A stretch of DNA of 64,000 nucleotides, from NCBI GenBank assembly GCA_964502145.1, contig CAZCVI010000002.1:117383-181382 (forward strand). The letters run 5' to 3'. Positions 1-64,000 of this stretch are shown here, piece by piece. The notes beneath the pieces were generated by a model that had not been told where the DNA came from, searched no databases, and saw only the letters and a list, made by a program, of their open reading frames with translations. The DNA comes from an uncultured Clostridia bacterium (GTDB lineage Bacteria > Acidobacteriota > Aminicenantia > UBA2199). Both the position numbers and the translations under genes were made by a program. Within the stretch, counting starts at the first letter, position 1. Each line of letters opens with the position of its first letter.

Positions 1-1
1 C

Positions 2-277
2 TTAAAACAACTGGAGAAGGCAGCAGCCGATAAAGACTTACTGCGCCAATTAGAGTTAGAGGAAATGGCCTATCGAGAATATGACAGTACAATCGGCATG
101 TTGGAGAGAAAGTTAGGCGAAAAAGAGCAAGCCTTAAACGAAAAAAATCAAGCCTTAAACGAAAAAGAGCAGGCTTTGAACGAAAAAGATCAGGAGCTCA
201 ACGAAAATAAACGTATGATTGAAGAGAAAAATCAATACATTGCAGAACTCTTAAAAAAGCTGGAAAAAGAAAAATAG
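2..277 (+). CDS. PD-(D/E)XK nuclease-family (Rpn/YhgA-like 'transposase') protein, C-terminal fragment; 5' end outside window
   Basis: The frame is open from nt 2. The translation LKQLEKAAADKDLLRQLELEEMAYREYDSTIGMLERKLGEKEQ...KLEKEK is near-identical to the C-terminus of the complete paralog at 472..1326. TAG stop at 275-277. Confidence 0.65.
   Translation, partial: LKQLEKAAADKDLLRQLELEEMAYREYDSTIGMLERKLGEKEQALNEKNQALNEKEQALNEKDQELNENKRMIEEKNQYIAELLKKLEKEK
125..208 (+). repeat. In-frame 21-bp (heptad) tandem repeat, 4 units (EKEQALN/EKNQALN/EKEQALN/EKDQELN)
   Basis: Units at 125-145, 146-166, 167-187 and 188-208 (gagcaagccttaaacgaaaaa and variants). The paralog at 1236-1256 has a single unit. 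Confidence 0.9.
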
Positions 278-471
278 TAAAAAGAGAAAGGCAGGAATGT
301 CTAATACTGGAAAAGATGCGTTTTGTTTATGCGCTTACGCCAGCTTGAAATTCAGGAATACCTGTCGCCAGGGGCACATTTTTTTCCATGGATCATGGAA
401 AAAAGTGGATTGGTGTTGACAAGCAGCATCAATTGGATTATTATTTAGATAGGAATCAGGAGGTTCTTTAC

Positions 472-1326
472 ATGTTGATCGCTAACCCCATTTATGACAC
501 TGTTTTTAAATATCTGATGGACAATGCTGAAATTGCCAGAGGAATAATCGCCACCATCATCGGGGAGAACATCGTTCATTTGGATTTACAGGCCCAGGAA
601 AGCCATGTCCAAGTAGAGGGCAGGTTAACCTTTTATCATCTTGATTTTATCGCCAAGATCAAGCAAAAAAACGGGGAATATAAAACCGTGTTGATTGAAC
701 TCCAAAAATCCAGTAACCCCACTGATATTATCCGGTTCCGACGCTACCTGGGCGAGCAATATAGAAAAGAAGAGGATATCTTGGCTGAATCTGGGACCAT
801 TACGAAAGAACCTTTACCCATAATCACCATTTACATTTTAGGTTATTTCTTATCCAAGACTTTGCCCGGGGTAATCAAGGTAAACCGGGTATATAAAGAT
901 TTATTAGGTGGCCAGGAAATTTTTGAGCGGAATGAGTTTATCGAGTGTTTAACCCATGATTCTTATGTCATCCAGATTCCCAGGTTACACTTAGAGATGA
1001 AAAACCGGTTGGAATATATCCTGTCGATATTCAAACAGGAGAGATTTATAGCGGATGATCACCGTTTGAAAGATTATATCTATGAAATCGACGATGAATT
1101 GATGAAAATGATCTTAAAACAACTGGAGAAGGCAGCAGCCGATAAAGACTTACTGCGCCAATTAGAGCTAGAGGAAATGGCCTATCGAGAATATGACAGT
1201 ACAATCGGCATGTTGGAAAGAAAGTTAGGCGAAAAAGAGCAAGAGCTCAACGAAAATAAACGCACGATTGAAGAGAAAAATCAATACATTGCAGAACTCT
1301 TAAAAAAGCTGGAAAAAGAAAAATAA
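472..1326 (+). CDS. PD-(D/E)XK nuclease-family protein (Rpn/YhgA-like, 'transposase_31/PDDEXK_2'-type) with C-terminal coiled coil
   Basis: The ORF track gives 388..1326. I prefer the ATG at 472, which has a GGAGG at 459-463 (8-nt spacing). N-terminus is MLIANPIYDTVFKYLM. The motif D...(V)LIELQK (HLDFIAKIK...TVLIELQKS) fits the D-x(n)-E-x-Q/K nuclease signature of this family. Confidence 0.7.
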   Translation: MLIANPIYDTVFKYLMDNAEIARGIIATIIGENIVHLDLQAQESHVQVEGRLTFYHLDFIAKIKQKNGEYKTVLIELQKSSNPTDIIRFRRYLGEQYRKEEDILAESGTITKEPLPIITIYILGYFLSKTLPGVIKVNRVYKDLLGGQEIFERNEFIECLTHDSYVIQIPRLHLEMKNRLEYILSIFKQERFIADDHRLKDYIYEIDDELMKMILKQLEKAAADKDLLRQLELEEMAYREYDSTIGMLERKLGEKEQELNENKRTIEEKNQYIAELLKKLEKEK

Positions 1327-1384
1327 TAGAAAAGTTGGAAGAAATTCCTTACAACATTCTAATTATACCACTATTGAAAAAGTT

Positions 1385-1431
1385 CCGCAAAACTTCTGAT
1401 CTTGATGTCTCCTATCTCAGAAGTTTTGCGG
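1385..1431. terminator. 15-bp perfect inverted repeat between convergent genes (putative bidirectional terminator hairpin, no clear U-tract)
   Basis: ccgcaaaacttctga (1385-1399) and tcagaagttttgcgg (1417-1431) with a 17-nt loop. It lies between the + gene ending at 1326 and the - gene ending at 1453. Confidence 0.4.
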
Positions 1432-1452
1432 ATAATTCAGGCACCAGGATTG

Positions 1453-4400
1453 TTACTTAAAAACATCCTGGCTATCAGAGGCTGTGATATGGATTTCTAC
1501 TATATTCTTATAAGATCCACCCGCCCTATCTTTCACCACGAACACCAAGCGATACCTCCCCAGGAACCCAGGCCCTGGCGACCAATAAAAAGTCCGCTTA
1601 TCATTCACCACCGTGGAACCAACAGGCAATGGCTTTAACCCAGTAGGGGAGAGCCGATACCCCTGGATTTCCACACTGTTTTCTGGAAAGAAAATTTCCA
1701 CATGCTCCAGTTCCTTAAGCGTGATCTTACGCACTCCCTTTTCATCTGCAACAAGGGTTAGTGGTTCTCCATGGGTATTAAAACCAGTCCTGTATGTTAA
1801 CGATTCCAATACATCATTGGTTAGAACGCTGGAAGCATCCATGGCTTGGCTTGCTACCCTGGAACTGCCACTATTAAAGATAGTCATGTAACGACTACCA
1901 ATACCGTCTGTATTCCCTGCATTGTCCGTCACGGTCCACTGGATGGAATGCACCCCATTGGTATAACCGGTAGTGTTCAAATAAAAATACCCGACGGCAC
2001 CACCACTGTTGTTGTAACCAGGAAATAGAGTGCTAATGTCCTCACGGTAAAGATTGTAGGTGGGAGAACCAAGATTCACACCATCCACCCATACATTGAT
2101 AGTAGAACCATTGCTAGGGATGGTGTTGGGCAAGGGTGTTAATGCCCAACCCCAATTCAAAAAAGCACGACCAGAAGCTAAACCTCCCTGAGTCGGTGTA
2201 TCAATGGCACCAAACGGTTTGACGGCGTGGGCATTGTCCACGGTAATGGTTTTGGTGCCCAAGATGACCTCGTTACCTTCCTCATCCACAGCCACAGCAT
2301 AAAGGGTAAACGACCCATTGCCACCATTGGGGAGAAAGTTGGTCAGTAACATGTAACCCCAACCCGCCAAATAATTCTTGGGGTAATCAGGGTAAGTTAA
2401 TTCCACATCGGGCCTCATTCCTTCCACAAAGATGGCTTGACCAATATAAACCGGAGTGTTTTCCTCGCCACTAACCGGGGCGCGTTTGATATAAACCGCA
2501 TCCACCCCCACATCATCCAAAACCCAACCGGTTACGGCGATACTGCTCCTCACTGTAGCTCCTTCGGTGGGTGTTTCAAAAATACCGAAAGGGGAAGAAC
2601 TCCCTGACAAATTATTCACAGTCACGGCTATAGTCTGGGGCGAGTTGGCGGCATGATCATCGGATACTGTAATGGTACCACTGTAAGTACCAATACTCAA
2701 TCCGGTAGGATTCACACTCACGGTGATGCTTCCATTACCCGTGCCTGAAATGGGGGTTACGCTTAACCAACTGCGATCTGACGATGCGCTCCAAGATAAT
2801 GTACCAGTACCACTGCTGCCAATAAAAACCTGCTGCGCGGGAGTTACAGTACTCCCATTCACGGCACTAAAAAGAAGGGCGGCACGATTTAATTGGATCG
2901 TAATCCCAGAAATAACATTGGTAATAGTAAACACGGCATCACTACTATCGGTTATACCGGTATCAGTAGTGCTGCTGATTCGGATCAGACAAAACGTGGA
3001 CGGGGTGGCAGAGGGAACGAGCCAATTAAAATTGCCAGTATTGGTGGTCGAACTGGCCACAGTGCTCCAACTACTGCCATTATTTGACGAAAACTCGATT
3101 TTTACATTGGCTATCGTGCCACTGGAAGTCCAGGTAATAGCATGGGTAGAACCCAGCAACCAGATTTGCCCGCCATTGGGAGAGGTCAGGGTTAAACTGG
3201 AGACCGCACCACCATTTTCAGCAGCAAAATAATACTGCCCAAACCGATTGGACCAACCATGAACTTTTACCTCGGTATCGGGGTACACATTTGAATTGTA
3301 AGACGTGGGCGAGCGCAGTGAAGAATCCTCTATATAGAGATTCCCCGGCGATATCAAGAAATACCGAATATAATCCTGGAACGCAGGACGCATATAATTT
3401 CTGTAGGAGACTTCCCCGGTTTCCGTATAACAAAAGCCAGCGGCGTTCAGGGTCATAAACACGTAGGTCGGTTCACCATTGGTTTGCACCAAGAGAGAAC
3501 GGTCAACCATATAAGGCAGTTGCCGTGCCCGGTATTGACCGAGCTCATTGGTATCACCACCAAAAGTGATACTCATCAACCAGGTGGTCATACGCCGGAT
3601 TAACCCCAATAGGGAAGTGGCATAGGTATTATCACGACCCTTGAATACTTCAGCGTAAGCTTTAATTGCAGGTTCTAAGAAATAACAATTCATCAGGGGC
3701 TGCGATAAGTTAGGGTCATCATTGGCATACACATACCCATGACCGCCAGCAGCAGTCTCCCTGTCAAACACGCCTTTTAACACATCTTTGAGAGCTTGCT
3801 GGATGGTTTTAGTGCCATAATCACTAGTATGGAACGTAGCATTGGGATTCATACGCCATTGGGTCACCAGATTATCCACGATCCAGCCCGCAATACGGAT
3901 TTCATCGGTATCAATATAGCCATTGATGTTAAAGGATTCATACACATATTGCCGCATCCCCTCCACCAATTCATCGTAAATATCCTTGCCCCGGGGTTCA
4001 CCAGTGAGCAACCAATAGAGGGCATAACCCTGGACCCAGGTATGACTGGGACGGCCAGGACCAAAACAGTTGTCAGGGGAATCATTGGATGGACGGGTCT
4101 CCCAGTTCTTCTGATAATTATAGGCGGTGCCATTGGCGTTGGTATGGTAGATATCAAAATCTATTTCATGTTTGACAAACACACGGGCAGCGTCCAAGAA
4201 GGCCATATGGCCAGTGCGCATGAAATGCAAGAACATGCCGTACCCCCAGTCATAACTGTTCCCAGAATACACACCACAACCACCCCCCCATTGCAGGTCG
4301 CCATAATTGTTCCAACTGTTGATATCCTGGTACAGAGAACCCCAAACAGTGATACCCGTAGTGCCCGATGGGCTGACAACATCGGCCTGGATCACTTTGG

Positions 4401-5424
4401 ACCGTTGTAATTTTTCATAGAGGTCAAAATCGGCTTGCAGGGAAGTTTCAAAACCAGTCTTCGGCAGAGTGACCTGCCCCCAGGCACGGGTAGCGGCATA
4501 ATAGGCGGGTGTGGCCACAGCCAATGGCCGGGGCGTGGTATAACCGTCGGCTAACACACCGGTTGCAGTGTAACGACTCTCCCGTTTGACGGGACTACCA
4601 CTTTGGGGCACATCCAGTTCAAAGGTTTTTTCCACACCCTGACCAAACACATAACTTCCACCCTGGTTTAATAAGGGAACCCCAAACGTGGCACCACTCA
4701 AGGTCACGGCTGGACCCTGGGGATTATAGTTCCAGCCAAAGGAATTGTTGTTGCGAAGGGTGAACTGGGCACGGATGGAGGAGTGGTTTTTAAAAAAGAA
4801 GAACCGGGCGCGAAAACCCACCAGGGCGTTACTCAACCGCGTGCTGCCATTGTAAAAATTCCCTTCCACCCTGACAATGGTTTTTAGCGGGCCGGACTCT
4901 TCCACGGTCCATAACCCGCTACCGGGAACAGCCAGATAGGTAGTACCACCAGCAGTGACAGAGAAATTTTTTCCCGCTACTACCAGTTCGCTTTTATTAA
5001 AGGTAAAGCTGGTGGTCCCAGTATTCACGGTCAGGTTGGAACTTTGGTTGTTAACAATAATCCCGGTCACTGTAGCGGGTGTAGCCCCAGTGCGCAGGGT
5101 AAGGGAAACCGTATCGGTAGCCGGCAGGTCGAGTTGAAAATCCAACAGCAACCAACGAATACTACCATCGGGCCAAACAGCCAATGTACGAAATTGGCAG
5201 GGAATCTCGGTGCTGCCTTGCATAAGTTTGACTGTCGTGGTGCCTGTTTGAAGCCCCTCGGCAAAGGGAATACCGGAAGTGATAGGTTCTGCCGTTTTAG
5301 CCACCGCTTCCCGGTTGGTAACGGTCAAAGCCACATCCAAGGCTGCCAAAAAAAACGTGCAAGAACAAAATATCAGACAAAATACAAAAACCGCCATTAT
5401 CCTCTGTTTGTTCACATTTCTCAT
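1453..5424 (-). CDS. Large secreted multidomain protein (N-terminal ~750-aa catalytic-looking region of unknown family; BACON-like and Ig-like beta-sandwich repeats at C-terminus)
   Basis: The track ORF is 1453..5538. I chose the internal ATG at 5424, preceded by GGAGG 8 nt upstream. It starts MRNVNKQRIMAVFVFCLIFCSCTFFLAA (signal peptide). The segment LSWSASSDRSWLSVTPISGTGNGSITVSVNPTGLSIGTYSGTITV is BACON-like. Several Ser/Thr-rich Ig-like segments follow. Confidence 0.75.
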   Translation of the reverse strand: MRNVNKQRIMAVFVFCLIFCSCTFFLAALDVALTVTNREAVAKTAEPITSGIPFAEGLQTGTTTVKLMQGSTEIPCQFRTLAVWPDGSIRWLLLDFQLDLPATDTVSLTLRTGATPATVTGIIVNNQSSNLTVNTGTTSFTFNKSELVVAGKNFSVTAGGTTYLAVPGSGLWTVEESGPLKTIVRVEGNFYNGSTRLSNALVGFRARFFFFKNHSSIRAQFTLRNNNSFGWNYNPQGPAVTLSGATFGVPLLNQGGSYVFGQGVEKTFELDVPQSGSPVKRESRYTATGVLADGYTTPRPLAVATPAYYAATRAWGQVTLPKTGFETSLQADFDLYEKLQRSKVIQADVVSPSGTTGITVWGSLYQDINSWNNYGDLQWGGGCGVYSGNSYDWGYGMFLHFMRTGHMAFLDAARVFVKHEIDFDIYHTNANGTAYNYQKNWETRPSNDSPDNCFGPGRPSHTWVQGYALYWLLTGEPRGKDIYDELVEGMRQYVYESFNINGYIDTDEIRIAGWIVDNLVTQWRMNPNATFHTSDYGTKTIQQALKDVLKGVFDRETAAGGHGYVYANDDPNLSQPLMNCYFLEPAIKAYAEVFKGRDNTYATSLLGLIRRMTTWLMSITFGGDTNELGQYRARQLPYMVDRSLLVQTNGEPTYVFMTLNAAGFCYTETGEVSYRNYMRPAFQDYIRYFLISPGNLYIEDSSLRSPTSYNSNVYPDTEVKVHGWSNRFGQYYFAAENGGAVSSLTLTSPNGGQIWLLGSTHAITWTSSGTIANVKIEFSSNNGSSWSTVASSTTNTGNFNWLVPSATPSTFCLIRISSTTDTGITDSSDAVFTITNVISGITIQLNRAALLFSAVNGSTVTPAQQVFIGSSGTGTLSWSASSDRSWLSVTPISGTGNGSITVSVNPTGLSIGTYSGTITVSDDHAANSPQTIAVTVNNLSGSSSPFGIFETPTEGATVRSSIAVTGWVLDDVGVDAVYIKRAPVSGEENTPVYIGQAIFVEGMRPDVELTYPDYPKNYLAGWGYMLLTNFLPNGGNGSFTLYAVAVDEEGNEVILGTKTITVDNAHAVKPFGAIDTPTQGGLASGRAFLNWGWALTPLPNTIPSNGSTINVWVDGVNLGSPTYNLYREDISTLFPGYNNSGGAVGYFYLNTTGYTNGVHSIQWTVTDNAGNTDGIGSRYMTIFNSGSSRVASQAMDASSVLTNDVLESLTYRTGFNTHGEPLTLVADEKGVRKITLKELEHVEIFFPENSVEIQGYRLSPTGLKPLPVGSTVVNDKRTFYWSPGPGFLGRYRLVFVVKDRAGGSYKNIVEIHITASDSQDVFK

Positions 5425-5831
5425 TTTAACGCCCTCCGTAACGGCGTGTTTAATTCTTACTGGCACGATGCTATTCAAATAACCATTCAAATAATATGAC
5501 CTATAAGAAATTTTAAACATCAAACAAGCGAAAGTCAACCATTAATAAAAAAAAAGTAGGAAGGAAAAATAGAGAACTGTAACGAGAACAGTTGATAATG
5601 TTTTGCCTCTCATAAAATTGGAGTTTTCAAAAGTTTCCTTAGCATTATAATATAACTTGGAAGAAACCGCTGAGCGAAAAATACCATATTCATCCCACGC
5701 AATTGGTGAGGAGGAAAAAGCAGTTATTCGAAGGTGCGTCCGAAATATTCAATCGTAGTAACACCGGGCGAATCTACTGTGAACACAAGGAGGCTGTCCC
5801 CTCCCATCCTCCTGTAACCGTAAACAGTGAT

Positions 5832-7337
5832 TTAATACCGCACCCCTTTTTGGTATAACATCGCTTCGTAAGCAGCCATCACTTCGGCCCACTGGTCAAT
5901 AGGTATTTGGTGGGTAAATGGATTTCTTATCTCGAATACACCGGCTTCTCCCTCTTCTTTGTTAACATGAAGCAAGCTGGAGTCTGTATTTTTTAAAATA
6001 GCTTCTGCTTGCGTCTCTTGAGTCTTACGATTTTTAATCAATATCTTCTCTCCCCTTAAAACCGCGAGTGTATCATTTAAGGCACTTATTTTCAGAAAAT
6101 TGGCATGGAAAATATTCGGACCTTGGGTTATCTTATCTTGAAGTTTTGCAATTCTAAAATCTAAATCGAGATTCTTAAGTTGTTCCATCCAACCCTCTGG
6201 TTTCCCATTTATAAGATGATCCATTTTTTCTAATAGACTATATGTTTCTAAGTCCTCTTTATCGCTGGGAATATTCCCTTCTGCCAATTTTGGATAGTCA
6301 GTGGCATCAAATGCTTCTTTTAAAGTTGCTGGGAACAGACCTGCCGTTTTAGGATCAACTGTTGAGTCTTTTAAAGCACTTGTCCACAATTCTTGAATAT
6401 TGGCACGTGGTAATGCGTCGAGTATGTTTTTATCTATTATATCTTTTGTGGGGCTAAAAAAATCTTCCTGAGATCTCAAATACTTAAAGTATGAAACTCT
6501 TGGCACATTCACCAACGCCCTTATGGTTGATTTTAAGATGGATGGAAGTTCGGCTCCTAACTTTTTACTCAATATTTCCACTATATTATTATATAATTGG
6601 ATAGAGAATTGTTTGGCGTTGTCCAGGCAGGTATTGACGGTTTTTTCCTGTACTATTAGAACATGGTCTTCAAATGTAAAGCTATTGATTAAATCGAAAA
6701 TATCGAGGAAGGTTGAAGATGTCGCCTTGGTGGGGGAGACGTTTATTTGAAATGCACCTTGAGAACCTTCTTGGACTTGAAGGATTGGCCCTTGTCTATT
6801 ATTTACTTCAGCCCATTTTGCTTCTAACGCCATTAAGGGCATATCTTTTAAAAGCGATTTCCCTCTGATTTTGGCGATTTTTACAAAATCGGCCAGATAG
6901 GCGACCTGAAATGTGAGGCTCAGGGGATTCTCGGGCGGATATTGATCATGGAGCCCTGTGGCCAGTTCAAAAGTAGCATATTTTTTATTTGGAGCTTCGA
7001 GATGAATTTCTGTCTCTATTCCAGGTACGATAGCCCCTACTTTTTCGCCCTGGGATACACTAGTGCCAACATCATAATCCAATGTAGCCCCAACTACTTC
7101 TATTTCCGCCCCAATTTTTCTTTGTATTGAATTCGTTTGCTTGTTGGATAGATTCCCTTCTGTTGCTTCGGTTTCGCCGTCCAAATTTCCGGATGGCGTC
7201 ATAACCGTTTCTTCACCAAAAATAGGGGGATGGTGATTTGTTTTTTTATTATTTGCACTCTTTATCTGCTGGGCAACGGCTTCAGCAGCCGCCATACTTT
7301 TATTCTCATTCTTTGTCTTCATTGCTGCGGCATACAT
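5832..7337 (-). CDS. Hypothetical protein, 501 aa (no confident family; weak amidoligase/GS-like end motifs)
   Basis: Long ORF with a GAGGAAA RBS-like element about 5 nt upstream of the ATG at 7337. Low-complexity N-terminus (...NKQTNSIQRK), then IGAEIEVVG. C-terminus reads GVFEIRNPF...IDQWAEVMAAYEAML. Confidence 0.6.
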   Translation of the reverse strand: MYAAAMKTKNENKSMAAAEAVAQQIKSANNKKTNHHPPIFGEETVMTPSGNLDGETEATEGNLSNKQTNSIQRKIGAEIEVVGATLDYDVGTSVSQGEKVGAIVPGIETEIHLEAPNKKYATFELATGLHDQYPPENPLSLTFQVAYLADFVKIAKIRGKSLLKDMPLMALEAKWAEVNNRQGPILQVQEGSQGAFQINVSPTKATSSTFLDIFDLINSFTFEDHVLIVQEKTVNTCLDNAKQFSIQLYNNIVEILSKKLGAELPSILKSTIRALVNVPRVSYFKYLRSQEDFFSPTKDIIDKNILDALPRANIQELWTSALKDSTVDPKTAGLFPATLKEAFDATDYPKLAEGNIPSDKEDLETYSLLEKMDHLINGKPEGWMEQLKNLDLDFRIAKLQDKITQGPNIFHANFLKISALNDTLAVLRGEKILIKNRKTQETQAEAILKNTDSSLLHVNKEEGEAGVFEIRNPFTHQIPIDQWAEVMAAYEAMLYQKGVRY

Positions 7338-7616
7338 ATTTCTTTCCTCATTATTTCATCCATATTAATTCTAACACAAGAAATATAAAGAAACAAGGAG
7401 AATTACAGCCCTGGATTCCCCGCCAAATTTCTGGAAAGCTTCGACTTACAGAACCTTCTGGACCAACTGGACTTCCCAAAACCTTATAATTTTGTATAGC
7501 TTGTCCAGTATAAAGTATCGAATAGGCTGTTCGAGGCGCATTGTCCCTGGTTTCTTTTTCATATCCCTTTGTAGACTCCTGGTCATCCCACCATCCGACG
7601 AATCACGGTTCAGAAA

Positions 7617-7667
7617 CTGTCTCCCCCATTTTTCCAAGTAGAAAAACTGTGCCCAGTGCTTTACTTC
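7617..7667 (+). repeat. 51-bp direct repeat, copy 1 (upstream of higBA)
   Basis: ctgtctcccccatttttccaagtagaaaaactgtgcccagtgctttacttc is identical to 8408-8458 except for one base (c/g). Confidence 0.95.
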
Positions 7668-7711
7668 ATTTTTGATTTGACATTTTGTCGTTTATAAGCT
7701 ACCATTATACT

Positions 7712-8056
7712 ATGGCCAACACACAGAGGATTTTGAAAGTTTATATGGATTCCCGCGGTAAAGAGCCTTTTATTGAGTGGTTGGAATCGATAAAGGACCG
7801 TAAAAACAGAAGTAGGATTATTACTAGATTGGATCGTTTGGAAGTCGGTAATCCCGGTGATTCCCGCCATTTGGGTAATGGGTTGTTTGAACTACGCTTG
7901 GACTTTGGCCCCGGCTTTCGGATTTATTATGGTGAAGATGACGCGGTGATCCTAATTTTGCTGGTGGGTGGCGATAAAGGGACGCAATCCGCAGATATCA
8001 AAAAAGCCCAATCTTATTGGAAGAGGTATCAGGAGGAAAAAAATGAGAAATTTTAG
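7712..8056 (+). CDS. higB: Type II toxin, RelE/ParE superfamily (HigB-like 'addiction module killer protein')
   Basis: MANTQRILKVYMDSRGKEPFIEWLESI...GNGLFELRLDFGPGFRIYYGEDDAVILILLVGGDKGTQSADIKKA is the typical HigB/TIGR02683-like pattern. The ATG at 7712 is preferred over the TTG at 7685. It overlaps the downstream antitoxin gene. Confidence 0.8.
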   Translation: MANTQRILKVYMDSRGKEPFIEWLESIKDRKNRSRIITRLDRLEVGNPGDSRHLGNGLFELRLDFGPGFRIYYGEDDAVILILLVGGDKGTQSADIKKAQSYWKRYQEEKNEKF

Positions 8057-8369
8057 AGATTATCTAAAAGATAAATTGGTCGATCAAGCAGAAGCAGTTT
8101 CTTATCTAAATGTCGCCCTGGAAGAGTATGAAAAAGATCACGATGCCGATGCTTTTTTGCTGGCACTACGTACAGTTACCGAGGCAAATGGCGGTATCTC
8201 TGAATTGGCAAAAAAAACCAATCTAAACAGGCAACACCTGTATCGGTCATTATCAAACAAAGGAAATCCCAGACTGATTACACTGGAAACAGTTTTGCAT
8301 GGACTGGGACTCCGGTTGTCTATTGTCCCTCTTGGAAACAAAAGTCTGGAGACGGAGCACAGAGTATAA
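8043..8369 (+). CDS. higA: Type II antitoxin, HigA-like HTH 'addiction module antidote protein'
   Basis: MRNFRDYLKDKL...AFLLALRTVTEANGGISELAKKTNLNRQHLYRSLSNKGNPRLITLETVLHGLGLRLSIVPL contains an HTH and matches the TIGR02684-like pattern. The ATG at 8043 overlaps the higB stop by 14 nt. Confidence 0.8.
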   Translation: MRNFRDYLKDKLVDQAEAVSYLNVALEEYEKDHDADAFLLALRTVTEANGGISELAKKTNLNRQHLYRSLSNKGNPRLITLETVLHGLGLRLSIVPLGNKSLETEHRV

Positions 8370-8407
8370 ATTTCCTGGCTGTTTCTTCCATCAAGTAGGG
8401 GCTTGAG

Positions 8408-8458
8408 CTGTCTCCCCCATTTTTCCAAGTAGAAAAACTGTGGCCAGTGCTTTACTTC
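8408..8458 (+). repeat. 51-bp direct repeat, copy 2 (downstream of higBA)
   Basis: 50/51 identical to 7617-7667. Confidence 0.95.
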
Positions 8459-8504
8459 TTTACTTTATATTTGTTCAATTGCAAGAAGTAAAGAAGTAAA
8501 ACAC
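8447..8504. repeat. 19-bp imperfect inverted repeat (large hairpin) overlapping the end of direct-repeat copy 2
   Basis: gtgctttacttctttactt (8447-8465) pairs with aagtaaagaagtaaaacac (8486-8504) at 18/19 complementarity, with a 20-nt loop. Confidence 0.8.
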
Positions 8505-8652
8505 CGTCCCCTTTTTTGGCCAAGGAATCAATAAATGGCAAATTAAAAGTGCTTCAGCGGGAACCGTATCACCTTTTTTGATCACGTTTTGGCCTTACCA
8601 ATGACATAAATTTTCATACCACCTTTCCTTTATCAAAACAGTCACGTTCACA

Positions 8653-8997
8653 CTATAATGAGAGTACTTTCTTTATGCCCTGTTCGACTTTTTTAAGATA
8701 TTTGGTACCAATTTTCCCGACGAATTCTGTCAATACCTCTTTATCAATGGTAATCAATTGGGAAACGTTTATGACTGAATCCTTTGTTAACGCGGACTCT
8801 TCTTTCTTTAAAAAAACGTTCCCAGGAGCTTCGGCCAATCTAAGATTGCTGGTTATAACCACCACCACAACTGTATTGATTTTACTCCTGTTAAAGGTAT
8901 CGGCCTGCATGACCAGCACAGGTCGTCTGTACCCGGGACCTGAACCTGAGGGTAAATCCAAATCAGCCCACCAAATGGACCCCCGCTCAATTACCAT
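8653..8997 (-). CDS. mazF: Type II toxin, PemK/MazF-family endoribonuclease
   Basis: MVIERGSIWWADLDLPSGSGPGYRRPVLVMQADTFNRSKINTVVVVVITSNLRLAEAPGNVFL is the canonical MazF/PemK N-terminal pattern. Confidence 0.85.
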   Translation of the reverse strand: MVIERGSIWWADLDLPSGSGPGYRRPVLVMQADTFNRSKINTVVVVVITSNLRLAEAPGNVFLKKEESALTKDSVINVSQLITIDKEVLTEFVGKIGTKYLKKVEQGIKKVLSL

Positions 8998-9233
8998 TCT
9001 TCTTTTTGCACTATTTTCAACTGTGCCTGATAAAGCCCTTTATCCATTACCGAGGGATTCGTTTGATCTTCATACAATGCATTTAACTGCTGTGTTACAT
9101 TTTCCTCTTTTTTATCCTTCAGATACTCTTCTATTGCCCTCGCATAAAATTCACTGCGAGTTACCTTTAATTGGTGGGCGATTTTCTCGGCCAATGCAAA
9201 TATATTATCCGGTATGTATACTGCTGTTTTCAT
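8991..9233 (-). CDS. Ribbon-helix-helix (CopG/MazE-like) antitoxin
   Basis: MKTAVYIPDNIFALAEKIAHQLKVTRSEFYARAIEEYL shows an RHH pattern. There is a 7-nt overlap with the downstream mazF-like gene. Confidence 0.75.
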   Translation of the reverse strand: MKTAVYIPDNIFALAEKIAHQLKVTRSEFYARAIEEYLKDKKEENVTQQLNALYEDQTNPSVMDKGLYQAQLKIVQKEEW

Positions 9234-9536
9234 GCTTAAAGTATAATCCCAATAGAGGCGAATGTCAAATAAAAAACTTCCCCACGTACCGATGGAAATT
9301 AAGAGGTTAGTTGCGCCAAACTAAGCCCAGGAATTTGGGACATGTCAGTGATTCTCATTATTCTCGTTATTCTTTTTCCTCCCATTCTTCGCATTTTGTC
9401 CTAGGGATTTCCAAACTTTTGGTGGTTGTTCCAGGTGAAACTACAAAACTTGCAGATAAAAGTTGCGTATATTATAGTGCTGATTCTAATGCCTAGTATA
9501 ATATATACTTTTAAAAACGAAATGGAGGTTATAAAT

Positions 9537-11594
9537 ATGGAACTATCTTTTATGATTGCAGGTGGTGTGGGAGTTTTTGTTTTTCTCCTGGTGATTGCAT
9601 CCTTCACTAATATTGGCCCGACCCAGGTGGGGTTAGTGATGAAACGGTTCTCTTTAAAAAAGCTTCCTGGAGATAACCCAATCGCGTTTAATGGGGAAGC
9701 GGGATATCAAGCCAAATTGCTAATGCCAGGGTTGCGTTGGAAGTTTATATTGTTATATCAAGTACGAAAATTCCCCTGGGTGCAAGTACCAGCGGGGGAA
9801 ATCGGCGTGATGATATCCCAGATCGGGGCTGCACTCCCTATCGGTGCCAAATCGGCGTTTTATAAAAACGAGTTCGGGAACTTCTCCGACTTAAAGAATT
9901 TTATCTCCCAAGGCGGCCAAAAAGGTGTGCAACGCCCCGTGCTACCTCCGGGAACATTAATTCCTTTTCATCCGGTGGCGTTCCTGGTAATTACCGCTAA
10001 ACAGGTGTATGGCGTACCAGTAGACCCAGAACTGGTCAGATTGGAAGCCAGAACGGGGCGCTTAATGCCCCAATCTTTTGGTCTTGAACCAGACCAATTA
10101 AAACTGGTGATGATCCAACCGGCACCGCATGGCGAAGGCAGTGAATTGATTGATATGGTGGGTATTGTCACTACCTTGGAAGGAGACCCATTGCCTTCTG
10201 GTGCCATTGCCAGCCGCTTGAATGATTTTTACGATATCCAGGAACTGGAAGACGCAGGCAAAGATGATTCCGCCTTAATCGAAGTCCTGCTGGGTAGTAA
10301 AAATGGCTTGCATAACAATTACCAGGATTATCAGGCTTTCTTGGAAAACGGCGGACGCATCGGATTGCAACATGACCCGTTGTTGTATGGTGCATACGCA
10401 TTGAATCCGTTCCTGGTTCGGGTGGAACGTATGCCCATGCTGGTGGTGAAACAGGGTGAAGTGGCTGTTATTAAAGGGTATGTGGGCTTGCCCACCAAGG
10501 ATACTTCGGGTGATAAGTTCAAGTATGGGTCCCTGGTACGACCTGGCCACCGCGGCATCTGGCAAGAACCGTTACGAACAGGTAAATTCGCTATCAATCC
10601 TCGCTGTTACCAACCCGTGATTGTATCCACGGCTATCCTAACATTGAATTGGGCAGAAGCAGTTTCGCGGGCCCATAACTTGGACCGGCAATTATGTCAA
10701 ATTGAAGCTAAAAGTAATGAAGGATTTGTCTTTAGAATTGATCTGCAAGTGCAGATACATGTGGCCGATACCCATACACCACGGGTGATTTCCATGGTAG
10801 GAACAATGGAAAATCTGGTCAACGAAGTATTGCAAGCAGCAGTAGGAAACCACTTCCGCGATAAATTACAAAGTATGCCCGCGGTTGATTTTATTAAGAA
10901 GAGACAGGAAGTTCAAGAACAAGCGCTTATCCATGTCCGGGATCATCTGGCTTTATATCAGGTGGAAACCCGTGGGGTTTATATTCAAGATGTGGTGTTA
11001 CCCAAAGAGTTGGTCAAGGTGTTAACAGAGCGAGAAATCGCCAATCAGAACATCGAAACCTTCAAAAAAGAAAAAGAAGCAGAAGATCAACGCATCGCCA
11101 AACAGCAGGCCATGGGTACGGCAGACATGCAGTTGGCATTAGCCAAGTCGCAGGTGGAAGTGGAAATCAACACCAACCGGGCCAAAGCCCGCAAAGCAGA
11201 AGCGGATGGTGAAGCCACATACATCGAGAAAACGGGTGCGGCGCATGGTGCCAAAATACGTGCGGTAGGGTTGGCTCGTGCCGAAGGTTACGAGGCACAG
11301 GTCAAAGCGTTGGGGCAAATTCCCACGGCATTAGTTAATGCGATTAATGCTCTGTCTGAAGGCAATATGAAGATCATACCCGATGTTTTAGTCACTGGCG
11401 GTTCAGGTTCTCTGGAAGGTTTGGCTGCGACCCTAATAAAAAAATTCACCCCTAAAGCAGAATATCCCGTGGAAGAGAAGCAAAAAAGCGAAGAAATAAT
11501 GGCCAGAACAGCCGATAGGGCTGAAGATAAAGCCATGGAAGATATCGCTTGGTCAGTAAGACCAGAATTCCCAGAGGAAGTACCCACCGTATAA
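9537..11594 (+). CDS. SPFH/band-7 domain protein, flotillin (YqiK)-like, long form (685 aa)
   Basis: ATG at 9537 with GGAGG at 9524-9528. There is an N-terminal TM helix (FMIAGGVGVFVFLLVIASF), then an SPFH-like core. The C-terminal region is Ala/Glu/Lys-rich, typical of flotillins (EREIANQNIETFKKEKEAEDQRIAKQQA...). Confidence 0.75.
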   Translation: MELSFMIAGGVGVFVFLLVIASFTNIGPTQVGLVMKRFSLKKLPGDNPIAFNGEAGYQAKLLMPGLRWKFILLYQVRKFPWVQVPAGEIGVMISQIGAALPIGAKSAFYKNEFGNFSDLKNFISQGGQKGVQRPVLPPGTLIPFHPVAFLVITAKQVYGVPVDPELVRLEARTGRLMPQSFGLEPDQLKLVMIQPAPHGEGSELIDMVGIVTTLEGDPLPSGAIASRLNDFYDIQELEDAGKDDSALIEVLLGSKNGLHNNYQDYQAFLENGGRIGLQHDPLLYGAYALNPFLVRVERMPMLVVKQGEVAVIKGYVGLPTKDTSGDKFKYGSLVRPGHRGIWQEPLRTGKFAINPRCYQPVIVSTAILTLNWAEAVSRAHNLDRQLCQIEAKSNEGFVFRIDLQVQIHVADTHTPRVISMVGTMENLVNEVLQAAVGNHFRDKLQSMPAVDFIKKRQEVQEQALIHVRDHLALYQVETRGVYIQDVVLPKELVKVLTEREIANQNIETFKKEKEAEDQRIAKQQAMGTADMQLALAKSQVEVEINTNRAKARKAEADGEATYIEKTGAAHGAKIRAVGLARAEGYEAQVKALGQIPTALVNAINALSEGNMKIIPDVLVTGGSGSLEGLAATLIKKFTPKAEYPVEEKQKSEEIMARTADRAEDKAMEDIAWSVRPEFPEEVPTV

Positions 11595-11924
11595 GTAAAA
11601 ATGGTTCAGAGTAAAGGGGCGGTCTTTTGATAAGGTCGCCCCTGTACCTGCACAGATTCCCCGCAGTTGGAGTCTGTTCCGTTTGCGTCATTTTTTCTTA
11701 CCGCCTAAGATTCACCATCGTATATCTATCGGCATACCTTTTTTTAAGAATCTAATCGTGGATTTAGGAAAAAAGTCAATGCCGTCGCGTGAAAAACAGA
11801 AGAAATTAACCCGTTGAAATAACAGGTGGAAATACATGTAATTCAGGTTTGTTTATTGGCATGATCTAAGGCAAAACAAGAAAACAATGCCTGAAAATCT
11901 AGAATAAATATTCATAAAATTTGC

Positions 11925-11953
11925 TTGACTGTTTTTTTTTGCTATGCTACTAT
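11925..11953 (+). promoter_or_regulatory. Putative sigma70-type promoter of the RiPP-like operon (TTGACT-17-TACTAT) with a T9 tract in the spacer
   Basis: TTGACT at 11925-11930, a 17-nt spacer gtttttttttgctatgc, and TACTAT at 11948-11953. It lies about 125 nt upstream of the rSAM gene. Confidence 0.4.
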
Positions 11954-12004
11954 TATTTTTAACCTCTTAAACAAAAACCTAGGTAAAATAAATTGGGTGA
12001 AATA

Positions 12005-12082
12005 ATGCAAGTTAAAAAAAGAGTTGTCAGGCAATGGGAAAACTTTTTCCAGACGACAATTTTCTCGGGTATGTGTAAATGA
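12005..12082 (+). CDS. Candidate small ORF (25 aa, MQVKKRVVRQWENFFQTTIFSGMCK), ATGA-coupled to the rSAM gene
   Basis: Not in the ORF track (shorter than 60 aa). GGGTGA lies 6 nt upstream of the ATG at 12005. Its TGA stop (12080-12082) overlaps the ATG (12079) of the downstream gene. Confidence 0.25.
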   Translation: MQVKKRVVRQWENFFQTTIFSGMCK

Positions 12083-13923
12083 TCGAAGCCAACGAAGTCA
12101 AAAAGCACCTCCTTTCCGTTTTAAAAGGTGAGTCGCTCCTGCTGATTGTTCCACCTTTTGTTAATACGCGGACTCCCATCATGGGTCCTCATATCCTGCA
12201 AACCATTGCCCAACAGCAGGGTTATGCAGTAGATATTCTATATGTGAATCTTCTGCTGGCCTCACTCATTGGTACCCAGTTGGTCGAAAGCATCAGCTAC
12301 GGTCAACCTTTTCGTTTATTAGGCGAGCGTTTATTTGCCCGTAGCGCCTATGGATTACCACCATTGGGAAAATTTCCAGAACTCTGTTTGGACGCGGTGA
12401 AATCGGTGTTCGGCGATAAAGAAGAATATCCCATGGAAGCCTTTGAATACAAGTATTATGAGACAACCGATTTCCAAGCCGATACGTACCACCACCTGGA
12501 AAATATCTGCTATGATCTGGTAACAGAGATATCAGAAACCATTGCGGGTATGAATTATCAGATGGTGGGTTGTTCGAGTAACTGGGAACAAAACAATTGC
12601 TCCATCGCCTTGATCAATGCGATCAAAAAACGTCGACCCGACATTATTACCTTGATGGGCGGCTCCAACTGCGAGGGGGAAATGGCAGAAGGAATTGCTT
12701 CACTCAGCCACTCTATTGATTATATCTTTTCCGGGGAGAGCGATCTTACCTTCCCTGACTTCTTAAAAAAACATAAAGCTGGCCAATTACCCTCGAACCG
12801 GATTATCGTGGGCGAACCGGTTACTGACCTGGATAATATCCCGCTCCCCTGTTATGATAGTTATTTCCAACAATCGCGTTGTTTTTTCGGCGCTCAGCCC
12901 AGCGGAGAAAATATCCTGGCCTATGAAACCAGCCGCGGTTGCTGGTGGGGACAATGTACCTTTTGCGGGCAAAATGGCAAACGGAGCCGTTTTCGCCCCA
13001 AAGCTGCCAAGAAAGTCGCTGCTGAATTGGGTGAAATGAATCGCCAGTACCCGGATAAACGCATTCTGCTCATAGATAAAGTGATGCCCATCTCTATCTA
13101 CAACGAACTGCTCCCCTTGTTAGAGCAAAACGGAGTGACAGCACCCATGAGCTGTGAACACCGGCCAGACCTATCCTTTCAAGAACTGCTGGACTTAAAA
13201 AAAGCCAATGTGAATATCATCAAGTTCGGTATTGAAACGCTGTCCAGCGGATTATTAAAACTAATGAATAAAGGCGTGATTGCCGCGCAGAATATTTCTC
13301 TACTTCGCCATGCTGCGGCCTGCGGCGTGCTAATCGATTGGAATATGCTGTGGGGGTTCCCCAATGACAGGTTAGAACACTACCAGGAGATATTGGAACT
13401 GCTGCCTTTACTCCATCATCTCTGTCCCCCTGCGGTATTTCGTCACCTTAGTTTGGATCGCTTTTCTCCTTATTTCGAGAAGCCCCAGAAATATAATATC
13501 CGTAACCTCCGTCCCTGGGCGGTGAACGATATGGTTTACCCGGAGTGGGCAGATATGGAGAAACTAGCTTACCGCTTCATCGGCGATTATCCCAGTGACT
13601 CTCACGACCACCCAGAAATAATCGGCGCCATCTCCCGAGAAGTGGAAAACTGGCAAGCTTCCAGAAAAGATGCCAAGTTGCATCTGAAGGCTGTCGGTTA
13701 TCATTATATTCTCCAAGATACCCGGAAAATAAAAGCGGGCTGCAAACCCCAATTACTGGATGAAGAACAAGCCAGGGCCGTGATGACACCATCCGCCTAC
13801 AAGACTTCAAGCGGACAAGAATGGGCGGTGACTGAAAAACTGGGGGTAGTGGTGGATGGTTTGTACGTTCCCCTGGTGACCGCTTCCCCAGAATTATTAT
13901 TACACTTTATGGAGGAATCATGA
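12079..13923 (+). CDS. B12-binding-domain radical SAM enzyme, RiPP-maturation C-methyltransferase-like (TIGR03975-like)
   Basis: N-terminal B12-like Rossmann segment (LLLIVPPFVNTRTPIMGPHILQTIAQQQGYAVDILYVNL). Cys cluster SRGCWWGQCTFCGQNG at nt 12940-12966. The architecture and the CWWG motif are typical of the rSAM family associated with NHLP/Nif11 precursors. Confidence 0.8.
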   Translation: MIEANEVKKHLLSVLKGESLLLIVPPFVNTRTPIMGPHILQTIAQQQGYAVDILYVNLLLASLIGTQLVESISYGQPFRLLGERLFARSAYGLPPLGKFPELCLDAVKSVFGDKEEYPMEAFEYKYYETTDFQADTYHHLENICYDLVTEISETIAGMNYQMVGCSSNWEQNNCSIALINAIKKRRPDIITLMGGSNCEGEMAEGIASLSHSIDYIFSGESDLTFPDFLKKHKAGQLPSNRIIVGEPVTDLDNIPLPCYDSYFQQSRCFFGAQPSGENILAYETSRGCWWGQCTFCGQNGKRSRFRPKAAKKVAAELGEMNRQYPDKRILLIDKVMPISIYNELLPLLEQNGVTAPMSCEHRPDLSFQELLDLKKANVNIIKFGIETLSSGLLKLMNKGVIAAQNISLLRHAAACGVLIDWNMLWGFPNDRLEHYQEILELLPLLHHLCPPAVFRHLSLDRFSPYFEKPQKYNIRNLRPWAVNDMVYPEWADMEKLAYRFIGDYPSDSHDHPEIIGAISREVENWQASRKDAKLHLKAVGYHYILQDTRKIKAGCKPQLLDEEQARAVMTPSAYKTSSGQEWAVTEKLGVVVDGLYVPLVTASPELLLHFMEES

Positions 13924-13950
13924 CTCCTCTAAAGAGCTGAAAAAACTACC

Positions 13951-16215
13951 ATGTTAGAAAATCCTATACTGAAACCCTGTTACGGTGCCGAATGTATCGA
14001 CACCGATCACGTCTTGTTAATATCGGAAAAAGACAATGTCTTATTAACCGGGAAACTTTACAACCTGGTACTGTCTGAAATTTGTGGCAGCACGCTTTCG
14101 TTGGCTGAAGTGGTGGACCGATTGCGTGGAAAACTTTCTGAAATGGAAATCTATTTAGCGCTGGAATCTCTGGAAAAGAAAGGGTACATCACTGAAGCTG
14201 CACCAGCACTACCACCAGAAACCTCTGCTTATTGGAGCAGCCAGGGGATGGAGATCAATCGGTTTCTCACGGTTTTGCAGGAAAAGACCATTACCCTTAC
14301 ATCTGTTGGTTCCCTTGCAACCGAATTATTTAGTCAGGCATTCGCTTTAACTGGCCTTAAATGCAGTGAAACCGGGGCGTTGCATGTTTATATTACCGAT
14401 GATTACCAGCGCCATCAGTTTGCCACCATCAATCAGGACGCTCTAAAAACCGGGCAGCCCTGGATGCTGGTTAAACCGGTGGGTGTGGAACTGTGGGTGG
14501 GGCCGATTTTCCTGCCAGGACAAACGGGTTGTTGGGAATGCTTGAAACAGCGCTTGGATATGAACCGTCCTGTAGATGCGTTTTACAAGACCCAGAAAAA
14601 CACCCGTCATCACCTATCTCTTCCCGCTGCTTTTTCCCCGCTTTCCTGGCAAATTGCCGCCAATATGACCGCGCTGGAGATAACCAAATGGCTTTATGCC
14701 GGGCATAATGAGCGGTTGGACGGCAAACTTATTTCTTTTGATACAGCGACCATGAACACCCAATCCCATGTACTGGTCAAACGCCCCCAATGCTCCTCCT
14801 GCGGCGAACCCGGTTATTTACGCGCAGAATCCCTTCCCATTATTCCGGTGCGACGATCGTCTTGCAGTGTGACCGCATTGGGTGGCTACCGCGAAGTAGA
14901 CCCCGAAGCTACTATTGAAAAATACCAGCATCACGTTAGCCCTATTACCGGAGTGATGCCGAAACTGGAACCGTATTACCATGTCAAAGGCACACCATTA
15001 TATAACTACTCTTCGGGTCGCAATATTGCACTGCGCAGTAAATCGTTATTCTGGTTGAACCAGCATCTCCGTAGCGGCAATGGCGGCAAAGGAAAAAATT
15101 GGACCCAGGCCAAAGTCGGGGCATTGTGCGAGGCGGTGGAACGGTATTGTTTCACCTATCACGGTGACGAACCCCATATCACCACCAGTTTAAAGAATTT
15201 AGATGGCAAGGGCATCCATCCCAATACCTGCATGAATTTTAGTGACACCCAATACCAGAATAGGGTAGAGAGTAACCGGAACTGCGGTAAATTTTATTCC
15301 ATGGTGCCTATTCCCTTTGATTCTGCCCGCGAAATGGATTGGACCGCCGTGTATTCGTTGACCCACCAGATGTTCAAGTATCTGCCCTCCTGTTTTTGTT
15401 ATGCCCAATATCCGGCTGAAGATGAATTAAATCTTTTTTCCTATCCAGACAGTAATGGGTGTGCCGCTGGGAATTCCATTGAAGAAGCCATATTACAGGG
15501 TTTTCTCGAACTCGTTGAACGAGATGCTGTGGCATTATGGTGGTACAATATGCCCCGCCGAACCGCCGTGGACCTCTCTAGTTTTAACGAACCTTATTTT
15601 TTACAATTAATAGACTATTATCAGTCATTACAACGAAGTCTTTATGTATTGGATTTAACCTCTGATTTAAACATTCCCACCTTTGGCGCTGTGTCTCATC
15701 AGCTAGATGGTGGCACACAGGATATTATTTTCGGCTTTGGTTCCCACGTGGACGCCCGGATCGCATTGGAAAGAGCACTGGTAGAATTAAACCAACTTTT
15801 ACCCATCGTTGATGGTCCCGAAGTTGATAGAGCCAAAGGGAAATATTTGACCCAGGATAATAACTTTCTCCATTGGTTAAAAACCGCGACCATGGAAAAT
15901 CAACCCTATTTAGCGCCCCAGCAAGACATCGCTCCCAAAACCGCAACGGATTACCCCCAGTTATGTGAACCCACCATCTATGATAGTCTGATGTTCTGTG
16001 TAAATACAGCAGCTCAACACGGCTTGGAAACATTGGTACTTGATTTGACCCGCCCCGACATCGGGCTTAGCGTCGTCAAGATCGTTGTGCCTGGTTTAAG
16101 GCATTTCTGGCAACGTTTGGCACCTGGACGATTGTATGATGTCCCCGTTCAGATTGGCTGGCTGGCTACCCCCCTCCATGAAGCCCAGTTAAATCCCATG
16201 CCTTTATTTATATAA
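13951..16215 (+). CDS. Fused E1-like (leader-binding, RRE-containing)/YcaO cyclodehydratase, PatD/TruD-type
   Basis: N-terminal winged-helix RRE-like segment (LSLAEVVDRLRGKLSEMEIYLALESLEKKGYI). E1-like part with the Zn-tetrad-like CWECLKQRL...CSSCG. YcaO part GKGKNWTQAKVGALCEAVERYC...NGCAAGNSIEEAILQGFLELVERDAVALWWYN. Pro-rich C-terminus LNPMPLFI. Confidence 0.85.
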   Translation: MLENPILKPCYGAECIDTDHVLLISEKDNVLLTGKLYNLVLSEICGSTLSLAEVVDRLRGKLSEMEIYLALESLEKKGYITEAAPALPPETSAYWSSQGMEINRFLTVLQEKTITLTSVGSLATELFSQAFALTGLKCSETGALHVYITDDYQRHQFATINQDALKTGQPWMLVKPVGVELWVGPIFLPGQTGCWECLKQRLDMNRPVDAFYKTQKNTRHHLSLPAAFSPLSWQIAANMTALEITKWLYAGHNERLDGKLISFDTATMNTQSHVLVKRPQCSSCGEPGYLRAESLPIIPVRRSSCSVTALGGYREVDPEATIEKYQHHVSPITGVMPKLEPYYHVKGTPLYNYSSGRNIALRSKSLFWLNQHLRSGNGGKGKNWTQAKVGALCEAVERYCFTYHGDEPHITTSLKNLDGKGIHPNTCMNFSDTQYQNRVESNRNCGKFYSMVPIPFDSAREMDWTAVYSLTHQMFKYLPSCFCYAQYPAEDELNLFSYPDSNGCAAGNSIEEAILQGFLELVERDAVALWWYNMPRRTAVDLSSFNEPYFLQLIDYYQSLQRSLYVLDLTSDLNIPTFGAVSHQLDGGTQDIIFGFGSHVDARIALERALVELNQLLPIVDGPEVDRAKGKYLTQDNNFLHWLKTATMENQPYLAPQQDIAPKTATDYPQLCEPTIYDSLMFCVNTAAQHGLETLVLDLTRPDIGLSVVKIVVPGLRHFWQRLAPGRLYDVPVQIGWLATPLHEAQLNPMPLFI

Positions 16216-16322
16216 ATAAGGATCGTAGATCATGTTGTGTACTATTTTCAACGTATTATCCAATAACTTTGGCGTAACACATAAGAAAAATAAAATATAA
16301 ACCAAACAAAGGAGATTTAGCC

Positions 16323-16820
16323 ATGAAAGAGAAAAATTTTACGATTACCGAAAACACGAAACCGCAGGATGTAAAAAAAATCAGGGACATTTATACCAAT
16401 TACCTGAGAGTCATGCTCAAGTGTGCTGAAGACCAAGCTTATTTTGTAGAATTTCAGAAGAACACCCGTGATATCCTGGTCAATGAAGTAGGGATGACCA
16501 TCCCGGAAGGAGTCCCAATTGTTCTTGATGACAATGTAAGATGGGCATCACTGGTCTTAAATGCAAAAGGTGCCGATGGTAGCAATTATGTGGTAAAAGA
16601 AATGGAACTGGGTATCAAAGCCTATGAAACTTGGGCTGATGGAGAACTTGAAGCGTCTATTACCCAACTTACCCATGAAGCCTGCGTTGAAGTTGATATT
16701 AAAGCCGAATTCAAGAATTTTACACCAGCAATTCGTATCCCATTTATTGATGTAACCAAGGATTTACTGGGTGAAATTAGCTTTAATAAGAAGACTGAAA
16801 TCGTTTTAACTTGTTGCTAG
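16323..16820 (+). CDS. NHLP (nitrile-hydratase-alpha-like leader) family RiPP precursor candidate, 165 aa, C-terminus ...EIVLTCC
   Basis: AAGGAG RBS 8 nt upstream. Residues ~30-85 (MLKCAEDQAYFVEFQKNTRDILVNEVGMTIPEGVPIVLDDNVRWASLVLNA) follow the NHLP pattern (A..D..F...L......L.E.G...PEGV...V.......LVL). It lies directly downstream of the rSAM and YcaO genes. Confidence 0.65.
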   Translation: MKEKNFTITENTKPQDVKKIRDIYTNYLRVMLKCAEDQAYFVEFQKNTRDILVNEVGMTIPEGVPIVLDDNVRWASLVLNAKGADGSNYVVKEMELGIKAYETWADGELEASITQLTHEACVEVDIKAEFKNFTPAIRIPFIDVTKDLLGEISFNKKTEIVLTCC

Positions 16821-16833
16821 CCGTTGTTGATTT

Positions 16834-16871
16834 AGTGGGCTTCCCGGTTTTTTTTTATCAGGAAGCCCACT
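16834..16871 (+). terminator. 11-bp perfect inverted repeat after the precursor gene (putative terminator/processing hairpin; T9 tract lies in the loop)
   Basis: agtgggcttcc (16834-16844) and ggaagcccact (16861-16871) with loop cggtttttttttatca. Confidence 0.4.
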
Positions 16872-16969
16872 GCGGACTCTGTAAAAAGAAGACTTTTATT
16901 AAACGTGGCTCTTGTTTGGGCATTGACTGATCTTAATTAATAATTTATACTTTAGTATACTTTTTATAT

Positions 16970-17034
16970 TATACTTATTTTCGTGTACTTATTTTCGTGT
17001 ACTTATTTTGTTGTATTTATTAGTGTATTTTTCT
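16970..17034 (+). repeat. ~14-bp degenerate tandem repeat (TGTACTTATTTTCG, ~4.5 units) upstream of the kinase gene
   Basis: tatacttattttcg tgtacttattttcg tgtacttattttgt tgtatttattag tgtatttttctg. Confidence 0.8.
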
Positions 17035-17060
17035 GTAGAAGAACTTTTACGAGGTGAAAT

Positions 17061-20000
17061 ATGAAAATTGCAGATTATTTTGTACTGGAGACGCTGTCAC
17101 ACGGACCAAGAGTTACCGTTTATAAAGCAAAAAAAGAAAACAATACTACCTCTGTTGTCTTAAAGGTCACCGAAAAAAAAACAGCCGAGAAACTTGATAT
17201 TGTTCGCTCCCTGGAACATGAATACCAATACATCAAGCAGGTGGATTCCGACTTTGTGATCAAAGGGATTCACTGGCAAGAGGAAAAAGAGGTTGCTTTT
17301 ATCGTATTGGAAGATATTGATGCTCAATCACTTAAACACTTCATCAAGGAGAAACAGCTCTCTATCCCACAGTTTTTGGACCTCGCCAAAAAGATTGTCG
17401 ATGGACTGGCAGCCATACACAGACAAAACATCATTCATAAAGATATCAATCCATCCAATATCATATGGAATCCAGAAACCGGTGGCCTAAAGATAATCGA
17501 TTTTAATATCGCCTCTAAATTCGATTTAAAATTGTCCTACCTGGGCAACCCGGAAAAACTTAAAGGCACCCTCGCTTATATCTCCCCGGAACAAACCGGT
17601 CGCATGAATCGGCGGGTGGACCAACGAACCGATCTCTATTCCCTGGGTGTCACTTTTTATGAAATGCTGACAGGCAAACTGCCCTTCGACTCAAACCAAC
17701 CCATGGAAATCGTTTATGCCCACTTGGCCAAAGAACCCCAATCCCCGCACCTACTAAATGAAGCTATCCCGGAAATTATTTCCCGGATCATCCACAAATT
17801 AATGGCCAAAAACCCAGAAGATCGCTATCAATCCGCTGAAGGCTTAAAATATGATCTGGAAAAATGTGCTCTATCACACCCGCAAACCTTTGCCCTGGGC
17901 GAAAATGATTACTCTGGCAAACTCCAAATCCCGGAAAAACTTTATGGACGTGAAGAAGAATTAGAACAACTTTTAGCAGTGTACCATCGTGTCAGTCAAG
18001 GCAACAAAGAAATGATCCTGGTGTCCGGATTCTCCGGTTCTGGGAAAACCACTTTGGTGAATGAAATTCATAAATCTATTGCCAAGGACCGGGGCTATTA
18101 TATCAGTGGAAAATTTGATCAGCTTCAACGCACGATTCCCTATTTTGCTTTTATCCAGGCACTTAACCAGTTCTGCCAGTTACTGCTGACTGAAAAACAG
18201 GAAGTGTTGAACCTATGGAAAGTAACTATCTTAAATGCCGTTGGCAAACTGGGGAGAATTCTGACCGATATTATCCCCCAATTGGAAGCTGTGATCGGGA
18301 ACCAACCGGAAGTTCCCGAAGTCAACGGTGACGATGCCAAAAAACGGTTTAATTATGTGTTTTTATGTTTTTTAAATGCCGTGGCCACTGTGGAGCATCC
18401 CCTGGTCATGTTTATCGATGATCTACAGTGGGCCGATCTGGCCTCCTTGAGCTTGCTGCAATTGATCATGGAAGACCGGAAAAGTTGCTATATATTCTTG
18501 ATAGGCGCTTACCGGGATAATGAAGTATCCCTCTCCCATCCCTTGATAACCACTCTGGCGGAATTAAAAAAACAAGCTATCCCCATCCATACTATTCCCG
18601 TTAAAAATCTCTCCCGGCAAAATGTGTCGGCGTTGCTAGTGGATACGTTTAAGACCCCAAGGAACAAAAACCAGGAGGAATTGGACGCATTGACCACTTT
18701 GATCTATCAAAAAACACAGGGTAATGCTTTTTTTACCCTTCAATTTATTGAAAACCTTTTTAAGGAAAACCTATTGTCGTTTGATTTTAAGAAATCCAGG
18801 TGGATATGGGATATCAAAAATATCGAAAAACAGAACATTACCGACAACGTGGTGGCATTACTGGTCAAAAAAATTAAAACATTGCCGGAAAAGACCCAGG
18901 AAGTTTTAAAACTGGCCGCCGCTATTGGCAATACCTTTGAATCGCCAACCTTGTCCGTTATTTCCGGGGCAACGGAAGCAGCCCATCGCCAAGCTTTGGA
19001 ACCCTCGTTGGCGGAACATCTGGTCTATCCCATAGATATAGGTATTTACAAATTTGTTCATGACCGTATTCACCAGGCTATCTACTCCATGGTACCCGAT
19101 GAAGACAAAAAACATTTGCATCTCAAAATCGGCAGATTACTGCTGGAAACATTTGACCTCCAGGATACATCAACACTTTCAAAAGAGACGGATCAGCGAA
19201 TTTTTGATACTGTTAACCATTTGAATATCGGAATTGACCTGATCATTGATGAACGGGAAAGAATTCATTTGGCCACACTGAACCTTAAAGCCGCTAAACA
19301 TGCCCGGGTAGCTGCCGCTTTTTCTATCGGTGTCGTGTATGTACGGACTGCCATACGTTTATTACCAGACAATAGCTGGCAGCAGCATTACGATCTGACT
19401 CTGTCCGTGTACAACGAGGCTGTGCTCGCCTCCTACTTATTCTTAAACCTAGCGGAGATGGAAAAATATGTTGAAATCATATTGTCCTCCACGCAAAATA
19501 TTTTACATCGCTCGGTGGCGTATGAATACCGCCTTTTGAGTTTAATCGGACAGAATAAATCCCAACAGGCCGTTGAAGCAATCTTAACCATTTTTAACCT
19601 TCTGGGAGTGACTATTCCCCCCGAACCCAGTGGTCCAGAAACAATGGCCATATTTGGAGAAGTTCAAACCATGTTAACCAGTATGAATCAGGAGACGATT
19701 GCCAATCTTCCCCTGATGACAGACGAAGCGAAATTGCAAGTGTTACGCCTTTTTTATATGGCTGGCCTTTCCTTTATGCATGGCCGTCCAACGGCATGGC
19801 CCTATGTGATCAGTAAAATGATCCATCTTATACTCACTTATGGCTTGACAGCGGAAACTCCCTATGTGATATCTCTTTATGGTGTGATCAAGGTTGTTAT
19901 GGGTGATTTTCCCAGTGCCTACCAATTGGGAGAAATGGCAGGGGAATTATTGGCCCGGGGTATCGGTAATCAAGCCATCCAGGTCAGAACCATCGGCATT

Positions 20001-22337
20001 ATCTGTTTTTATCTGCGGGGGTATAGAACCCATTTTAAAAAAATAGCCAAGGAGATGATGGATACCTACTCCCTGTGCATGGAAGTGGGTGATTTTGAAT
20101 ATGCGGGATATTCATTGGGCAATTACCTCTGGTGCCTCAATCGTACAGATACCCCGTTGGAAGAGGCATATCAGAAAGCATTGAATTGCCGGGAAACAGT
20201 CCTACAATTAAAACAACCCCTTCCGATACCACCCATATTCATTGAAATTACCATTTGCGAGAATTATCTCGGCAAAGCGGTTGATCCGGCTGTTTTGGCT
20301 ATCAACTATGATGAACTTTTTAAAAACCTACCGATTGGTTCTACTGGAATATTTAGTTGTGGGGCCAATATAAAACAAGCGATATTATTCTTCTTTTTTG
20401 AGCGGTACGATAACGTTTTGGAGTTAATGGTTTCAACTGAAAACCAATATAATGCCTTGAATATGCCGCTTACCTATTTTAGAAGCGATATCCACTTTTA
20501 TTTTACCCTGATCTATATTGAACTTTATACACGCAGTGAATCGGAAAGTGAAAAAGAAATCTGTATTACTAAGATAAACGAGAATAGAACTATTATGAAA
20601 CAGTTGGCTGAATTCGGCCCGGTAAATTTTCTGCATAAGTATTACTTGTTGGAAGCTGAATATGGCAGGGTTACCGGTAACAATAATCAAGCGCCAGAGT
20701 TCTATGACAAAGCCATAGAAACGGCTTATGAAAACGAATATATCAACGAGGCGGCCCTAGCCAACGAACTGGCCGCAAAATATTATATCCGGGAAAACCG
20801 CCGCAAATTCGCCACCTTCTACTTCATGGAAGCACGAAACTGTTATGTCCGGTGGGGCGCACTGGCAAAAGTCAAGCATTTGGATGACAACTATCCCAAA
20901 TACTTGAGTCTTGGACTCCCCGATTCTTCCTTGAGCCGCTCCTCCCTCTCCAGTACTTCAACCGGAACCGCTGGCGATTTCCTGGATGTCAAGAGTATCA
21001 TCAAAGCGTCGCAAACCCTGTCTGGTGAAGTTCAGTTAAAAAGCTTGTTGGAAAAATTAATGCAGATATTGATTGAGAATGCCGGGGCCCAAAAAAGTAT
21101 CTTGATCGAAAATAATGGCGGACGCTTGCTCATTCAAGCAGAAGGTAATACCAATGGTGTATCCGGTATTTTGCATGAGCTGCCAGTGGACGAGTCGGAT
21201 AAAATACCATTGTCCATCATCCATTATGTGGCCCACAGTAAACGGCAATTGGTTTTTGATAACCTATCTACAGACCCCAATTATACGACCGACGAATATA
21301 TCCAAAAAAATCAGCCCAAATCCGTGGTGTGTTTTCCCATCTTAAGTAAGGGGGAAGTTTCTGCCATTGTTTATTTGGAAAACAATCTGGTGGAAGGTGT
21401 ATTTACTCCAGCCCGGTTGGAAGTGCTCAATATGCTTTCGTCGCAAATCGCCATTTCAGTGGAAAATACCCATCTGTATGAGACGCTTGAAGAAAAAGTA
21501 AGGCAGCGTACTATTGCATTGCAAAAAGCACATCAAGAACTGGAGAAGAATCATAAAGAACTGGCGGAAAGTCATAGGAAAATCAATGACAGCGTGAACT
21601 ATGCCAGCAAGATACAAGAGGCGGTTTTACCCGGCGAGGAAATCCTCAACACCCTTCTTCCCCAACACTTTGTCTTCTATCGGCCCTGCTCGGTGGTCAG
21701 CGGTGATTTTTATTGGATCAAACCGGTGGGACAAAAAATAGTGGTGGCTACTGCCGACTGTACTGGCCACGGGATTCCCGGTGCCTTGCTAAGTATGCTG
21801 GGCATGACCTTTCTGAGCGAAATCGTGCCCCACCTGGCCGAACAAAACCAACTGAGCGCGGCCAATGTACTGGACCAATTACGCCAAAAAGTCAAAATCT
21901 CCTTGAAACAAGAAGGAAAGGTTCGTCAACAAAGAGATGGGATGGATATTGCGCTGTGCATCATCGATCCTGCGGATAAGCAATTGCAATATGCCGGTGC
22001 TTATAATCCGTTTTACTTGATCAAGGATAATCATCTTCTGGAAACAAAAGCAGACACCATGCCCATTGGTTTTTCCACCAAAGAACGCCCCTTTACCAAT
22101 CATGATGTCAGGTTTGAAAACGGGAGTATGGTTTACCTTTTCTCCGATGGGTACGCCGATCAAAACGGTGAGGATGGCGAGGTGAATTTTAGCAGGGTGA
22201 AATTTAAGAAATTGTTGACGGAAATCAGCAGGGAACCGGTAGCCAAACAAAAAGAAGTGTTAATCCAACGCTTCGAGCAATGGCGGGGTGACCTGCCACA
22301 ACGTGACGATGTCCTGGTCCTGGGAATAAGACTATAA
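17061..22337 (+). CDS. Multidomain signalling protein: Ser/Thr protein kinase - STAND/AAA ATPase - helical repeat region - GAF - coiled coil - PP2C (SpoIIE-type) phosphatase
   Basis: Kinase motifs HKDINPSNIIW, DFNIAS and GTLAYISPEQ. P-loop GFSGSGKTTL at nt ~18026-18052. GAF-like region LLEKLMQILIENAGAQKSILIE...VYLENN. The C-terminus (SGDFYWI...ADCTGHGIPGALLSM...RDGMDIALC...SDGYADQ...RDDVLVLGIRL) is SpoIIE/PP2C-like. Confidence 0.85.
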   Translation: MKIADYFVLETLSHGPRVTVYKAKKENNTTSVVLKVTEKKTAEKLDIVRSLEHEYQYIKQVDSDFVIKGIHWQEEKEVAFIVLEDIDAQSLKHFIKEKQLSIPQFLDLAKKIVDGLAAIHRQNIIHKDINPSNIIWNPETGGLKIIDFNIASKFDLKLSYLGNPEKLKGTLAYISPEQTGRMNRRVDQRTDLYSLGVTFYEMLTGKLPFDSNQPMEIVYAHLAKEPQSPHLLNEAIPEIISRIIHKLMAKNPEDRYQSAEGLKYDLEKCALSHPQTFALGENDYSGKLQIPEKLYGREEELEQLLAVYHRVSQGNKEMILVSGFSGSGKTTLVNEIHKSIAKDRGYYISGKFDQLQRTIPYFAFIQALNQFCQLLLTEKQEVLNLWKVTILNAVGKLGRILTDIIPQLEAVIGNQPEVPEVNGDDAKKRFNYVFLCFLNAVATVEHPLVMFIDDLQWADLASLSLLQLIMEDRKSCYIFLIGAYRDNEVSLSHPLITTLAELKKQAIPIHTIPVKNLSRQNVSALLVDTFKTPRNKNQEELDALTTLIYQKTQGNAFFTLQFIENLFKENLLSFDFKKSRWIWDIKNIEKQNITDNVVALLVKKIKTLPEKTQEVLKLAAAIGNTFESPTLSVISGATEAAHRQALEPSLAEHLVYPIDIGIYKFVHDRIHQAIYSMVPDEDKKHLHLKIGRLLLETFDLQDTSTLSKETDQRIFDTVNHLNIGIDLIIDERERIHLATLNLKAAKHARVAAAFSIGVVYVRTAIRLLPDNSWQQHYDLTLSVYNEAVLASYLFLNLAEMEKYVEIILSSTQNILHRSVAYEYRLLSLIGQNKSQQAVEAILTIFNLLGVTIPPEPSGPETMAIFGEVQTMLTSMNQETIANLPLMTDEAKLQVLRLFYMAGLSFMHGRPTAWPYVISKMIHLILTYGLTAETPYVISLYGVIKVVMGDFPSAYQLGEMAGELLARGIGNQAIQVRTIGIICFYLRGYRTHFKKIAKEMMDTYSLCMEVGDFEYAGYSLGNYLWCLNRTDTPLEEAYQKALNCRETVLQLKQPLPIPPIFIEITICENYLGKAVDPAVLAINYDELFKNLPIGSTGIFSCGANIKQAILFFFFERYDNVLELMVSTENQYNALNMPLTYFRSDIHFYFTLIYIELYTRSESESEKEICITKINENRTIMKQLAEFGPVNFLHKYYLLEAEYGRVTGNNNQAPEFYDKAIETAYENEYINEAALANELAAKYYIRENRRKFATFYFMEARNCYVRWGALAKVKHLDDNYPKYLSLGLPDSSLSRSSLSSTSTGTAGDFLDVKSIIKASQTLSGEVQLKSLLEKLMQILIENAGAQKSILIENNGGRLLIQAEGNTNGVSGILHELPVDESDKIPLSIIHYVAHSKRQLVFDNLSTDPNYTTDEYIQKNQPKSVVCFPILSKGEVSAIVYLENNLVEGVFTPARLEVLNMLSSQIAISVENTHLYETLEEKVRQRTIALQKAHQELEKNHKELAESHRKINDSVNYASKIQEAVLPGEEILNTLLPQHFVFYRPCSVVSGDFYWIKPVGQKIVVATADCTGHGIPGALLSMLGMTFLSEIVPHLAEQNQLSAANVLDQLRQKVKISLKQEGKVRQQRDGMDIALCIIDPADKQLQYAGAYNPFYLIKDNHLLETKADTMPIGFSTKERPFTNHDVRFENGSMVYLFSDGYADQNGEDGEVNFSRVKFKKLLTEISREPVAKQKEVLIQRFEQWRGDLPQRDDVLVLGIRL

Positions 22338-22345
22338 AATGGCCA

Positions 22346-22374
22346 TAAAAAGGAGGCACATAGCCTCCTTTTTA
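22346..22374. terminator. Bidirectional intrinsic terminator between convergent genes
   Basis: The sequence reads aaaaAGGAGGCacataGCCTCCTtttta. It has a 7-bp GC-rich stem (22351-22357 / 22363-22369) flanked by A-run and T-run. Confidence 0.7.
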
Positions 22375-22381
22375 TGTTTGA

Positions 22382-22633
22382 TTATTTAATTTTTTTCCTT
22401 TCCGCATTGTTTTTTAATGCATTGGCAATAATCCATTCTTGCTTTTGTTGATTGGCATCTTCAATGGTTCGGTACTTAAAAACTCCGTGAGGAAAATTCG
22501 GAGGACAAAGACGATTGGCTAAATCCCAGAGTTTAACTACCTGTTTATAGTATTCTTCGTCGGGGTCAAAGCACCAGAGGGCTCTTTCAGCCTCTTGAAA
22601 ATCTTTAAACTTTTGAATTGCCATTTGGGTCAT
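22382..22633 (-). CDS. Hypothetical 83-aa protein (possibly the C-terminal part of the upstream NTase-like gene, separated by a frameshift)
   Basis: MTQMAIQKFKDFQEAERALWCFDPDEEYY...GVFKYRTIEDANQQ. It overlaps the upstream ORF by 29 nt in another frame. A G5 run (C5 on + strand at 22634-22638) sits at the junction. Confidence 0.5.
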   Translation of the reverse strand: MTQMAIQKFKDFQEAERALWCFDPDEEYYKQVVKLWDLANRLCPPNFPHGVFKYRTIEDANQQKQEWIIANALKNNAERKKIK

Positions 22634-23099
22634 CCCCCTTTTGTCTCATAAGCTCATATAAAAAGAAGGCATCCCTTTTATCTTCAGATCGAAGAGTATC
22701 TTTTTTTAGTTTGAAAAGAGTCTGCGCTGTGGCCACATTTATTGGAATTTCATCAAAAGTCATAATCTCATATTCCAGATCATCATATGTCGCAAACTCT
22801 CCTAATCTGGCCATAATATCTATATAAAACCCATCTGGAGCGCCATATCGAATTACTGAATACTGATTTAATTCCTCAAAGGTAATATCAAAGATACATT
22901 CATCTTGAAAAACGTCATCTAGTGCTTTTTGAAGCTTCTTGATATTTTCGGAATTCATTTTTACAAATATATCAATATCCTGAGTAAGACGAGGTAAACC
23001 ATGGAGAATAACTGCAAATCCTCCGATTAGGATGTAGTCCACCTTTTCTTTACCTAGAGCTTTAAGTACTTTCAAAAATTTCTCGAATAATTCTGTCAT
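22605..23099 (-). CDS. Nucleotidyltransferase-fold protein (MNT/AbiEii-like small NTase)
   Basis: KVDYILIGGFAVILHGLPRLTQDIDIFV shows the G-x-x-A...hG..R.T.DiD pattern of minimal nucleotidyltransferases. Confidence 0.55.
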   Translation of the reverse strand: MTELFEKFLKVLKALGKEKVDYILIGGFAVILHGLPRLTQDIDIFVKMNSENIKKLQKALDDVFQDECIFDITFEELNQYSVIRYGAPDGFYIDIMARLGEFATYDDLEYEIMTFDEIPINVATAQTLFKLKKDTLRSEDKRDAFFLYELMRQKGDDPNGNSKV

Positions 23100-23204
23100 C
23101 TTTATTATCCTTATAGAAGATTTATAACAGATAAGAAATGAAAAATCAATCCCCAGCTTCCCAAGGTTGACCGCTGGTGGTAAAAAAATTATTTTTAATC
23201 CATT

Positions 23205-25769
23205 TTAATCCACGGTAATTGACTTGCTGACGTTTTTGGGGACGTCGGGGTGGACGCCGTGGTTTTCCACGTGGCATTTGTTGAGGTATTTCATCTTGGT
23301 CACGGACATTTTCATGGCCAATAATTGTAATACCAGTGCAGCCACAAAAACGAAAATCTGGCGGTCGCCGGTTTTGGGTAGTTCGATATATTGGGAGTAG
23401 TATTTTTCAAAACCCGAGGGTTTGCCTGCCACTGCTTTTCTTAGTTCGTCGTCGTCCTCGGCAATCAGGATGATGTCGGCGCCACGTATTTTATGGGTGT
23501 GAATCTGGGTGATCGTGATGCGTTTGTCCCGTTCATCTGGCGGGCATAAAAAGATCAACGGGTAAGTGGAGAAATAGGATTCCACAGAAATGGTATTGCG
23601 ATAATCTTCCAGTATTTCGCGGAGGCGTAATTTATCGTTGCCGTTAGCGTGGGCCAGGGAGTCCAGCGGTACCTGGTCATCCAAACGCTGCAATTTGAAA
23701 CTCTTGGCGATATTGAGAAATTCATAGATGGCTGGTCGGCTGGAAGGGTCCATTTCCAAATATTGCATGATTTTTTCAAAGGATTCCAACATATCGGTAT
23801 GCAGGTGTTCCATATCGCGGAGCGAGAAAATAGTATTTTTACCCAGGATCGTATTGGGCCCATGTTTGAATTCTGCCGCGTCATATCCTTCCGTGTGGTT
23901 GAGTACTACTTCCCTGATCTTTAGTGCCCCCTCTTTGGAAAGCCCTTCCATGGAGGTGCCCAGAATATGCAGGGAGGGTCTTAAGAATATCTTTAATGCC
24001 AGAGTGCTGATTTCATGGTCGGTGTGGGCCAGAGTAAAGTCCATATAATACTTGATTTTGGCCATTTTTTTGCAAACCGTGGCCTCATTTTCTTTAATAC
24101 TGGCGGCCAAGATATAAAACAGGGCGATCTGGCTGATAAAAGATTTGGTAGCAGCCACGGCGATTTCTGGACCGCACATGACGGGCAGGTAAAAATCCGA
24201 TTTCTCTTGTGGCAGGGTGGAATTCTCATTGTTGACAATGGAGAAAAGCAAAATTTTTTTATCGTACATTTTGCGGATATCATTGAAGATGTCTACGAGG
24301 TCCTTGGTTTCACCGGATTGACTGACGCCAATTACCATATCTTTCTCGGACAGTGATTGGAGGTAAAGTGAACGGAACATGCCGGGTATGGCAGGAATAA
24401 TGGGAATACTGGCCATGGTGTTAAAAAAATACCCGCCTACCAGCGCGGCGTGGGCAGAAGTGCCGGAAGCAACAACAAAAATTCGGCTACCGTTGGTAGC
24501 AATCTTTTTAAAGAAGTCGATCACCTGGTTTTTGAAACGAATGATCATCCGTTTCTTTTTCCAGATGAGCATCAGGTCCAGAATAAACAGTTCGGGGAAG
24601 TAACTTTCATTGATGCCCAGTATCTCGTTTAATAGGGCCGCTTCTTCTGAAGTAAAACCATGGGATTGAAAGCGTTTGCGGATATGGTGGTTGTTTTTGA
24701 AGATGTCAGCGGACACGGTTTTGAACGTTTCGCTGGCCAGGATGGTTTCGAATTCTGTTTTCAGGCGGGGCAGATCGAAAATGTCGTAGAGTTTCAGCAG
24801 AGTGTAGAGCAGTTCGCGACAACTGTCCAATTTATTTTCGAAGACCTCGAAAAAGGGTTTTTCTTCTTCATCGTTAAAGTAGTATTTGACCAATTGATCG
24901 ATATTCTGGGAGGCGGTGAAAATTTCTTGTTCCATGAAGTAGTGGTATTTGGGGGCGAGGGCGATATCGGAGATATTGAGGCGGCTACGGGTGAGGGCCG
25001 GGGTAAATTCCTGGTTGTCGGTCAGCCCGAAGACGCGGTAGGAGGTGCTGGTGAAGTACATGCCCTGACCTTCGGTCAGAGGGATGAGGAACCGGGTTTT
25101 AGCGAGTATAGAGGTAAGGTCAGAACTGACCACGATAAATTCACCTCCGGCATCCTGGCCTTTGCCCGCGTAGAGCGAGGAACCCGATTTAATGGCAAAT
25201 ATGCCGGTAATATCCGGGGCGGTAATGCAAGCGGCATAGGAACCATCGGCCATTTCGCCAGCTTTACGGATGGCTTGCATGAATAGGTTGACGCGTTCTT
25301 TTTCGCTGGTGTTTTTGCCAGGAGAATCGGCGATTAAGCGGGCATAGAAGTGTTCTATCAGGTGTACGAGCATTTCGCCGTCGTTATCTGACACGACTTG
25401 GTGTCCGGTTTCGAGTAAGAACTCTTTGAGGGAATCGGTATTGGAGAGGTTGCCGTTATGGCCGCCCACGAGGTGGGTTTTGCAATTAACGTCGTGGGGT
25501 TGGGCGTTTTCGTCGGTGACGGAGCCGTAGGTAGCCCAGCGTACTTGGCCGATGAAGCGAATACCGGACATTTTGTCCATTTCCAGGTCGATGGTGACGC
25601 GGGAGGGGGCGCCGACTTTTTTCTTTAATTGGATGGTGCCGTCTTTTTTAATGAATGCACCGCCGGTGGAATCATAGCCCCGGTACTCTAATTTTTTCAA
25701 TAAAAAAACACCCTCATTGCCGAGGTTTTCATTGTGTTTACCATATATAATCGAAACTATTCCGCACAT
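23205..25769 (-). CDS. GlmS-like glutamine amidotransferase (class II) with two SIS domains, atypically long (854 aa)
   Basis: N-terminal MCGIVSIIYG (catalytic Cys2). The sequence KYHYFMEQEIFTASQ is the GlmS-like YxHxMxKEIxEQP equivalent. SIS motifs VVASGTSAHAA and GVSQSGETKD. C-terminus ...NVSKSITVD resembles the GlmS C-tail. Extra segments lie between the GATase and SIS1 domains and within the SIS region. Confidence 0.7.
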   Translation of the reverse strand: MCGIVSIIYGKHNENLGNEGVFLLKKLEYRGYDSTGGAFIKKDGTIQLKKKVGAPSRVTIDLEMDKMSGIRFIGQVRWATYGSVTDENAQPHDVNCKTHLVGGHNGNLSNTDSLKEFLLETGHQVVSDNDGEMLVHLIEHFYARLIADSPGKNTSEKERVNLFMQAIRKAGEMADGSYAACITAPDITGIFAIKSGSSLYAGKGQDAGGEFIVVSSDLTSILAKTRFLIPLTEGQGMYFTSTSYRVFGLTDNQEFTPALTRSRLNISDIALAPKYHYFMEQEIFTASQNIDQLVKYYFNDEEEKPFFEVFENKLDSCRELLYTLLKLYDIFDLPRLKTEFETILASETFKTVSADIFKNNHHIRKRFQSHGFTSEEAALLNEILGINESYFPELFILDLMLIWKKKRMIIRFKNQVIDFFKKIATNGSRIFVVASGTSAHAALVGGYFFNTMASIPIIPAIPGMFRSLYLQSLSEKDMVIGVSQSGETKDLVDIFNDIRKMYDKKILLFSIVNNENSTLPQEKSDFYLPVMCGPEIAVAATKSFISQIALFYILAASIKENEATVCKKMAKIKYYMDFTLAHTDHEISTLALKIFLRPSLHILGTSMEGLSKEGALKIREVVLNHTEGYDAAEFKHGPNTILGKNTIFSLRDMEHLHTDMLESFEKIMQYLEMDPSSRPAIYEFLNIAKSFKLQRLDDQVPLDSLAHANGNDKLRLREILEDYRNTISVESYFSTYPLIFLCPPDERDKRITITQIHTHKIRGADIILIAEDDDELRKAVAGKPSGFEKYYSQYIELPKTGDRQIFVFVAALVLQLLAMKMSVTKMKYLNKCHVENHGVHPDVPKNVSKSITVD

Positions 25770-25866
25770 GTGAATCTCCTTTTTTACTGTGAAAGTATTA
25801 TTGTACCAGTAAATGATGTTATTGAAAAGAGTTATTCTTAAAAGAGTACTTACTGGATATACGGTA

Positions 25867-26961
25867 CTATCTGGGTAAATTTAGCGTGAATGACATTTCT
25901 GCCAGTTCTTCGCCATTGATGATGATGGAAATCTTATGCTGGCCGGGGTAGTGTTTGCGGGTGGAGTAGTCTTGGAAGGAGTGTTTGCGTTTGAAGGGGT
26001 GAGTGCCGGGTAGGTAGGTGTTTTCGGTGATTTTGAAGACTTTTTTGGATAATTTGCCATTGGCTTTCATAAAATAGAGGCCGTATTCAAGGCGGACGTT
26101 ACTTTCTGTTTTTTCTGTTAGGATTAGATCGAAGGAGAAGGTGAGGGGTTCGCCGATGGCGAGGATTTCTTGATCCAGTTTGAGGTTTTCCACGTTCATT
26201 TGGGTGGTAGTGCCGAAGCCGAAGAATTTCATGGCTCGTTTATTGCCCGCTTTCATCATGGAGCGACAGGCGTGTTTGATGATGGCGTCGGTGTTTTTAT
26301 TATGGCCGTACCATTTTTCACTGATATCTAAGAGCAGTTCGGGGTTATCTTTGGAGATATCGTTGAGGTTATTGGCGACACTGCGACGTACATCTTCGGA
26401 GGGGTCATTTTTTAATTTTTCCAAGATGGGTAGGATTGGGGCGGGATCTTTCTTGAATTTGGGTAAAGCCATCGCCCAGGGGAGCCGTGGTCGGCAGCCT
26501 TCGCTGGCGAGGCGGCGCACACGGGGATTCTCATTGGTGGCAAAAGCCAACATGTAACCCAGTGCTTTCTTGGGGTCGCGATCTAAAAATGGGCGGACGG
26601 CAAATTCGGAAGAGGAATAACCGGTGAATACTTCAAGCGCTTGAAAAGACAGGTCCCACTCTTCTTCCATGCCGTACAGTTCCACAAAATCGGGTAATGA
26701 CATGGCTTCAAAGCCTTTTACATAAGGTGCGGCTTCTTTTAGAATTGCGACTGCTTGCATGTAGGATGGGGGGAGGGTGTGGTGTAAGCATTGGGTGGTG
26801 TGGCGCATTTTTGCTTTTAATTCCAACGCTTCCCAGCCGGGATAGTGGATCAGTTCAAGAAACCGCTCCTTATCAAATGGGGGGTAGAACCGTTTCATAA
26901 TATCTGCCATTGCATTCATAGAATCTTGGGTGAAAAAGATTTTCTTTAATTGTTCAGCCAT
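25867..26961 (-). CDS. DNA alkylation repair protein, HEAT-like repeat family (AlkC/AlkD-like) with C-terminal beta-domain
   Basis: ATG at 26961 with an AAGGAG RBS. NPRVRRLASEGCRPRLPWAMALPKFKKDPAPILPILEKLKNDPSEDVRRSVANNLNDISKDNPELLL is the typical pfam08713-type pattern. The ~100-aa C-terminal extension is reminiscent of the AlkC Ig-like domain. Confidence 0.7.
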   Translation of the reverse strand: MAEQLKKIFFTQDSMNAMADIMKRFYPPFDKERFLELIHYPGWEALELKAKMRHTTQCLHHTLPPSYMQAVAILKEAAPYVKGFEAMSLPDFVELYGMEEEWDLSFQALEVFTGYSSSEFAVRPFLDRDPKKALGYMLAFATNENPRVRRLASEGCRPRLPWAMALPKFKKDPAPILPILEKLKNDPSEDVRRSVANNLNDISKDNPELLLDISEKWYGHNKNTDAIIKHACRSMMKAGNKRAMKFFGFGTTTQMNVENLKLDQEILAIGEPLTFSFDLILTEKTESNVRLEYGLYFMKANGKLSKKVFKITENTYLPGTHPFKRKHSFQDYSTRKHYPGQHKISIIINGEELAEMSFTLNLPR

Positions 26962-27011
26962 ATTTAAAAACTCCTTTTTTTTAATCTGTATCATCATTTT
27001 AATCTGTGTAA

Positions 27012-27665
27012 TCAGTGGACTTTTTTTTCAATCTTTTTTGTATGTTTTCCTTGGCATGAGGATTTAAGCAGACAATGGCGGCAATCCGGTGTTTGGGGTT
27101 TGCAGATTTTATGGGTGAAATCGAGGATGGCAAAGAGGAACGTACCGGGTTCTTTGGTGTTGAAGAGTTCTTTGGCCAAGTGGATGATTTGTTTTTTACG
27201 GGGGATGTCGCCGGTTAGGTTTAGGCCGTGGTAACGATTAATGAAGCGGGCGATGTTGCTGTCTATGGCGTGTTCGGGTTTGTTGAAGCAGATGGACAGA
27301 ATAGCGCCGGCAGTGTAGTGGCCAATACCGGGGATTTTTAATAAATCGCGGCGGATGTCGGGGAATTCACCGTCGAATTGTTCCACCACATATTGGGCGG
27401 CTTCGATGAGCTGGGTACTGCGGCAGTGGAGACCGAGATGTTCGGTAACGCTTTTGATTTCGGTTTCGTTAGCATAGGCGAGGGCTTCGACCACGGGGTA
27501 TTTTTGGATGAAGGCTTGGTAAATAGTAGCGGCTTGTTCAGCACGGGTGCGGCGTAACAGGAATTCGGCAATCATGATGAAATAGGGGTTACTATAATTC
27601 CGCCAGGGGAACTCTCTTCTGTGTTTGGCAAACCAGTTGAATATTTTACGATGCATGTTAATCAT
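27012..27665 (-). CDS. HhH-GPD base-excision DNA glycosylase with 4Fe-4S cluster loop (MutY/Nth-like, short form)
   Basis: FPWRNYSNPYFIMIAEFLLRRTRAEQA...LLKIPGIGHYTAGAILSI (HhH-GPD). C-terminal Cys cluster CKPQTPDCRHCLLKSSC. Confidence 0.75.
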   Translation of the reverse strand: MINMHRKIFNWFAKHRREFPWRNYSNPYFIMIAEFLLRRTRAEQAATIYQAFIQKYPVVEALAYANETEIKSVTEHLGLHCRSTQLIEAAQYVVEQFDGEFPDIRRDLLKIPGIGHYTAGAILSICFNKPEHAIDSNIARFINRYHGLNLTGDIPRKKQIIHLAKELFNTKEPGTFLFAILDFTHKICKPQTPDCRHCLLKSSCQGKHTKKIEKKVH

Positions 27666-27843
27666 AGAAATAGGGTTCGCTGCTGCTTTTTTGGGTTATC
27701 ATGCGAGTATTTTAAAGGAAAGCAGCCAAAAAAGCAAGGGAATTAATAATTCTGGATTTACCTTCTATTTGTTTTCCTCTTGACTTTACGGGGAATTATC
27801 TTTATAGTTTCTTTTGATAAATAATTTTAATGAAGGATATGAC

Positions 27844-29202
27844 ATGCCTGAAACAAATAATGAACCAAGATTCACGTGCGATTGGATTTTTAATATACTG
27901 GTGGTCTTAAGCGACGGGAAAGTGGTGTGCGGGTGCGCGGACCCTTATGGTCAGAGACCTCTGGGCCATTTACAGGAAAAGGGAATCTACGAGATTTGGA
28001 ATTCTGAGCCAGTGAAACAAATCCGCCGGGATTTGAACGCGGGACATGCCGATTTCTGCGGTCCCTGCGGTTTGAAACGGTTCCTCAAAGAAAACGAAAC
28101 GCTACCACAAGCACCGGAACACCTGGACGTATTACCCCGACTATTTTTGGAACCGACGGTGTTATGCAACCTGAACTGCTTCAAAGCGGTGTGCAGCAAA
28201 GAAGCGGATATCTTAAAATCGCGCACACGGACTATTTTTCCGGTTGAAGAATTTAAAAGTCTTTTAGATCAAGTGTGGGAGAAACTGATCCGCTTGGATT
28301 TTTTTAACTACGGCGACCCTTTTGTTCATCCACAAGCGGCGGAAATGATGGCTTATATTAAAGAAAAATACAGGCATATCTATCTGTATGTGAGTACGAA
28401 CGGATTGATGCTGGATGAAGAGAAAATAAAAATTCTGGCGGCTTCGGGGGTGGATGAGATTACATTTTCGGTGGATGGGGTAGATCAGGAATCGTATGGT
28501 CACTACCGACAGGGCGGGGATTTTAATAAAGTGCTGGGGCTGATGGCCAAAATGGTAGCGGAGCGAAATAAAATAGGTCGCGAAGTGCCTTTTATTAACT
28601 GGCGTTATATTCTGTTTAATTGGAACGATTCCGTTGCGCAGATGAAACGGGCGAAAAAACTGGCGGCCAAAATCGGCGTCGATCGTTTTACCTGGGAAAT
28701 CACGGATCACCCAGTAGAAGGGAAATCGGAAAAATACCAGATCGGCACGGAGGCATGGAAAAAGATATATTATGAAATCTGGGATACGAGCCAAATTGGC
28801 AACGTGGTGAAAAAGAATCGTTTCATGGCAAAAATAAAGGTCTTGTCTGGACGGGTGGATATGGCGGTTGGGGGTGACGCTGTGAATGTCCGGGTGCAAG
28901 TGAAAAACAAGGGGGGCGCACTGTGGCGGAAAGTAACGTGGTCGGGTCGTAGACTGGTTCGCCTGGGCGCACAATGGTATGACAGGGATAAAAAACTGCT
29001 GGACCTGAATTATGCACGGGTGTTTTTAAATAAAGACTTGGGTTATCGGAAAAAAGATATCTTAACGATCACGTTACCGCCATTATCGCAACCTGGGGAG
29101 TATTTTCTGAAGTTTGATATGGTTTCGGAGGGCAATGATTGGTTTGAAAACGGGGGCTCGCCAGTGGTGTGGGTGCCGTTTAGGGTTTATGCGGGGGGGT
29201 AA
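27844..29202 (+). CDS. Radical SAM protein with N-terminal SPASM/twitch-like Cys-rich domain and C-terminal Ig-like domain
   Basis: ATG at 27844 (AAGGA 6 nt upstream) is preferred over the TTG at 27814. The N-terminus (CDWIFNILVVLSDGKVVCGC...LGHLQEKGIYEIWNS...CGPCGLK) looks like a SPASM/twitch domain. The core has CNLNCFKAVC (nt 28165-28194, Cx3Cx4C), YGDPFV, STNGLML and FSVDG. The C-terminal ~130 aa is beta-sandwich-like. Confidence 0.65.
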   Translation: MPETNNEPRFTCDWIFNILVVLSDGKVVCGCADPYGQRPLGHLQEKGIYEIWNSEPVKQIRRDLNAGHADFCGPCGLKRFLKENETLPQAPEHLDVLPRLFLEPTVLCNLNCFKAVCSKEADILKSRTRTIFPVEEFKSLLDQVWEKLIRLDFFNYGDPFVHPQAAEMMAYIKEKYRHIYLYVSTNGLMLDEEKIKILAASGVDEITFSVDGVDQESYGHYRQGGDFNKVLGLMAKMVAERNKIGREVPFINWRYILFNWNDSVAQMKRAKKLAAKIGVDRFTWEITDHPVEGKSEKYQIGTEAWKKIYYEIWDTSQIGNVVKKNRFMAKIKVLSGRVDMAVGGDAVNVRVQVKNKGGALWRKVTWSGRRLVRLGAQWYDRDKKLLDLNYARVFLNKDLGYRKKDILTITLPPLSQPGEYFLKFDMVSEGNDWFENGGSPVVWVPFRVYAGG

Positions 29203-29254
29203 TGGGAGGAATGGGAAGTATGGGAATTATGGGAGTTATGGGAAGAATGGGATA
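29201..29254 (+). repeat. 9-bp tandem repeat, 6 units ([A/T]ATGGGA[A/G]N), starting at the stop codon of the rSAM gene
   Basis: aatgggagg aatgggaag tatgggaat tatgggagt tatgggaag aatgggata. The reverse complements (cctcccatt, attcccata, actcccata...) are the same units found in-frame at 39832-39885 and 54091-54153. Confidence 0.95.
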
Positions 29255-29356
29255 TTTAGAACTATTTCTGAAAACACTGAATTTTATTAAAATAAGCTTG
29301 TAAGATTTTTAAATATTTTATATGATATCAGGGTAAATAATGAATTGGAGGTTGTT

Positions 29357-30148
29357 ATGGATTTAAAAATTAAAGGAAAAGTGGCGGTAGTCACGGCTTG
29401 CAGTAAGGGGTTGGGTTTTGCTGTGGCTGAAGCTCTGGCTGCAGAAGGGGTGAACCTGGCGATTTGTTCGCGGAATAAAGAAAAAATCGCGGAAGTGGCC
29501 GATTACCTGCGTGCGATGTATGAAGTAGACGTGCTGCACGATGTCTGCGATGTGACGGATAATGAGGGTATTGTGGCTTTTAAAGAGAAGGTGATCGAGC
29601 GTTTTAAAACCTGCGATATTCTGTTTACGAATGCGGGCGGCCCGAAACCAGGGAAAATTGAGGATTTTACAGGCGCGGATTTTAAAAAAGCCATTGATTT
29701 GAATCTGATGAGCACGATTAATTTGATATATGCTTTTTTGCCTTATATGAAACAACAAAAGTGGGGCCGGATCTTGGCTTTGACTTCTATCTCGGTGAAA
29801 CAACCAATTCCAACGCTGGTGCTTTCCAATGTATCGCGGGCTGGGGTGGTGGCGTTTATCAAGAGTTTGGCCCGGGAAGTGGCACCCCTTAATATCACGG
29901 CCAATACAATCGCCCCGGGGTACTTGATGACGGAACGGGTGAAAGACCTCCTGGAAGTGAAAGCAAAAAACGAGGGGATTACCTACGAACAAGCCAGAAC
30001 GGGAACAATTGAACTGATCCCGGTACATAAAATCGGGGCACCCCAGGACCTGGGGGCATTATGCGCCTTCCTGGCCTCGGAACATGCTTCCTATATCACG
30101 GGGGGAACACATCTGATTGACGGGGGAATGTATGGTGGTTTGATGTGA
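29357..30148 (+). CDS. Short-chain dehydrogenase/reductase (SDR, FabG-like)
   Basis: ATG at 29357 with GGAGG at 29347-29351. GKVAVVTACSKGLGFAVAEALAAEG is the TGxxxGxG-like cofactor motif. NAGG is present, along with a Ser...Y/K-type region and C-terminal ITGGTHLIDGG. Confidence 0.8.
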   Translation: MDLKIKGKVAVVTACSKGLGFAVAEALAAEGVNLAICSRNKEKIAEVADYLRAMYEVDVLHDVCDVTDNEGIVAFKEKVIERFKTCDILFTNAGGPKPGKIEDFTGADFKKAIDLNLMSTINLIYAFLPYMKQQKWGRILALTSISVKQPIPTLVLSNVSRAGVVAFIKSLAREVAPLNITANTIAPGYLMTERVKDLLEVKAKNEGITYEQARTGTIELIPVHKIGAPQDLGALCAFLASEHASYITGGTHLIDGGMYGGLM

Positions 30149-30152
30149 CAAC

Positions 30153-30224
30153 AGCGGGCAACGGGGCTCGAACCCGTAGCATCCAGCTTGGGAAGCTGAT
30201 ACTCTACCATTGAGTTATGCCCGC
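30153..30224 (-). tRNA. tRNA-Gly (anticodon CCC)
   Basis: The reverse complement reads GCGGGCATAACTCAATGGTAGAGTATCAGCTTCCCAAGCTGGATGCTACGGGTTCGAGCCCCGTTGCCCGCT. It has a 7-bp acceptor stem GCGGGCA/TGCCCGC, anticodon stem TCAGC/GCTGG with loop TTCCCAA, T-arm GGGTTCGAGCCCC, and discriminator U. CCA is not encoded. Confidence 0.9.
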
Positions 30225-30561
30225 ACTGTTGAAAAATAGTATTTTATAAAAAAAATCATTGAAATGCAATAGGTTCGCGCATTTTTTTTGCATTTTATTT
30301 TTTTAGAAAGGGTCTGCAAGAATAGATAGTGAAGGGAAGTGATTGTAGGGATGGTTCAAAATGGGTGTATAAAAAAAAGGCAGGCTGACGAATGAACCAT
30401 CGACTCATGTATTTCAAACGTCAGTCTGCATTTAACGGACTTTTATGTCGGTGTTACACTAACACCATGTTTTCATACCATATATTATATATAAAAATGG
30501 CGAATTTTCAATTTATTTTTTTTAATATATAATGTAAGAAAACTGTGAAGTACTTGAATAC

Positions 30562-31173
30562 TTAGATGACACCTGCCTTTTTGAGGTATGCGATGACGGT
30601 TTCCACTTCTTGGTCAATGGTGTGGGTATCGGCGTCAAGTATGATCTCGGCGCGTAATGGTTCTTCGTAAGGGGCGGAAATACCGGTAAACTCTTTGATC
30701 TCGCCATTCTTGGCTTTTTTATACAGTCCTTTGGGGTCTCGTTGTTCGCAGGTATCTATGGACGCTTTGACATAAATTTCGATAAAGCGACCAGCCCCGA
30801 GGAGTTCTCTGCCAAAATCGCGGTCTTTGCGATAAGGGGAAATAAAGGCGGTGGTGGTAATGACGCCCGCATCGGCGAACAGGTTACCTACTTCTGCAAT
30901 ACGACGGATATTCTCTTCGCGATCAGCGGGGGAAAAACCGAGGTTCTTGTTGAGACCGTGACGGATATTGTCGCCATCCAGTACATAGGTTAATTTACCG
31001 ATTTGATGCAGCCGGGCAGTCACCTCGTTGGCAATAGTGGATTTGCCACTGGCGGAAAGTCCGGTAAACCATAATAATACGCCTTTTTGTTTGAGAAGGG
31101 CTTCACGCTCTTCACGACTTACTTTGTGCTCGTGCCAAGTGATGTGGGTGGCTTTCTGAAAATTGCTATTCAT
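30562..31173 (-). CDS. cysC: Adenylylsulfate (APS) kinase
   Basis: [21 protein letters not shown] (P-loop), [33 protein letters not shown] and FISPYRKDR are canonical CysC motifs. Confidence 0.9.
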
Positions 31174-31310
31174 TGCTGTACTTATCCTCCAAAGGGTGAT
31201 GTTGTGTTTTCTTTTTTGTTTTCTTTTTATTATTATTTTATTTTAAACAATAAAAGGTAACGATAGCAAATTATTGGCATAAATGCAAGGAATTTGTGCG
31301 GAAAAAAATG

Positions 31311-31346
31311 TGGACGATATGGACAGTATGGACGATATGGACGATG
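31311..31346 (+). repeat. 9-bp tandem repeat, 4 units (TGGACGATA family)
   Basis: tggacgata tggacagta tggacgata tggacgatg. The same family occurs in inverse orientation at 37776-37811. Confidence 0.9.
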
Positions 31347-31358
31347 GGGATGGTGAAT

Positions 31359-32006
31359 TTATTCTAGAGAGGGGGATTTGACTTTGAGAGAGAGGGTGTT
31401 TTTCTGGTCGATCATCATTAATTCGAGGTTTAGAACTTTGGCAATATAATGGAAGGTTTTGGGGGTGAAGAAGGAGATGTGGGTGGCATCGCGGCGATAC
31501 CACCACTGGAAGAATTGTGCAGCCACGGGAGTTTGCAGGGGATGGAATAGGGTCATAATGGCCAATATGCCACCGGGATTGAGCAATTCTTTTAATAAGG
31601 TGAGTGTCTCAAAGGGATTTTTGAGATGTTCCAGTACCTCGGTACAGGTGATGAGATCATAGGTGTGCCCAAAATATATTTTTTCCGGGGCAAAGTAGGG
31701 GTCATAGACGTGTACGTCGTATCCTCTTTTTTTTAAGAGTGAGGCCAACACAGGGCCAGGACCGCTACCGAAATCAAGGGCGGTTTGGATGTGGGGGTGG
31801 AAAGGGTGAATGCTTTTTGCTATGAACTGTTCTAACATGGACACGTATCCACATTCTTCGACAGTATTTATATGTTGGAGATATCTTTGCCGTTCTTGTT
31901 CGGGAGGAAGTATTTTTGACTCTGCAATGGCAATAAAATAGCACTTGGGGCAGAAATAGTAATAAAGGATAGGGCACAACGGCCCGGCACAAATTTTACA
32001 GCCCAT
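31359..32006 (-). CDS. Class I SAM-dependent methyltransferase with N-terminal Cys-rich (zinc-ribbon-like) segment
   Basis: CKICAGPLC...CPKC at the N-terminus. LDFGSGPGPVLASLL is SAM-binding motif I, followed by DLITCTEVLEHL. Confidence 0.7.
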   Translation of the reverse strand: MGCKICAGPLCPILYYYFCPKCYFIAIAESKILPPEQERQRYLQHINTVEECGYVSMLEQFIAKSIHPFHPHIQTALDFGSGPGPVLASLLKKRGYDVHVYDPYFAPEKIYFGHTYDLITCTEVLEHLKNPFETLTLLKELLNPGGILAIMTLFHPLQTPVAAQFFQWWYRRDATHISFFTPKTFHYIAKVLNLELMMIDQKNTLSLKVKSPSLE

Positions 32007-32019
32007 CAGGGGGAATTTA

Positions 32020-32490
32020 TTACTCCTTTATAAAGGGTGGAAGTTCTTTATAACTCTTCTGGGTCAGAAAGAGACTGCTGTCATAGTAATATTTATCCGC
32101 TTCTTTAACGAGAATGATGACAAAAATTTCACCACCGACTTTTTTCACCATGCCAGCCATTCCGTCTTTACCTTCAAAGGTAGTCATCAGGCGGAACTCA
32201 GTGACGTCAATGATGTCCTTGGCATTGGCCTTGTATTTGGTAAAAATGCGATCCATATCGGCTGGGTTCTGGGAGATTATGGCTTGGTATTCACTCCGTT
32301 TTTCTTCGGGCATTAGCGCGATGATGGTGGTATAGTCACTGGTTTGGAGTGCTAAAAGGATTGCCTTGGTCACGGCATTGGGATCGGCTTGATCCACTTC
32401 GGCAGCCTGTAAAAGAGAATAAAAACCGTAAAATCCCAACGCCAAGAAGCATACAATATAAATACATCGGCTGGTTGCTTTAAGCATCAA
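32020..32490 (-). CDS. Hypothetical exported protein (156 aa)
   Basis: N-terminal signal-like hydrophobic segment CIYIVCFLALGFYGFYSLLQAAEV. No recognisable family. Confidence 0.55.
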   Translation of the reverse strand: MMLKATSRCIYIVCFLALGFYGFYSLLQAAEVDQADPNAVTKAILLALQTSDYTTIIALMPEEKRSEYQAIISQNPADMDRIFTKYKANAKDIIDVTEFRLMTTFEGKDGMAGMVKKVGGEIFVIILVKEADKYYYDSSLFLTQKSYKELPPFIKE

Positions 32491-32685
32491 ATCCTCCTAA
32501 AAGCTTTTATTCTTCATCTTCCACTGTTCTTGGCTTTCTCCTGCGATACTAACCGATTTTATAATATTATATCATACCAGCTTATTAAAAAAAAAACAAG
32601 TAGAAAAACAGCCTAAATTCACTGCCGTGTTAAAAAAAATTATGGTTTCGAGATTATGGCAGTGAATTTAGGCAGTAGAAAGTAT

Positions 32686-34866
32686 TTATTTGATATTCAT
32701 TTCGGTTATGAGGTGTCCGGCGCCAGCGAATTTATCGAGGAACCAGAGAATATACCGAATATCAACGCCGATGGAACGACTGTATTTTTCATCCCAGCCA
32801 AAATCGTTGATCGTGGCTTCATACACGCGGTCGAAATTAAGGCCGATCAATTGACCCCAGGCATTTAAAACGGGGCTTCCCGAATTGCCGCCGGTGGTGT
32901 CCATATTAAAAAGGATGTTAACGGGAACATCTTTTAATCCGGGATGCATAAACATACCGTATTCTTTGTTTTTGGAGAGGTTCAGCAATCGTTCGGGGGC
33001 GATATAGGGGGGCAGGCCGGTATTTTTTTCTACTACGCCGCTTAGAGTGGTAAATGGTTTGTAATACACGGCATCGGCGGGAGAATAGCCGCGAATATGA
33101 CCATAAGTTAATCGTAACGTGCTGTTGGCATCAGGAATAAAGTGGGTGCCTTTAAACTCTTTTTTGACATCGATCAATTGCGCGGATAATTCATCAAGTA
33201 TTCCTTTTTGTTGTTCCTCTTTATTTTTCTTATTTTGGAACGTCGGATAGAGCGCGGCAGCCAGTCGGAGGAAGGGATCATCGATTTGCTGTAATTCGAG
33301 GGTGCTCTTGGAGAATAAACCGATGAGGTAATCGTTTTCATAGAGCTTTGAAGTGCTGTAGGCTTTTTCTATGAAGGAATCGACAGCTTTTTCCACTTCC
33401 ACTTCAACACCTTCTTTTCTGGCCAGGATAAGTTCTTCCACGGCAGGCACGCGATAGGGGACGGGCATGGTAGCGGCTCTCATCAAGACCGCTTTTAAGA
33501 TGATTTTATCGGCTGCGGGCACATAGTTTCGTAAACCCAGGGTCATGAATTGTTTGGTGCGGTCGAAATTACGCTCCATATATTCGGATTCACGGTCGGT
33601 GTCTTTCTTTTTTAATTCGATAGAGGCTTCATATACGGTATACGCATTGGCTAACATGGCACTGCTACGATTGAAGAATTGCAGCAGGAGGTCATAATTG
33701 GCGTCCTTGCGTTTTTCGCTGTAAAGCTCTTTAAGCCGTTCCAAGACTGTGCCGTATTTTTGCTGGCGTTTGGGATCGGCATTGATAAAGGCCAACATCT
33801 CTTTTTCTTCTTGTTGTTTTTTTTCGGTCAGTTTCAGGGCTTTTAGTGCTTTTAACTGGCCTTTATAGGATTTCATGGTATTCCACAAGCCTTTCAGTTG
33901 CGGGGCCAATTTGATCTCTGTGTCACGGTCTTTTTTGCTCAGTTCTTCCAGCACGTGGATGTTCCAACTGAATAATTCGACGACGTATGGTTTGCGTATT
34001 TCTTCTTCGAAAGCGTAAAAATAGGAGGAGCGATGTCTGAAAGTCGAGCCGGGGTAGCCAAGAATAAACACGAAATCTTCTTCTTTGACTCCTTCTGGGG
34101 CCACTTGGAGGTATTTTTTAGGGTGGAAGGGGATATTTTTTTCCGAGTATTCAGCGGAGGAACCATCTGGGGCGACATAGGCTCTCATGAAGGTAAAATC
34201 GCCGGTATGTCTGGGCCACATCCAGTTATCGAGTTCGCCACCGTATTCACCGATACTACGGGGTGGGGCATACACGAGGCGGATGTCTTTTAAATAGGTA
34301 TAGATAAATAATATGTAGGTTTTACCCTGGAACATCTCGGCGACTTCGGCGCGGCGACCGGGTAATTTTTTCTCTGTGAGCACGACCATATCTTTGATTG
34401 TTTTTTCAATGGCTTTGGTACGTTCTGCATAGGTCATTTTTTTCTTGATGGCTTTTAAGATGTCTTGGGAGACATCCTGGTAGGATTCGATTAAACGAAC
34501 AGTGTATCCTTTGGCGGGTAATTCGGTGGCGCGTTCCATGGCGGTAAAACCGGTGAGCATATAATCTTTATCCTGGGTGGTGACGGATTGAATAGCGCGA
34601 AAGGCGCAATGGTAATTGGTTAGTATTAAACCCTCGGGTGACACAAAGGAGGCGGTACAGCCGCTTAAATTAATAATGCCATCAATCACGCTGACGCCAG
34701 CGGGATTGTACAGCTCCTTGGAATCGAGTTGAAAGCCAAGGACTTTGAGGTCCAGTTTACTTATTTCACTCAATGGGATCATGCCCTCTTCAGAATAAAG
34801 GGCGAGGGGTAACGAACAGCAAAGCAACAGGATTGCTGCGAATAGAATACATCTTTTTAATGTCAT
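32686..34866 (-). CDS. Peptidase family S46 (dipeptidyl-peptidase 7/11-like serine protease)
   Basis: Signal peptide. CTASFVSPEGLILTNYHCAF (catalytic His region) and TTGGNSGSPVLNAWGQLIGLNFDR (catalytic Ser). The ~720-aa length with a helical insert is typical of S46. Confidence 0.8.
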   Translation of the reverse strand: MTLKRCILFAAILLLCCSLPLALYSEEGMIPLSEISKLDLKVLGFQLDSKELYNPAGVSVIDGIINLSGCTASFVSPEGLILTNYHCAFRAIQSVTTQDKDYMLTGFTAMERATELPAKGYTVRLIESYQDVSQDILKAIKKKMTYAERTKAIEKTIKDMVVLTEKKLPGRRAEVAEMFQGKTYILFIYTYLKDIRLVYAPPRSIGEYGGELDNWMWPRHTGDFTFMRAYVAPDGSSAEYSEKNIPFHPKKYLQVAPEGVKEEDFVFILGYPGSTFRHRSSYFYAFEEEIRKPYVVELFSWNIHVLEELSKKDRDTEIKLAPQLKGLWNTMKSYKGQLKALKALKLTEKKQQEEKEMLAFINADPKRQQKYGTVLERLKELYSEKRKDANYDLLLQFFNRSSAMLANAYTVYEASIELKKKDTDRESEYMERNFDRTKQFMTLGLRNYVPAADKIILKAVLMRAATMPVPYRVPAVEELILARKEGVEVEVEKAVDSFIEKAYSTSKLYENDYLIGLFSKSTLELQQIDDPFLRLAAALYPTFQNKKNKEEQQKGILDELSAQLIDVKKEFKGTHFIPDANSTLRLTYGHIRGYSPADAVYYKPFTTLSGVVEKNTGLPPYIAPERLLNLSKNKEYGMFMHPGLKDVPVNILFNMDTTGGNSGSPVLNAWGQLIGLNFDRVYEATINDFGWDEKYSRSIGVDIRYILWFLDKFAGAGHLITEMNIK

Positions 34867-34935
34867 GGGAAATTCTCCTAATCTGTTTTGTTATTAAACG
34901 ACTAAATAAAAATTATTTTACCGGATTTGCTCGTA

Positions 34936-37242
34936 TTAGTCAATTGTTTGGTTATTGGGTTGGGCTTTTATTTCGAGGTAAAGACTCTGCAAAATATCCT
35001 TGATGATGCGGTAAAAAGAGAATGGAAAGACAAAGGTGCGGACATTATAGGCTTTGAATTCGGCGAATCCCTCGGATTTGTCTAAAAAGAGGTAGATGCG
35101 TTGGGGCAGGGTCAGGCCACGGAGAAGAAATTCGCGTAACATTTCGGGGTCGCAGAGCAGGATATCCATTTCTTTCATCTGGGGCTCGTTGTATACGACC
35201 ACTGTATCCAGTGTCGTTTCGGCTAGGGATTCGAGTAGTGCGGCGGTTAATTGCCGGTGGTGGAAATTTAATAGAATGCGTGGCGCGGTGGGCTCCAAAA
35301 ACTGGGAAAAGGGGATTTTATCCTGGTTTAACATTGCCTCGTTTCCGGGTACTTTCTTCTGGATAATAGGGGCCAGCATCTGGGCGATATGGGGGAACCG
35401 TGTGAAAAATCGCATCCAATCGCCCAGGTTGATGTGACTGCATGTAGTAAACGCATGGGCGAGATAGTCGTTGAGCAGTTCTTTTTTCATGACCAGTGTC
35501 ATGCGATGCTCGATGATGGCTCGTTCCAAGAGTTCAAAATCAAAGTCCTGGGATTGGATTAATCGTTTCAAGGCTGTGAACCCCTCTTCTATGCGCTTGA
35601 ATTCCAGGAACATATCATGGAAACTGGTTTTTATGCGTCGTAGTTCGCCTTTTTCCTGGGGGGTGAGGTTGGTTTCCCGTTTGGTTATAAAAAGGGACAA
35701 TGATTCGTTGATATTGTGGTAGGTGTCGATATCCAGGGTTTTTATGTATTTGAAGATGTTCAGAAACAGCAGGGTTAATTCGAGATTGTTGGCATTGATG
35801 ATCTTGGCAAACAATTTGGCAATGAACTCTTTGTCCTTAAAATTGAAGATCAGTTCCATGGGTATTATTTTTTCGATCAGTTGCAGGTATTTTTTGGTTT
35901 TGGAGACTGCCAGGTCTTCTACCACGATTTTTTCTAACAGGCGTTTGACTGTGGTTACTGGGAACAATTGGGATATGGTGTCAAAGTAGTCCTGGCCCAT
36001 AAAAAAGAATTCCCGTTCCCGTTCGGGGTCAAACAAGAGGTCTTTAACTTTAAACTCGTAATTCTCTTTTACTTTTGTCAGCAGTAGTTCTTTGAGGCGG
36101 TAGGTATCGGACAAAAAAATATTTTTGACCAATTCTACCAGATCGGGTACATCGTTATAGGGGAGGAAGCGCACAATGATGGCTTGGTCCTCGAAAGAAA
36201 GGGTAAAAAAGTGGTGGACAAAATAATCCAAGCCCTCTTTGAGGGAGAGGAGGGTACGGATGATTGATTCGTTAAGGGGTTCTTTTGCCCTGTAGAGGGT
36301 GAAAAGGAAGGGCGAGGCGACATCGTTTCCAGCCAGTTCTTCGATGATCGTGGGGCGTAGTTTTTCATCATCCGAATAGGTGGCTTCGATAAAGGAGATG
36401 ATTTCATCTTTTTTGCTTTTGCAGATCATGGCCAGTAGGAGTTGTCGCACGCGGATATCGCGGACATGGGCGAACTTTTCTTGTAAATTTCCAAGTTGTT
36501 CTTCCATGATAAATTGGTAGCGGGTGAGGTATTGTTTGAAATGATGGGTGAGCAGGTACAGTTCATCGCATTCTGGGGCGGTGATGCAGGGAATCTGGTG
36601 GAATCGGGTTTCGTAGAATCCTAAAATCTCGTTATCGTGGAAAATATCGCCGGTGATGCAGAGGATTTCAAAGGCGCCGTTTTGGATGAGTGGGTCCGGG
36701 CTGTTGAGGAATTTGGTGAACACGGTGACGTGTTCGGGGGTGAGGATACGTCGTAATATATCGAGGGCGATTTTAAAGGATTTGGGGTTCTTCTGGCCTT
36801 CCAGGAAACGGGGCATGAGGGCCAGGATGGGGTTATTTTCCTTGATGCGGCTGATTTCGGCGTTGATTGTGCTCAAGAGCATCGGATTATTTATCTTTTG
36901 CAGGGTTTGATTTAGAATGTTGAGGGCGGAGCGGTCGTTAAATTTTGAAACGGAGATGATCGCTTCTTGTTGGAGGCGGGAGTGTTGCACCGTGTCGATG
37001 ATTTTTTTCAAGGCAAACAGGAAGGATGGGCATCGCAGGTAACCGGCGACGCGGATAATTTCCATGCGTAAATCTGGGACCAGTGAGGAATCGTTTAACA
37101 GGCTGATCATTAATTCTTCGGCGGGCTTTTCGCCTTCTTTGACCAGGTTTTCAAGGGCCATGCGGAATTCCATTCCTTTGAATTGACTGGCATGGGTTAC
37201 AAGTGTTTTGATCTTTTCTAATATTGTATTTTTTTCGTCCAT
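34936..37242 (-). CDS. Hypothetical alpha-helical (HEAT/ARM-like repeat) protein, 769 aa
   Basis: The ATG at 37242 (MDEKNT...) is preferred over the TTG at 37266. The protein is helix-rich and has no catalytic motif I can recognise. It is divergent from the NRPS gene. Confidence 0.55.
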   Translation of the reverse strand: MDEKNTILEKIKTLVTHASQFKGMEFRMALENLVKEGEKPAEELMISLLNDSSLVPDLRMEIIRVAGYLRCPSFLFALKKIIDTVQHSRLQQEAIISVSKFNDRSALNILNQTLQKINNPMLLSTINAEISRIKENNPILALMPRFLEGQKNPKSFKIALDILRRILTPEHVTVFTKFLNSPDPLIQNGAFEILCITGDIFHDNEILGFYETRFHQIPCITAPECDELYLLTHHFKQYLTRYQFIMEEQLGNLQEKFAHVRDIRVRQLLLAMICKSKKDEIISFIEATYSDDEKLRPTIIEELAGNDVASPFLFTLYRAKEPLNESIIRTLLSLKEGLDYFVHHFFTLSFEDQAIIVRFLPYNDVPDLVELVKNIFLSDTYRLKELLLTKVKENYEFKVKDLLFDPEREREFFFMGQDYFDTISQLFPVTTVKRLLEKIVVEDLAVSKTKKYLQLIEKIIPMELIFNFKDKEFIAKLFAKIINANNLELTLLFLNIFKYIKTLDIDTYHNINESLSLFITKRETNLTPQEKGELRRIKTSFHDMFLEFKRIEEGFTALKRLIQSQDFDFELLERAIIEHRMTLVMKKELLNDYLAHAFTTCSHINLGDWMRFFTRFPHIAQMLAPIIQKKVPGNEAMLNQDKIPFSQFLEPTAPRILLNFHHRQLTAALLESLAETTLDTVVVYNEPQMKEMDILLCDPEMLREFLLRGLTLPQRIYLFLDKSEGFAEFKAYNVRTFVFPFSFYRIIKDILQSLYLEIKAQPNNQTID

Positions 37243-37371
37243 TGGTTTTATTATAGCAAAAATCAAATTGTTTTAGAATCATCTGGAAAAAATATAAATT
37301 CCTCTTAATTCGGAACTGTTCGGGTAAGATGATCGATGAGTACGATATTCATCGTGATTGCAGAAAACAAA

Positions 37372-37381
37372 GGGGGGGGGG
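37372..37381. repeat. Homopolymeric G10 tract in the divergent intergenic region
   Basis: The sequence reads aaaGGGGGGGGGGc. Confidence 0.9.
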
Positions 37382-37430
37382 CTTAAGTGGTGAAAATATG
37401 TTTCGTCCGTTGGGTTTTTGTAATTATTTA

Positions 37431-37550
37431 TAGAACTGTCTATCTTTTTGTAGAATTATCTATCTTTTTGTAGAATTTTCCTGTTTTTCGTAGAATTTTT
37501 TGGTTTTAGAGACAAATTTCTAATTTCAGTTACAATTTTTTAATAATTTT
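37431..37550 (+). repeat. 20-bp tandem repeat array (4 clear + 2 degenerate units; TAGAATTnTCTATCTTTTTG) upstream of the NRPS promoter
   Basis: tagaactgtctatctttttg / tagaattatctatctttttg / tagaattttcctgtttttcg / tagaattttttggttttaga / gacaaatttctaatttcagt / tacaattttttaataatttt. The embedded TTGTAG motif recurs at 37598, 37618, 37678, 37693 and 37725. Confidence 0.85.
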
Positions 37551-37775
37551 TAAAAAATTGCGGTTACAGGGACAATTTTTTAAAAATTCCTTGAAAATTG
37601 TAGTGGTGCGGAGAAAATTGTAGCCATGGGGACTTTTTTTTAAATATTTTTGAAAACATGCACCTACAGGTCCAATTTTGTAGGCAGGGAGTTTGTAGGC
37701 AGTGTTTACATATTTGGATGGCTATTGTAGATGCGACATCTTGTCGCATTGATAAAGGCATAAAGCAAAATAGAT

Positions 37776-37811
37776 ACGGTCCACTTAGTCCATATCGTCC
37801 ACATCGTCCAC
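37776..37811 (-). repeat. 9-bp tandem repeat, 4 units (GTGGACGAT family, inverse orientation of 31311-31346)
   Basis: The + strand reads acggtccac ttagtccat atcgtccac atcgtccac. Confidence 0.9.
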
Positions 37812-37858
37812 AACGATTTCAACAATGTGGCGGTGGATTTAGGAAAATAGTGAGGTGT

Positions 37859-37886
37859 TTGAAAAAATATTACTATGTGGTATAAT
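37859..37886 (+). promoter_or_regulatory. Near-consensus sigma70 promoter for the NRPS-PKS operon (TTGAAA-16-TATAAT, TG-extended -10)
   Basis: TTGAAA at 37859-37864 and tgtggTATAAT with TATAAT at 37881-37886. This predicts a ~180-nt 5' UTR before the ATG at 38071. Confidence 0.5.
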
Positions 37887-38070
37887 GCGTGTTGAATCAG
37901 ATTGCTATGATTCTGATATGAATCAGATTGAATTTCAAACACACACACATGTTGATAAGAAAAATGCGTGTCCCATAAGAGGCGGAAGCCTACCTAAATA
38001 TAGTGCCACTGTTTCCAGCACTATTTCAAAACCAATTTCCCAATAATTAAAGGTCTCTCCGGGTGATAAA

Positions 38071-41000
38071 ATGAGTCAATTAGAAAGAAAGAAAATTGCG
38101 GATATTCTGATGTTAACGCATTTGCAAGAAGGGATTCTATTTCACTATCTGCAAGAACCCAAAAGCGCGCAGTATTTTGAACAATTAAGCCTGGAAATCT
38201 CGGGGGAGATCAATCTGGAACTATTCAAAACCGCATGGCATACGGTCATCCAAACCAATGAGATGCTGCGCACTGTATTCCGCTGGGAAAAAATGGAGAA
38301 ACCAACCCAGATTATCTTAAAAGAACATACCTGCGACATCACTTTTTACGACCTGACAGATGAAGCGACAAACAGGCAAAAATCCCGGCTGCAAGAGATT
38401 AAAGACAAGGATAAACAAACACCCTTTGACTTGCAAGAAGTGCCCATGCGAATTATGTTGTGCAAGCTAGGGACACACGATTATGAAATGATCATCAGCA
38501 ACCACCATATCATCTATGATGGCTGGAGCAACGGGATCATTCTGAAGGAATTCTTCAGGGCATACTATGGGCTAAGCGCGGGAAAACCTGCGCTCCTCCC
38601 GGACAAACCCTCTTTCAAAGAATTTATCAAATGGCTTCAAAACGAGGATAAATACGAAAAGGATAAACAAAAAGCGTTTTGGCGCGATTATCTAGCAGGT
38701 TTAGACGGTCAGACGGAATTACCGCTAAAAAACATAAAAAATAGAAAAAACACTGGCTCCAAGCAGGTAGAACACTATTCACTGGTTCTTGAACCGGAGT
38801 TAAAAGAGAGGTTGGAGGCGTTTGCCAAAACCAAGCGGTTCACTTTGGCCGGGGTGTTCTACACTGTCTGGGGGTTATTGCTACACCAGTATTGCAACAG
38901 CCAGGATGTTCTGTTTGGCACAACTGTAGCCGGTCGTTCCGCACGGATAAAAGGCATAGAAGAGATGGTGGGGCTGTTTATCAATACGATTCCATTACGA
39001 ATCCAAACGACTCCTGGTGAAAAAATGGTGGCGGTGGTCAGCGGCGTGGATCACGCGTTACAGGCCCGTGAACTTTTTGAGAATACACCGTTGTTGGATA
39101 TCAGAAATTACAGTGGCTTGTCTGGTTATGTATCGCTGTTTGATACGTTGGTAGTGATTGAGAATTATCCATTGGATAGTCGTTTACTGCCCGAAGAAAG
39201 CGGGTTGTCAGTTCATGCTTTTACTATTGCTGAAATGACCCATTATGATTTAACCGTGGGCATTGTGCTTTTTAATGAGATAGCCGTCACGTTTTCCTAT
39301 AACCCGGAATTATTCGCCCAGGAAATGATTGCCCATTTGGCCGGGCATTTTTTGTCTCTGGTACAGATGATTATAGAAAACGGCGAACAGGACATTTGCG
39401 CCATAGAAATAATCTCCCCTGAAGAAAAGCACCGCGTATTATATGAATTTAATAATACCGCCGCAGAATACCCATCAAACAAAACGATTCCCCAATTATT
39501 CATGGAACAATCCGCCCGGACCCCAGACTACATCGCCCTTATCTGGGAAAAAAGCGGGGCGTGCCATATATCCTATGCCGAATTAAATGAACTATCCAAC
39601 CGTCTGGCCTATTGGTTGCAAACAGAAGGCATTAGGCCCGATACTATCGTGGCTATAATGGTAAATCGTTCCATTGAAATGATTGTGGGCCTCATGGGTA
39701 TTTTAAAAGCCGGTGCCGCCTATTTACCGATTAACCCGGAATACCCGGCTGAACGAATTCAATTTATGCTGCAAGACAGCACCGCAAAAATCGTGCTCAC
39801 CGAACCAATCATCCAAGCAACCACTTCCCATATTCCCATTCCTCCCATAATTCCCATAATTCCCATTCCTCCCATAACTCCCAGTAATTTAGCCTATGTA
39901 ATATACACTTCCGGCACCACCGGCAAACCCAAAGGCGTTTTAGTAGAACATCAAAATGCCGTTAATGTGGTGTGCTGGTTAGGGCGAAAATATCAATTAA
40001 ACCCCGATACCCATATTATCTTGATGTCCGATTATACCTTTGATGCCAGTATTGATCAAATCTTCGGTGCCTTGTTGCATGGTGCCTCTCTTTATATCGC
40101 CAGTAAAGAGTTCATGTTGGATATGGATGCTTTACGCCATTACATCAATAAAAATCGGATCAATTTTATTAATTTTGTGCCGCTAGTGCTCAATGAATTG
40201 CTGGGCTATCGGGAGAAATTGCCCAGCTTAAACACCGTGATTTCCGGTGCAGAGCGGTTGGACGATACTATCAAAGATAATATCCTGAAGCGCGGCTATC
40301 ATTTATATAATCATTATGGTCCCACAGAAACCACGGTGGAGACACTGGTCTTCACTTGTACAGACGCTCCAGTTTACCTGGGGAAACCCATAGCCAATAC
40401 AAAAATTTATATACTTGATCAATGGGAACATATCGTTCCAATCGGCGTACCTGGAGAATTGTATATTGCCGGGGCCGGATTGGCCAGGGGGTATTTGAAC
40501 CGGTCCGATTTAACGGCGGAGAAATTCGTGGCCACACCCCATGGTGTAGAGAATGACCCTGTATCTCGAACCTATCGAACCGGGGACCTGGGGTGTTGGC
40601 TGCCCGATGGAAATATTGCGTTTCTGGGACGCATTGATCAGCAGGTTAAGATCCGGGGGTTCCGTGTTGAACTGGGAGAAATCGAAGCACAATTGCGCAC
40701 TTTCCCGGAAATAAAGCAGGTCGTGGTGAGCGCAAAAGAAGATAACCGTGGTGATAAAACGCTTTGTGCCTATATTGTATCCCGGCAGCTTTCTACAGGC
40801 CCCACTGCCCCCCTTGACCCAGCCGTGCTAACCACCTATTTAGCCGGTATCTTACCCGATTACATGATTCCCGCCTATTATGTCCAGTTGGCAGAAATTC
40901 CCCTGTTGCCCAATGGCAAAGTGGACCGCAAGAACTTGCCTGAGCCTGTTTTTATTGCCACCCAAGCATACCAGGAACCACGGCATGAACTGGATCGCAG

Positions 41001-41230
41001 ATTGCAAACGATATGGACGAGCGTTTTATTTGGAAACGTGCTTTCAGAAGATTCATCCGCACCACCACCTAAACCCATCGGGATTGATGATAATTTCTTT
41101 CATATGGGCGGACACTCCCTGAAGATCATGAATATGGCAGCTAAAATTCACAAGGAGTTGAACCTGGAAATACCAGTGCAAGAACTATTCACCCATCCCA
41201 CTATCCGGGTTTTGGCCAATTATATAAACA
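38071..41230 (+). other. Module 1: C (HHIIYDGWS at ~38503) - A (A3 motif ~39889-39939) - T (Ser 41116-41118)
   Basis: Motifs were read from the translation. My hand-extracted specificity code is D-A-D-N-I-G-H-V-E-K, which I cannot assign. Confidence 0.8.
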
Positions 41231-44200
41231 CGCGGGAACACACTAAAAATATCACTAAAAATAACTTTGCAGAGATCGCCGCTATTGAAGTAAAAGAATA
41301 CTATCCACTCTCTTCGGCCCAGAAAAGAGTTTATATTTTATACCTCATGGAAACCGATAGCATCAATTACAACATGCACGAGGTATTCCGCCTGGAAGGG
41401 GAACTGGACGTGGGCCGCTTGGAAAAAAGCTTTACCCAATTGATTCGCAGACACGAAAGCTTAAGAACTTCCTTTTTCTTACTCCATGATGAACCGGTCC
41501 AGAAGATTGTGGCCGCCAGTGATGTACCATTCGCCAGCGAATTTTTTGATCCAAACGAAAAAGACACCCTGGTCGAACCTGCCCTAAACGACACCGCGTT
41601 AATGGAAAATACCACTGTTTATGACATCAACCAGCGTTTTTTAAGACCCTTTGATTTGACTCAAGCGCCCCTGTTCCGCGTCGGGCTTATTAAAATCGCC
41701 AAGAACAGCCATATCTTGATGGCAGGAATGCACCATATTATTTCCGATGGCATATCAATTGACCTATTTATCACTGATTTTGTCGCCCTCTACCGTGGCC
41801 AGAACTTACCCCCCTTGCCCATTCAATACAAAGAGTATGCCCACTGGCAGCACCAGAAAAAAGCGCAGGGCGCCTTTAATAGCCAACGCTCCTACTGGTT
41901 GCATGAATTTGCCGGTGAGCTTCCCGTATTAACCATGCCCTATGATTTCCCCAGGCCAGCCGTGCAGAGTTTTGCCGGCGACAAATATTATTTTAACCTC
42001 CCCGCATACGAAACCAAAACGTTAATAAAACGGTGCCAGGAAGAAGCGGTGACTCTTTTTATGATGCTCAGCGCTATCTATTATGTGATGCTGTGGAAAC
42101 TGAGCGGTGCCGAAGAGATCGTGGTGGGAAGCCCCACGGCTGGACGCAGACACGCTGATCTGGAATCCATTTTAGGAATGTTTGTCAACACCCTGGCAGT
42201 AAAAACCAGCCCTGCCAAGGAAACACGCTTCAAACCCTTTTTGGCACAAGTCAAACAAAAGAACCTGGCAGCTTTTGAAAACCAGGAGTACCAATTTGAT
42301 GATCTGGTGGAGGAACTATTACCCGCACGGGATTTAGGTCGCAACCCGTTATTCGACATGATGTTCATCTTGCAAAATATGACCGGCACAACTAACACGG
42401 CGATAAATATTCCGGGCTTAAAAATAACCCGCCTTCCTTTTGAAACGCATATCGCGCCTTTTGATTTTTACCTCATGGCTGAAGAACGACAGGAGTCTAT
42501 CTATTTTACCGTGGGTTATTGCACCAAATTGTTTACGCTGGAAACCGTGCGTCGGTTCATGGGGTATTACCGAGAAATTCTGGCCACAGTGGTCACCCAA
42601 CCCGAGGTGGAACTGGCACGTATAGACATATTATCCCCGGCAGAGAAACGCCAATTAGTGCAGGAATTTAATAATACCCAACGACCGTACCCACAGGGTC
42701 AAACCATTCCGCAATGGTTTGCAGAGCAGGCCGCACGAACCCCAGAAGCCATTGCCGTGGTAGGGGAGGGGGTCATCACCTATCGGGAATTAAATCAACG
42801 GGCCAATCAATTGGCCCACCTGTTGCGACAAAAAGGAGTGGCCCCAGATACCATTGTTGCCCTCTTTATGTTTCGTTCTATCCAGATGGTTGTTGGTATC
42901 CTCGGCATATTAAAAGCGGGCGGCGCTTATTTGCCGATCAACCCCGTGTATCCTGGGCAACGTGTGTTGTCTATCCTGGAAGATAGCGGTGGCAATTATT
43001 TTATAAGCGATGAAAAAACATCCCGCCCTCTTTCTTTTACCGGTTTACAGCGTTTGGATGTGCCCGAAGTGACGCCCCTGGTTACAGCCAAACGACCCCA
43101 GATCACAAATTTTGATAGCTTGCCCCATCCCGATCGTACATTGATTGATTACAGCAAATATCATCGTTATATTGGTATTGCACCCGCCAAATACACCGTC
43201 AGTATCCAGGCCACTCGCGGCTGCCCGTATCAATGTGCCTACTGCCATAAAATATGGCCCAAAACACATGTCATGCGGCGGGCTGAAGATATATTCGCCG
43301 AGATTAGCGCCTGCTATCAGGCGGGGGTGAAACGATTTGTATTTATCGACGATGTCTTCAACCTCAATAAAAAGAACAGCGGCCAATTATTTCAAACCCT
43401 GATCGACCACCACTATGATGTGCAGCTCTTTTTTCCCAACGGGTTACGCGGCGATATCCTGACCCCCGATTTTATTGACCTCATGATTGAAGCAGGCACT
43501 GTTAATATTGATCTGGCCCTGGAAACGGCCTCGCCCCGCTTGCAGAAACTGATCAATAAACAATTGAACCTGGAAAAATTCGCGGCCAACGTCCATTATA
43601 TCACCCAGAAACATCCCCATGTCGTGTTGGAGATGGAGATGATGATTGGCTTTCCCACGGAAACGGAAGCGGAAGCTTTACAAACCCTGGAATTATTGCA
43701 GAGTTTTAAATGGGTCCATTTCCCCAACCTGAATATCCTCAAAATTTATCCCAATACTGACATGGCCCAACTGGCAATTGAAAACGGGGTCAGTCGTAAA
43801 TTGATTCATTCCTCCACCACCCTTGCATTCCATGAGTTGCCAGAAACACTCCCTTTTTCAAAAGATTTTGTCCGGGAGTATCAGGCACGCTTTACCAACC
43901 AGTATTTTCTTTCCCAGGAACGGTTGCGCCATGTATTAAAACAGCAGGTCAAGAGCTTCACCGCCGATGAGCTCGTGCAAAAGTACGACAGTTATTTACC
44001 CGTGGAGATCAAGTCTTTTGCCGATATTCTCAAGTGTGCTGACATCTCCAGCGCTGCATTGGGGCCCATTGAATTTATTCCCGAAGCCCGCTTTGCCGCT
44101 CCCGATTTTAACCAGCGGATCAAGGCTTTTTTCCCCTCCCGCCCCAGCTCGGAAAATGCTTTTCGTCTCTTGTTTCTTGACCTGTCGCAATCCTTTCGCG

Positions 44201-47200
44201 CCGATATGGGCCATACCCTTTACGATGTCGGAGCCGAACCCTTGGGGTTGATGTATCTCGCCTCCTATCTCCAAGAACAACTCGGCCCACACGTTCGGGT
44301 CAAAGTGTTGAAGTCGCGCATTGATTTTGATAGTTATGCCCAATTGCAAGAACAGATCACGTTGTTCCAGCCCCATTTAATTGGTCTGCGCACCCTATCC
44401 TTGTACAAGGATTTTTTTCATCGCACTGTTTCCCTGTTGCGGCAATGGGGCATTACCGCGCCTATTATTGCTGGTGGACCCTATGCCACCAGCGATTACA
44501 AACAAATGCTCCAGGACCCACACATCCATCTCGCCGTGCTGGGAGAAGGAGAAGCCACTACCCTCCATCTGGTTAAAGAGATGATGACCAAAAACAATAC
44601 CTGGCCCGCCGACGACGTATTGGAAACCATTCCCGGTCTCGCCTTTATTCGCCAATCAGAGCGAATGTTAACCACCGCCCCCCAGCGGCAGGTGCTCTTG
44701 TTGGACCAGATTTCTGGTCCATTGGCCCACTTTCCCACCACCAATCCCCAGAACGTCAATCACCCCGGTGATTTGCTATATTTGATCTCCACTTCCGGGT
44801 CTACCGGGAAACCCAAGAGCGTGATGGTCGAGCATCGCACCCTGGTTAATTTGCTGCATTTTCAATTCCATCATACAGCCATCCATTTTTCCCGTGTCTT
44901 GCAATTTGCCGCCATCGGGTTTGATGTCTCCGTGCAAGAGATTTTTTCTGCCTTACTCGCCGGTGGCACTTTATATCTTCCTGACGAAGATATGAAAAGC
45001 GATGTGCCCCGGTTGTTCCAGTTTATCCAGCAGAACCAGATCGAAATTCTGTTTCTGCCTCCTGCATTTTTGAATTTTGTTTTTTCTGACCCCGACTATA
45101 TCCCATTATTTCCCGACTGTGTGCGCCATATTATAGCTGCTGGCGAACAATTGATCGTGAACGAGGCGTTACGATTGTTCCTGAAGCAGCGGCACGTGTA
45201 TCTCCATAATCATTATGGCCCCTCTGAGACCCATGTTGTCACCACCTTGACCATGGATCCCACCCAGGAAATCCCCCATTTCCCCGGTATTGGCAGCCCC
45301 GTATCCAACACCGGCATTTATATCTTGGATAGCCAAAGCAATCTTTTGCCCCTGGGTGTTAGCGGCGAATTAAACATTGGCGGTATCCAGGTCGGGCGTG
45401 GTTATTTGGGTAATGTGGCGTTGACTGCCGAGAAGTTTGTGCCGAATCCCTTTGTCCCCGGTGATCGCTTGTATCGCACCGGTGATATGGCCCGATGGTG
45501 GTCAAATGGGAGTATTCAGTTCTTGGGACGCTTGGATTTCCAGATCAAAATCAGGGGTTTTCGTATTGAACCCGGTGAAATCGAGGGACAATTAAAAAAA
45601 CACCCGGATATTAAAGAAACAATTGTCCTGGCTCTGGCAGATAATAAGGGCGAGCTCTATCTGGTGGCTTATGTAGTGTTACAGCCGCAGACTACCATGC
45701 CCCTCTTACGGGAATTTTTATTGAACCGATTGCCGGATTATATGGTTCCCGCCCATTTTATCCCTCTGGCACGAATTCCCTTGAACGCCAGCGGGAAAGT
45801 CGACCGTCATGCGTTACCACCACCGGAAAATACACCGGGAAACGGGCATGTAGCACCACGGGACCCCATGGAAAAAAAATTGGCCGCTATCTGGTGTACC
45901 GTGTTGGGGAAAGATGTTGCCCAAGATACAGTCAGTATTGATGATAATTTTTTTCAAATGGGTGGGCACTCCTTAAAAGCCACCGCCCTCACCTCCAGGC
46001 TAGCCAAAGAGTTTCATGTTAAAGTGCCCCTCGTGGAGATTTTTAAAGAGCCCACCATCCGGGGCCTTTCCGGTTATATTGCCCATTCTATGGTGGAGCA
46101 ATACGCTGGCATAACTCCTGTAGAAGAGCAGGAATACTACCCCTTATCGTCAGCGCAGAAACGATTGCACTTTTTACAACAAATGGATAAAGCGGGAACC
46201 ACCTATCATCTGACTAGTAACTGGCTGTTGGAAGGTGTTGTCGCTAAAAACCACCTGGAACAATCGCTGCTAAAACTGCTACAACGCCATGAGAGTTTAC
46301 GCACTTCCTTTGATATCATAGCCGAAGAACCCGTGCAAATCATCCACCCGAAATTAGCATTTGTTATTGAAGATGAACATGCTACCATGGATTCTTTCCT
46401 GCGTCCATTTGCATTATCACATGCCCCGTTGCTGCGCGTCGGATTGGTAAAAATAGCAGCCGAAAAGTTTCTCTTACTCGTGGATATGCATCATATTATT
46501 TCCGATGGGTTGTCCATGGATATTCTGAGCCGTGAATTCACCGCTCTTTTGGCAGGCGTAGAACTCCCCCCATTACGTCTCCAATACAAGGATTATGCCG
46601 CGTGGCAGAGTTCTGAAAAAGAGAGCCCCCACTTCCGTCAACAAGAATTATTTTGGCAGCAAGAGTTTAGCGGCGCCATACCCGTGCTCGATTTGCCCGT
46701 TGATTATAGCAGACCACCCGTTCAAAGTTTCGCCGGGGCATCACTTCCTTTTGCCCTATCTCGTGATAGCGTTGTTTCCTTGCAAGCCATAGCAGTAGAA
46801 GCCAGTGCCACAATGTACATGGTGCTGCTCACATGTTATACTATCTTTTTAGCTAAAATGAGCAACCAGGAAGATATTGTCATTGGCACACCCATTGCCG
46901 GTCGCAGGCATGCAGACCTGGAGAAAATTATCGGGATGTTTGTCAACACATTGGTGTTGCGGAACTATCCGGTAGCGGAGAAAAAATTCAGCGATTTCCT
47001 GGCTGAGGTCAAAGAGAGAACATTAAAAGCATTTGAAAACCAGGAGTACCCGTATGAAGATTTGGTAGACAAAGTCACGATCACCCGTGACGTCTGTCGC
47101 AATCCCTTATTTGATACCATGTTTGTATTGCAAAATGCCACCCCACCACCCGTGGACATTCCCGGCTTAAAAATAGCGCCCGTGCCGCAGGAAAACAAAA

Positions 47201-50200
47201 CCGCCAAATTTGATCTGACTCTAACAGCAGTGGAAACCCCGGAAAAAATAGAATTGAACTTCGAGTACTGTACTAAATTATTTAAAAAGGAATCCATCCA
47301 CCGGTTTATCACCTATTTTACCAATATCATCGACTCCGTTCTGGCAGACCCCTTCATTGTCTTGGGTCAGATTCCCCTGCTCTCCCCAGCACAACGAGAG
47401 CAACTGCTGGTGGAGATCAACGCACCCGCCATCCGCTATCCTAATTTCAAGACCATTCAGGGTTTATTCGCCGAGCAGGTCAAAAAAACGCCGGATCGGC
47501 CAGCACTAACCGGTATCAGGTATGATCAAGCAGAAACTCACCTGACTTACCGGCAATTGGACCAGCTTTCCCGACAGTTGGCCCACCAGTTAACGGGTAG
47601 GGGATTGGGTCCTAACAAGCGAGCAGCCATAATGGTAGGCCGAAACGTGGAAATGATTATTGCCATTCTTGGAATTATTCAGGCCGGGGCCGCGTATGTT
47701 CCCTTGGACCCCCAGGCCCCTGTCGAACGATTGCACTATGTATTGGCTGATTGTGGCGCAGAATTATTATTAACCTTCCGCCCATTGGCTGCACGATTGG
47801 CTCCCGCCATAGATACACTTTACCTGGAAGAGTTTACCACCCTCCCTGCCACCCCTCCCGATGCCGTTCTCTCCGGTCATCCTGATGATCTCGCCTATAT
47901 TATATATACATCCGGCTCAACCGGTAGGCCCAAAGGTGTTCCTATTTGCCACCGCAATGTATCGCCCTTATTGTTTTGGGGGTATCGGTACTTAGGGATT
48001 TGTCGTCTAGATCGTGTTATCCAGAGTCCCTCCTATTATTTCGACTGGTCTGTCTGGGAGATATTTATTACCCTTACCAGCGGGGCCCATTTGGTAATGA
48101 TTAGCGAGGAGCTTGTACTTGATCCCCCGGCGTTGGTGGAATTTATCCGGCAGCACGCCATTACCACCCTGCACATCACCCCCACCCAGTTAAGTTATCT
48201 CGTGAATAGCAGACGCCCTATGCTCTCGTTGCACCATCTCTGTATTGGCGCCGAGAAATTAACCTATGATCTTGTAGCCCGTGCTCTTCCCCTGCTTGCA
48301 ACCGATTGCCGGATTTACAATATGTACGGTCCCACCGAAGCCACCATCATTTCCGCTGTGGCCGAGATTGACCGTGAGCAAATTCCGTTCTATCTCAAAC
48401 TGCCCAGTATCCCTATTGGTCACACCATCGCCAATACCACCCTGTTCGTATTGGATCATTCTATGAACCCCTGTCCCATCCATGTTGTTGGTGAACTGTA
48501 CATTGCCGGGGATGCCTTGGCCCGTGGTTATCTCAATGATCCAGAAAAGACCGTAGCCAGTTTCGTCACCAATCCCTTTGCCGAGATTTGCGGTCCCTAC
48601 CTCTACAAAACCGGTGATCGCGTTCGTCGCCTGGAGGATGGCAGCATTCTCTTTTTAGGTCGCGCCGATGATCAGGTAAAAATACGCGGCTATCGCATCG
48701 AGTTGGGGGAAATTGAGAACTGGCTGCTACACTATCCACACGTCAAAGATGCTCTCGTGCTGGTCAAAGCGGATCATCTACAGGAGAAATATTTATGTGC
48801 CTATGTGGCGTGTCCCATTGAATTGGATACCGCCGAATTAAGGGATTTCCTCGCCGCCAGACTTCCCGCCTATATGATCCCCGCCCATTTTATCACGCTT
48901 GAACATATGCCCCTCAACCCCAATGGCAAAGTCGATAAAAAACGCCTGCCCCTCCCTGAAATGCAAACAAGCCCACAAGTCGTCGCCCCCAAAAACGATC
49001 TGGAAAAAACCATCCTCTCTATCTGGCAAGACGTACTTGGACTCGACCACGTAGGCACCACGGATAATTATTTTGAACGGGGTGGCAATTCCATGAATAT
49101 CGTTAAAGTCAGTCACCGTTTAAAAAGTGTATTGAACCGCGATATCCCCGTGATGGACCTGTTCCGTTACCCCACCATCAAAACCCTGGCCGCTTACCTC
49201 AACCAGAGCCCCGGCCATGTCCCTTTCACCCCGTCGGAGATAGGGGAGTCCCTCCTACTTAATCAACCCGAAATACCCCGACATGAGAGTGTTTCTACCA
49301 CTCCCGCGATTGCCGTGATTGGTATGGCCGGAAGGTTGCCCGGTGCGAACACTATTTCCGCATTCTGGAACAATCTCAAGCATGGTGTCGAATCCATTGC
49401 TTTTTTCTCCCCCGCAGAATTCGCAGACAACGGGGGTGATCCCCGGTCCGTGAACCTGCCCAATTATGTTAAAACCCGCTGTGACTTGCAAGATATCCAG
49501 TATTTTGACAGTTCATTTTTTGGGTACACCCCCGTGGAAGCCGAAATAATAGACCCCCAGATGCGCCTATTTCATGAATGTGTCTGGGAAGCTTTTGAAG
49601 ATGCCGGTTATGAGTCCGGTTCTTATGCCGGTCGTATCGGGCTTTATTCCGGTGGGGAATCCAGTTCTTTCTGGGAAACATTAACCTCTTTATCCCAGAT
49701 TGGTCAGTTGATGAATCCCTTGATTCTGGGCAATTTAAATAATAAAGATTACCTCAGTTCCCGTATTGCCTATAAATTTAATTTACGCGGGCCATCCGTC
49801 ACCATGAACACCGCTTGTTCCACCTCACTTGTCGCCATTCATTTTGCTGTTCAGGGTTTGCTCAACCGCGAGTGTGAGATCGCCCTGGCCGGTGGCGTGC
49901 GGGTCATGCTGCCCGGAAAAACCGGCTATCTCTATCAAGAGGGTATGATTCAATCCCCAGATGGTCATTGCCGTGCCTTTGATGCCAGGGCCAATGGCAC
50001 CGTGGGTGGCGATGGCGTCGGTGTTGTAGTCTTAAAAACTCTGGCACGGGCCCAGGTGGATGGCGATCATATTTATGCTGTCATCAAAGGTTCTGCCATT
50101 AATAATGATGGTATTGGCAAAGTAGGTTACCATGCCCCCAGCATCAATGGTCAGGCTGCCGCCATTCGCGCCGCGTGTGCCAATGCTGCCATTGATCCCG

Positions 50201-53200
50201 GTAGTATCGGTTATATTGAAACCCATGGGACCGGCACCCAGTTGGGGGACACCGTGGAGATAGAGGCATTAAAACTCGTTTTTAACGCCCTCGTCTTGCC
50301 CCAGCATAAAAATACCTGCGCTATCGGGTCAGTCAAAACCAATTTTGGTCACCTGGGCAGTGCCGCCGGGGTGGCTGGATTCATTAAGACCGTATTGACC
50401 TTAAAACACCGCCTCATTCCACCCAGCTTGCACTTTGAACGCCCCAACCCGAAGATTGATTTTGAAAACAGCCCCTTTTACGTCAACACCCAATTAACCC
50501 CGTGGCCCTCCACCCTTCTTCCCGCGCGGGCCAGTGTCAGTTCCTTTGGCATAGGCGGCACCAACGCCCATATTATTTTGGAAGCCGTGGCCCCTACCAG
50601 CCCCGCATTCCCCGCCAGCGCCCGTCCCGATCAATTGCTATTATTATCCGCCCGCACCCCCGCTGCCCTGCACACCATGTCCGTCAATCTGCTGGAGTAT
50701 TTAAAAGAAAACCCGGTGCTTTCCCTGGCCGATGTGGCCTACACCTTGCAAGTGGGCAGAAAGCGTATGGCAATCAGGAGAAAGCTGGTATGTTCCACTT
50801 CCGCCCAGGTGATTGACCAGCTTGCTGCTTCCGGGCCCGCCCATGTCGGCGCTTACACCGCCTTGGTCGCCGATGAAGATAGGAAAGTTATATTTATGTT
50901 CCCTGGTCTTGGTGCGCAGCACGTTAATATGGGGCGCGGGCTTTATCACACCGAACCCATCTTCCGCGATGTGATGGACCGTTGTTTTGCTATATTAAAA
51001 GACCTGTACCCCGTGGACATAAAAGAAATTCTGTACCCTGCCGGGGAAATCTCGCCGGCATCAAACAGCCAATTCCACTCCTTTGAAGTCGAGCAACTCG
51101 TGTTGTTTGTGTTTGAATATGCCTTGGCCAGACTCATTTTGTCGTGGGGCATTCAGCCCCATGCCATGATCGGTTACAGTTTTGGCGAGTATGTGGCCGC
51201 CTGTTTAGCCGGGGTGTTTCGCTTGCAGGATATCTTAAAGTTGCTGGTCGTCCGTGGGCGGCTCATTTCCCAGCTTCCCGCCGGTGCCATGTTAAGTGTT
51301 CCCCTGCCAGTGGAAGCCGTGCAGCCTTTTCTTCCCGCCGAATTATCCATCGCCATAGACAACCGTTCCTCCTGCGTAGTTTCCGGGCCCGCCCAGGCCG
51401 TGGCTTCCTTTGCTCAGCAGATGAAAGCCAAGAAGCTCTTGTGTCCGCCCTTTGAATCCCCCTTTGCCGCGCATTCGTCGCAGTTGGACCCCATATTGGC
51501 GGAGTTTCACAAGGAAGTCGCTACAATTTCCCTCCAGACCCCGCAAATACCCTATATTTCAACCTGTACTGGCACATGGATCACTGTTGCCGACGCGCAG
51601 TCCCCAGAGTATTGGGTCAAACAACTCAGGTCCACCGTTTATTTTGTCCGCGGTATTCATCAGATTATAGAAGGGGTCTCCCCGGTATTTCTAGAAATGG
51701 GCCCCGGACGCGACATGAGTGCCCTGGTGAACCGTGAGATCACCGCTAAAACCGGCATACAGACCATGAACCTCCTCCGTCATCGCGGTTCCTTAAAAGA
51801 GCGCACCGATGAAGATTACTTGCTGGATAAAATCGGTCGCTTATGGTTGTATGGCGTGAATATAGACTGGCAAGCCTATCATTCCGGCCAGAGACGAAGT
51901 CGTCTCTCATTGCCTACCTATCCCTTTGAGAAAAAGCGGGCCTGGAAAATTATGGAAAATTATCACGCCGGTCAATATTCCTATCTACCCGGCGCCCCCG
52001 GTGCGCCAGAGAGTTCGCACCCGGCCCAAGGAACACCTCTGGCAGAAACACCGGGTGATCATTGGACACAAGAGCCCCCCCATCTCGAATGGAATGCTAG
52101 GCCGCAACTTTCCACCTCATATGTCGCTCCCCGCGATGAGGTGCAACAAGTCCTGCTTGATATCTGGCAGCATTTTTTTGGTATTCAAGAGATCGGTATC
52201 ACCGATGATTTTTTTGAATTGGGTGGCGATTCATTAAAAGCCACCACCCTGTTATCCACCCTGCACAAGGAAGCCAATATACTCGTCCCCCTCACTTATT
52301 TCTTCGATAATCCTACCATTGAAAAAATCGCCGCTTATGCCATAACCAGTGAAAATGACGCAGACCCAGGCGAAAAAGAGTTCCATGCCATCCAACTTTT
52401 GGAACAGAAAGAGTATTACCCCCTCTCTTCCGCGCAAAAGCGCATGACCTTTTTTCAGCAGTTGGACCAGACCAGTATCGGATACAACCTGGTGCTGGCA
52501 AACACCATCCAGGGCAATCTGGATACCCTAAAACTGGCCGCCATATTCACCAAACTAAGCGCACGGCACGAGATTTTGCGTACCTCTATTGAAGAGATAC
52601 AGGGTGAAACCGTCCAAAGAATTCATCCACATATTGCTGCCACACTGATCACCGGTCATGGAGAGTCCCCCGAAGTATTTATCGCCCAGTTCATCCGTCC
52701 CTTTGATTTAGCCCGTGCCCCCCTCATGCGGGTCGGGTTGTTGTCTATGGCCGAGCAGCAGTATTTATTAATCGTCGACATGCATCATATCATCTCTGAT
52801 GGCACGTCATTGGCCGTATTGATCGGAGAGTTTTTGGCTCTGTATCAGGAAAAAGAGTTGCCTGTTCTGTTGTTGCAGTATAAAGATTACGCTGTCTGGC
52901 AGAACCAGGAAATGGCCGGTGGGTTGTTTGTTTCGCAGCGGGATTACTGGATAAAGACATTTGCCGGTGAAGTTCCCGTGCTTGAATTGCCTTATGATTG
53001 TATCAGGCCGTTGGATCGCACCTATGCTGGCGATCTGTTGGCCTTTGAAATTGATCGTGCAGAGACTTCGGCGTTAAATCATTTCGCCAGTCAGCAGGGG
53101 GTCACATTGTACATGGTGTTGCTCTGCTTAACCACTATCCTTTTAGCCAAGTTAAGTGGTCAGGAAACCGTGGTCGTAGGAACTCCCATTGCCGGTCGTA

Positions 53201-56200
53201 CCCATGCGGACCTGGGCCGGATTATCGGCATGTTTGTCAATACCCTGGCCATGAAGAATGAACCCAATGGCCAAAAAACTATCCAGGAATTTTTAAAGGA
53301 AGTCAAAGAAAACACCTTGAGTGCTTTTGCCAACCAGAACTACCAGTATGAAGAACTGGTCGAGCACCTGCCCATAGATCGCAGTCTAGGCCATAACCCC
53401 TTGTTTGACACCCTGTTGGTCTTGCAAAACATGGCTCTGCCCAATATCAATATTCCCGAATTGACCTTAACACCCTATCCGTATCATACCGGTTTGGTAA
53501 ATTTTGATTTGACTTTCCTGTGTGTTGAAACCCCAGCTACCCTCTCGTTCACCCTTGAATACAGTACAGAACTCTTTAAAAAAGAAACCGCCCAACGCTT
53601 TATCGGTTTTTTCAAAAAGATATTAACCACCGTATTGGCGCACCCCGAAGGAAAAATATCCCAGATCGAGATAATATCCCAGCCAGAAAAAACCCAGATT
53701 TTATATGATTTCAACAACACCACCGTTACATACCCGGCCAACCAAACCCTTCCCCAATTATTTTCCGACCAAGCCGCACGAACCCCAGACCATATCGCCA
53801 TTATTGGTCCCACCCTGGCTCTAACCCACTGCCAATTAACCTACTCCCAATTAAACGAAGCATCCAATCGCCTCGCCCATTGGTTACTTTCCACTGGCGT
53901 CCGTCCCAATACCATCGTCGCCATCATGATCGAACGTTCCATTGAATTGATCATCGGCATTATCGGCATATTAGAATCCGGTGCCGCCTATCTTCCCATC
54001 GATCCCCAATACCCCGAGGAGCGAAAACAATATATACTAGCAGACAGCAATACAACCCTCATCCTAACCCAACACTCCATCCAACAAGCCATTCCCATCA
54101 CTCCCATCACTCCCAACACTCCCATAATTCCCATACTTCCCATCACTCCCATAAATCTCGCCTATATCATCTACACTTCCGGTTCCACCGGCAGACCCAA
54201 GGGCGTCATGGTAGACCATCACAGCATCGCCAACACCTTGTATTACCGCTGCCAGGAATATCGTATCGTGCCCAGTGATCGTGTACTCCAATTGTTTTCC
54301 TTTGCTTTTGATGGATTTCTCACCTCTTGTTTTACCCCCCTGCTTTCTGGCGCATCTGTCGTGCAGTTAAGCCAGGAGGACATAAAAGATATCTTCCGTA
54401 TCAAAGAGATGATTGTCGCCCAACGAATCACCCACTTTATCGCTGTCCCGTCCCTGTACCGCTCTTTATTGGAAGTCGCCACTGCCCTTGAGTTATCCCA
54501 CCTAAAAATCGTAACCCTTGCCGGTGAGCAGGTGCCCCCCGACCTCGTGGTAAAAAGTAAGTCTTTAAACCCCTTGTTGGAATTGGTCAATGAGTACGGT
54601 CCCACCGAGAGCAGTGTCCTGACCTCCATACACAGAAACCTCGAACCCGGTGCCATTATTTCCATCGGTAAACCCATAGCCAATACCCGGATTTATATTC
54701 TTGATCAAGATGATCATGTTGCCCCCATCGGGTTACCCGGTCAACTCGTTATATCTGGTCTTGGTTTGGCCCGCGGGTATCTCAATAATCCCCAACTCAC
54801 CGCCGCTACATTTTTCTCTTTAGCCCATTCAGCCACCTTCGCCACCCTCTCACCAAAACTCTATAAGAGCGGTGATTTGGCCCGCTGGTTGCCAGATGGA
54901 AACATAGAGTTCCTCGGTCGCATTGATCAGCAGGTTAAAATCCGTGGCTTCCGTATTGAATTGGGCGAGATCGAAAACCAACTGCTTCGCCATCCCCAGA
55001 TCAAAGAGGCAGTAGTGGATGTTAGAACCGAAAACAGCGGCGATCACTATTTATGCGCTTATATTGTCACCCAGGGCGAATGGGACATCTCCCAGGCAAG
55101 AGAATATCTGGCCAAGACCTTACCCGATTACATGATTCCCGCGCATTTTGTCGCCTTGGAGAAAATCCCCTTGTCCCCCACTGGCAAGATTCTACGTTCA
55201 GCCTTACCCCAACCGCAATTAAAAAGCGCGGCCCAGTACGTGCCCCCCCGCAATGACATAGAACAACAATTGGTAGAGATATGGACCGAGATTTTGGGCA
55301 GTGATCCATTGTTTGCCTCTTTTTTACATCCCTCTATAGGCATTGATGATAACTTTTTCCATCTCGGTGGGCACTCCTTAAAAGCCATGACCATGGTCAC
55401 CAAGCTCCATAAAGCCCTAAATGTTAAAGTGCCCTTGGTGGAAGTCTTTAAAACCTTGACCATCAGGAAACTGGCCGCCTATATTTTAGGTTTAAAAAAA
55501 GAGTTATACACCGCCATCCAACCCGCTGAAACCAGAGAGTATTATGACTTATCCTCTGCCCAGCGCCGGTTTTATATCTTGCAGCAAATGGAGCTGGACA
55601 GTTTTGCCTACAACAATTTTTCCGTCATGGTTTTGGACGGATTATTTGATAAAGAGAAATTTGGCCACGCGTTAAACCAATTGATCGCCAGACATGACAG
55701 TTTAAGAACCTCTTTTGAATTAATCGGAGGTGAACCTTTCCAAAAGATACATCAACAAGTAGTCGCGGAAATCGCTTATTTTGATTTCACCCCTCCCGGA
55801 AAAAGTCAGCTCTTAGAATCCACCATCCAACATTTTAACCGTCCTTTTGATTTATCTCATGCCCCCTTGCTCAGGTTCGGCATTATTCTCGTGGAGCAGC
55901 AAAAATCCTTGTTGCTGTTAAGCCTCCACCATATCATCAGTGACGGCACATCCATCGGCACCTTTATGAACGAGTTAATTTATTTATACCTGGGCCGAGA
56001 ACTCCCACCCCTGCGATTGCAATATCACGATTTCTCCCAGTGGCAAAAAAACCTCCTGGTTTCCGGGGCATTAAAGACCCAGGAAGAATACTGGTTAAAA
56101 GTTTTTGCCGGGGAACTGCCCGTTCTTGAAATGCCCACCGATTACCCCAGACCAGCCGTGCAAAGTTTTGCCGGTCACAGTATCGATTTCTTTCTGGAGG

Positions 56201-56889
56201 AAGATGTCGCCCGGCAGTTGGAAACCCTGGTGAAAGAAACTGGCACCACGTTATATATTTTGTTATTGGCCCTGTACAGTATCTTGTTAAGCAAATTTAC
56301 CGGGCAGAAAGACATCATCATCGGCTCTCCTATTGCCGGGCGCAACCACGCTGATTTAGAAGGGCTGATCGGGTTATTCATTGAGACCATCGTGATCCGC
56401 TGTTTTCCCCTCGGAGATAAACCCTTTTTGGAATTCTTGGCAGAGGTGAAAAGCAATACCTTTAATGCCTATGAGAACCAGGGTTATCCCTTCGGGGAAT
56501 TATTAAAGCACGTGGGCACCCAGCAGTGGGATGGCAGTCGGAACCCCTTGTTTGATGCCATGTTAATTGTTCAGAATGTCACCCAGGATTTTAAAGTGAT
56601 GTTATTGGAAGATGTAAAGATCAGCCCTTATGTGGCCAGTGACCACCGGGTCTCTAAAATGGATATTACCCTGGAGGTCATCGAAGCCCCCGGCAGAATT
56701 CATTGTAACCTGGAATACTGTACCGCGCTATTCACACACGAGACCATGGCAGCCTTTATCGCTTCTTTTCAGAAAATCGTGGCCATTGTTTTAGAAAATA
56801 ATAACATAAGATTGCAAGACATCCAATTGTCCCATGAATTAAAAGGTGCCACCGCCTCTATTTACGATGACGCCGAAATAGAGTTTTAA
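38071..56889 (+). CDS. Hybrid NRPS-PKS megasynthase, 6272 aa: C-A-T / C-A(rSAM-B12 insertion)-T / C-A-T / KS-AT-T / C-A-T / C
   Basis: There are five HHxxxDG condensation motifs: HHIIYDGWS, then HHIISDG four times. Four A domains carry the motifs LKAG(A/G)AY(L/V)P(I/L)(N/D)P, (Y/S)TSG(T/S)TG(K/R)PK, (Y/N/H/E)YGP(T/S)E, Y(R/K)(T/S)GD and GK(V/I)(D/L)R. Five carrier Ser motifs are present (GGHSL x3, GGNSM, GGDSL). KS motifs are TACSTSLVA, ETHGTGTQLGD and NFGHLGSAAG. The AT motif is GYSFGEYVAA. Confidence 0.95.
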   Translation: MSQLERKKIADILMLTHLQEGILFHYLQEPKSAQYFEQLSLEISGEINLELFKTAWHTVIQTNEMLRTVFRWEKMEKPTQIILKEHTCDITFYDLTDEATNRQKSRLQEIKDKDKQTPFDLQEVPMRIMLCKLGTHDYEMIISNHHIIYDGWSNGIILKEFFRAYYGLSAGKPALLPDKPSFKEFIKWLQNEDKYEKDKQKAFWRDYLAGLDGQTELPLKNIKNRKNTGSKQVEHYSLVLEPELKERLEAFAKTKRFTLAGVFYTVWGLLLHQYCNSQDVLFGTTVAGRSARIKGIEEMVGLFINTIPLRIQTTPGEKMVAVVSGVDHALQARELFENTPLLDIRNYSGLSGYVSLFDTLVVIENYPLDSRLLPEESGLSVHAFTIAEMTHYDLTVGIVLFNEIAVTFSYNPELFAQEMIAHLAGHFLSLVQMIIENGEQDICAIEIISPEEKHRVLYEFNNTAAEYPSNKTIPQLFMEQSARTPDYIALIWEKSGACHISYAELNELSNRLAYWLQTEGIRPDTIVAIMVNRSIEMIVGLMGILKAGAAYLPINPEYPAERIQFMLQDSTAKIVLTEPIIQATTSHIPIPPIIPIIPIPPITPSNLAYVIYTSGTTGKPKGVLVEHQNAVNVVCWLGRKYQLNPDTHIILMSDYTFDASIDQIFGALLHGASLYIASKEFMLDMDALRHYINKNRINFINFVPLVLNELLGYREKLPSLNTVISGAERLDDTIKDNILKRGYHLYNHYGPTETTVETLVFTCTDAPVYLGKPIANTKIYILDQWEHIVPIGVPGELYIAGAGLARGYLNRSDLTAEKFVATPHGVENDPVSRTYRTGDLGCWLPDGNIAFLGRIDQQVKIRGFRVELGEIEAQLRTFPEIKQVVVSAKEDNRGDKTLCAYIVSRQLSTGPTAPLDPAVLTTYLAGILPDYMIPAYYVQLAEIPLLPNGKVDRKNLPEPVFIATQAYQEPRHELDRRLQTIWTSVLFGNVLSEDSSAPPPKPIGIDDNFFHMGGHSLKIMNMAAKIHKELNLEIPVQELFTHPTIRVLANYINTREHTKNITKNNFAEIAAIEVKEYYPLSSAQKRVYILYLMETDSINYNMHEVFRLEGELDVGRLEKSFTQLIRRHESLRTSFFLLHDEPVQKIVAASDVPFASEFFDPNEKDTLVEPALNDTALMENTTVYDINQRFLRPFDLTQAPLFRVGLIKIAKNSHILMAGMHHIISDGISIDLFITDFVALYRGQNLPPLPIQYKEYAHWQHQKKAQGAFNSQRSYWLHEFAGELPVLTMPYDFPRPAVQSFAGDKYYFNLPAYETKTLIKRCQEEAVTLFMMLSAIYYVMLWKLSGAEEIVVGSPTAGRRHADLESILGMFVNTLAVKTSPAKETRFKPFLAQVKQKNLAAFENQEYQFDDLVEELLPARDLGRNPLFDMMFILQNMTGTTNTAINIPGLKITRLPFETHIAPFDFYLMAEERQESIYFTVGYCTKLFTLETVRRFMGYYREILATVVTQPEVELARIDILSPAEKRQLVQEFNNTQRPYPQGQTIPQWFAEQAARTPEAIAVVGEGVITYRELNQRANQLAHLLRQKGVAPDTIVALFMFRSIQMVVGILGILKAGGAYLPINPVYPGQRVLSILEDSGGNYFISDEKTSRPLSFTGLQRLDVPEVTPLVTAKRPQITNFDSLPHPDRTLIDYSKYHRYIGIAPAKYTVSIQATRGCPYQCAYCHKIWPKTHVMRRAEDIFAEISACYQAGVKRFVFIDDVFNLNKKNSGQLFQTLIDHHYDVQLFFPNGLRGDILTPDFIDLMIEAGTVNIDLALETASPRLQKLINKQLNLEKFAANVHYITQKHPHVVLEMEMMIGFPTETEAEALQTLELLQSFKWVHFPNLNILKIYPNTDMAQLAIENGVSRKLIHSSTTLAFHELPETLPFSKDFVREYQARFTNQYFLSQERLRHVLKQQVKSFTADELVQKYDSYLPVEIKSFADILKCADISSAALGPIEFIPEARFAAPDFNQRIKAFFPSRPSSENAFRLLFLDLSQSFRADMGHTLYDVGAEPLGLMYLASYLQEQLGPHVRVKVLKSRIDFDSYAQLQEQITLFQPHLIGLRTLSLYKDFFHRTVSLLRQWGITAPIIAGGPYATSDYKQMLQDPHIHLAVLGEGEATTLHLVKEMMTKNNTWPADDVLETIPGLAFIRQSERMLTTAPQRQVLLLDQISGPLAHFPTTNPQNVNHPGDLLYLISTSGSTGKPKSVMVEHRTLVNLLHFQFHHTAIHFSRVLQFAAIGFDVSVQEIFSALLAGGTLYLPDEDMKSDVPRLFQFIQQNQIEILFLPPAFLNFVFSDPDYIPLFPDCVRHIIAAGEQLIVNEALRLFLKQRHVYLHNHYGPSETHVVTTLTMDPTQEIPHFPGIGSPVSNTGIYILDSQSNLLPLGVSGELNIGGIQVGRGYLGNVALTAEKFVPNPFVPGDRLYRTGDMARWWSNGSIQFLGRLDFQIKIRGFRIEPGEIEGQLKKHPDIKETIVLALADNKGELYLVAYVVLQPQTTMPLLREFLLNRLPDYMVPAHFIPLARIPLNASGKVDRHALPPPENTPGNGHVAPRDPMEKKLAAIWCTVLGKDVAQDTVSIDDNFFQMGGHSLKATALTSRLAKEFHVKVPLVEIFKEPTIRGLSGYIAHSMVEQYAGITPVEEQEYYPLSSAQKRLHFLQQMDKAGTTYHLTSNWLLEGVVAKNHLEQSLLKLLQRHESLRTSFDIIAEEPVQIIHPKLAFVIEDEHATMDSFLRPFALSHAPLLRVGLVKIAAEKFLLLVDMHHIISDGLSMDILSREFTALLAGVELPPLRLQYKDYAAWQSSEKESPHFRQQELFWQQEFSGAIPVLDLPVDYSRPPVQSFAGASLPFALSRDSVVSLQAIAVEASATMYMVLLTCYTIFLAKMSNQEDIVIGTPIAGRRHADLEKIIGMFVNTLVLRNYPVAEKKFSDFLAEVKERTLKAFENQEYPYEDLVDKVTITRDVCRNPLFDTMFVLQNATPPPVDIPGLKIAPVPQENKTAKFDLTLTAVETPEKIELNFEYCTKLFKKESIHRFITYFTNIIDSVLADPFIVLGQIPLLSPAQREQLLVEINAPAIRYPNFKTIQGLFAEQVKKTPDRPALTGIRYDQAETHLTYRQLDQLSRQLAHQLTGRGLGPNKRAAIMVGRNVEMIIAILGIIQAGAAYVPLDPQAPVERLHYVLADCGAELLLTFRPLAARLAPAIDTLYLEEFTTLPATPPDAVLSGHPDDLAYIIYTSGSTGRPKGVPICHRNVSPLLFWGYRYLGICRLDRVIQSPSYYFDWSVWEIFITLTSGAHLVMISEELVLDPPALVEFIRQHAITTLHITPTQLSYLVNSRRPMLSLHHLCIGAEKLTYDLVARALPLLATDCRIYNMYGPTEATIISAVAEIDREQIPFYLKLPSIPIGHTIANTTLFVLDHSMNPCPIHVVGELYIAGDALARGYLNDPEKTVASFVTNPFAEICGPYLYKTGDRVRRLEDGSILFLGRADDQVKIRGYRIELGEIENWLLHYPHVKDALVLVKADHLQEKYLCAYVACPIELDTAELRDFLAARLPAYMIPAHFITLEHMPLNPNGKVDKKRLPLPEMQTSPQVVAPKNDLEKTILSIWQDVLGLDHVGTTDNYFERGGNSMNIVKVSHRLKSVLNRDIPVMDLFRYPTIKTLAAYLNQSPGHVPFTPSEIGESLLLNQPEIPRHESVSTTPAIAVIGMAGRLPGANTISAFWNNLKHGVESIAFFSPAEFADNGGDPRSVNLPNYVKTRCDLQDIQYFDSSFFGYTPVEAEIIDPQMRLFHECVWEAFEDAGYESGSYAGRIGLYSGGESSSFWETLTSLSQIGQLMNPLILGNLNNKDYLSSRIAYKFNLRGPSVTMNTACSTSLVAIHFAVQGLLNRECEIALAGGVRVMLPGKTGYLYQEGMIQSPDGHCRAFDARANGTVGGDGVGVVVLKTLARAQVDGDHIYAVIKGSAINNDGIGKVGYHAPSINGQAAAIRAACANAAIDPGSIGYIETHGTGTQLGDTVEIEALKLVFNALVLPQHKNTCAIGSVKTNFGHLGSAAGVAGFIKTVLTLKHRLIPPSLHFERPNPKIDFENSPFYVNTQLTPWPSTLLPARASVSSFGIGGTNAHIILEAVAPTSPAFPASARPDQLLLLSARTPAALHTMSVNLLEYLKENPVLSLADVAYTLQVGRKRMAIRRKLVCSTSAQVIDQLAASGPAHVGAYTALVADEDRKVIFMFPGLGAQHVNMGRGLYHTEPIFRDVMDRCFAILKDLYPVDIKEILYPAGEISPASNSQFHSFEVEQLVLFVFEYALARLILSWGIQPHAMIGYSFGEYVAACLAGVFRLQDILKLLVVRGRLISQLPAGAMLSVPLPVEAVQPFLPAELSIAIDNRSSCVVSGPAQAVASFAQQMKAKKLLCPPFESPFAAHSSQLDPILAEFHKEVATISLQTPQIPYISTCTGTWITVADAQSPEYWVKQLRSTVYFVRGIHQIIEGVSPVFLEMGPGRDMSALVNREITAKTGIQTMNLLRHRGSLKERTDEDYLLDKIGRLWLYGVNIDWQAYHSGQRRSRLSLPTYPFEKKRAWKIMENYHAGQYSYLPGAPGAPESSHPAQGTPLAETPGDHWTQEPPHLEWNARPQLSTSYVAPRDEVQQVLLDIWQHFFGIQEIGITDDFFELGGDSLKATTLLSTLHKEANILVPLTYFFDNPTIEKIAAYAITSENDADPGEKEFHAIQLLEQKEYYPLSSAQKRMTFFQQLDQTSIGYNLVLANTIQGNLDTLKLAAIFTKLSARHEILRTSIEEIQGETVQRIHPHIAATLITGHGESPEVFIAQFIRPFDLARAPLMRVGLLSMAEQQYLLIVDMHHIISDGTSLAVLIGEFLALYQEKELPVLLLQYKDYAVWQNQEMAGGLFVSQRDYWIKTFAGEVPVLELPYDCIRPLDRTYAGDLLAFEIDRAETSALNHFASQQGVTLYMVLLCLTTILLAKLSGQETVVVGTPIAGRTHADLGRIIGMFVNTLAMKNEPNGQKTIQEFLKEVKENTLSAFANQNYQYEELVEHLPIDRSLGHNPLFDTLLVLQNMALPNINIPELTLTPYPYHTGLVNFDLTFLCVETPATLSFTLEYSTELFKKETAQRFIGFFKKILTTVLAHPEGKISQIEIISQPEKTQILYDFNNTTVTYPANQTLPQLFSDQAARTPDHIAIIGPTLALTHCQLTYSQLNEASNRLAHWLLSTGVRPNTIVAIMIERSIELIIGIIGILESGAAYLPIDPQYPEERKQYILADSNTTLILTQHSIQQAIPITPITPNTPIIPILPITPINLAYIIYTSGSTGRPKGVMVDHHSIANTLYYRCQEYRIVPSDRVLQLFSFAFDGFLTSCFTPLLSGASVVQLSQEDIKDIFRIKEMIVAQRITHFIAVPSLYRSLLEVATALELSHLKIVTLAGEQVPPDLVVKSKSLNPLLELVNEYGPTESSVLTSIHRNLEPGAIISIGKPIANTRIYILDQDDHVAPIGLPGQLVISGLGLARGYLNNPQLTAATFFSLAHSATFATLSPKLYKSGDLARWLPDGNIEFLGRIDQQVKIRGFRIELGEIENQLLRHPQIKEAVVDVRTENSGDHYLCAYIVTQGEWDISQAREYLAKTLPDYMIPAHFVALEKIPLSPTGKILRSALPQPQLKSAAQYVPPRNDIEQQLVEIWTEILGSDPLFASFLHPSIGIDDNFFHLGGHSLKAMTMVTKLHKALNVKVPLVEVFKTLTIRKLAAYILGLKKELYTAIQPAETREYYDLSSAQRRFYILQQMELDSFAYNNFSVMVLDGLFDKEKFGHALNQLIARHDSLRTSFELIGGEPFQKIHQQVVAEIAYFDFTPPGKSQLLESTIQHFNRPFDLSHAPLLRFGIILVEQQKSLLLLSLHHIISDGTSIGTFMNELIYLYLGRELPPLRLQYHDFSQWQKNLLVSGALKTQEEYWLKVFAGELPVLEMPTDYPRPAVQSFAGHSIDFFLEEDVARQLETLVKETGTTLYILLLALYSILLSKFTGQKDIIIGSPIAGRNHADLEGLIGLFIETIVIRCFPLGDKPFLEFLAEVKSNTFNAYENQGYPFGELLKHVGTQQWDGSRNPLFDAMLIVQNVTQDFKVMLLEDVKISPYVASDHRVSKMDITLEVIEAPGRIHCNLEYCTALFTHETMAAFIASFQKIVAIVLENNNIRLQDIQLSHELKGATASIYDDAEIEF
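39832..39885 (+). repeat. In-frame 9-bp tandem repeat (6 units) encoding IPIPPIIPIIPIPPITPS in the A2-A3 loop of A domain 1
   Basis: attcccatt cctcccata attcccata attcccatt cctcccata actcccagt. It lies immediately before NLAYVIYTSGTTGKPKG. Confidence 0.95.
41290..46090 (+). other. Module 2: C (HHIISDG ~41731) - interrupted A (N-part 42630-43020; C-part 44755-45830) - T (Ser 45970-45972)
   Basis: A2 motif LKAGGAYLPINP at 42910-42945. A3 motif LYLISTSGSTGKPK at ~44779-44817. Later motifs NHYGPSE, GELNIGG..GRGY, YRTGD, KIRGFRIEPGEIE and NASGKVDR are intact. The hand-extracted code DVQFIAHVVK matches the Pro code DVQLIAHVVK at 9 of 10 positions. Confidence 0.8.
43021..44754 (+). other. ~580-aa insertion inside A domain 2: radical SAM core followed by a B12-binding-like Rossmann domain (permuted order)
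   Basis: FDSLPHPDRTLIDYSKY...IQATRGCPYQCAYCHK (Cys at 43222, 43234, 43243), FVFIDDVFNL, NIDLALETASPRLQKLINK and MIGFPTETEAE. From ~44161 onward: FRLLFLDLSQ...EPLGLMYLASYLQEQ...PHLIGLRTLS...APIIAGGPYATSD...LAVLGEGEATTLHLV (B12-binding-domain-like). Confidence 0.75.
46130..49210 (+). other. Module 3: C (HHIISDGLS ~46489) - A (A3 ~47890-47940) - T (GGNSM, Ser 49090-49092)
   Basis: Motifs as listed. The hand-extracted code D-W-W-H-C-G-M-I-I-K is unassigned. Confidence 0.8.
49300..52340 (+). other. Module 4 (PKS): KS (Cys 49816-49818) - AT (GYSFGE ~51175) - PCP-like carrier (FFELGGDSLKAT, Ser 52231-52233); no KR/DH/ER/MT
   Basis: IAVIGMAGRLPGA...TACSTSLVA...ETHGTGT...NFGHLGSAAG. VIFMFPGLGAQ...GYSFGEYVAACLAG. 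Post-AT linker PTYPFEKKRAW. The carrier is preceded by YVAPRDEVQQVLLDIWQ, which is NRPS-style. Confidence 0.8.
52400..55480 (+). other. Module 5: C (HHIISDGTS ~52786) - A (A3 ~54160-54210) - T (Ser 55375-55377)
   Basis: The hand-extracted code DGTITAEVLK matches the Tyr code DGTITAEVAK at 9 of 10 positions. Confidence 0.75.
54091..54153 (+). repeat. In-frame 9-bp tandem repeat (7 units) encoding IPITPITPNTPIIPILPITPI in the A2-A3 loop of A domain 4
   Basis: attcccatc actcccatc actcccaac actcccata attcccata cttcccatc actcccata. It lies immediately before NLAYIIYTSGSTGRPKG. Confidence 0.95.
55530..56886 (+). other. C-terminal condensation domain (HHIISDGTS ~55927) with no following A/T in the same protein
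   Basis: EYYDLSSAQRRFYIL...LHHIISDGTS... The ORF ends 3 nt before the next megasynthase gene. Confidence 0.8.
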
Positions 56890-56891
56890 CA

Positions 56892-59800
56892 ATGTCTAAA
56901 GGAAAAGAAACCATGAGAAAACAAACCAATGCCCCCTCCAAACTAGCTTTTGTTTTTCCCGGAATTGGTTCTTTATGGAAACAAATGGGCCTTCGCTTAT
57001 TACAAGAAGACGTTTTTCGCACGACGATCCAGGAATGCGATGAGGCCTTTCGTTTGAATCCCTCAGTCGCTTGGTCAATTGTAGAAGAGATCAACGCCCC
57101 GGTAGCGCTTTCAAGAATCGAAGATATCTGTATCGGTTATCCCTGCGGCTTGGCTATTGAGATAGCCTTAACCGCCTTATTAAAAAGCCGTGGTATCCTC
57201 CCCCATGCTGTAATCGGTCACAGTGGTGGCGAAATTCCCGCGGCTTATGCCGCAGGCATTCTGAATTTACCCGATGCCTTTCGCGCTATCTGGGGTCACT
57301 ATATGGAAATGAGCAAAAGAAACAACGCGGTCAACATGGCCTATATCGGCTTGCCCGTAACCAAAGTGGCGCAAACCATACAACTCCACCACGCCCAATC
57401 CCGCATATTCATCGCCGCTGTAAACAGTCCTAAATCCACCATCATCTCCGGTCACACAGACGCCATTAAACCCCTGCTGGAATCTCTCGCCAAAGAAAAA
57501 GTATTTTGCCGCATCTTGGACACCCTGGGCGCGTTTCATTCTCCGATCATGGAAGAGAATAGAACGGAAATTTATACCCGCTTAAAAGACATCCAAGCCA
57601 AAGAAGCCACCATCCCCTTTTACTCCTCCCTGTTAGGCAAATTGGGACACGATAATCTTGCGCTACCCTTGTACTGCACCAATCTGATGATACAACCCGT
57701 GTTGTTTGCCGATGGCATTCAAGCCCTGATTAAAGATGGCTATACCACCTTTTTAGAGATCAGCCCCCATCCCGTTCTTTCCAGAAATATCCAGGAAATA
57801 CTCGAAGCATGCAACCTAGAGAACGCACAGGTTCTGCCAACCTTAAAACGCGATGAGGACGACAAAAGAATGTTCGCAGAATGTCTCGACCATCTTGCCA
57901 CAGCCCACCCCGCATCACACACTTTCTTTTCGTCCCCGCCACCCACCATTGACCCCGCCCAAAAGAAAGCCTTTATCGTAACAACAATCACCCAATCCAT
58001 CCAGGACCTTTTAAAATGCCCCCCTGTTTCCCCTGTGGATGTCTACCTCGGTTTTTTTGATATGGGCTTTGATAGCATGAAAGCATTACAATTTAAAGAT
58101 ATATTATCCCAACGACTCGGTTTATCTCTCCCCGTGACCTTGATCTTTGATTATCCTGATATTCATTCCCTGAGCCACTATTTACTCTCCAGATTTACCC
58201 TATCAACCCCTGCCACAGAGGACAATAACCCGCTCCTTGAAACCAGTACAGAACCCATCGCCATCGTTGGCATGGCGTGTCGTTTTCCTGGTGGTGCCAA
58301 TACCCTCGATACCTTCTGGGACCTATTAAAAAACGGGCGGGATACCGTAAGCGATATCCCCGAGGAGCGTTGGAATGGTCAGATGTATTATTCTCCAGAG
58401 ATCACACCCGGAAAAACCAACACCCACCGGGGAAATTTTATTTCTGGTATTGATATCACCACCTTTGACGCCAATTTTTTCAAGATTTCACCCAAGGAAG
58501 CCAGAGCATTGGACCCCCAGCATCGGCTTCTTTTAGAAGTAACTGTTGAAGCTTTGGAAAATGCCGCCATTCCGCTGTTAAGTATCAGAGATAAACAAGT
58601 CGGCGTGTTTATCGGCATATGTTCCGATGATTATAAATTAGCCCACCTCCATGCCGCCGATTTAACCCACATGGATGCATACGCCGCCTCTGGTTCCATG
58701 CTTGGACCCGCCGCGGGCAGGATATCTTATTTCCTTGGGCTCAGAGGACCATCCCTGTCCGTTGATACCGCGTGCTCTTCTGCCCTGACCGCCCTTCATT
58801 ATGCAGTGTTATCGCTCCGCCACCGTGAATGTGAGACCGTCATCACCGGTGGCGTAAACTGTTTGTTATCCCCTAATATGTTCGTGTATTTGAGCCAGCT
58901 CAATACCTTGTCCCAAGATGGGACATGTAAAACCTTTGATGAAAAAGCCGATGGTTTTGGTAGGGGAGAAGGGTGTGGCGTTTTAGTATTAAAGCGCTTG
59001 TCCGATGCCCGGCGCGACAACGATAATATCTGGGCCATTATCCAGGGTTCCGCCGTGAACCACGATGGCGCCAGTGCCGGTTTCACCGCTCCCAATGGCG
59101 TCGCCCAGCAAGAAGTGATCCAAAAAGCCCTGTTAGATGCCCGTGTTTCCCCTGCCAGTGTCGATTATATTGAAACCCATGGAGCAGGCACGCCACTGGG
59201 CGACCCCATCGAAATACAAGCTATAGCGGAAGTATACGGTAAAAATCGGGCCCAAGATGTGCCCCTTCTCGTGGGCGCTGTAAAAACAAATATCGGACAC
59301 TTGGAAGCTGCCGCTGGCGTAGCTGGAATGATCAAAACCATCCTCTCCTTACATCACCACATCATCCCCCCTCACCTCCATGTCTCCCACCCCAACCCCC
59401 AGATCAACTGGGAACAGATCCCGGTAAAAATAAATACCGGTTTAACCCCCTGGTTCCCCCGTGAGCAACCCAGGCGTGCCGCCATCAGCGGTTTTGGCTT
59501 CAGCGGAACCAATGCCCACGTGATTATTCAAGAACCACCCCTTTGGGCAGATGAAACCAACACCACATCAGACCCATATCCCGTTCATATGTTGAATTTA
59601 TCCGCCAAAACCCCCCGTGCCTTAAACGAATTGGCCCGGTTATACACGGACTATCTTTCCAATCCATCTTTGCCTGATTTAGGCGATATATGTTATACTG
59701 CTGCCACCGGTCGTTCTCATTTTTCTTTTAGATATTCCGCCGTGGGCAAAGATGTTTCTGAAATCAAGCATAAGCTCGAATACTTCCTGGCCAATCAAAC

Positions 59801-62800
59801 CAATCATTCCACTGTCACCCAAGATAAAAACGAGCTGAATAAAAAAATCGCTTTCCTTTTCACCGGGCAGGGGTCGCAGTATGTTGGCATGGGCAAAGAG
59901 TTATACCATGCCGAACCCATATTTAAAGCCGCCTTAACCACCTGCGACCAACTCTTCCAAAAAGTACTGGACCTATCCATCATCGAATTATTGTATGCCC
60001 CCCTATCTACCGATGAGATCGTCGCCCAAGCCATTCATGCCCAACCCATTATTTTTGCCATCCAATATGCCCTGGTCAAACTCTGGCAATCCTGGGGCAT
60101 AGAACCCGCCCTGGTTATCGGACACAGCATCGGCGAATATGCCGCCGCGTGTACCGCTGGCGTTTTTAGCTTGGAAGATGCCGTCAAACTCGTGGCCATC
60201 CGGGGTCGATTAATGCAATCCGTCAGCCAATCCGGGCGCATGGCCGGTATTCTAACCTCCGAGGAAAACGCCCGCGCCTTTATCGCCCCCTATCAAAACG
60301 ACGTGTCCATCGCTGCTGTTAATGCCCCTGAAAATGTCACCATCTCCGGTAGCCTAGAATCCATAAACAACGTGTTGGCCCATGTTAAACAGGCAAAAAT
60401 TTTTATCGAACAACTTCCTATTTCCCATGCCTTTCATTCCGTGCTCATGGAACCCTATGTAGAGTCATTCAGTCGCGAAATCGCTGGAATTGTGTTCTCC
60501 CCCCCACAATTACCTTTCATTTCAACCGTTACCGGTTTACCCGCCCACCAAGAAATAACCCAGCCCCAGTATTGGGCGCAGCATTTTTGCCGTACCGTGC
60601 GCTATTATGACAGTATCACCTTGGCTCACACCCAGGGCGTCCAAATTTTTCTCGAAATCGGCGGCACTGCCACCCTAACAGGGCTCGCCGCCCAGTGTTT
60701 GCCCGCCACAAATGCCCTTTTTATTCCTTCCTTGCGAAAAGGAAAGTCTGCCTGCCAACAACTATTAACCAGTCTCTCCCAATTGTATACCCACGGCATA
60801 AATATCCAGTGGCAAAAATTTTATCACCCCTTTCAGTATAAAAAAGTAATCCTTCCCAACACCCCTTTTTTGCGTGAAAGGTTCTGGATGGATAACCTTC
60901 TTCCAGTCTTACCCACCCAGAAAAATGAATTAGTACAACCTATACCAGAGGAAATCGTGATCGAGGACACTAATAATATGGAAAATACAGCACACATTCT
61001 TATTGAAATAAAAGAGATGGTTCATACTATTTCCGGTTTGCGCCCCGAAGCGCTTGATGATGATTCCGAATTGTTTGCCATGGGACTCGATTCATTGATG
61101 ATGACCGAGTTACGGCGCAAAATAACCGGCCAGTATGGCATAGATATTTCTCTGAATGAATTTTTCATGGAATTAACCACCCTGCACAAAATAGCCCGAC
61201 ATCTCCAGCATAAGTTCCACCCCCTGGCAAAGAAAACGGCAGTCACCCCCCAGTTTATAGATACAATGACTATTCCAGCCCCGCAGGCAGGTGAAACCAT
61301 GCCTGTTTCCACCATGGAACGTATCCTGACGCAACAAATGGAGGCCATGAAAGAGCACTCTTTACGGATCTCCGATTTAGCGTTAAAACAATTGGAAGCC
61401 CTAAAGAATCTGCAGGTTCCCGTTCCTCCAGTTCCCCCCGTGGTCGCTCCTACTGTTGTAGCCGAACCTATCACCAAACCCCTTCACTTTTCCGCTACCG
61501 CCGATCTGCGCCAGCGCGGTTTGACCCTGCGGCAGCAGGAGCACTTGGATAGACTTATACAGCGTTATACCGCGCGCACCCATTCCTCCAAAGAACAGAC
61601 CCGCCACGACCGCGACGTCCTCGCCGATAGTAAAGGGACAGTCGGGTTTAATCTTGCCACCAAGGAAATGTTGTACCCCCTCATTGGCAAGTCTGCCAAA
61701 GGCTCCCGTATCTGGGATATTGATGGTAATGAATACGTCGACATCACCATGGGCTTTGGCGTCTATCTGTTTGGTCATCATCCCGAATTTCTCAAGAAAG
61801 CCTTCCGTGAACATCACGAAGATGCACCCGAATTAGGCCCCCGTTCCCCCTGGGTGGGCAAGGCCGCTGCTTTAATTGCGCAATTCACCCGTTTGGAACG
61901 TGTCGCTTTTGCCAATACCGGCACTGAAGCTGTCATGACCGCTATTCGTCTCGCCCGTGCCGCGACCGGACGCACCAAAATCGCCATGTTTTCCCGTTCT
62001 TACCACGGCCATTCCGATGGCACCCTGGCTGTCTCCACCATACGTAACGGTCAACTTTTTTCCGAACCCGTTTCACCCGGAATTCCCCATAGTGTTGTCC
62101 AGGAAACGATTGTTTTGGATTACCTCGAACCCCACGCCCTGGAGATTATCCGCCAACAGGGGCCCCAACTGGCTGCCGTGCTGGTTGAACCCGTGCAAAG
62201 CCGGTATCCCGATGTCAACCCCGCCCCATTTCTCCACGAATTAAGACGTATCACCCGGGAAACAGGTTGCCTGTTGATATTTGATGAAATGATTACCGGG
62301 TTCCGTATTCATCCTGGTGGCGCCCAGGCGTATTTTAATGTTGAGGCCGATATCTGTGTCTATGGAAAAATTATCGGTGGCGGTTTACCTATCGGTGTCA
62401 TTGCCGGGAAAGCCCACTATATGGATCACATCGACGGCGGTACCTGGGACTATGGCGATACCTCGTACCCTGCCGTGGAAAGAACCTTTTTCGGCGGCAC
62501 ATTCTGCCAGTACCACCAGGCCATGTTGGCCGCTACTACGGTTTTAGAATACCTCCAAGACCAGGGCCCCCAATTGCAACACCAATTGAATCTCAAAACA
62601 AAACAATTGGCCGATACACTCAATACTTATTTTGAAGAAAACAATATCACCATCCGTGTGCTTTATTTTGGTTCCATTTTCCGTTTCGAAATCCAGGGTG
62701 GTCTCGATTTATTTTACTTTCATATGTTGGAAAAAGGCGTGTACATCTGGGAGTGGCGTAATTGTTTCCTTTCTACCGCCCATACCCAGGAAGACCTGGA

Positions 62801-64000
62801 TCATATTTTTCGCGCCGTCAAAGAGACCGTGACCGAACTGGAACAAGGCGGTTTTTCCCTCCATAGCGGGCACTCCGCCACCTCCCAATCACATTCCGGG
62901 GACTACTATCCCATGTCCTCCGTGCAAAAACGATTGTTTGTGTTGAGTCAATCCCAGGAAGGGGACCGCGCCTACCATGTGCCTATTGCCGTGCAAATCG
63001 AGGGCCCAGTAAATATTGAAAAATTCCAGGCCATTTTCAAAGAGTTATTCCTGCGCCACGAGATATTTCGTACTGGCTTGGAAATAAAAGAGGAGCAGTG
63101 GGTGCAACATGTTTATCCAGTCGATGAAGTGGCATTTTCTATCCGTCATGTTAACATTAAAGAAACCGATATCAATACATTATTGGCAGAGCTGTTACGT
63201 CCCTTTGATCTATCCAAGCCCCCATTGTTACGTGCCACCATGGGTGAAATTTCTCCCACTCGCTTCGTATTCATTTTAAATTTCCATCACACCGTGATCG
63301 ATGGCGCTTCATTTACCCTCTTTATGCAAGACTTTTTCAATCTTTATAACCACCATCCGCTTCCCCCCGTCAAGATGCAGTATAAAGAATACACCCAGTG
63401 GGAACAACAGTACCTAAAGTCACCCGATTTTAAAGCCCAGGAGGAATATTGGTTGCACCAATTGGGCGGTGAACTCCCCCTGCTGGAATTACCCACCGAT
63501 TTTCCCAGGCCGCCCATTTTAGACTTTGAAGGCGATGTCTTCCGCTTTAAAATCCAGATTGATAAAGTCGACAGGGTGAAAGCACTGGCCAAAAAAACGG
63601 GTTCCAGTTTGAACATGCTGCTACTGGCTATATATAATGTACTCCTCTTTAAATTGACCCAGCAAGAAGACATGCTCGTGGGCATCCCCGCCAGTGTCAT
63701 CTGGAATGAGCAATTCGAGCGCACCGTCGGCATGTGTACCAATACCCTCGTCATCCGCAATTGTCCCGCCGGGAATAAACCCTTCACCCGCTTTTTAAAA
63801 GAAGTGAAAACCAATTGTTTACAAGCCTACTCCCACCAGGAATACCCCTATGAAGAATTGGTCAGTAAATTCCCAGGCAAACGAGATATTAGTCACAACC
63901 CGTTTGTGGATGTGATGTTTGTCTATGAAAACGGTAACAGTCGCTTATATGATCTGGCTGATCTGACCGTTACCCCCCGTGATATCAACGTGGGCGCCTC
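56892..64000 (+). CDS. Hybrid PKS-NRPS megasynthase, N-terminal >=2369 aa (3' end outside window): AT-ACP-KS-AT-ACP-aminotransferase-C...
   Basis: It is not in the supplied ORF track because no stop codon falls in the window. My manual translation from the ATG at 56892 is open to nt 64000 (the ATG at 56913 is an alternative start). The translation begins [33 protein letters not shown]... Confidence 0.9.
   Translation, partial: [2369 protein letters not shown]
56930..58200 (+). other. Loading-type AT (GHSGGE, Ser 57222-57224; GAFHS) - ACP (GFDSM, Ser 58074-58076)
   Basis: [11 protein letters not shown]...[17 protein letters not shown]...LGAFHSPIM, followed by [16 protein letters not shown]. 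Confidence 0.8.
58250..61200 (+). other. KS (DTACSSAL, Cys 58773-58775) - AT (GHSIGEY, Ser 60126-60128; HAFHS = malonyl-type) - ACP (GLDSL, Ser 61092-61094)
   Basis: [15 protein letters not shown]...[10 protein letters not shown]...[11 protein letters not shown]...[21 protein letters not shown]...[10 protein letters not shown]...[20 protein letters not shown]. Confidence 0.85.
61500..62830 (+). other. PLP-dependent class-III aminotransferase domain (GSA-aminomutase-like; Lys 62367-62369)
   Basis: [26 protein letters not shown]...[18 protein letters not shown]...[11 protein letters not shown]...[14 protein letters not shown]. It is the same domain type as in MycA/ItuA/McyE beta-amino-forming modules. 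Confidence 0.8.
62900..64000 (+). other. Condensation domain (HHTVIDGAS ~63285), truncated by window end
   Basis: [14 protein letters not shown]...[11 protein letters not shown]... Confidence 0.8.

Follow-up and report, generated by a model that had tools for sequence, protein, structure and literature searches.

The window, a stretch of 64,000 nucleotides, ends within a hybrid polyketide/peptide synthetase gene whose encoded part reads AT-ACP-KS-AT-ACP-AMT-C. All of these domains are present in this order with their catalytic residues intact. Their composition supports a β-amino-forming unit in which an AT-ACP loader takes the place of the fatty-acyl ligase of MycA and ItuA. It is highly probable that the unit carries out a self-primed, MycA-like synthesis of a β-amino acid. 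This core chemistry is common to two readings of the role of the subunit: it may start the whole product, or it may act in line as a convergent module. The two roles are about as likely as each other.

The gene directly follows the gene of a 6272-residue protein. The TAA of the latter occupies 56887–56889, and the ATG at 56892 lies 3 nt downstream. From this ATG to the window end, the frame contains no stop in 2369 codons, against 109 stops in each remaining forward frame. With stops at about 4.6% of codons, the chance of such a stop-free run is about e^-110, and the window-end open frame is a real hybrid polyketide/peptide synthetase gene. Translation could start at 56892 or at an in-frame ATG at 56913, which has an AGGA-like stretch ahead of it and would bring the N terminus nearer to the length seen in relatives. 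The absence of the gene from the ORF track has a technical and not a biological reason: the ORF runs off the window. A sequence-only reading of the window had described the same open frame, beginning 3 nt past the stop of the 6272-residue gene, and the same series of domains. Pfam gives the identical order, and all 12 motifs quoted in that reading are in place in the translation (Table 1).

Table 1. Coordinates of the two adjacent synthetase genes and of their domains, counted from the first letter of the window; residue numbers refer to the respective protein
Feature	Position	Residues	Strand	Domain order or motifs (residue)	Basis
6272-aa NRPS/PKS gene, same operon	38071..56889		+	C-A-T-C-A[rSAM/B12]-T-C-A-T-KS-AT-ACP-C-A-T-C	
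Terminal LCL-type C of the 6272-aa protein, with tail and stop	55534..56889	5822-6252 (C)	+	HHIISDG; tail ...SIYDDAEIEF	Core motifs C1-C7
Second megasynthase gene, 5' part (2369 codons)	56892..64000		+		Frame open to window end
AT_L, N-terminal loading acyltransferase	56937..57881	16-330	+	GHSGGE (109)	Pfam PF00698; DEBS AT alignment; 7-member family alignment
ACP1	57963..58199	358-436	+	Phosphopantetheine Ser in GFDSM (392)	Pfam PP-binding and motif
KS	58251..59384	454-831	+	Cys in DTACSS (DTACSSAL, 625); His in HGAGT (763); His in NIGH (NIGHLE, 800)	Pfam ketoacyl-synt plus C-terminal part
AT2	59853..60803	988-1304	+	GQGSQ; QP; GHSIGE (1077); Arg117; HAFHS (1179)	Pfam Acyl_transf_1; alignment
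ACP2	61008..61205	1373-1438	+	GLDSL (1398)	Pfam PP-binding and motif
AMT, class-III (GSAM-like)	61563..62858	1558-1989	+	TGTEAV (1676); FDEMITGFR (1797); PLP Lys in YGKIIGGG (1824)	Pfam PF00202; MycA AMT match
C after AMT, cut by window end	62901..64000	2004 on	+	HHTVIDG (2132)	Pfam Condensation, aa 2004-2347

Motif reading and alignments agree on intact catalytic residues in the KS, AT2, ACP2 and C domains. Judged from these residues, the KS is condensation-competent and not a KSQ, and AT2 is of the canonical malonyl-CoA type. ACP2 is predicted to carry the β-keto and then the β-amino thioester. Within residues 1–2369, Pfam finds no AMP-binding domain and no match to a methyltransferase domain.

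The N-terminal AT_L-ACP1 pair displays the features of a loading didomain. It stands directly ahead of a KS with an active-site Cys, and its AT keeps the Ser and His residues and has lost the carboxylate-binding Arg. In an alignment of seven family members, the three residues that contact the malonyl carboxylate are replaced in AT_L, namely Q11 by I, Q63 by Y and R117 by H (FabD numbering). Both the retention of Ser and His (GHSGGE...FHS) and the loss of the contacts are conserved in six to seven of the seven members. The family as a whole is marked by GHSGGE, a hydrophobic residue for Q11, Tyr or Phe for Q63, and Trp-x-His at the Arg117 position; in addition, GIGS replaces GQGSQ in AT_L. The closest solved relatives include the loading AT of avermectin AVES1 (4RL1; E = 1.4e-40) and DEBS ATs. 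An AT without malonyl-carboxylate contacts fits the predicted role of AT_L-ACP1 as the loader of a non-carboxylated acyl starter.

Every family member seen has AT_L at its N terminus. No fusion of a C domain to AT_L appeared in an exhaustive HMMER search with AT_L-ACP1, the list of which is dominated by giant multi-AT PKSs through summed scores; in the relatives closest by identity, the didomain is always N-terminal. In L094, L095, L101, and L115, more distant AT-ACP didomains of the GHSGGE type begin ordinary PKS lines and have nothing ahead of them. The earlier proposal that the N-terminal AT-ACP is the true loading module is supported in part: the pair looks like a loader, whereas initiation of the whole cluster is about as likely as an in-line role. 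It had further been proposed that the cluster makes a peptide-polyketide with a short-chain-primed β-amino acid. The β-amino-forming unit, with its AMT and catalytic residues, is retained from that proposal, and the short chain is replaced by a starter that would be non-carboxylated.

The segment at 61.5–62.8 kb is assigned by HMM to the class-III aminotransferases (Pfam Aminotran_3, PF00202; residues 1597–1955, E = 9e-50). The best solved relative of the AMT is the MycA AMT (6KFM/6KFU), with 503 bits and E = 4.5e-150, against about 196 bits for GSAM enzymes. Over 432 residues, the domain is 53% identical to the sequence of the MycA AMT crystal structure, and the PLP lysine of YGKIIGGG is kept. 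The MycA AMT has been characterised experimentally, with Gln as the amino donor (Aron et al. 2005, as cited in a passage of PMC3870968). A stand-alone glutamate-1-semialdehyde aminomutase was considered and rejected: the domain scores 255.8 bits with TIGR00713 (hemL), below the equivalog cut-off of 527.3, and is embedded in a protein of at least 2369 residues. In a tree of C domains, those that follow an AMT, including that of the window, form their own clade. The KS-AT-ACP-AMT-C unit recognised in the sequence-only reading is borne out by these matches.

From this domain content we infer the following reactions. AT_L would charge ACP1 with a non-carboxylated acyl group taken from a thioester of CoA (or of an ACP). 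The KS would condense this group with malonyl-ACP2, loaded by AT2, yielding β-ketoacyl-S-ACP2, and the PLP-dependent AMT would convert the β-keto group into a β-amine. The C domain after the AMT would then join the carbonyl of the β-aminoacyl group to the amino acid of an A-T pair beyond the window. Such a pair is expected because the relatives continue as C-A-T-C.

These relatives are 56–61% identical to the protein, and those on which the predicted A-T rests are 3350–4690 residues long. Relatives of 3350–3550 residues read AT-T-KS-AT-T-AMT-C-A-T-C, extending past the point where the window cuts the gene; the relatives end in this extra C and a short tail. The family numbers about 20; all members come from uncultured bacteria, and some are labelled Acidobacteriota or Aminicenantes.

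β-Amino acids made by KS-AT-ACP-AMT units are a hallmark of iturins, microcystins, and many cyanobacterial lipopeptides. MycA and ItuA, from the mycosubtilin and iturin lines of Bacillus, share with the present protein the KS-AT-ACP-AMT-C order, the malonyl extender AT, the C directly after the AMT, and a loader and carrier pair ahead of the KS. An A-T follows in MycA and ItuA and is predicted here from the relatives. However, the MycA/ItuA loader is an ATP-dependent fatty-acyl-AMP ligase with an ACP, whereas the AT-ACP found here would draw on a thioester donor. MycA and ItuA end in a T, unlike the present relatives with their C and tail. A further difference is the orphan C at the end of the gene that precedes the present one. 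In MycA/ItuA-type lines, a terminal thioesterase uses the β-amine for macrolactam closure; the end of the present line lies outside the window, and none of the related loci fetched showed a thioesterase. The present protein also differs in coming from an uncultured lineage, and its best match is 61% identical.

McyE, NdaF, and the puwainaphycin, laxaphycin, nostophycin, and floridanemamide lines likewise place a class-III AMT after KS-AT-ACP and turn a β-keto group into a β-amine at the PKS-to-NRPS transition. These lines extend a chain from upstream PKS modules or one started by an A+KR, aromatic CoA-ligase, or fatty-acyl-ligase loader, whereas here a single AT-ACP loader is followed by one extension. 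McyE carries a C-methyltransferase, while the present unit lacks CM, KR, and monooxygenase domains. McyE is the looser comparison, as both the C-methyltransferase and an upstream PKS chain are lacking here. The loading AT-ACPs of DEBS and AVES1 resemble AT_L-ACP1 in their N-terminal position before a Cys-KS, the kept Ser-His, and the lost carboxylate-binding Arg. They feed a reducing PKS line, in contrast to the single-extension, AMT-containing hybrid module found here, and the motif set of the AT_L family (GHSGGE and the changes at Q11, Q63, and Arg117) is distinctive.

The role of the subunit depends on how it relates to the preceding 6272-residue protein. The terminal C of this protein has no acceptor carrier of its own, and its best PDB match is the TycC PCP-C (2JGP; 377 bits). 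An epimerisation domain was rejected for this position, as all C core motifs are present, neither EGHGRE nor FNYLG is found, and the best match is the TycC C. The domain is either a candidate partner of the β-amine or, possibly, the last domain of the line. The first C of the same protein resembles the subunit-entry C domains of TycB1 (288 bits) and SrfA-C (272 bits), and therefore the protein does not appear to be a starter itself. A lipo-initiation C-starter is not supported for this first C, which scores only about 40 bits to CDA-C1 and RzmA-Cs against the 288 to TycB1.

A T-C with a Y-x6-[FI]EF tail directly precedes an AT_L-first gene in nine loci, the window and eight others (L081–L086, L090, and L172), a count that overstates the evidence, given that a C domain ends the majority of proteins in these lines and that the loci lack independence. 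The upstream proteins differ in kind and include NRPS, KS-AT-KR-T-C, and cC-A-T-C proteins. Two sister loci, L082 on the 100.7-kb contig ERZ25073488 NODE_25 and L170 on the 58-kb ENA contig ERZ27291558 k141_132611, encode proteins that are split between C and A throughout. They contain two docking classes: a T with a basic tail is followed by a KS, and a C with an acidic/aromatic tail is followed by an acceptor module. The protein upstream of the AT-first one begins with a plain A-T in both loci. Downstream of the AT-first protein in L170, five junctions in a row are colinear, and acidic/aromatic tails always stand ahead of an acceptor-bearing protein.

That the subunit encoded from 56892 starts the whole product has, in our estimate, nearly an even chance. 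The β-amine would then stay free up to a late step such as ring closure or release, and the 6272-residue protein would act at a later stage, its first C being of a type that accepts a chain from a different subunit. The invariably N-terminal AT_L, the lack of a C-AT_L fusion in the search, and the AT-ACP didomains that start PKS lines argue for this role, as does L089, where the cluster opens with an AMT-containing member. Characterised KS-AT-ACP-AMT-C units all put the β-amino acid at the chain start, according to the passages on them in two papers (PMC13252402; PMC3870968). However, a starter role requires a permuted gene order, both in the window and in most relatives. The terminal C of the 6272-residue protein must then release or cyclise the product or hand it on to a protein encoded elsewhere. 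The elongation type of this C, its conserved tail without an acceptor, the junction recurring in eight further loci, the colinear junctions of L170, and the acidic/aromatic tails that always precede an acceptor-bearing protein there all count against a starter, as does the absence of a thioesterase from the related loci fetched. The orphan C and the recurring junction suggest instead that the subunit acts in line, which is a serious possibility, if short of an even chance. The AT_L-ACP1-KS-AT2-ACP2-AMT block would replace an A-T pair, giving a line with two chain starts and a PKS-made β-amino acid in mid-peptide. The orphan C would acylate the new β-amine on ACP2, so that the upstream peptide becomes N-linked, and the C of the subunit would pass the chain on; the acyl starter would form the side chain of the mid-chain β-amino acid. 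The genuine elongation-type C without an acceptor, the 3-nt gap, the junction shared by upstream proteins of whatever type, and the organisation of L082 and L170 favour this arrangement. In addition, at other points of these lines, KS-AT-(KR)-T-C proteins that carry the same tail pass the chain to cC-A-T proteins. Both AMT-less variants lack a terminal C upstream: in L087 no NRPS gene precedes the variant, and the upstream protein in L091 ends in T.

Against an in-line role, literature searches gave no precedent for an in-line C that N-acylates an AMT-generated amine; searches for the AT-ACP-KS-AT-ACP-AMT-C architecture also returned nothing relevant. The L089 member, as first gene, is likewise at odds with such a role, the C domains ahead of AT_L-first proteins do not form one clade, and cyclisation onto the β-amine by the upstream C would also predict that an AMT goes with such a C. 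Moreover, the first C of the 6272-residue protein needs a donor, and none is encoded upstream of it; the upstream KS in L086 is of the NRPS-fed type. The gene order is therefore not fully colinear under either reading. A decarboxylating loader (KSQ) was rejected for that L086 KS, in which Cys-His-His is intact and the active-site region resembles that of the NRPS-fed KS of the 6272-residue protein. Both roles considered so far take AT_L-ACP1 as the primer of the following KS. It is improbable that the pair instead loads a nucleophile-bearing acceptor for the upstream C, or supplies a branch while the KS is fed elsewhere. The unusual AT_L, with GHSGGE, GIGS, and His for Arg117, would be in keeping with such a function, and the AMT-less member of L091 follows a protein whose terminal T could feed a KS directly. 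Nevertheless, an AT-ACP at the N terminus, immediately followed by a Cys-KS, is the classical loading arrangement, shared with the solved AVES1 and DEBS relatives, and didomains of the AT_L type start plain PKS lines. We know of no AT that loads an amine-bearing acyl group in cis. Least probable is a decaying or silent remnant that makes no product. Such decay is suggested by the relative in L084, from a 9.13-Mb Candidatus Aminicenantes genome, which ends early inside its C domain and sits among unrelated genes, and the 3' end of the present gene lies beyond the window. On the other hand, the gene has 2369 open codons with every catalytic motif intact and is tightly coupled to the intact 6272-residue gene.

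In every case described, the β-amino acid starts the chain, and either an adenylating loader or PKS modules upstream provide the priming. Three loading strategies have been listed, which use A+KR, an aromatic CoA-ligase, or a fatty-acyl-ligase (PMC13252402). The dedicated AT-ACP loader of this undescribed family of about 20 would represent a fourth. The unit may also provide a compact cassette with exchangeable parts for β-amino acids, the side chain being set by the acyl-CoA. If the subunit acts in line, small β-amino acids could be placed at any position of a nonribosomal peptide with no need for an A domain, which would be useful for engineering, and genome mining should not take a protein-end C followed by AT-ACP as a cluster boundary.

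AMT-C didomains are widespread, occurring in at least 600 loci of the genome collection. Among 185,579 species representatives, the best match to the AMT-C segment over the whole query is 48% identical (L001), and the top best-segment match reaches 60% (L040).

The forward-strand frame that opens with the ATG at position 56892 runs through 2369 codons to the end of the window and contains no stop; the other two forward frames over 56892–64000 contain 109 stops each. The ATG is located 3 nt past the TAA of the gene at 38071–56889 (+ strand), which encodes a 6272-aa NRPS/PKS protein. The mechanical ORF list lacks this frame solely because ORFs running off the source go unlisted. An alternative in-frame ATG at 56913 stands behind an AGGA-like stretch, AAAGGAAAAG. 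A start at this position would yield the N-terminus MRKQTNAPSKLAFVFPG and a length nearer to that of the relatives (MxxxKIKTAFVFPG). The product is a second megasynthase, whose N-terminal acyltransferase is designated AT_L. The sequence-only reading had described this uninterrupted frame and derived by eye the order AT-ACP-KS-AT-ACP-aminotransferase-C. Pfam returns the same order, and all 12 motifs quoted in that reading are found where it placed them. The 61.5–62.8 kb segment, on whose identity the reading had been staked beforehand, is assigned by HMMs to aminotransferase class III.

Features of the window; residue numbers refer to the AT_L gene product unless another protein is named
Feature	Position	Strand	Remarks
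AT (AT_L)	aa 16–330	+	Pfam
ACP (ACP1)	aa 358–436	+	Pfam
KS	aa 454–831	+	Pfam
AT (AT2)	aa 988–1304	+	Pfam
ACP (ACP2)	aa 1373–1438	+	Pfam
Aminotran_3 (AMT)	aa 1597–1955	+	Pfam, E = 9e-50
Condensation (C), cut by window end	aa 2004–2347	+	Pfam
Radical-SAM and B12-binding insert	43084–44760 (aa 1672–2230 of the 6272-aa protein)	+	N-terminal part of second A domain
Radical-SAM (614 aa) and wHTH-YcaO (754 aa) pair	12079–16215	+	YcaO: PF02624, E = 2e-91
1758-aa signalling protein	17061–22337	+	Ser/Thr kinase, AAA_16, GAF, SpoIIE/PP2C phosphatase domains
AbiEii-like toxin fragment	22605–23099	-	
rSAM/SPASM protein	27814–29202		
SDR	29345–30148		
APS kinase	30562–31173		
Methyltransferase	31359–32006		

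By a wide margin, AMT has its best solved relative in the corresponding domain of mycosubtilin synthase subunit A (MycA; 6KFM, 6KFU), with 503 bits, E = 4.5e-150 and 53% identity over 432 residues. The PLP-lysine motif YGKIIGGG is kept between the two domains. Free-standing glutamate-1-semialdehyde aminomutases reach about 196 bits at most, and the hemL model scores far under its cut-off. According to PMC3870968, which cites Aron et al. 2005, the MycA domain aminates an ACP-bound β-keto thioester with glutamine as donor. The KS retains its Cys, His and His residues. AT2 is of the textbook malonyl-CoA type (GQGSQ, QP, GHSIGE, Arg117, HAFHS). The C domain after AMT carries HHTVIDG, and the post-AMT C domains of related proteins group as a clean clade in a C-domain tree. 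The similarity of AMT to MycA and the retained catalytic residues bear out the earlier proposal that KS-AT-ACP-AMT-C constitutes a MycA-type β-amino-forming unit. Domain content, domain order and catalytic residues are direct observations, and homology points to the chemical steps: the protein would in all likelihood prime itself, form a β-aminoacyl thioester in the manner of MycA and hand it to a C-A-T module.

AT_L retains the catalytic Ser and His (GHSGGE...FHS). In malonyl-specific transfer, the malonyl carboxylate is held by three residues, Q11, Q63 and Arg117. Among seven aligned members of the AT_L family, Q11 is replaced by Ile, Phe or Leu and Q63 by Tyr, Phe or Gly; Arg117 is His in six members and Ile in the L086 protein. 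These losses were checked by alignment with a DEBS AT and by FabD numbering. Judged from sequence, a pattern of this kind predicts a loading AT that takes a non-carboxylated acyl group. The earlier proposal of an N-terminal loading AT-ACP and a "short-chain-primed" β-amino acid is thus supported for the loader, whose carboxylate contacts are lost, but not for "short-chain", since the signature does not give chain length.

The AT_L unit would function like MycA and ItuA, with which it shares KS, AT, ACP, AMT and C features, but their defining fatty-acyl-AMP-ligase loader is missing and AT-ACP is present instead. The functional likeness to McyE is looser; the AT_L unit has neither a CM domain nor the chain from upstream PKS modules that McyE receives. 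AMT-C didomains are widespread: a scan of 185,579 species representatives, among which the source genome is not included, gave at least 600 loci in many phyla. A fatty-acyl ligase and carrier, or other PKS/NRPS modules, usually stand before them. A 2026 survey of β-amino polyketide residues in cyanobacteria lists priming by A+KR on alpha-keto acids, by an aromatic-acid CoA ligase and by a fatty-acyl ligase; AT-ACP priming is not among these three strategies (PMC13252402). Literature string searches for the AT-ACP-primed architecture found no description. What is new is best filed as a β-amino-forming hybrid module with an AT-ACP loader and a recurrent orphan-C junction; its family is uncharacterised and comes from uncultured bacteria.

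The closest relatives of the AT_L gene product in a search of 5.8 billion proteins share 56–61% identity. They originate from metagenomes and MAGs, some labelled Acidobacteriota; one is in CP070627.1, a genome of 9.13 Mb with proteins labelled Candidatus Aminicenantes. Full-length members (3350–4690 aa) are composed of AT-T-KS-AT-T-AMT-C-A-T-C, some with one further A-T-C, and end in a C domain and a short tail with no thioesterase. On the pattern of these relatives, the AT_L gene very probably continues beyond the window as C-A-T-C. Two natural variants, L087 (protein P0078) and L091, read AT_L-T-KS-AT-T-C...; the aminotransferase is gone and the ACP-to-C linker is kept. In locus L085, the relative (1447–7578) stops right after AMT, and the next protein (7667–16756) opens with a second T-AMT, followed by C-A-T-C-A-T-C. 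Either tandem duplication or an artefact of assembly would account for the repeat.

The 6272-aa protein is sequentially composed of C-A-T-C-A[rSAM/B12]-T-C-A-T-KS-AT-ACP-C-A-T-C. It ends in a genuine condensation domain, which contains SSAQRRFY, RHDSLRTSF, HHIISDG, NQGYPF and SRNPLFD, has neither of the epimerase motifs EGHGRE and FNYLG, and among solved structures is closest to the TycC PCP-C didomain (377 bits). No acceptor carrier of its own accompanies this terminal C, whose tail, ...SIYDDAEIEF, comes to within 3 nt of the AT_L gene. The first C matches the C domains that serve subunit entry in TycB1 (288 bits) and SrfA-C (272 bits), and scores about 40 bits to C-starter domains. A domain of this type needs a donor, and none is encoded upstream, where the genes encode a HEAT-repeat protein, an S46 peptidase and others on the opposite strand. 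The internal AT (50884–51786, + strand) has GYSFGE for GHSxGE and AAHS for HAFH/YASH, with Arg117 kept.

A junction of T-C and a Y-x6-[FI]EF tail with a gene whose product begins with AT_L is also present in eight other loci (L081–L086, L090 and L172). Counting the window (56848–56886), this form of tail stands ahead of each AT_L-first gene with an upstream neighbour, nine of nine. The protein on the 5' side varies, being an NRPS, a KS-AT-KR-T-C module or cC-A-T-C. Sampling is best for the cluster of L082 and its sister L170, where the splits between proteins fall after C domains throughout and a plain A-T opens the first protein in view. Downstream of the AT_L-first protein come five junctions, which are colinear and form two docking classes, with tails of both classes at protein C-termini of L170 and L081–L091. 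Class 1 joins T and a basic tail (for example ...KRMQKKRELNNA and ...RFQRRKGVNNG) to a KS-first protein. Class 2, to which the tail ahead of the AT_L gene belongs, joins C and an acidic/aromatic tail (...Y-x6-FEF, ...FDF, ...EYDFI) to A-T or cC-A-T. In related clusters, proteins following one that ends in a full C domain begin with a C remnant consisting of the C-terminal lobe only (L081 5593–9717 and 20643–24851, L083 15090 onward, L170 23612–26302). The remnant covers C-profile positions ~196–455, lacks HHxxxDG and is placed before the A domain, like a vestigial platform from splitting of the line after C.

We tentatively prefer a placement in which the AT_L subunit initiates the whole line and the 6272-aa protein acts later, with its terminal C releasing the chain, cyclising it or passing it on. 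The recurrent orphan-C junction and the class-2 tail suggest a rival, only slightly less probable, in which assembly is in-line or convergent and the orphan C takes the β-amine on ACP2 as acceptor. The AT_L-ACP-KS-AT-ACP-AMT block would then replace an A-T pair and insert a PKS-made β-amino acid mid-line. A genuine terminal C without its own acceptor carrier, 3 nt from the AT_L gene, fits this rival, as do the eight further junctions despite differing upstream proteins and a tail of the class that precedes acceptor modules in colinear L082/L170. The nine-locus count overstates the independent evidence, because it draws on related loci and most proteins of these lines have a final C. In-line assembly is also consistent with the AMT-less variants, L087 having no NRPS gene upstream and L091 being preceded by a protein ending in T, not C, but both fit just as well with the C cyclising onto the β-amine.

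Other observations argue against the in-line placement. In L089 the cluster begins with the gene for an AMT-containing member, and only 318–526 nt of non-coding DNA is visible upstream of the L088 and L173 members, with housekeeping genes after L088. AT_L is N-terminal in every member, and a search for a C-AT_L fusion found none. More distant GHSGGE-type AT-ACP didomains stand at the head of ordinary PKS lines, and the β-amino acid sits at the chain start in all characterised precedents. The C domains ahead of AT_L-first proteins do not form a single clade in the C-domain tree. The donorless first C of the 6272-aa protein likewise speaks against in-line assembly; together with the upstream KS of L086, which appears to be NRPS-fed, it indicates that neither model has a fully colinear gene order. 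Initiation by AT_L remains only our tentative preference, and other readings share the small probability left by these two.

The radical-SAM/B12 insert of the 6272-aa protein sits between A-profile positions ~120 and ~126 and carries its CPYQCAYC cluster at aa 1718–1725. The radical-SAM core precedes the B12 part, the reverse of the order in class-B methylases. DscE, a stand-alone B12-rSAM C-methylase of a nonribosomal pathway, was reported in 2025 (PMC12858407); literature searches turned up no NRPS A domain with an rSAM inserted in it. Stand-alone B12-rSAM genes adjoin NRPS genes in the relatives L082 and L001.

The radical-SAM/YcaO pair is followed by a 165-aa ORF with no Pfam match, and the whole stretch (12079–16820, + strand) may be a separate RiPP-type locus, for a thioamide or azoline. 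The four genes of 27814–32006 are located between the NRPS operon and housekeeping genes, and are possible candidates for tailoring (sulfation, methylation) in the cluster.
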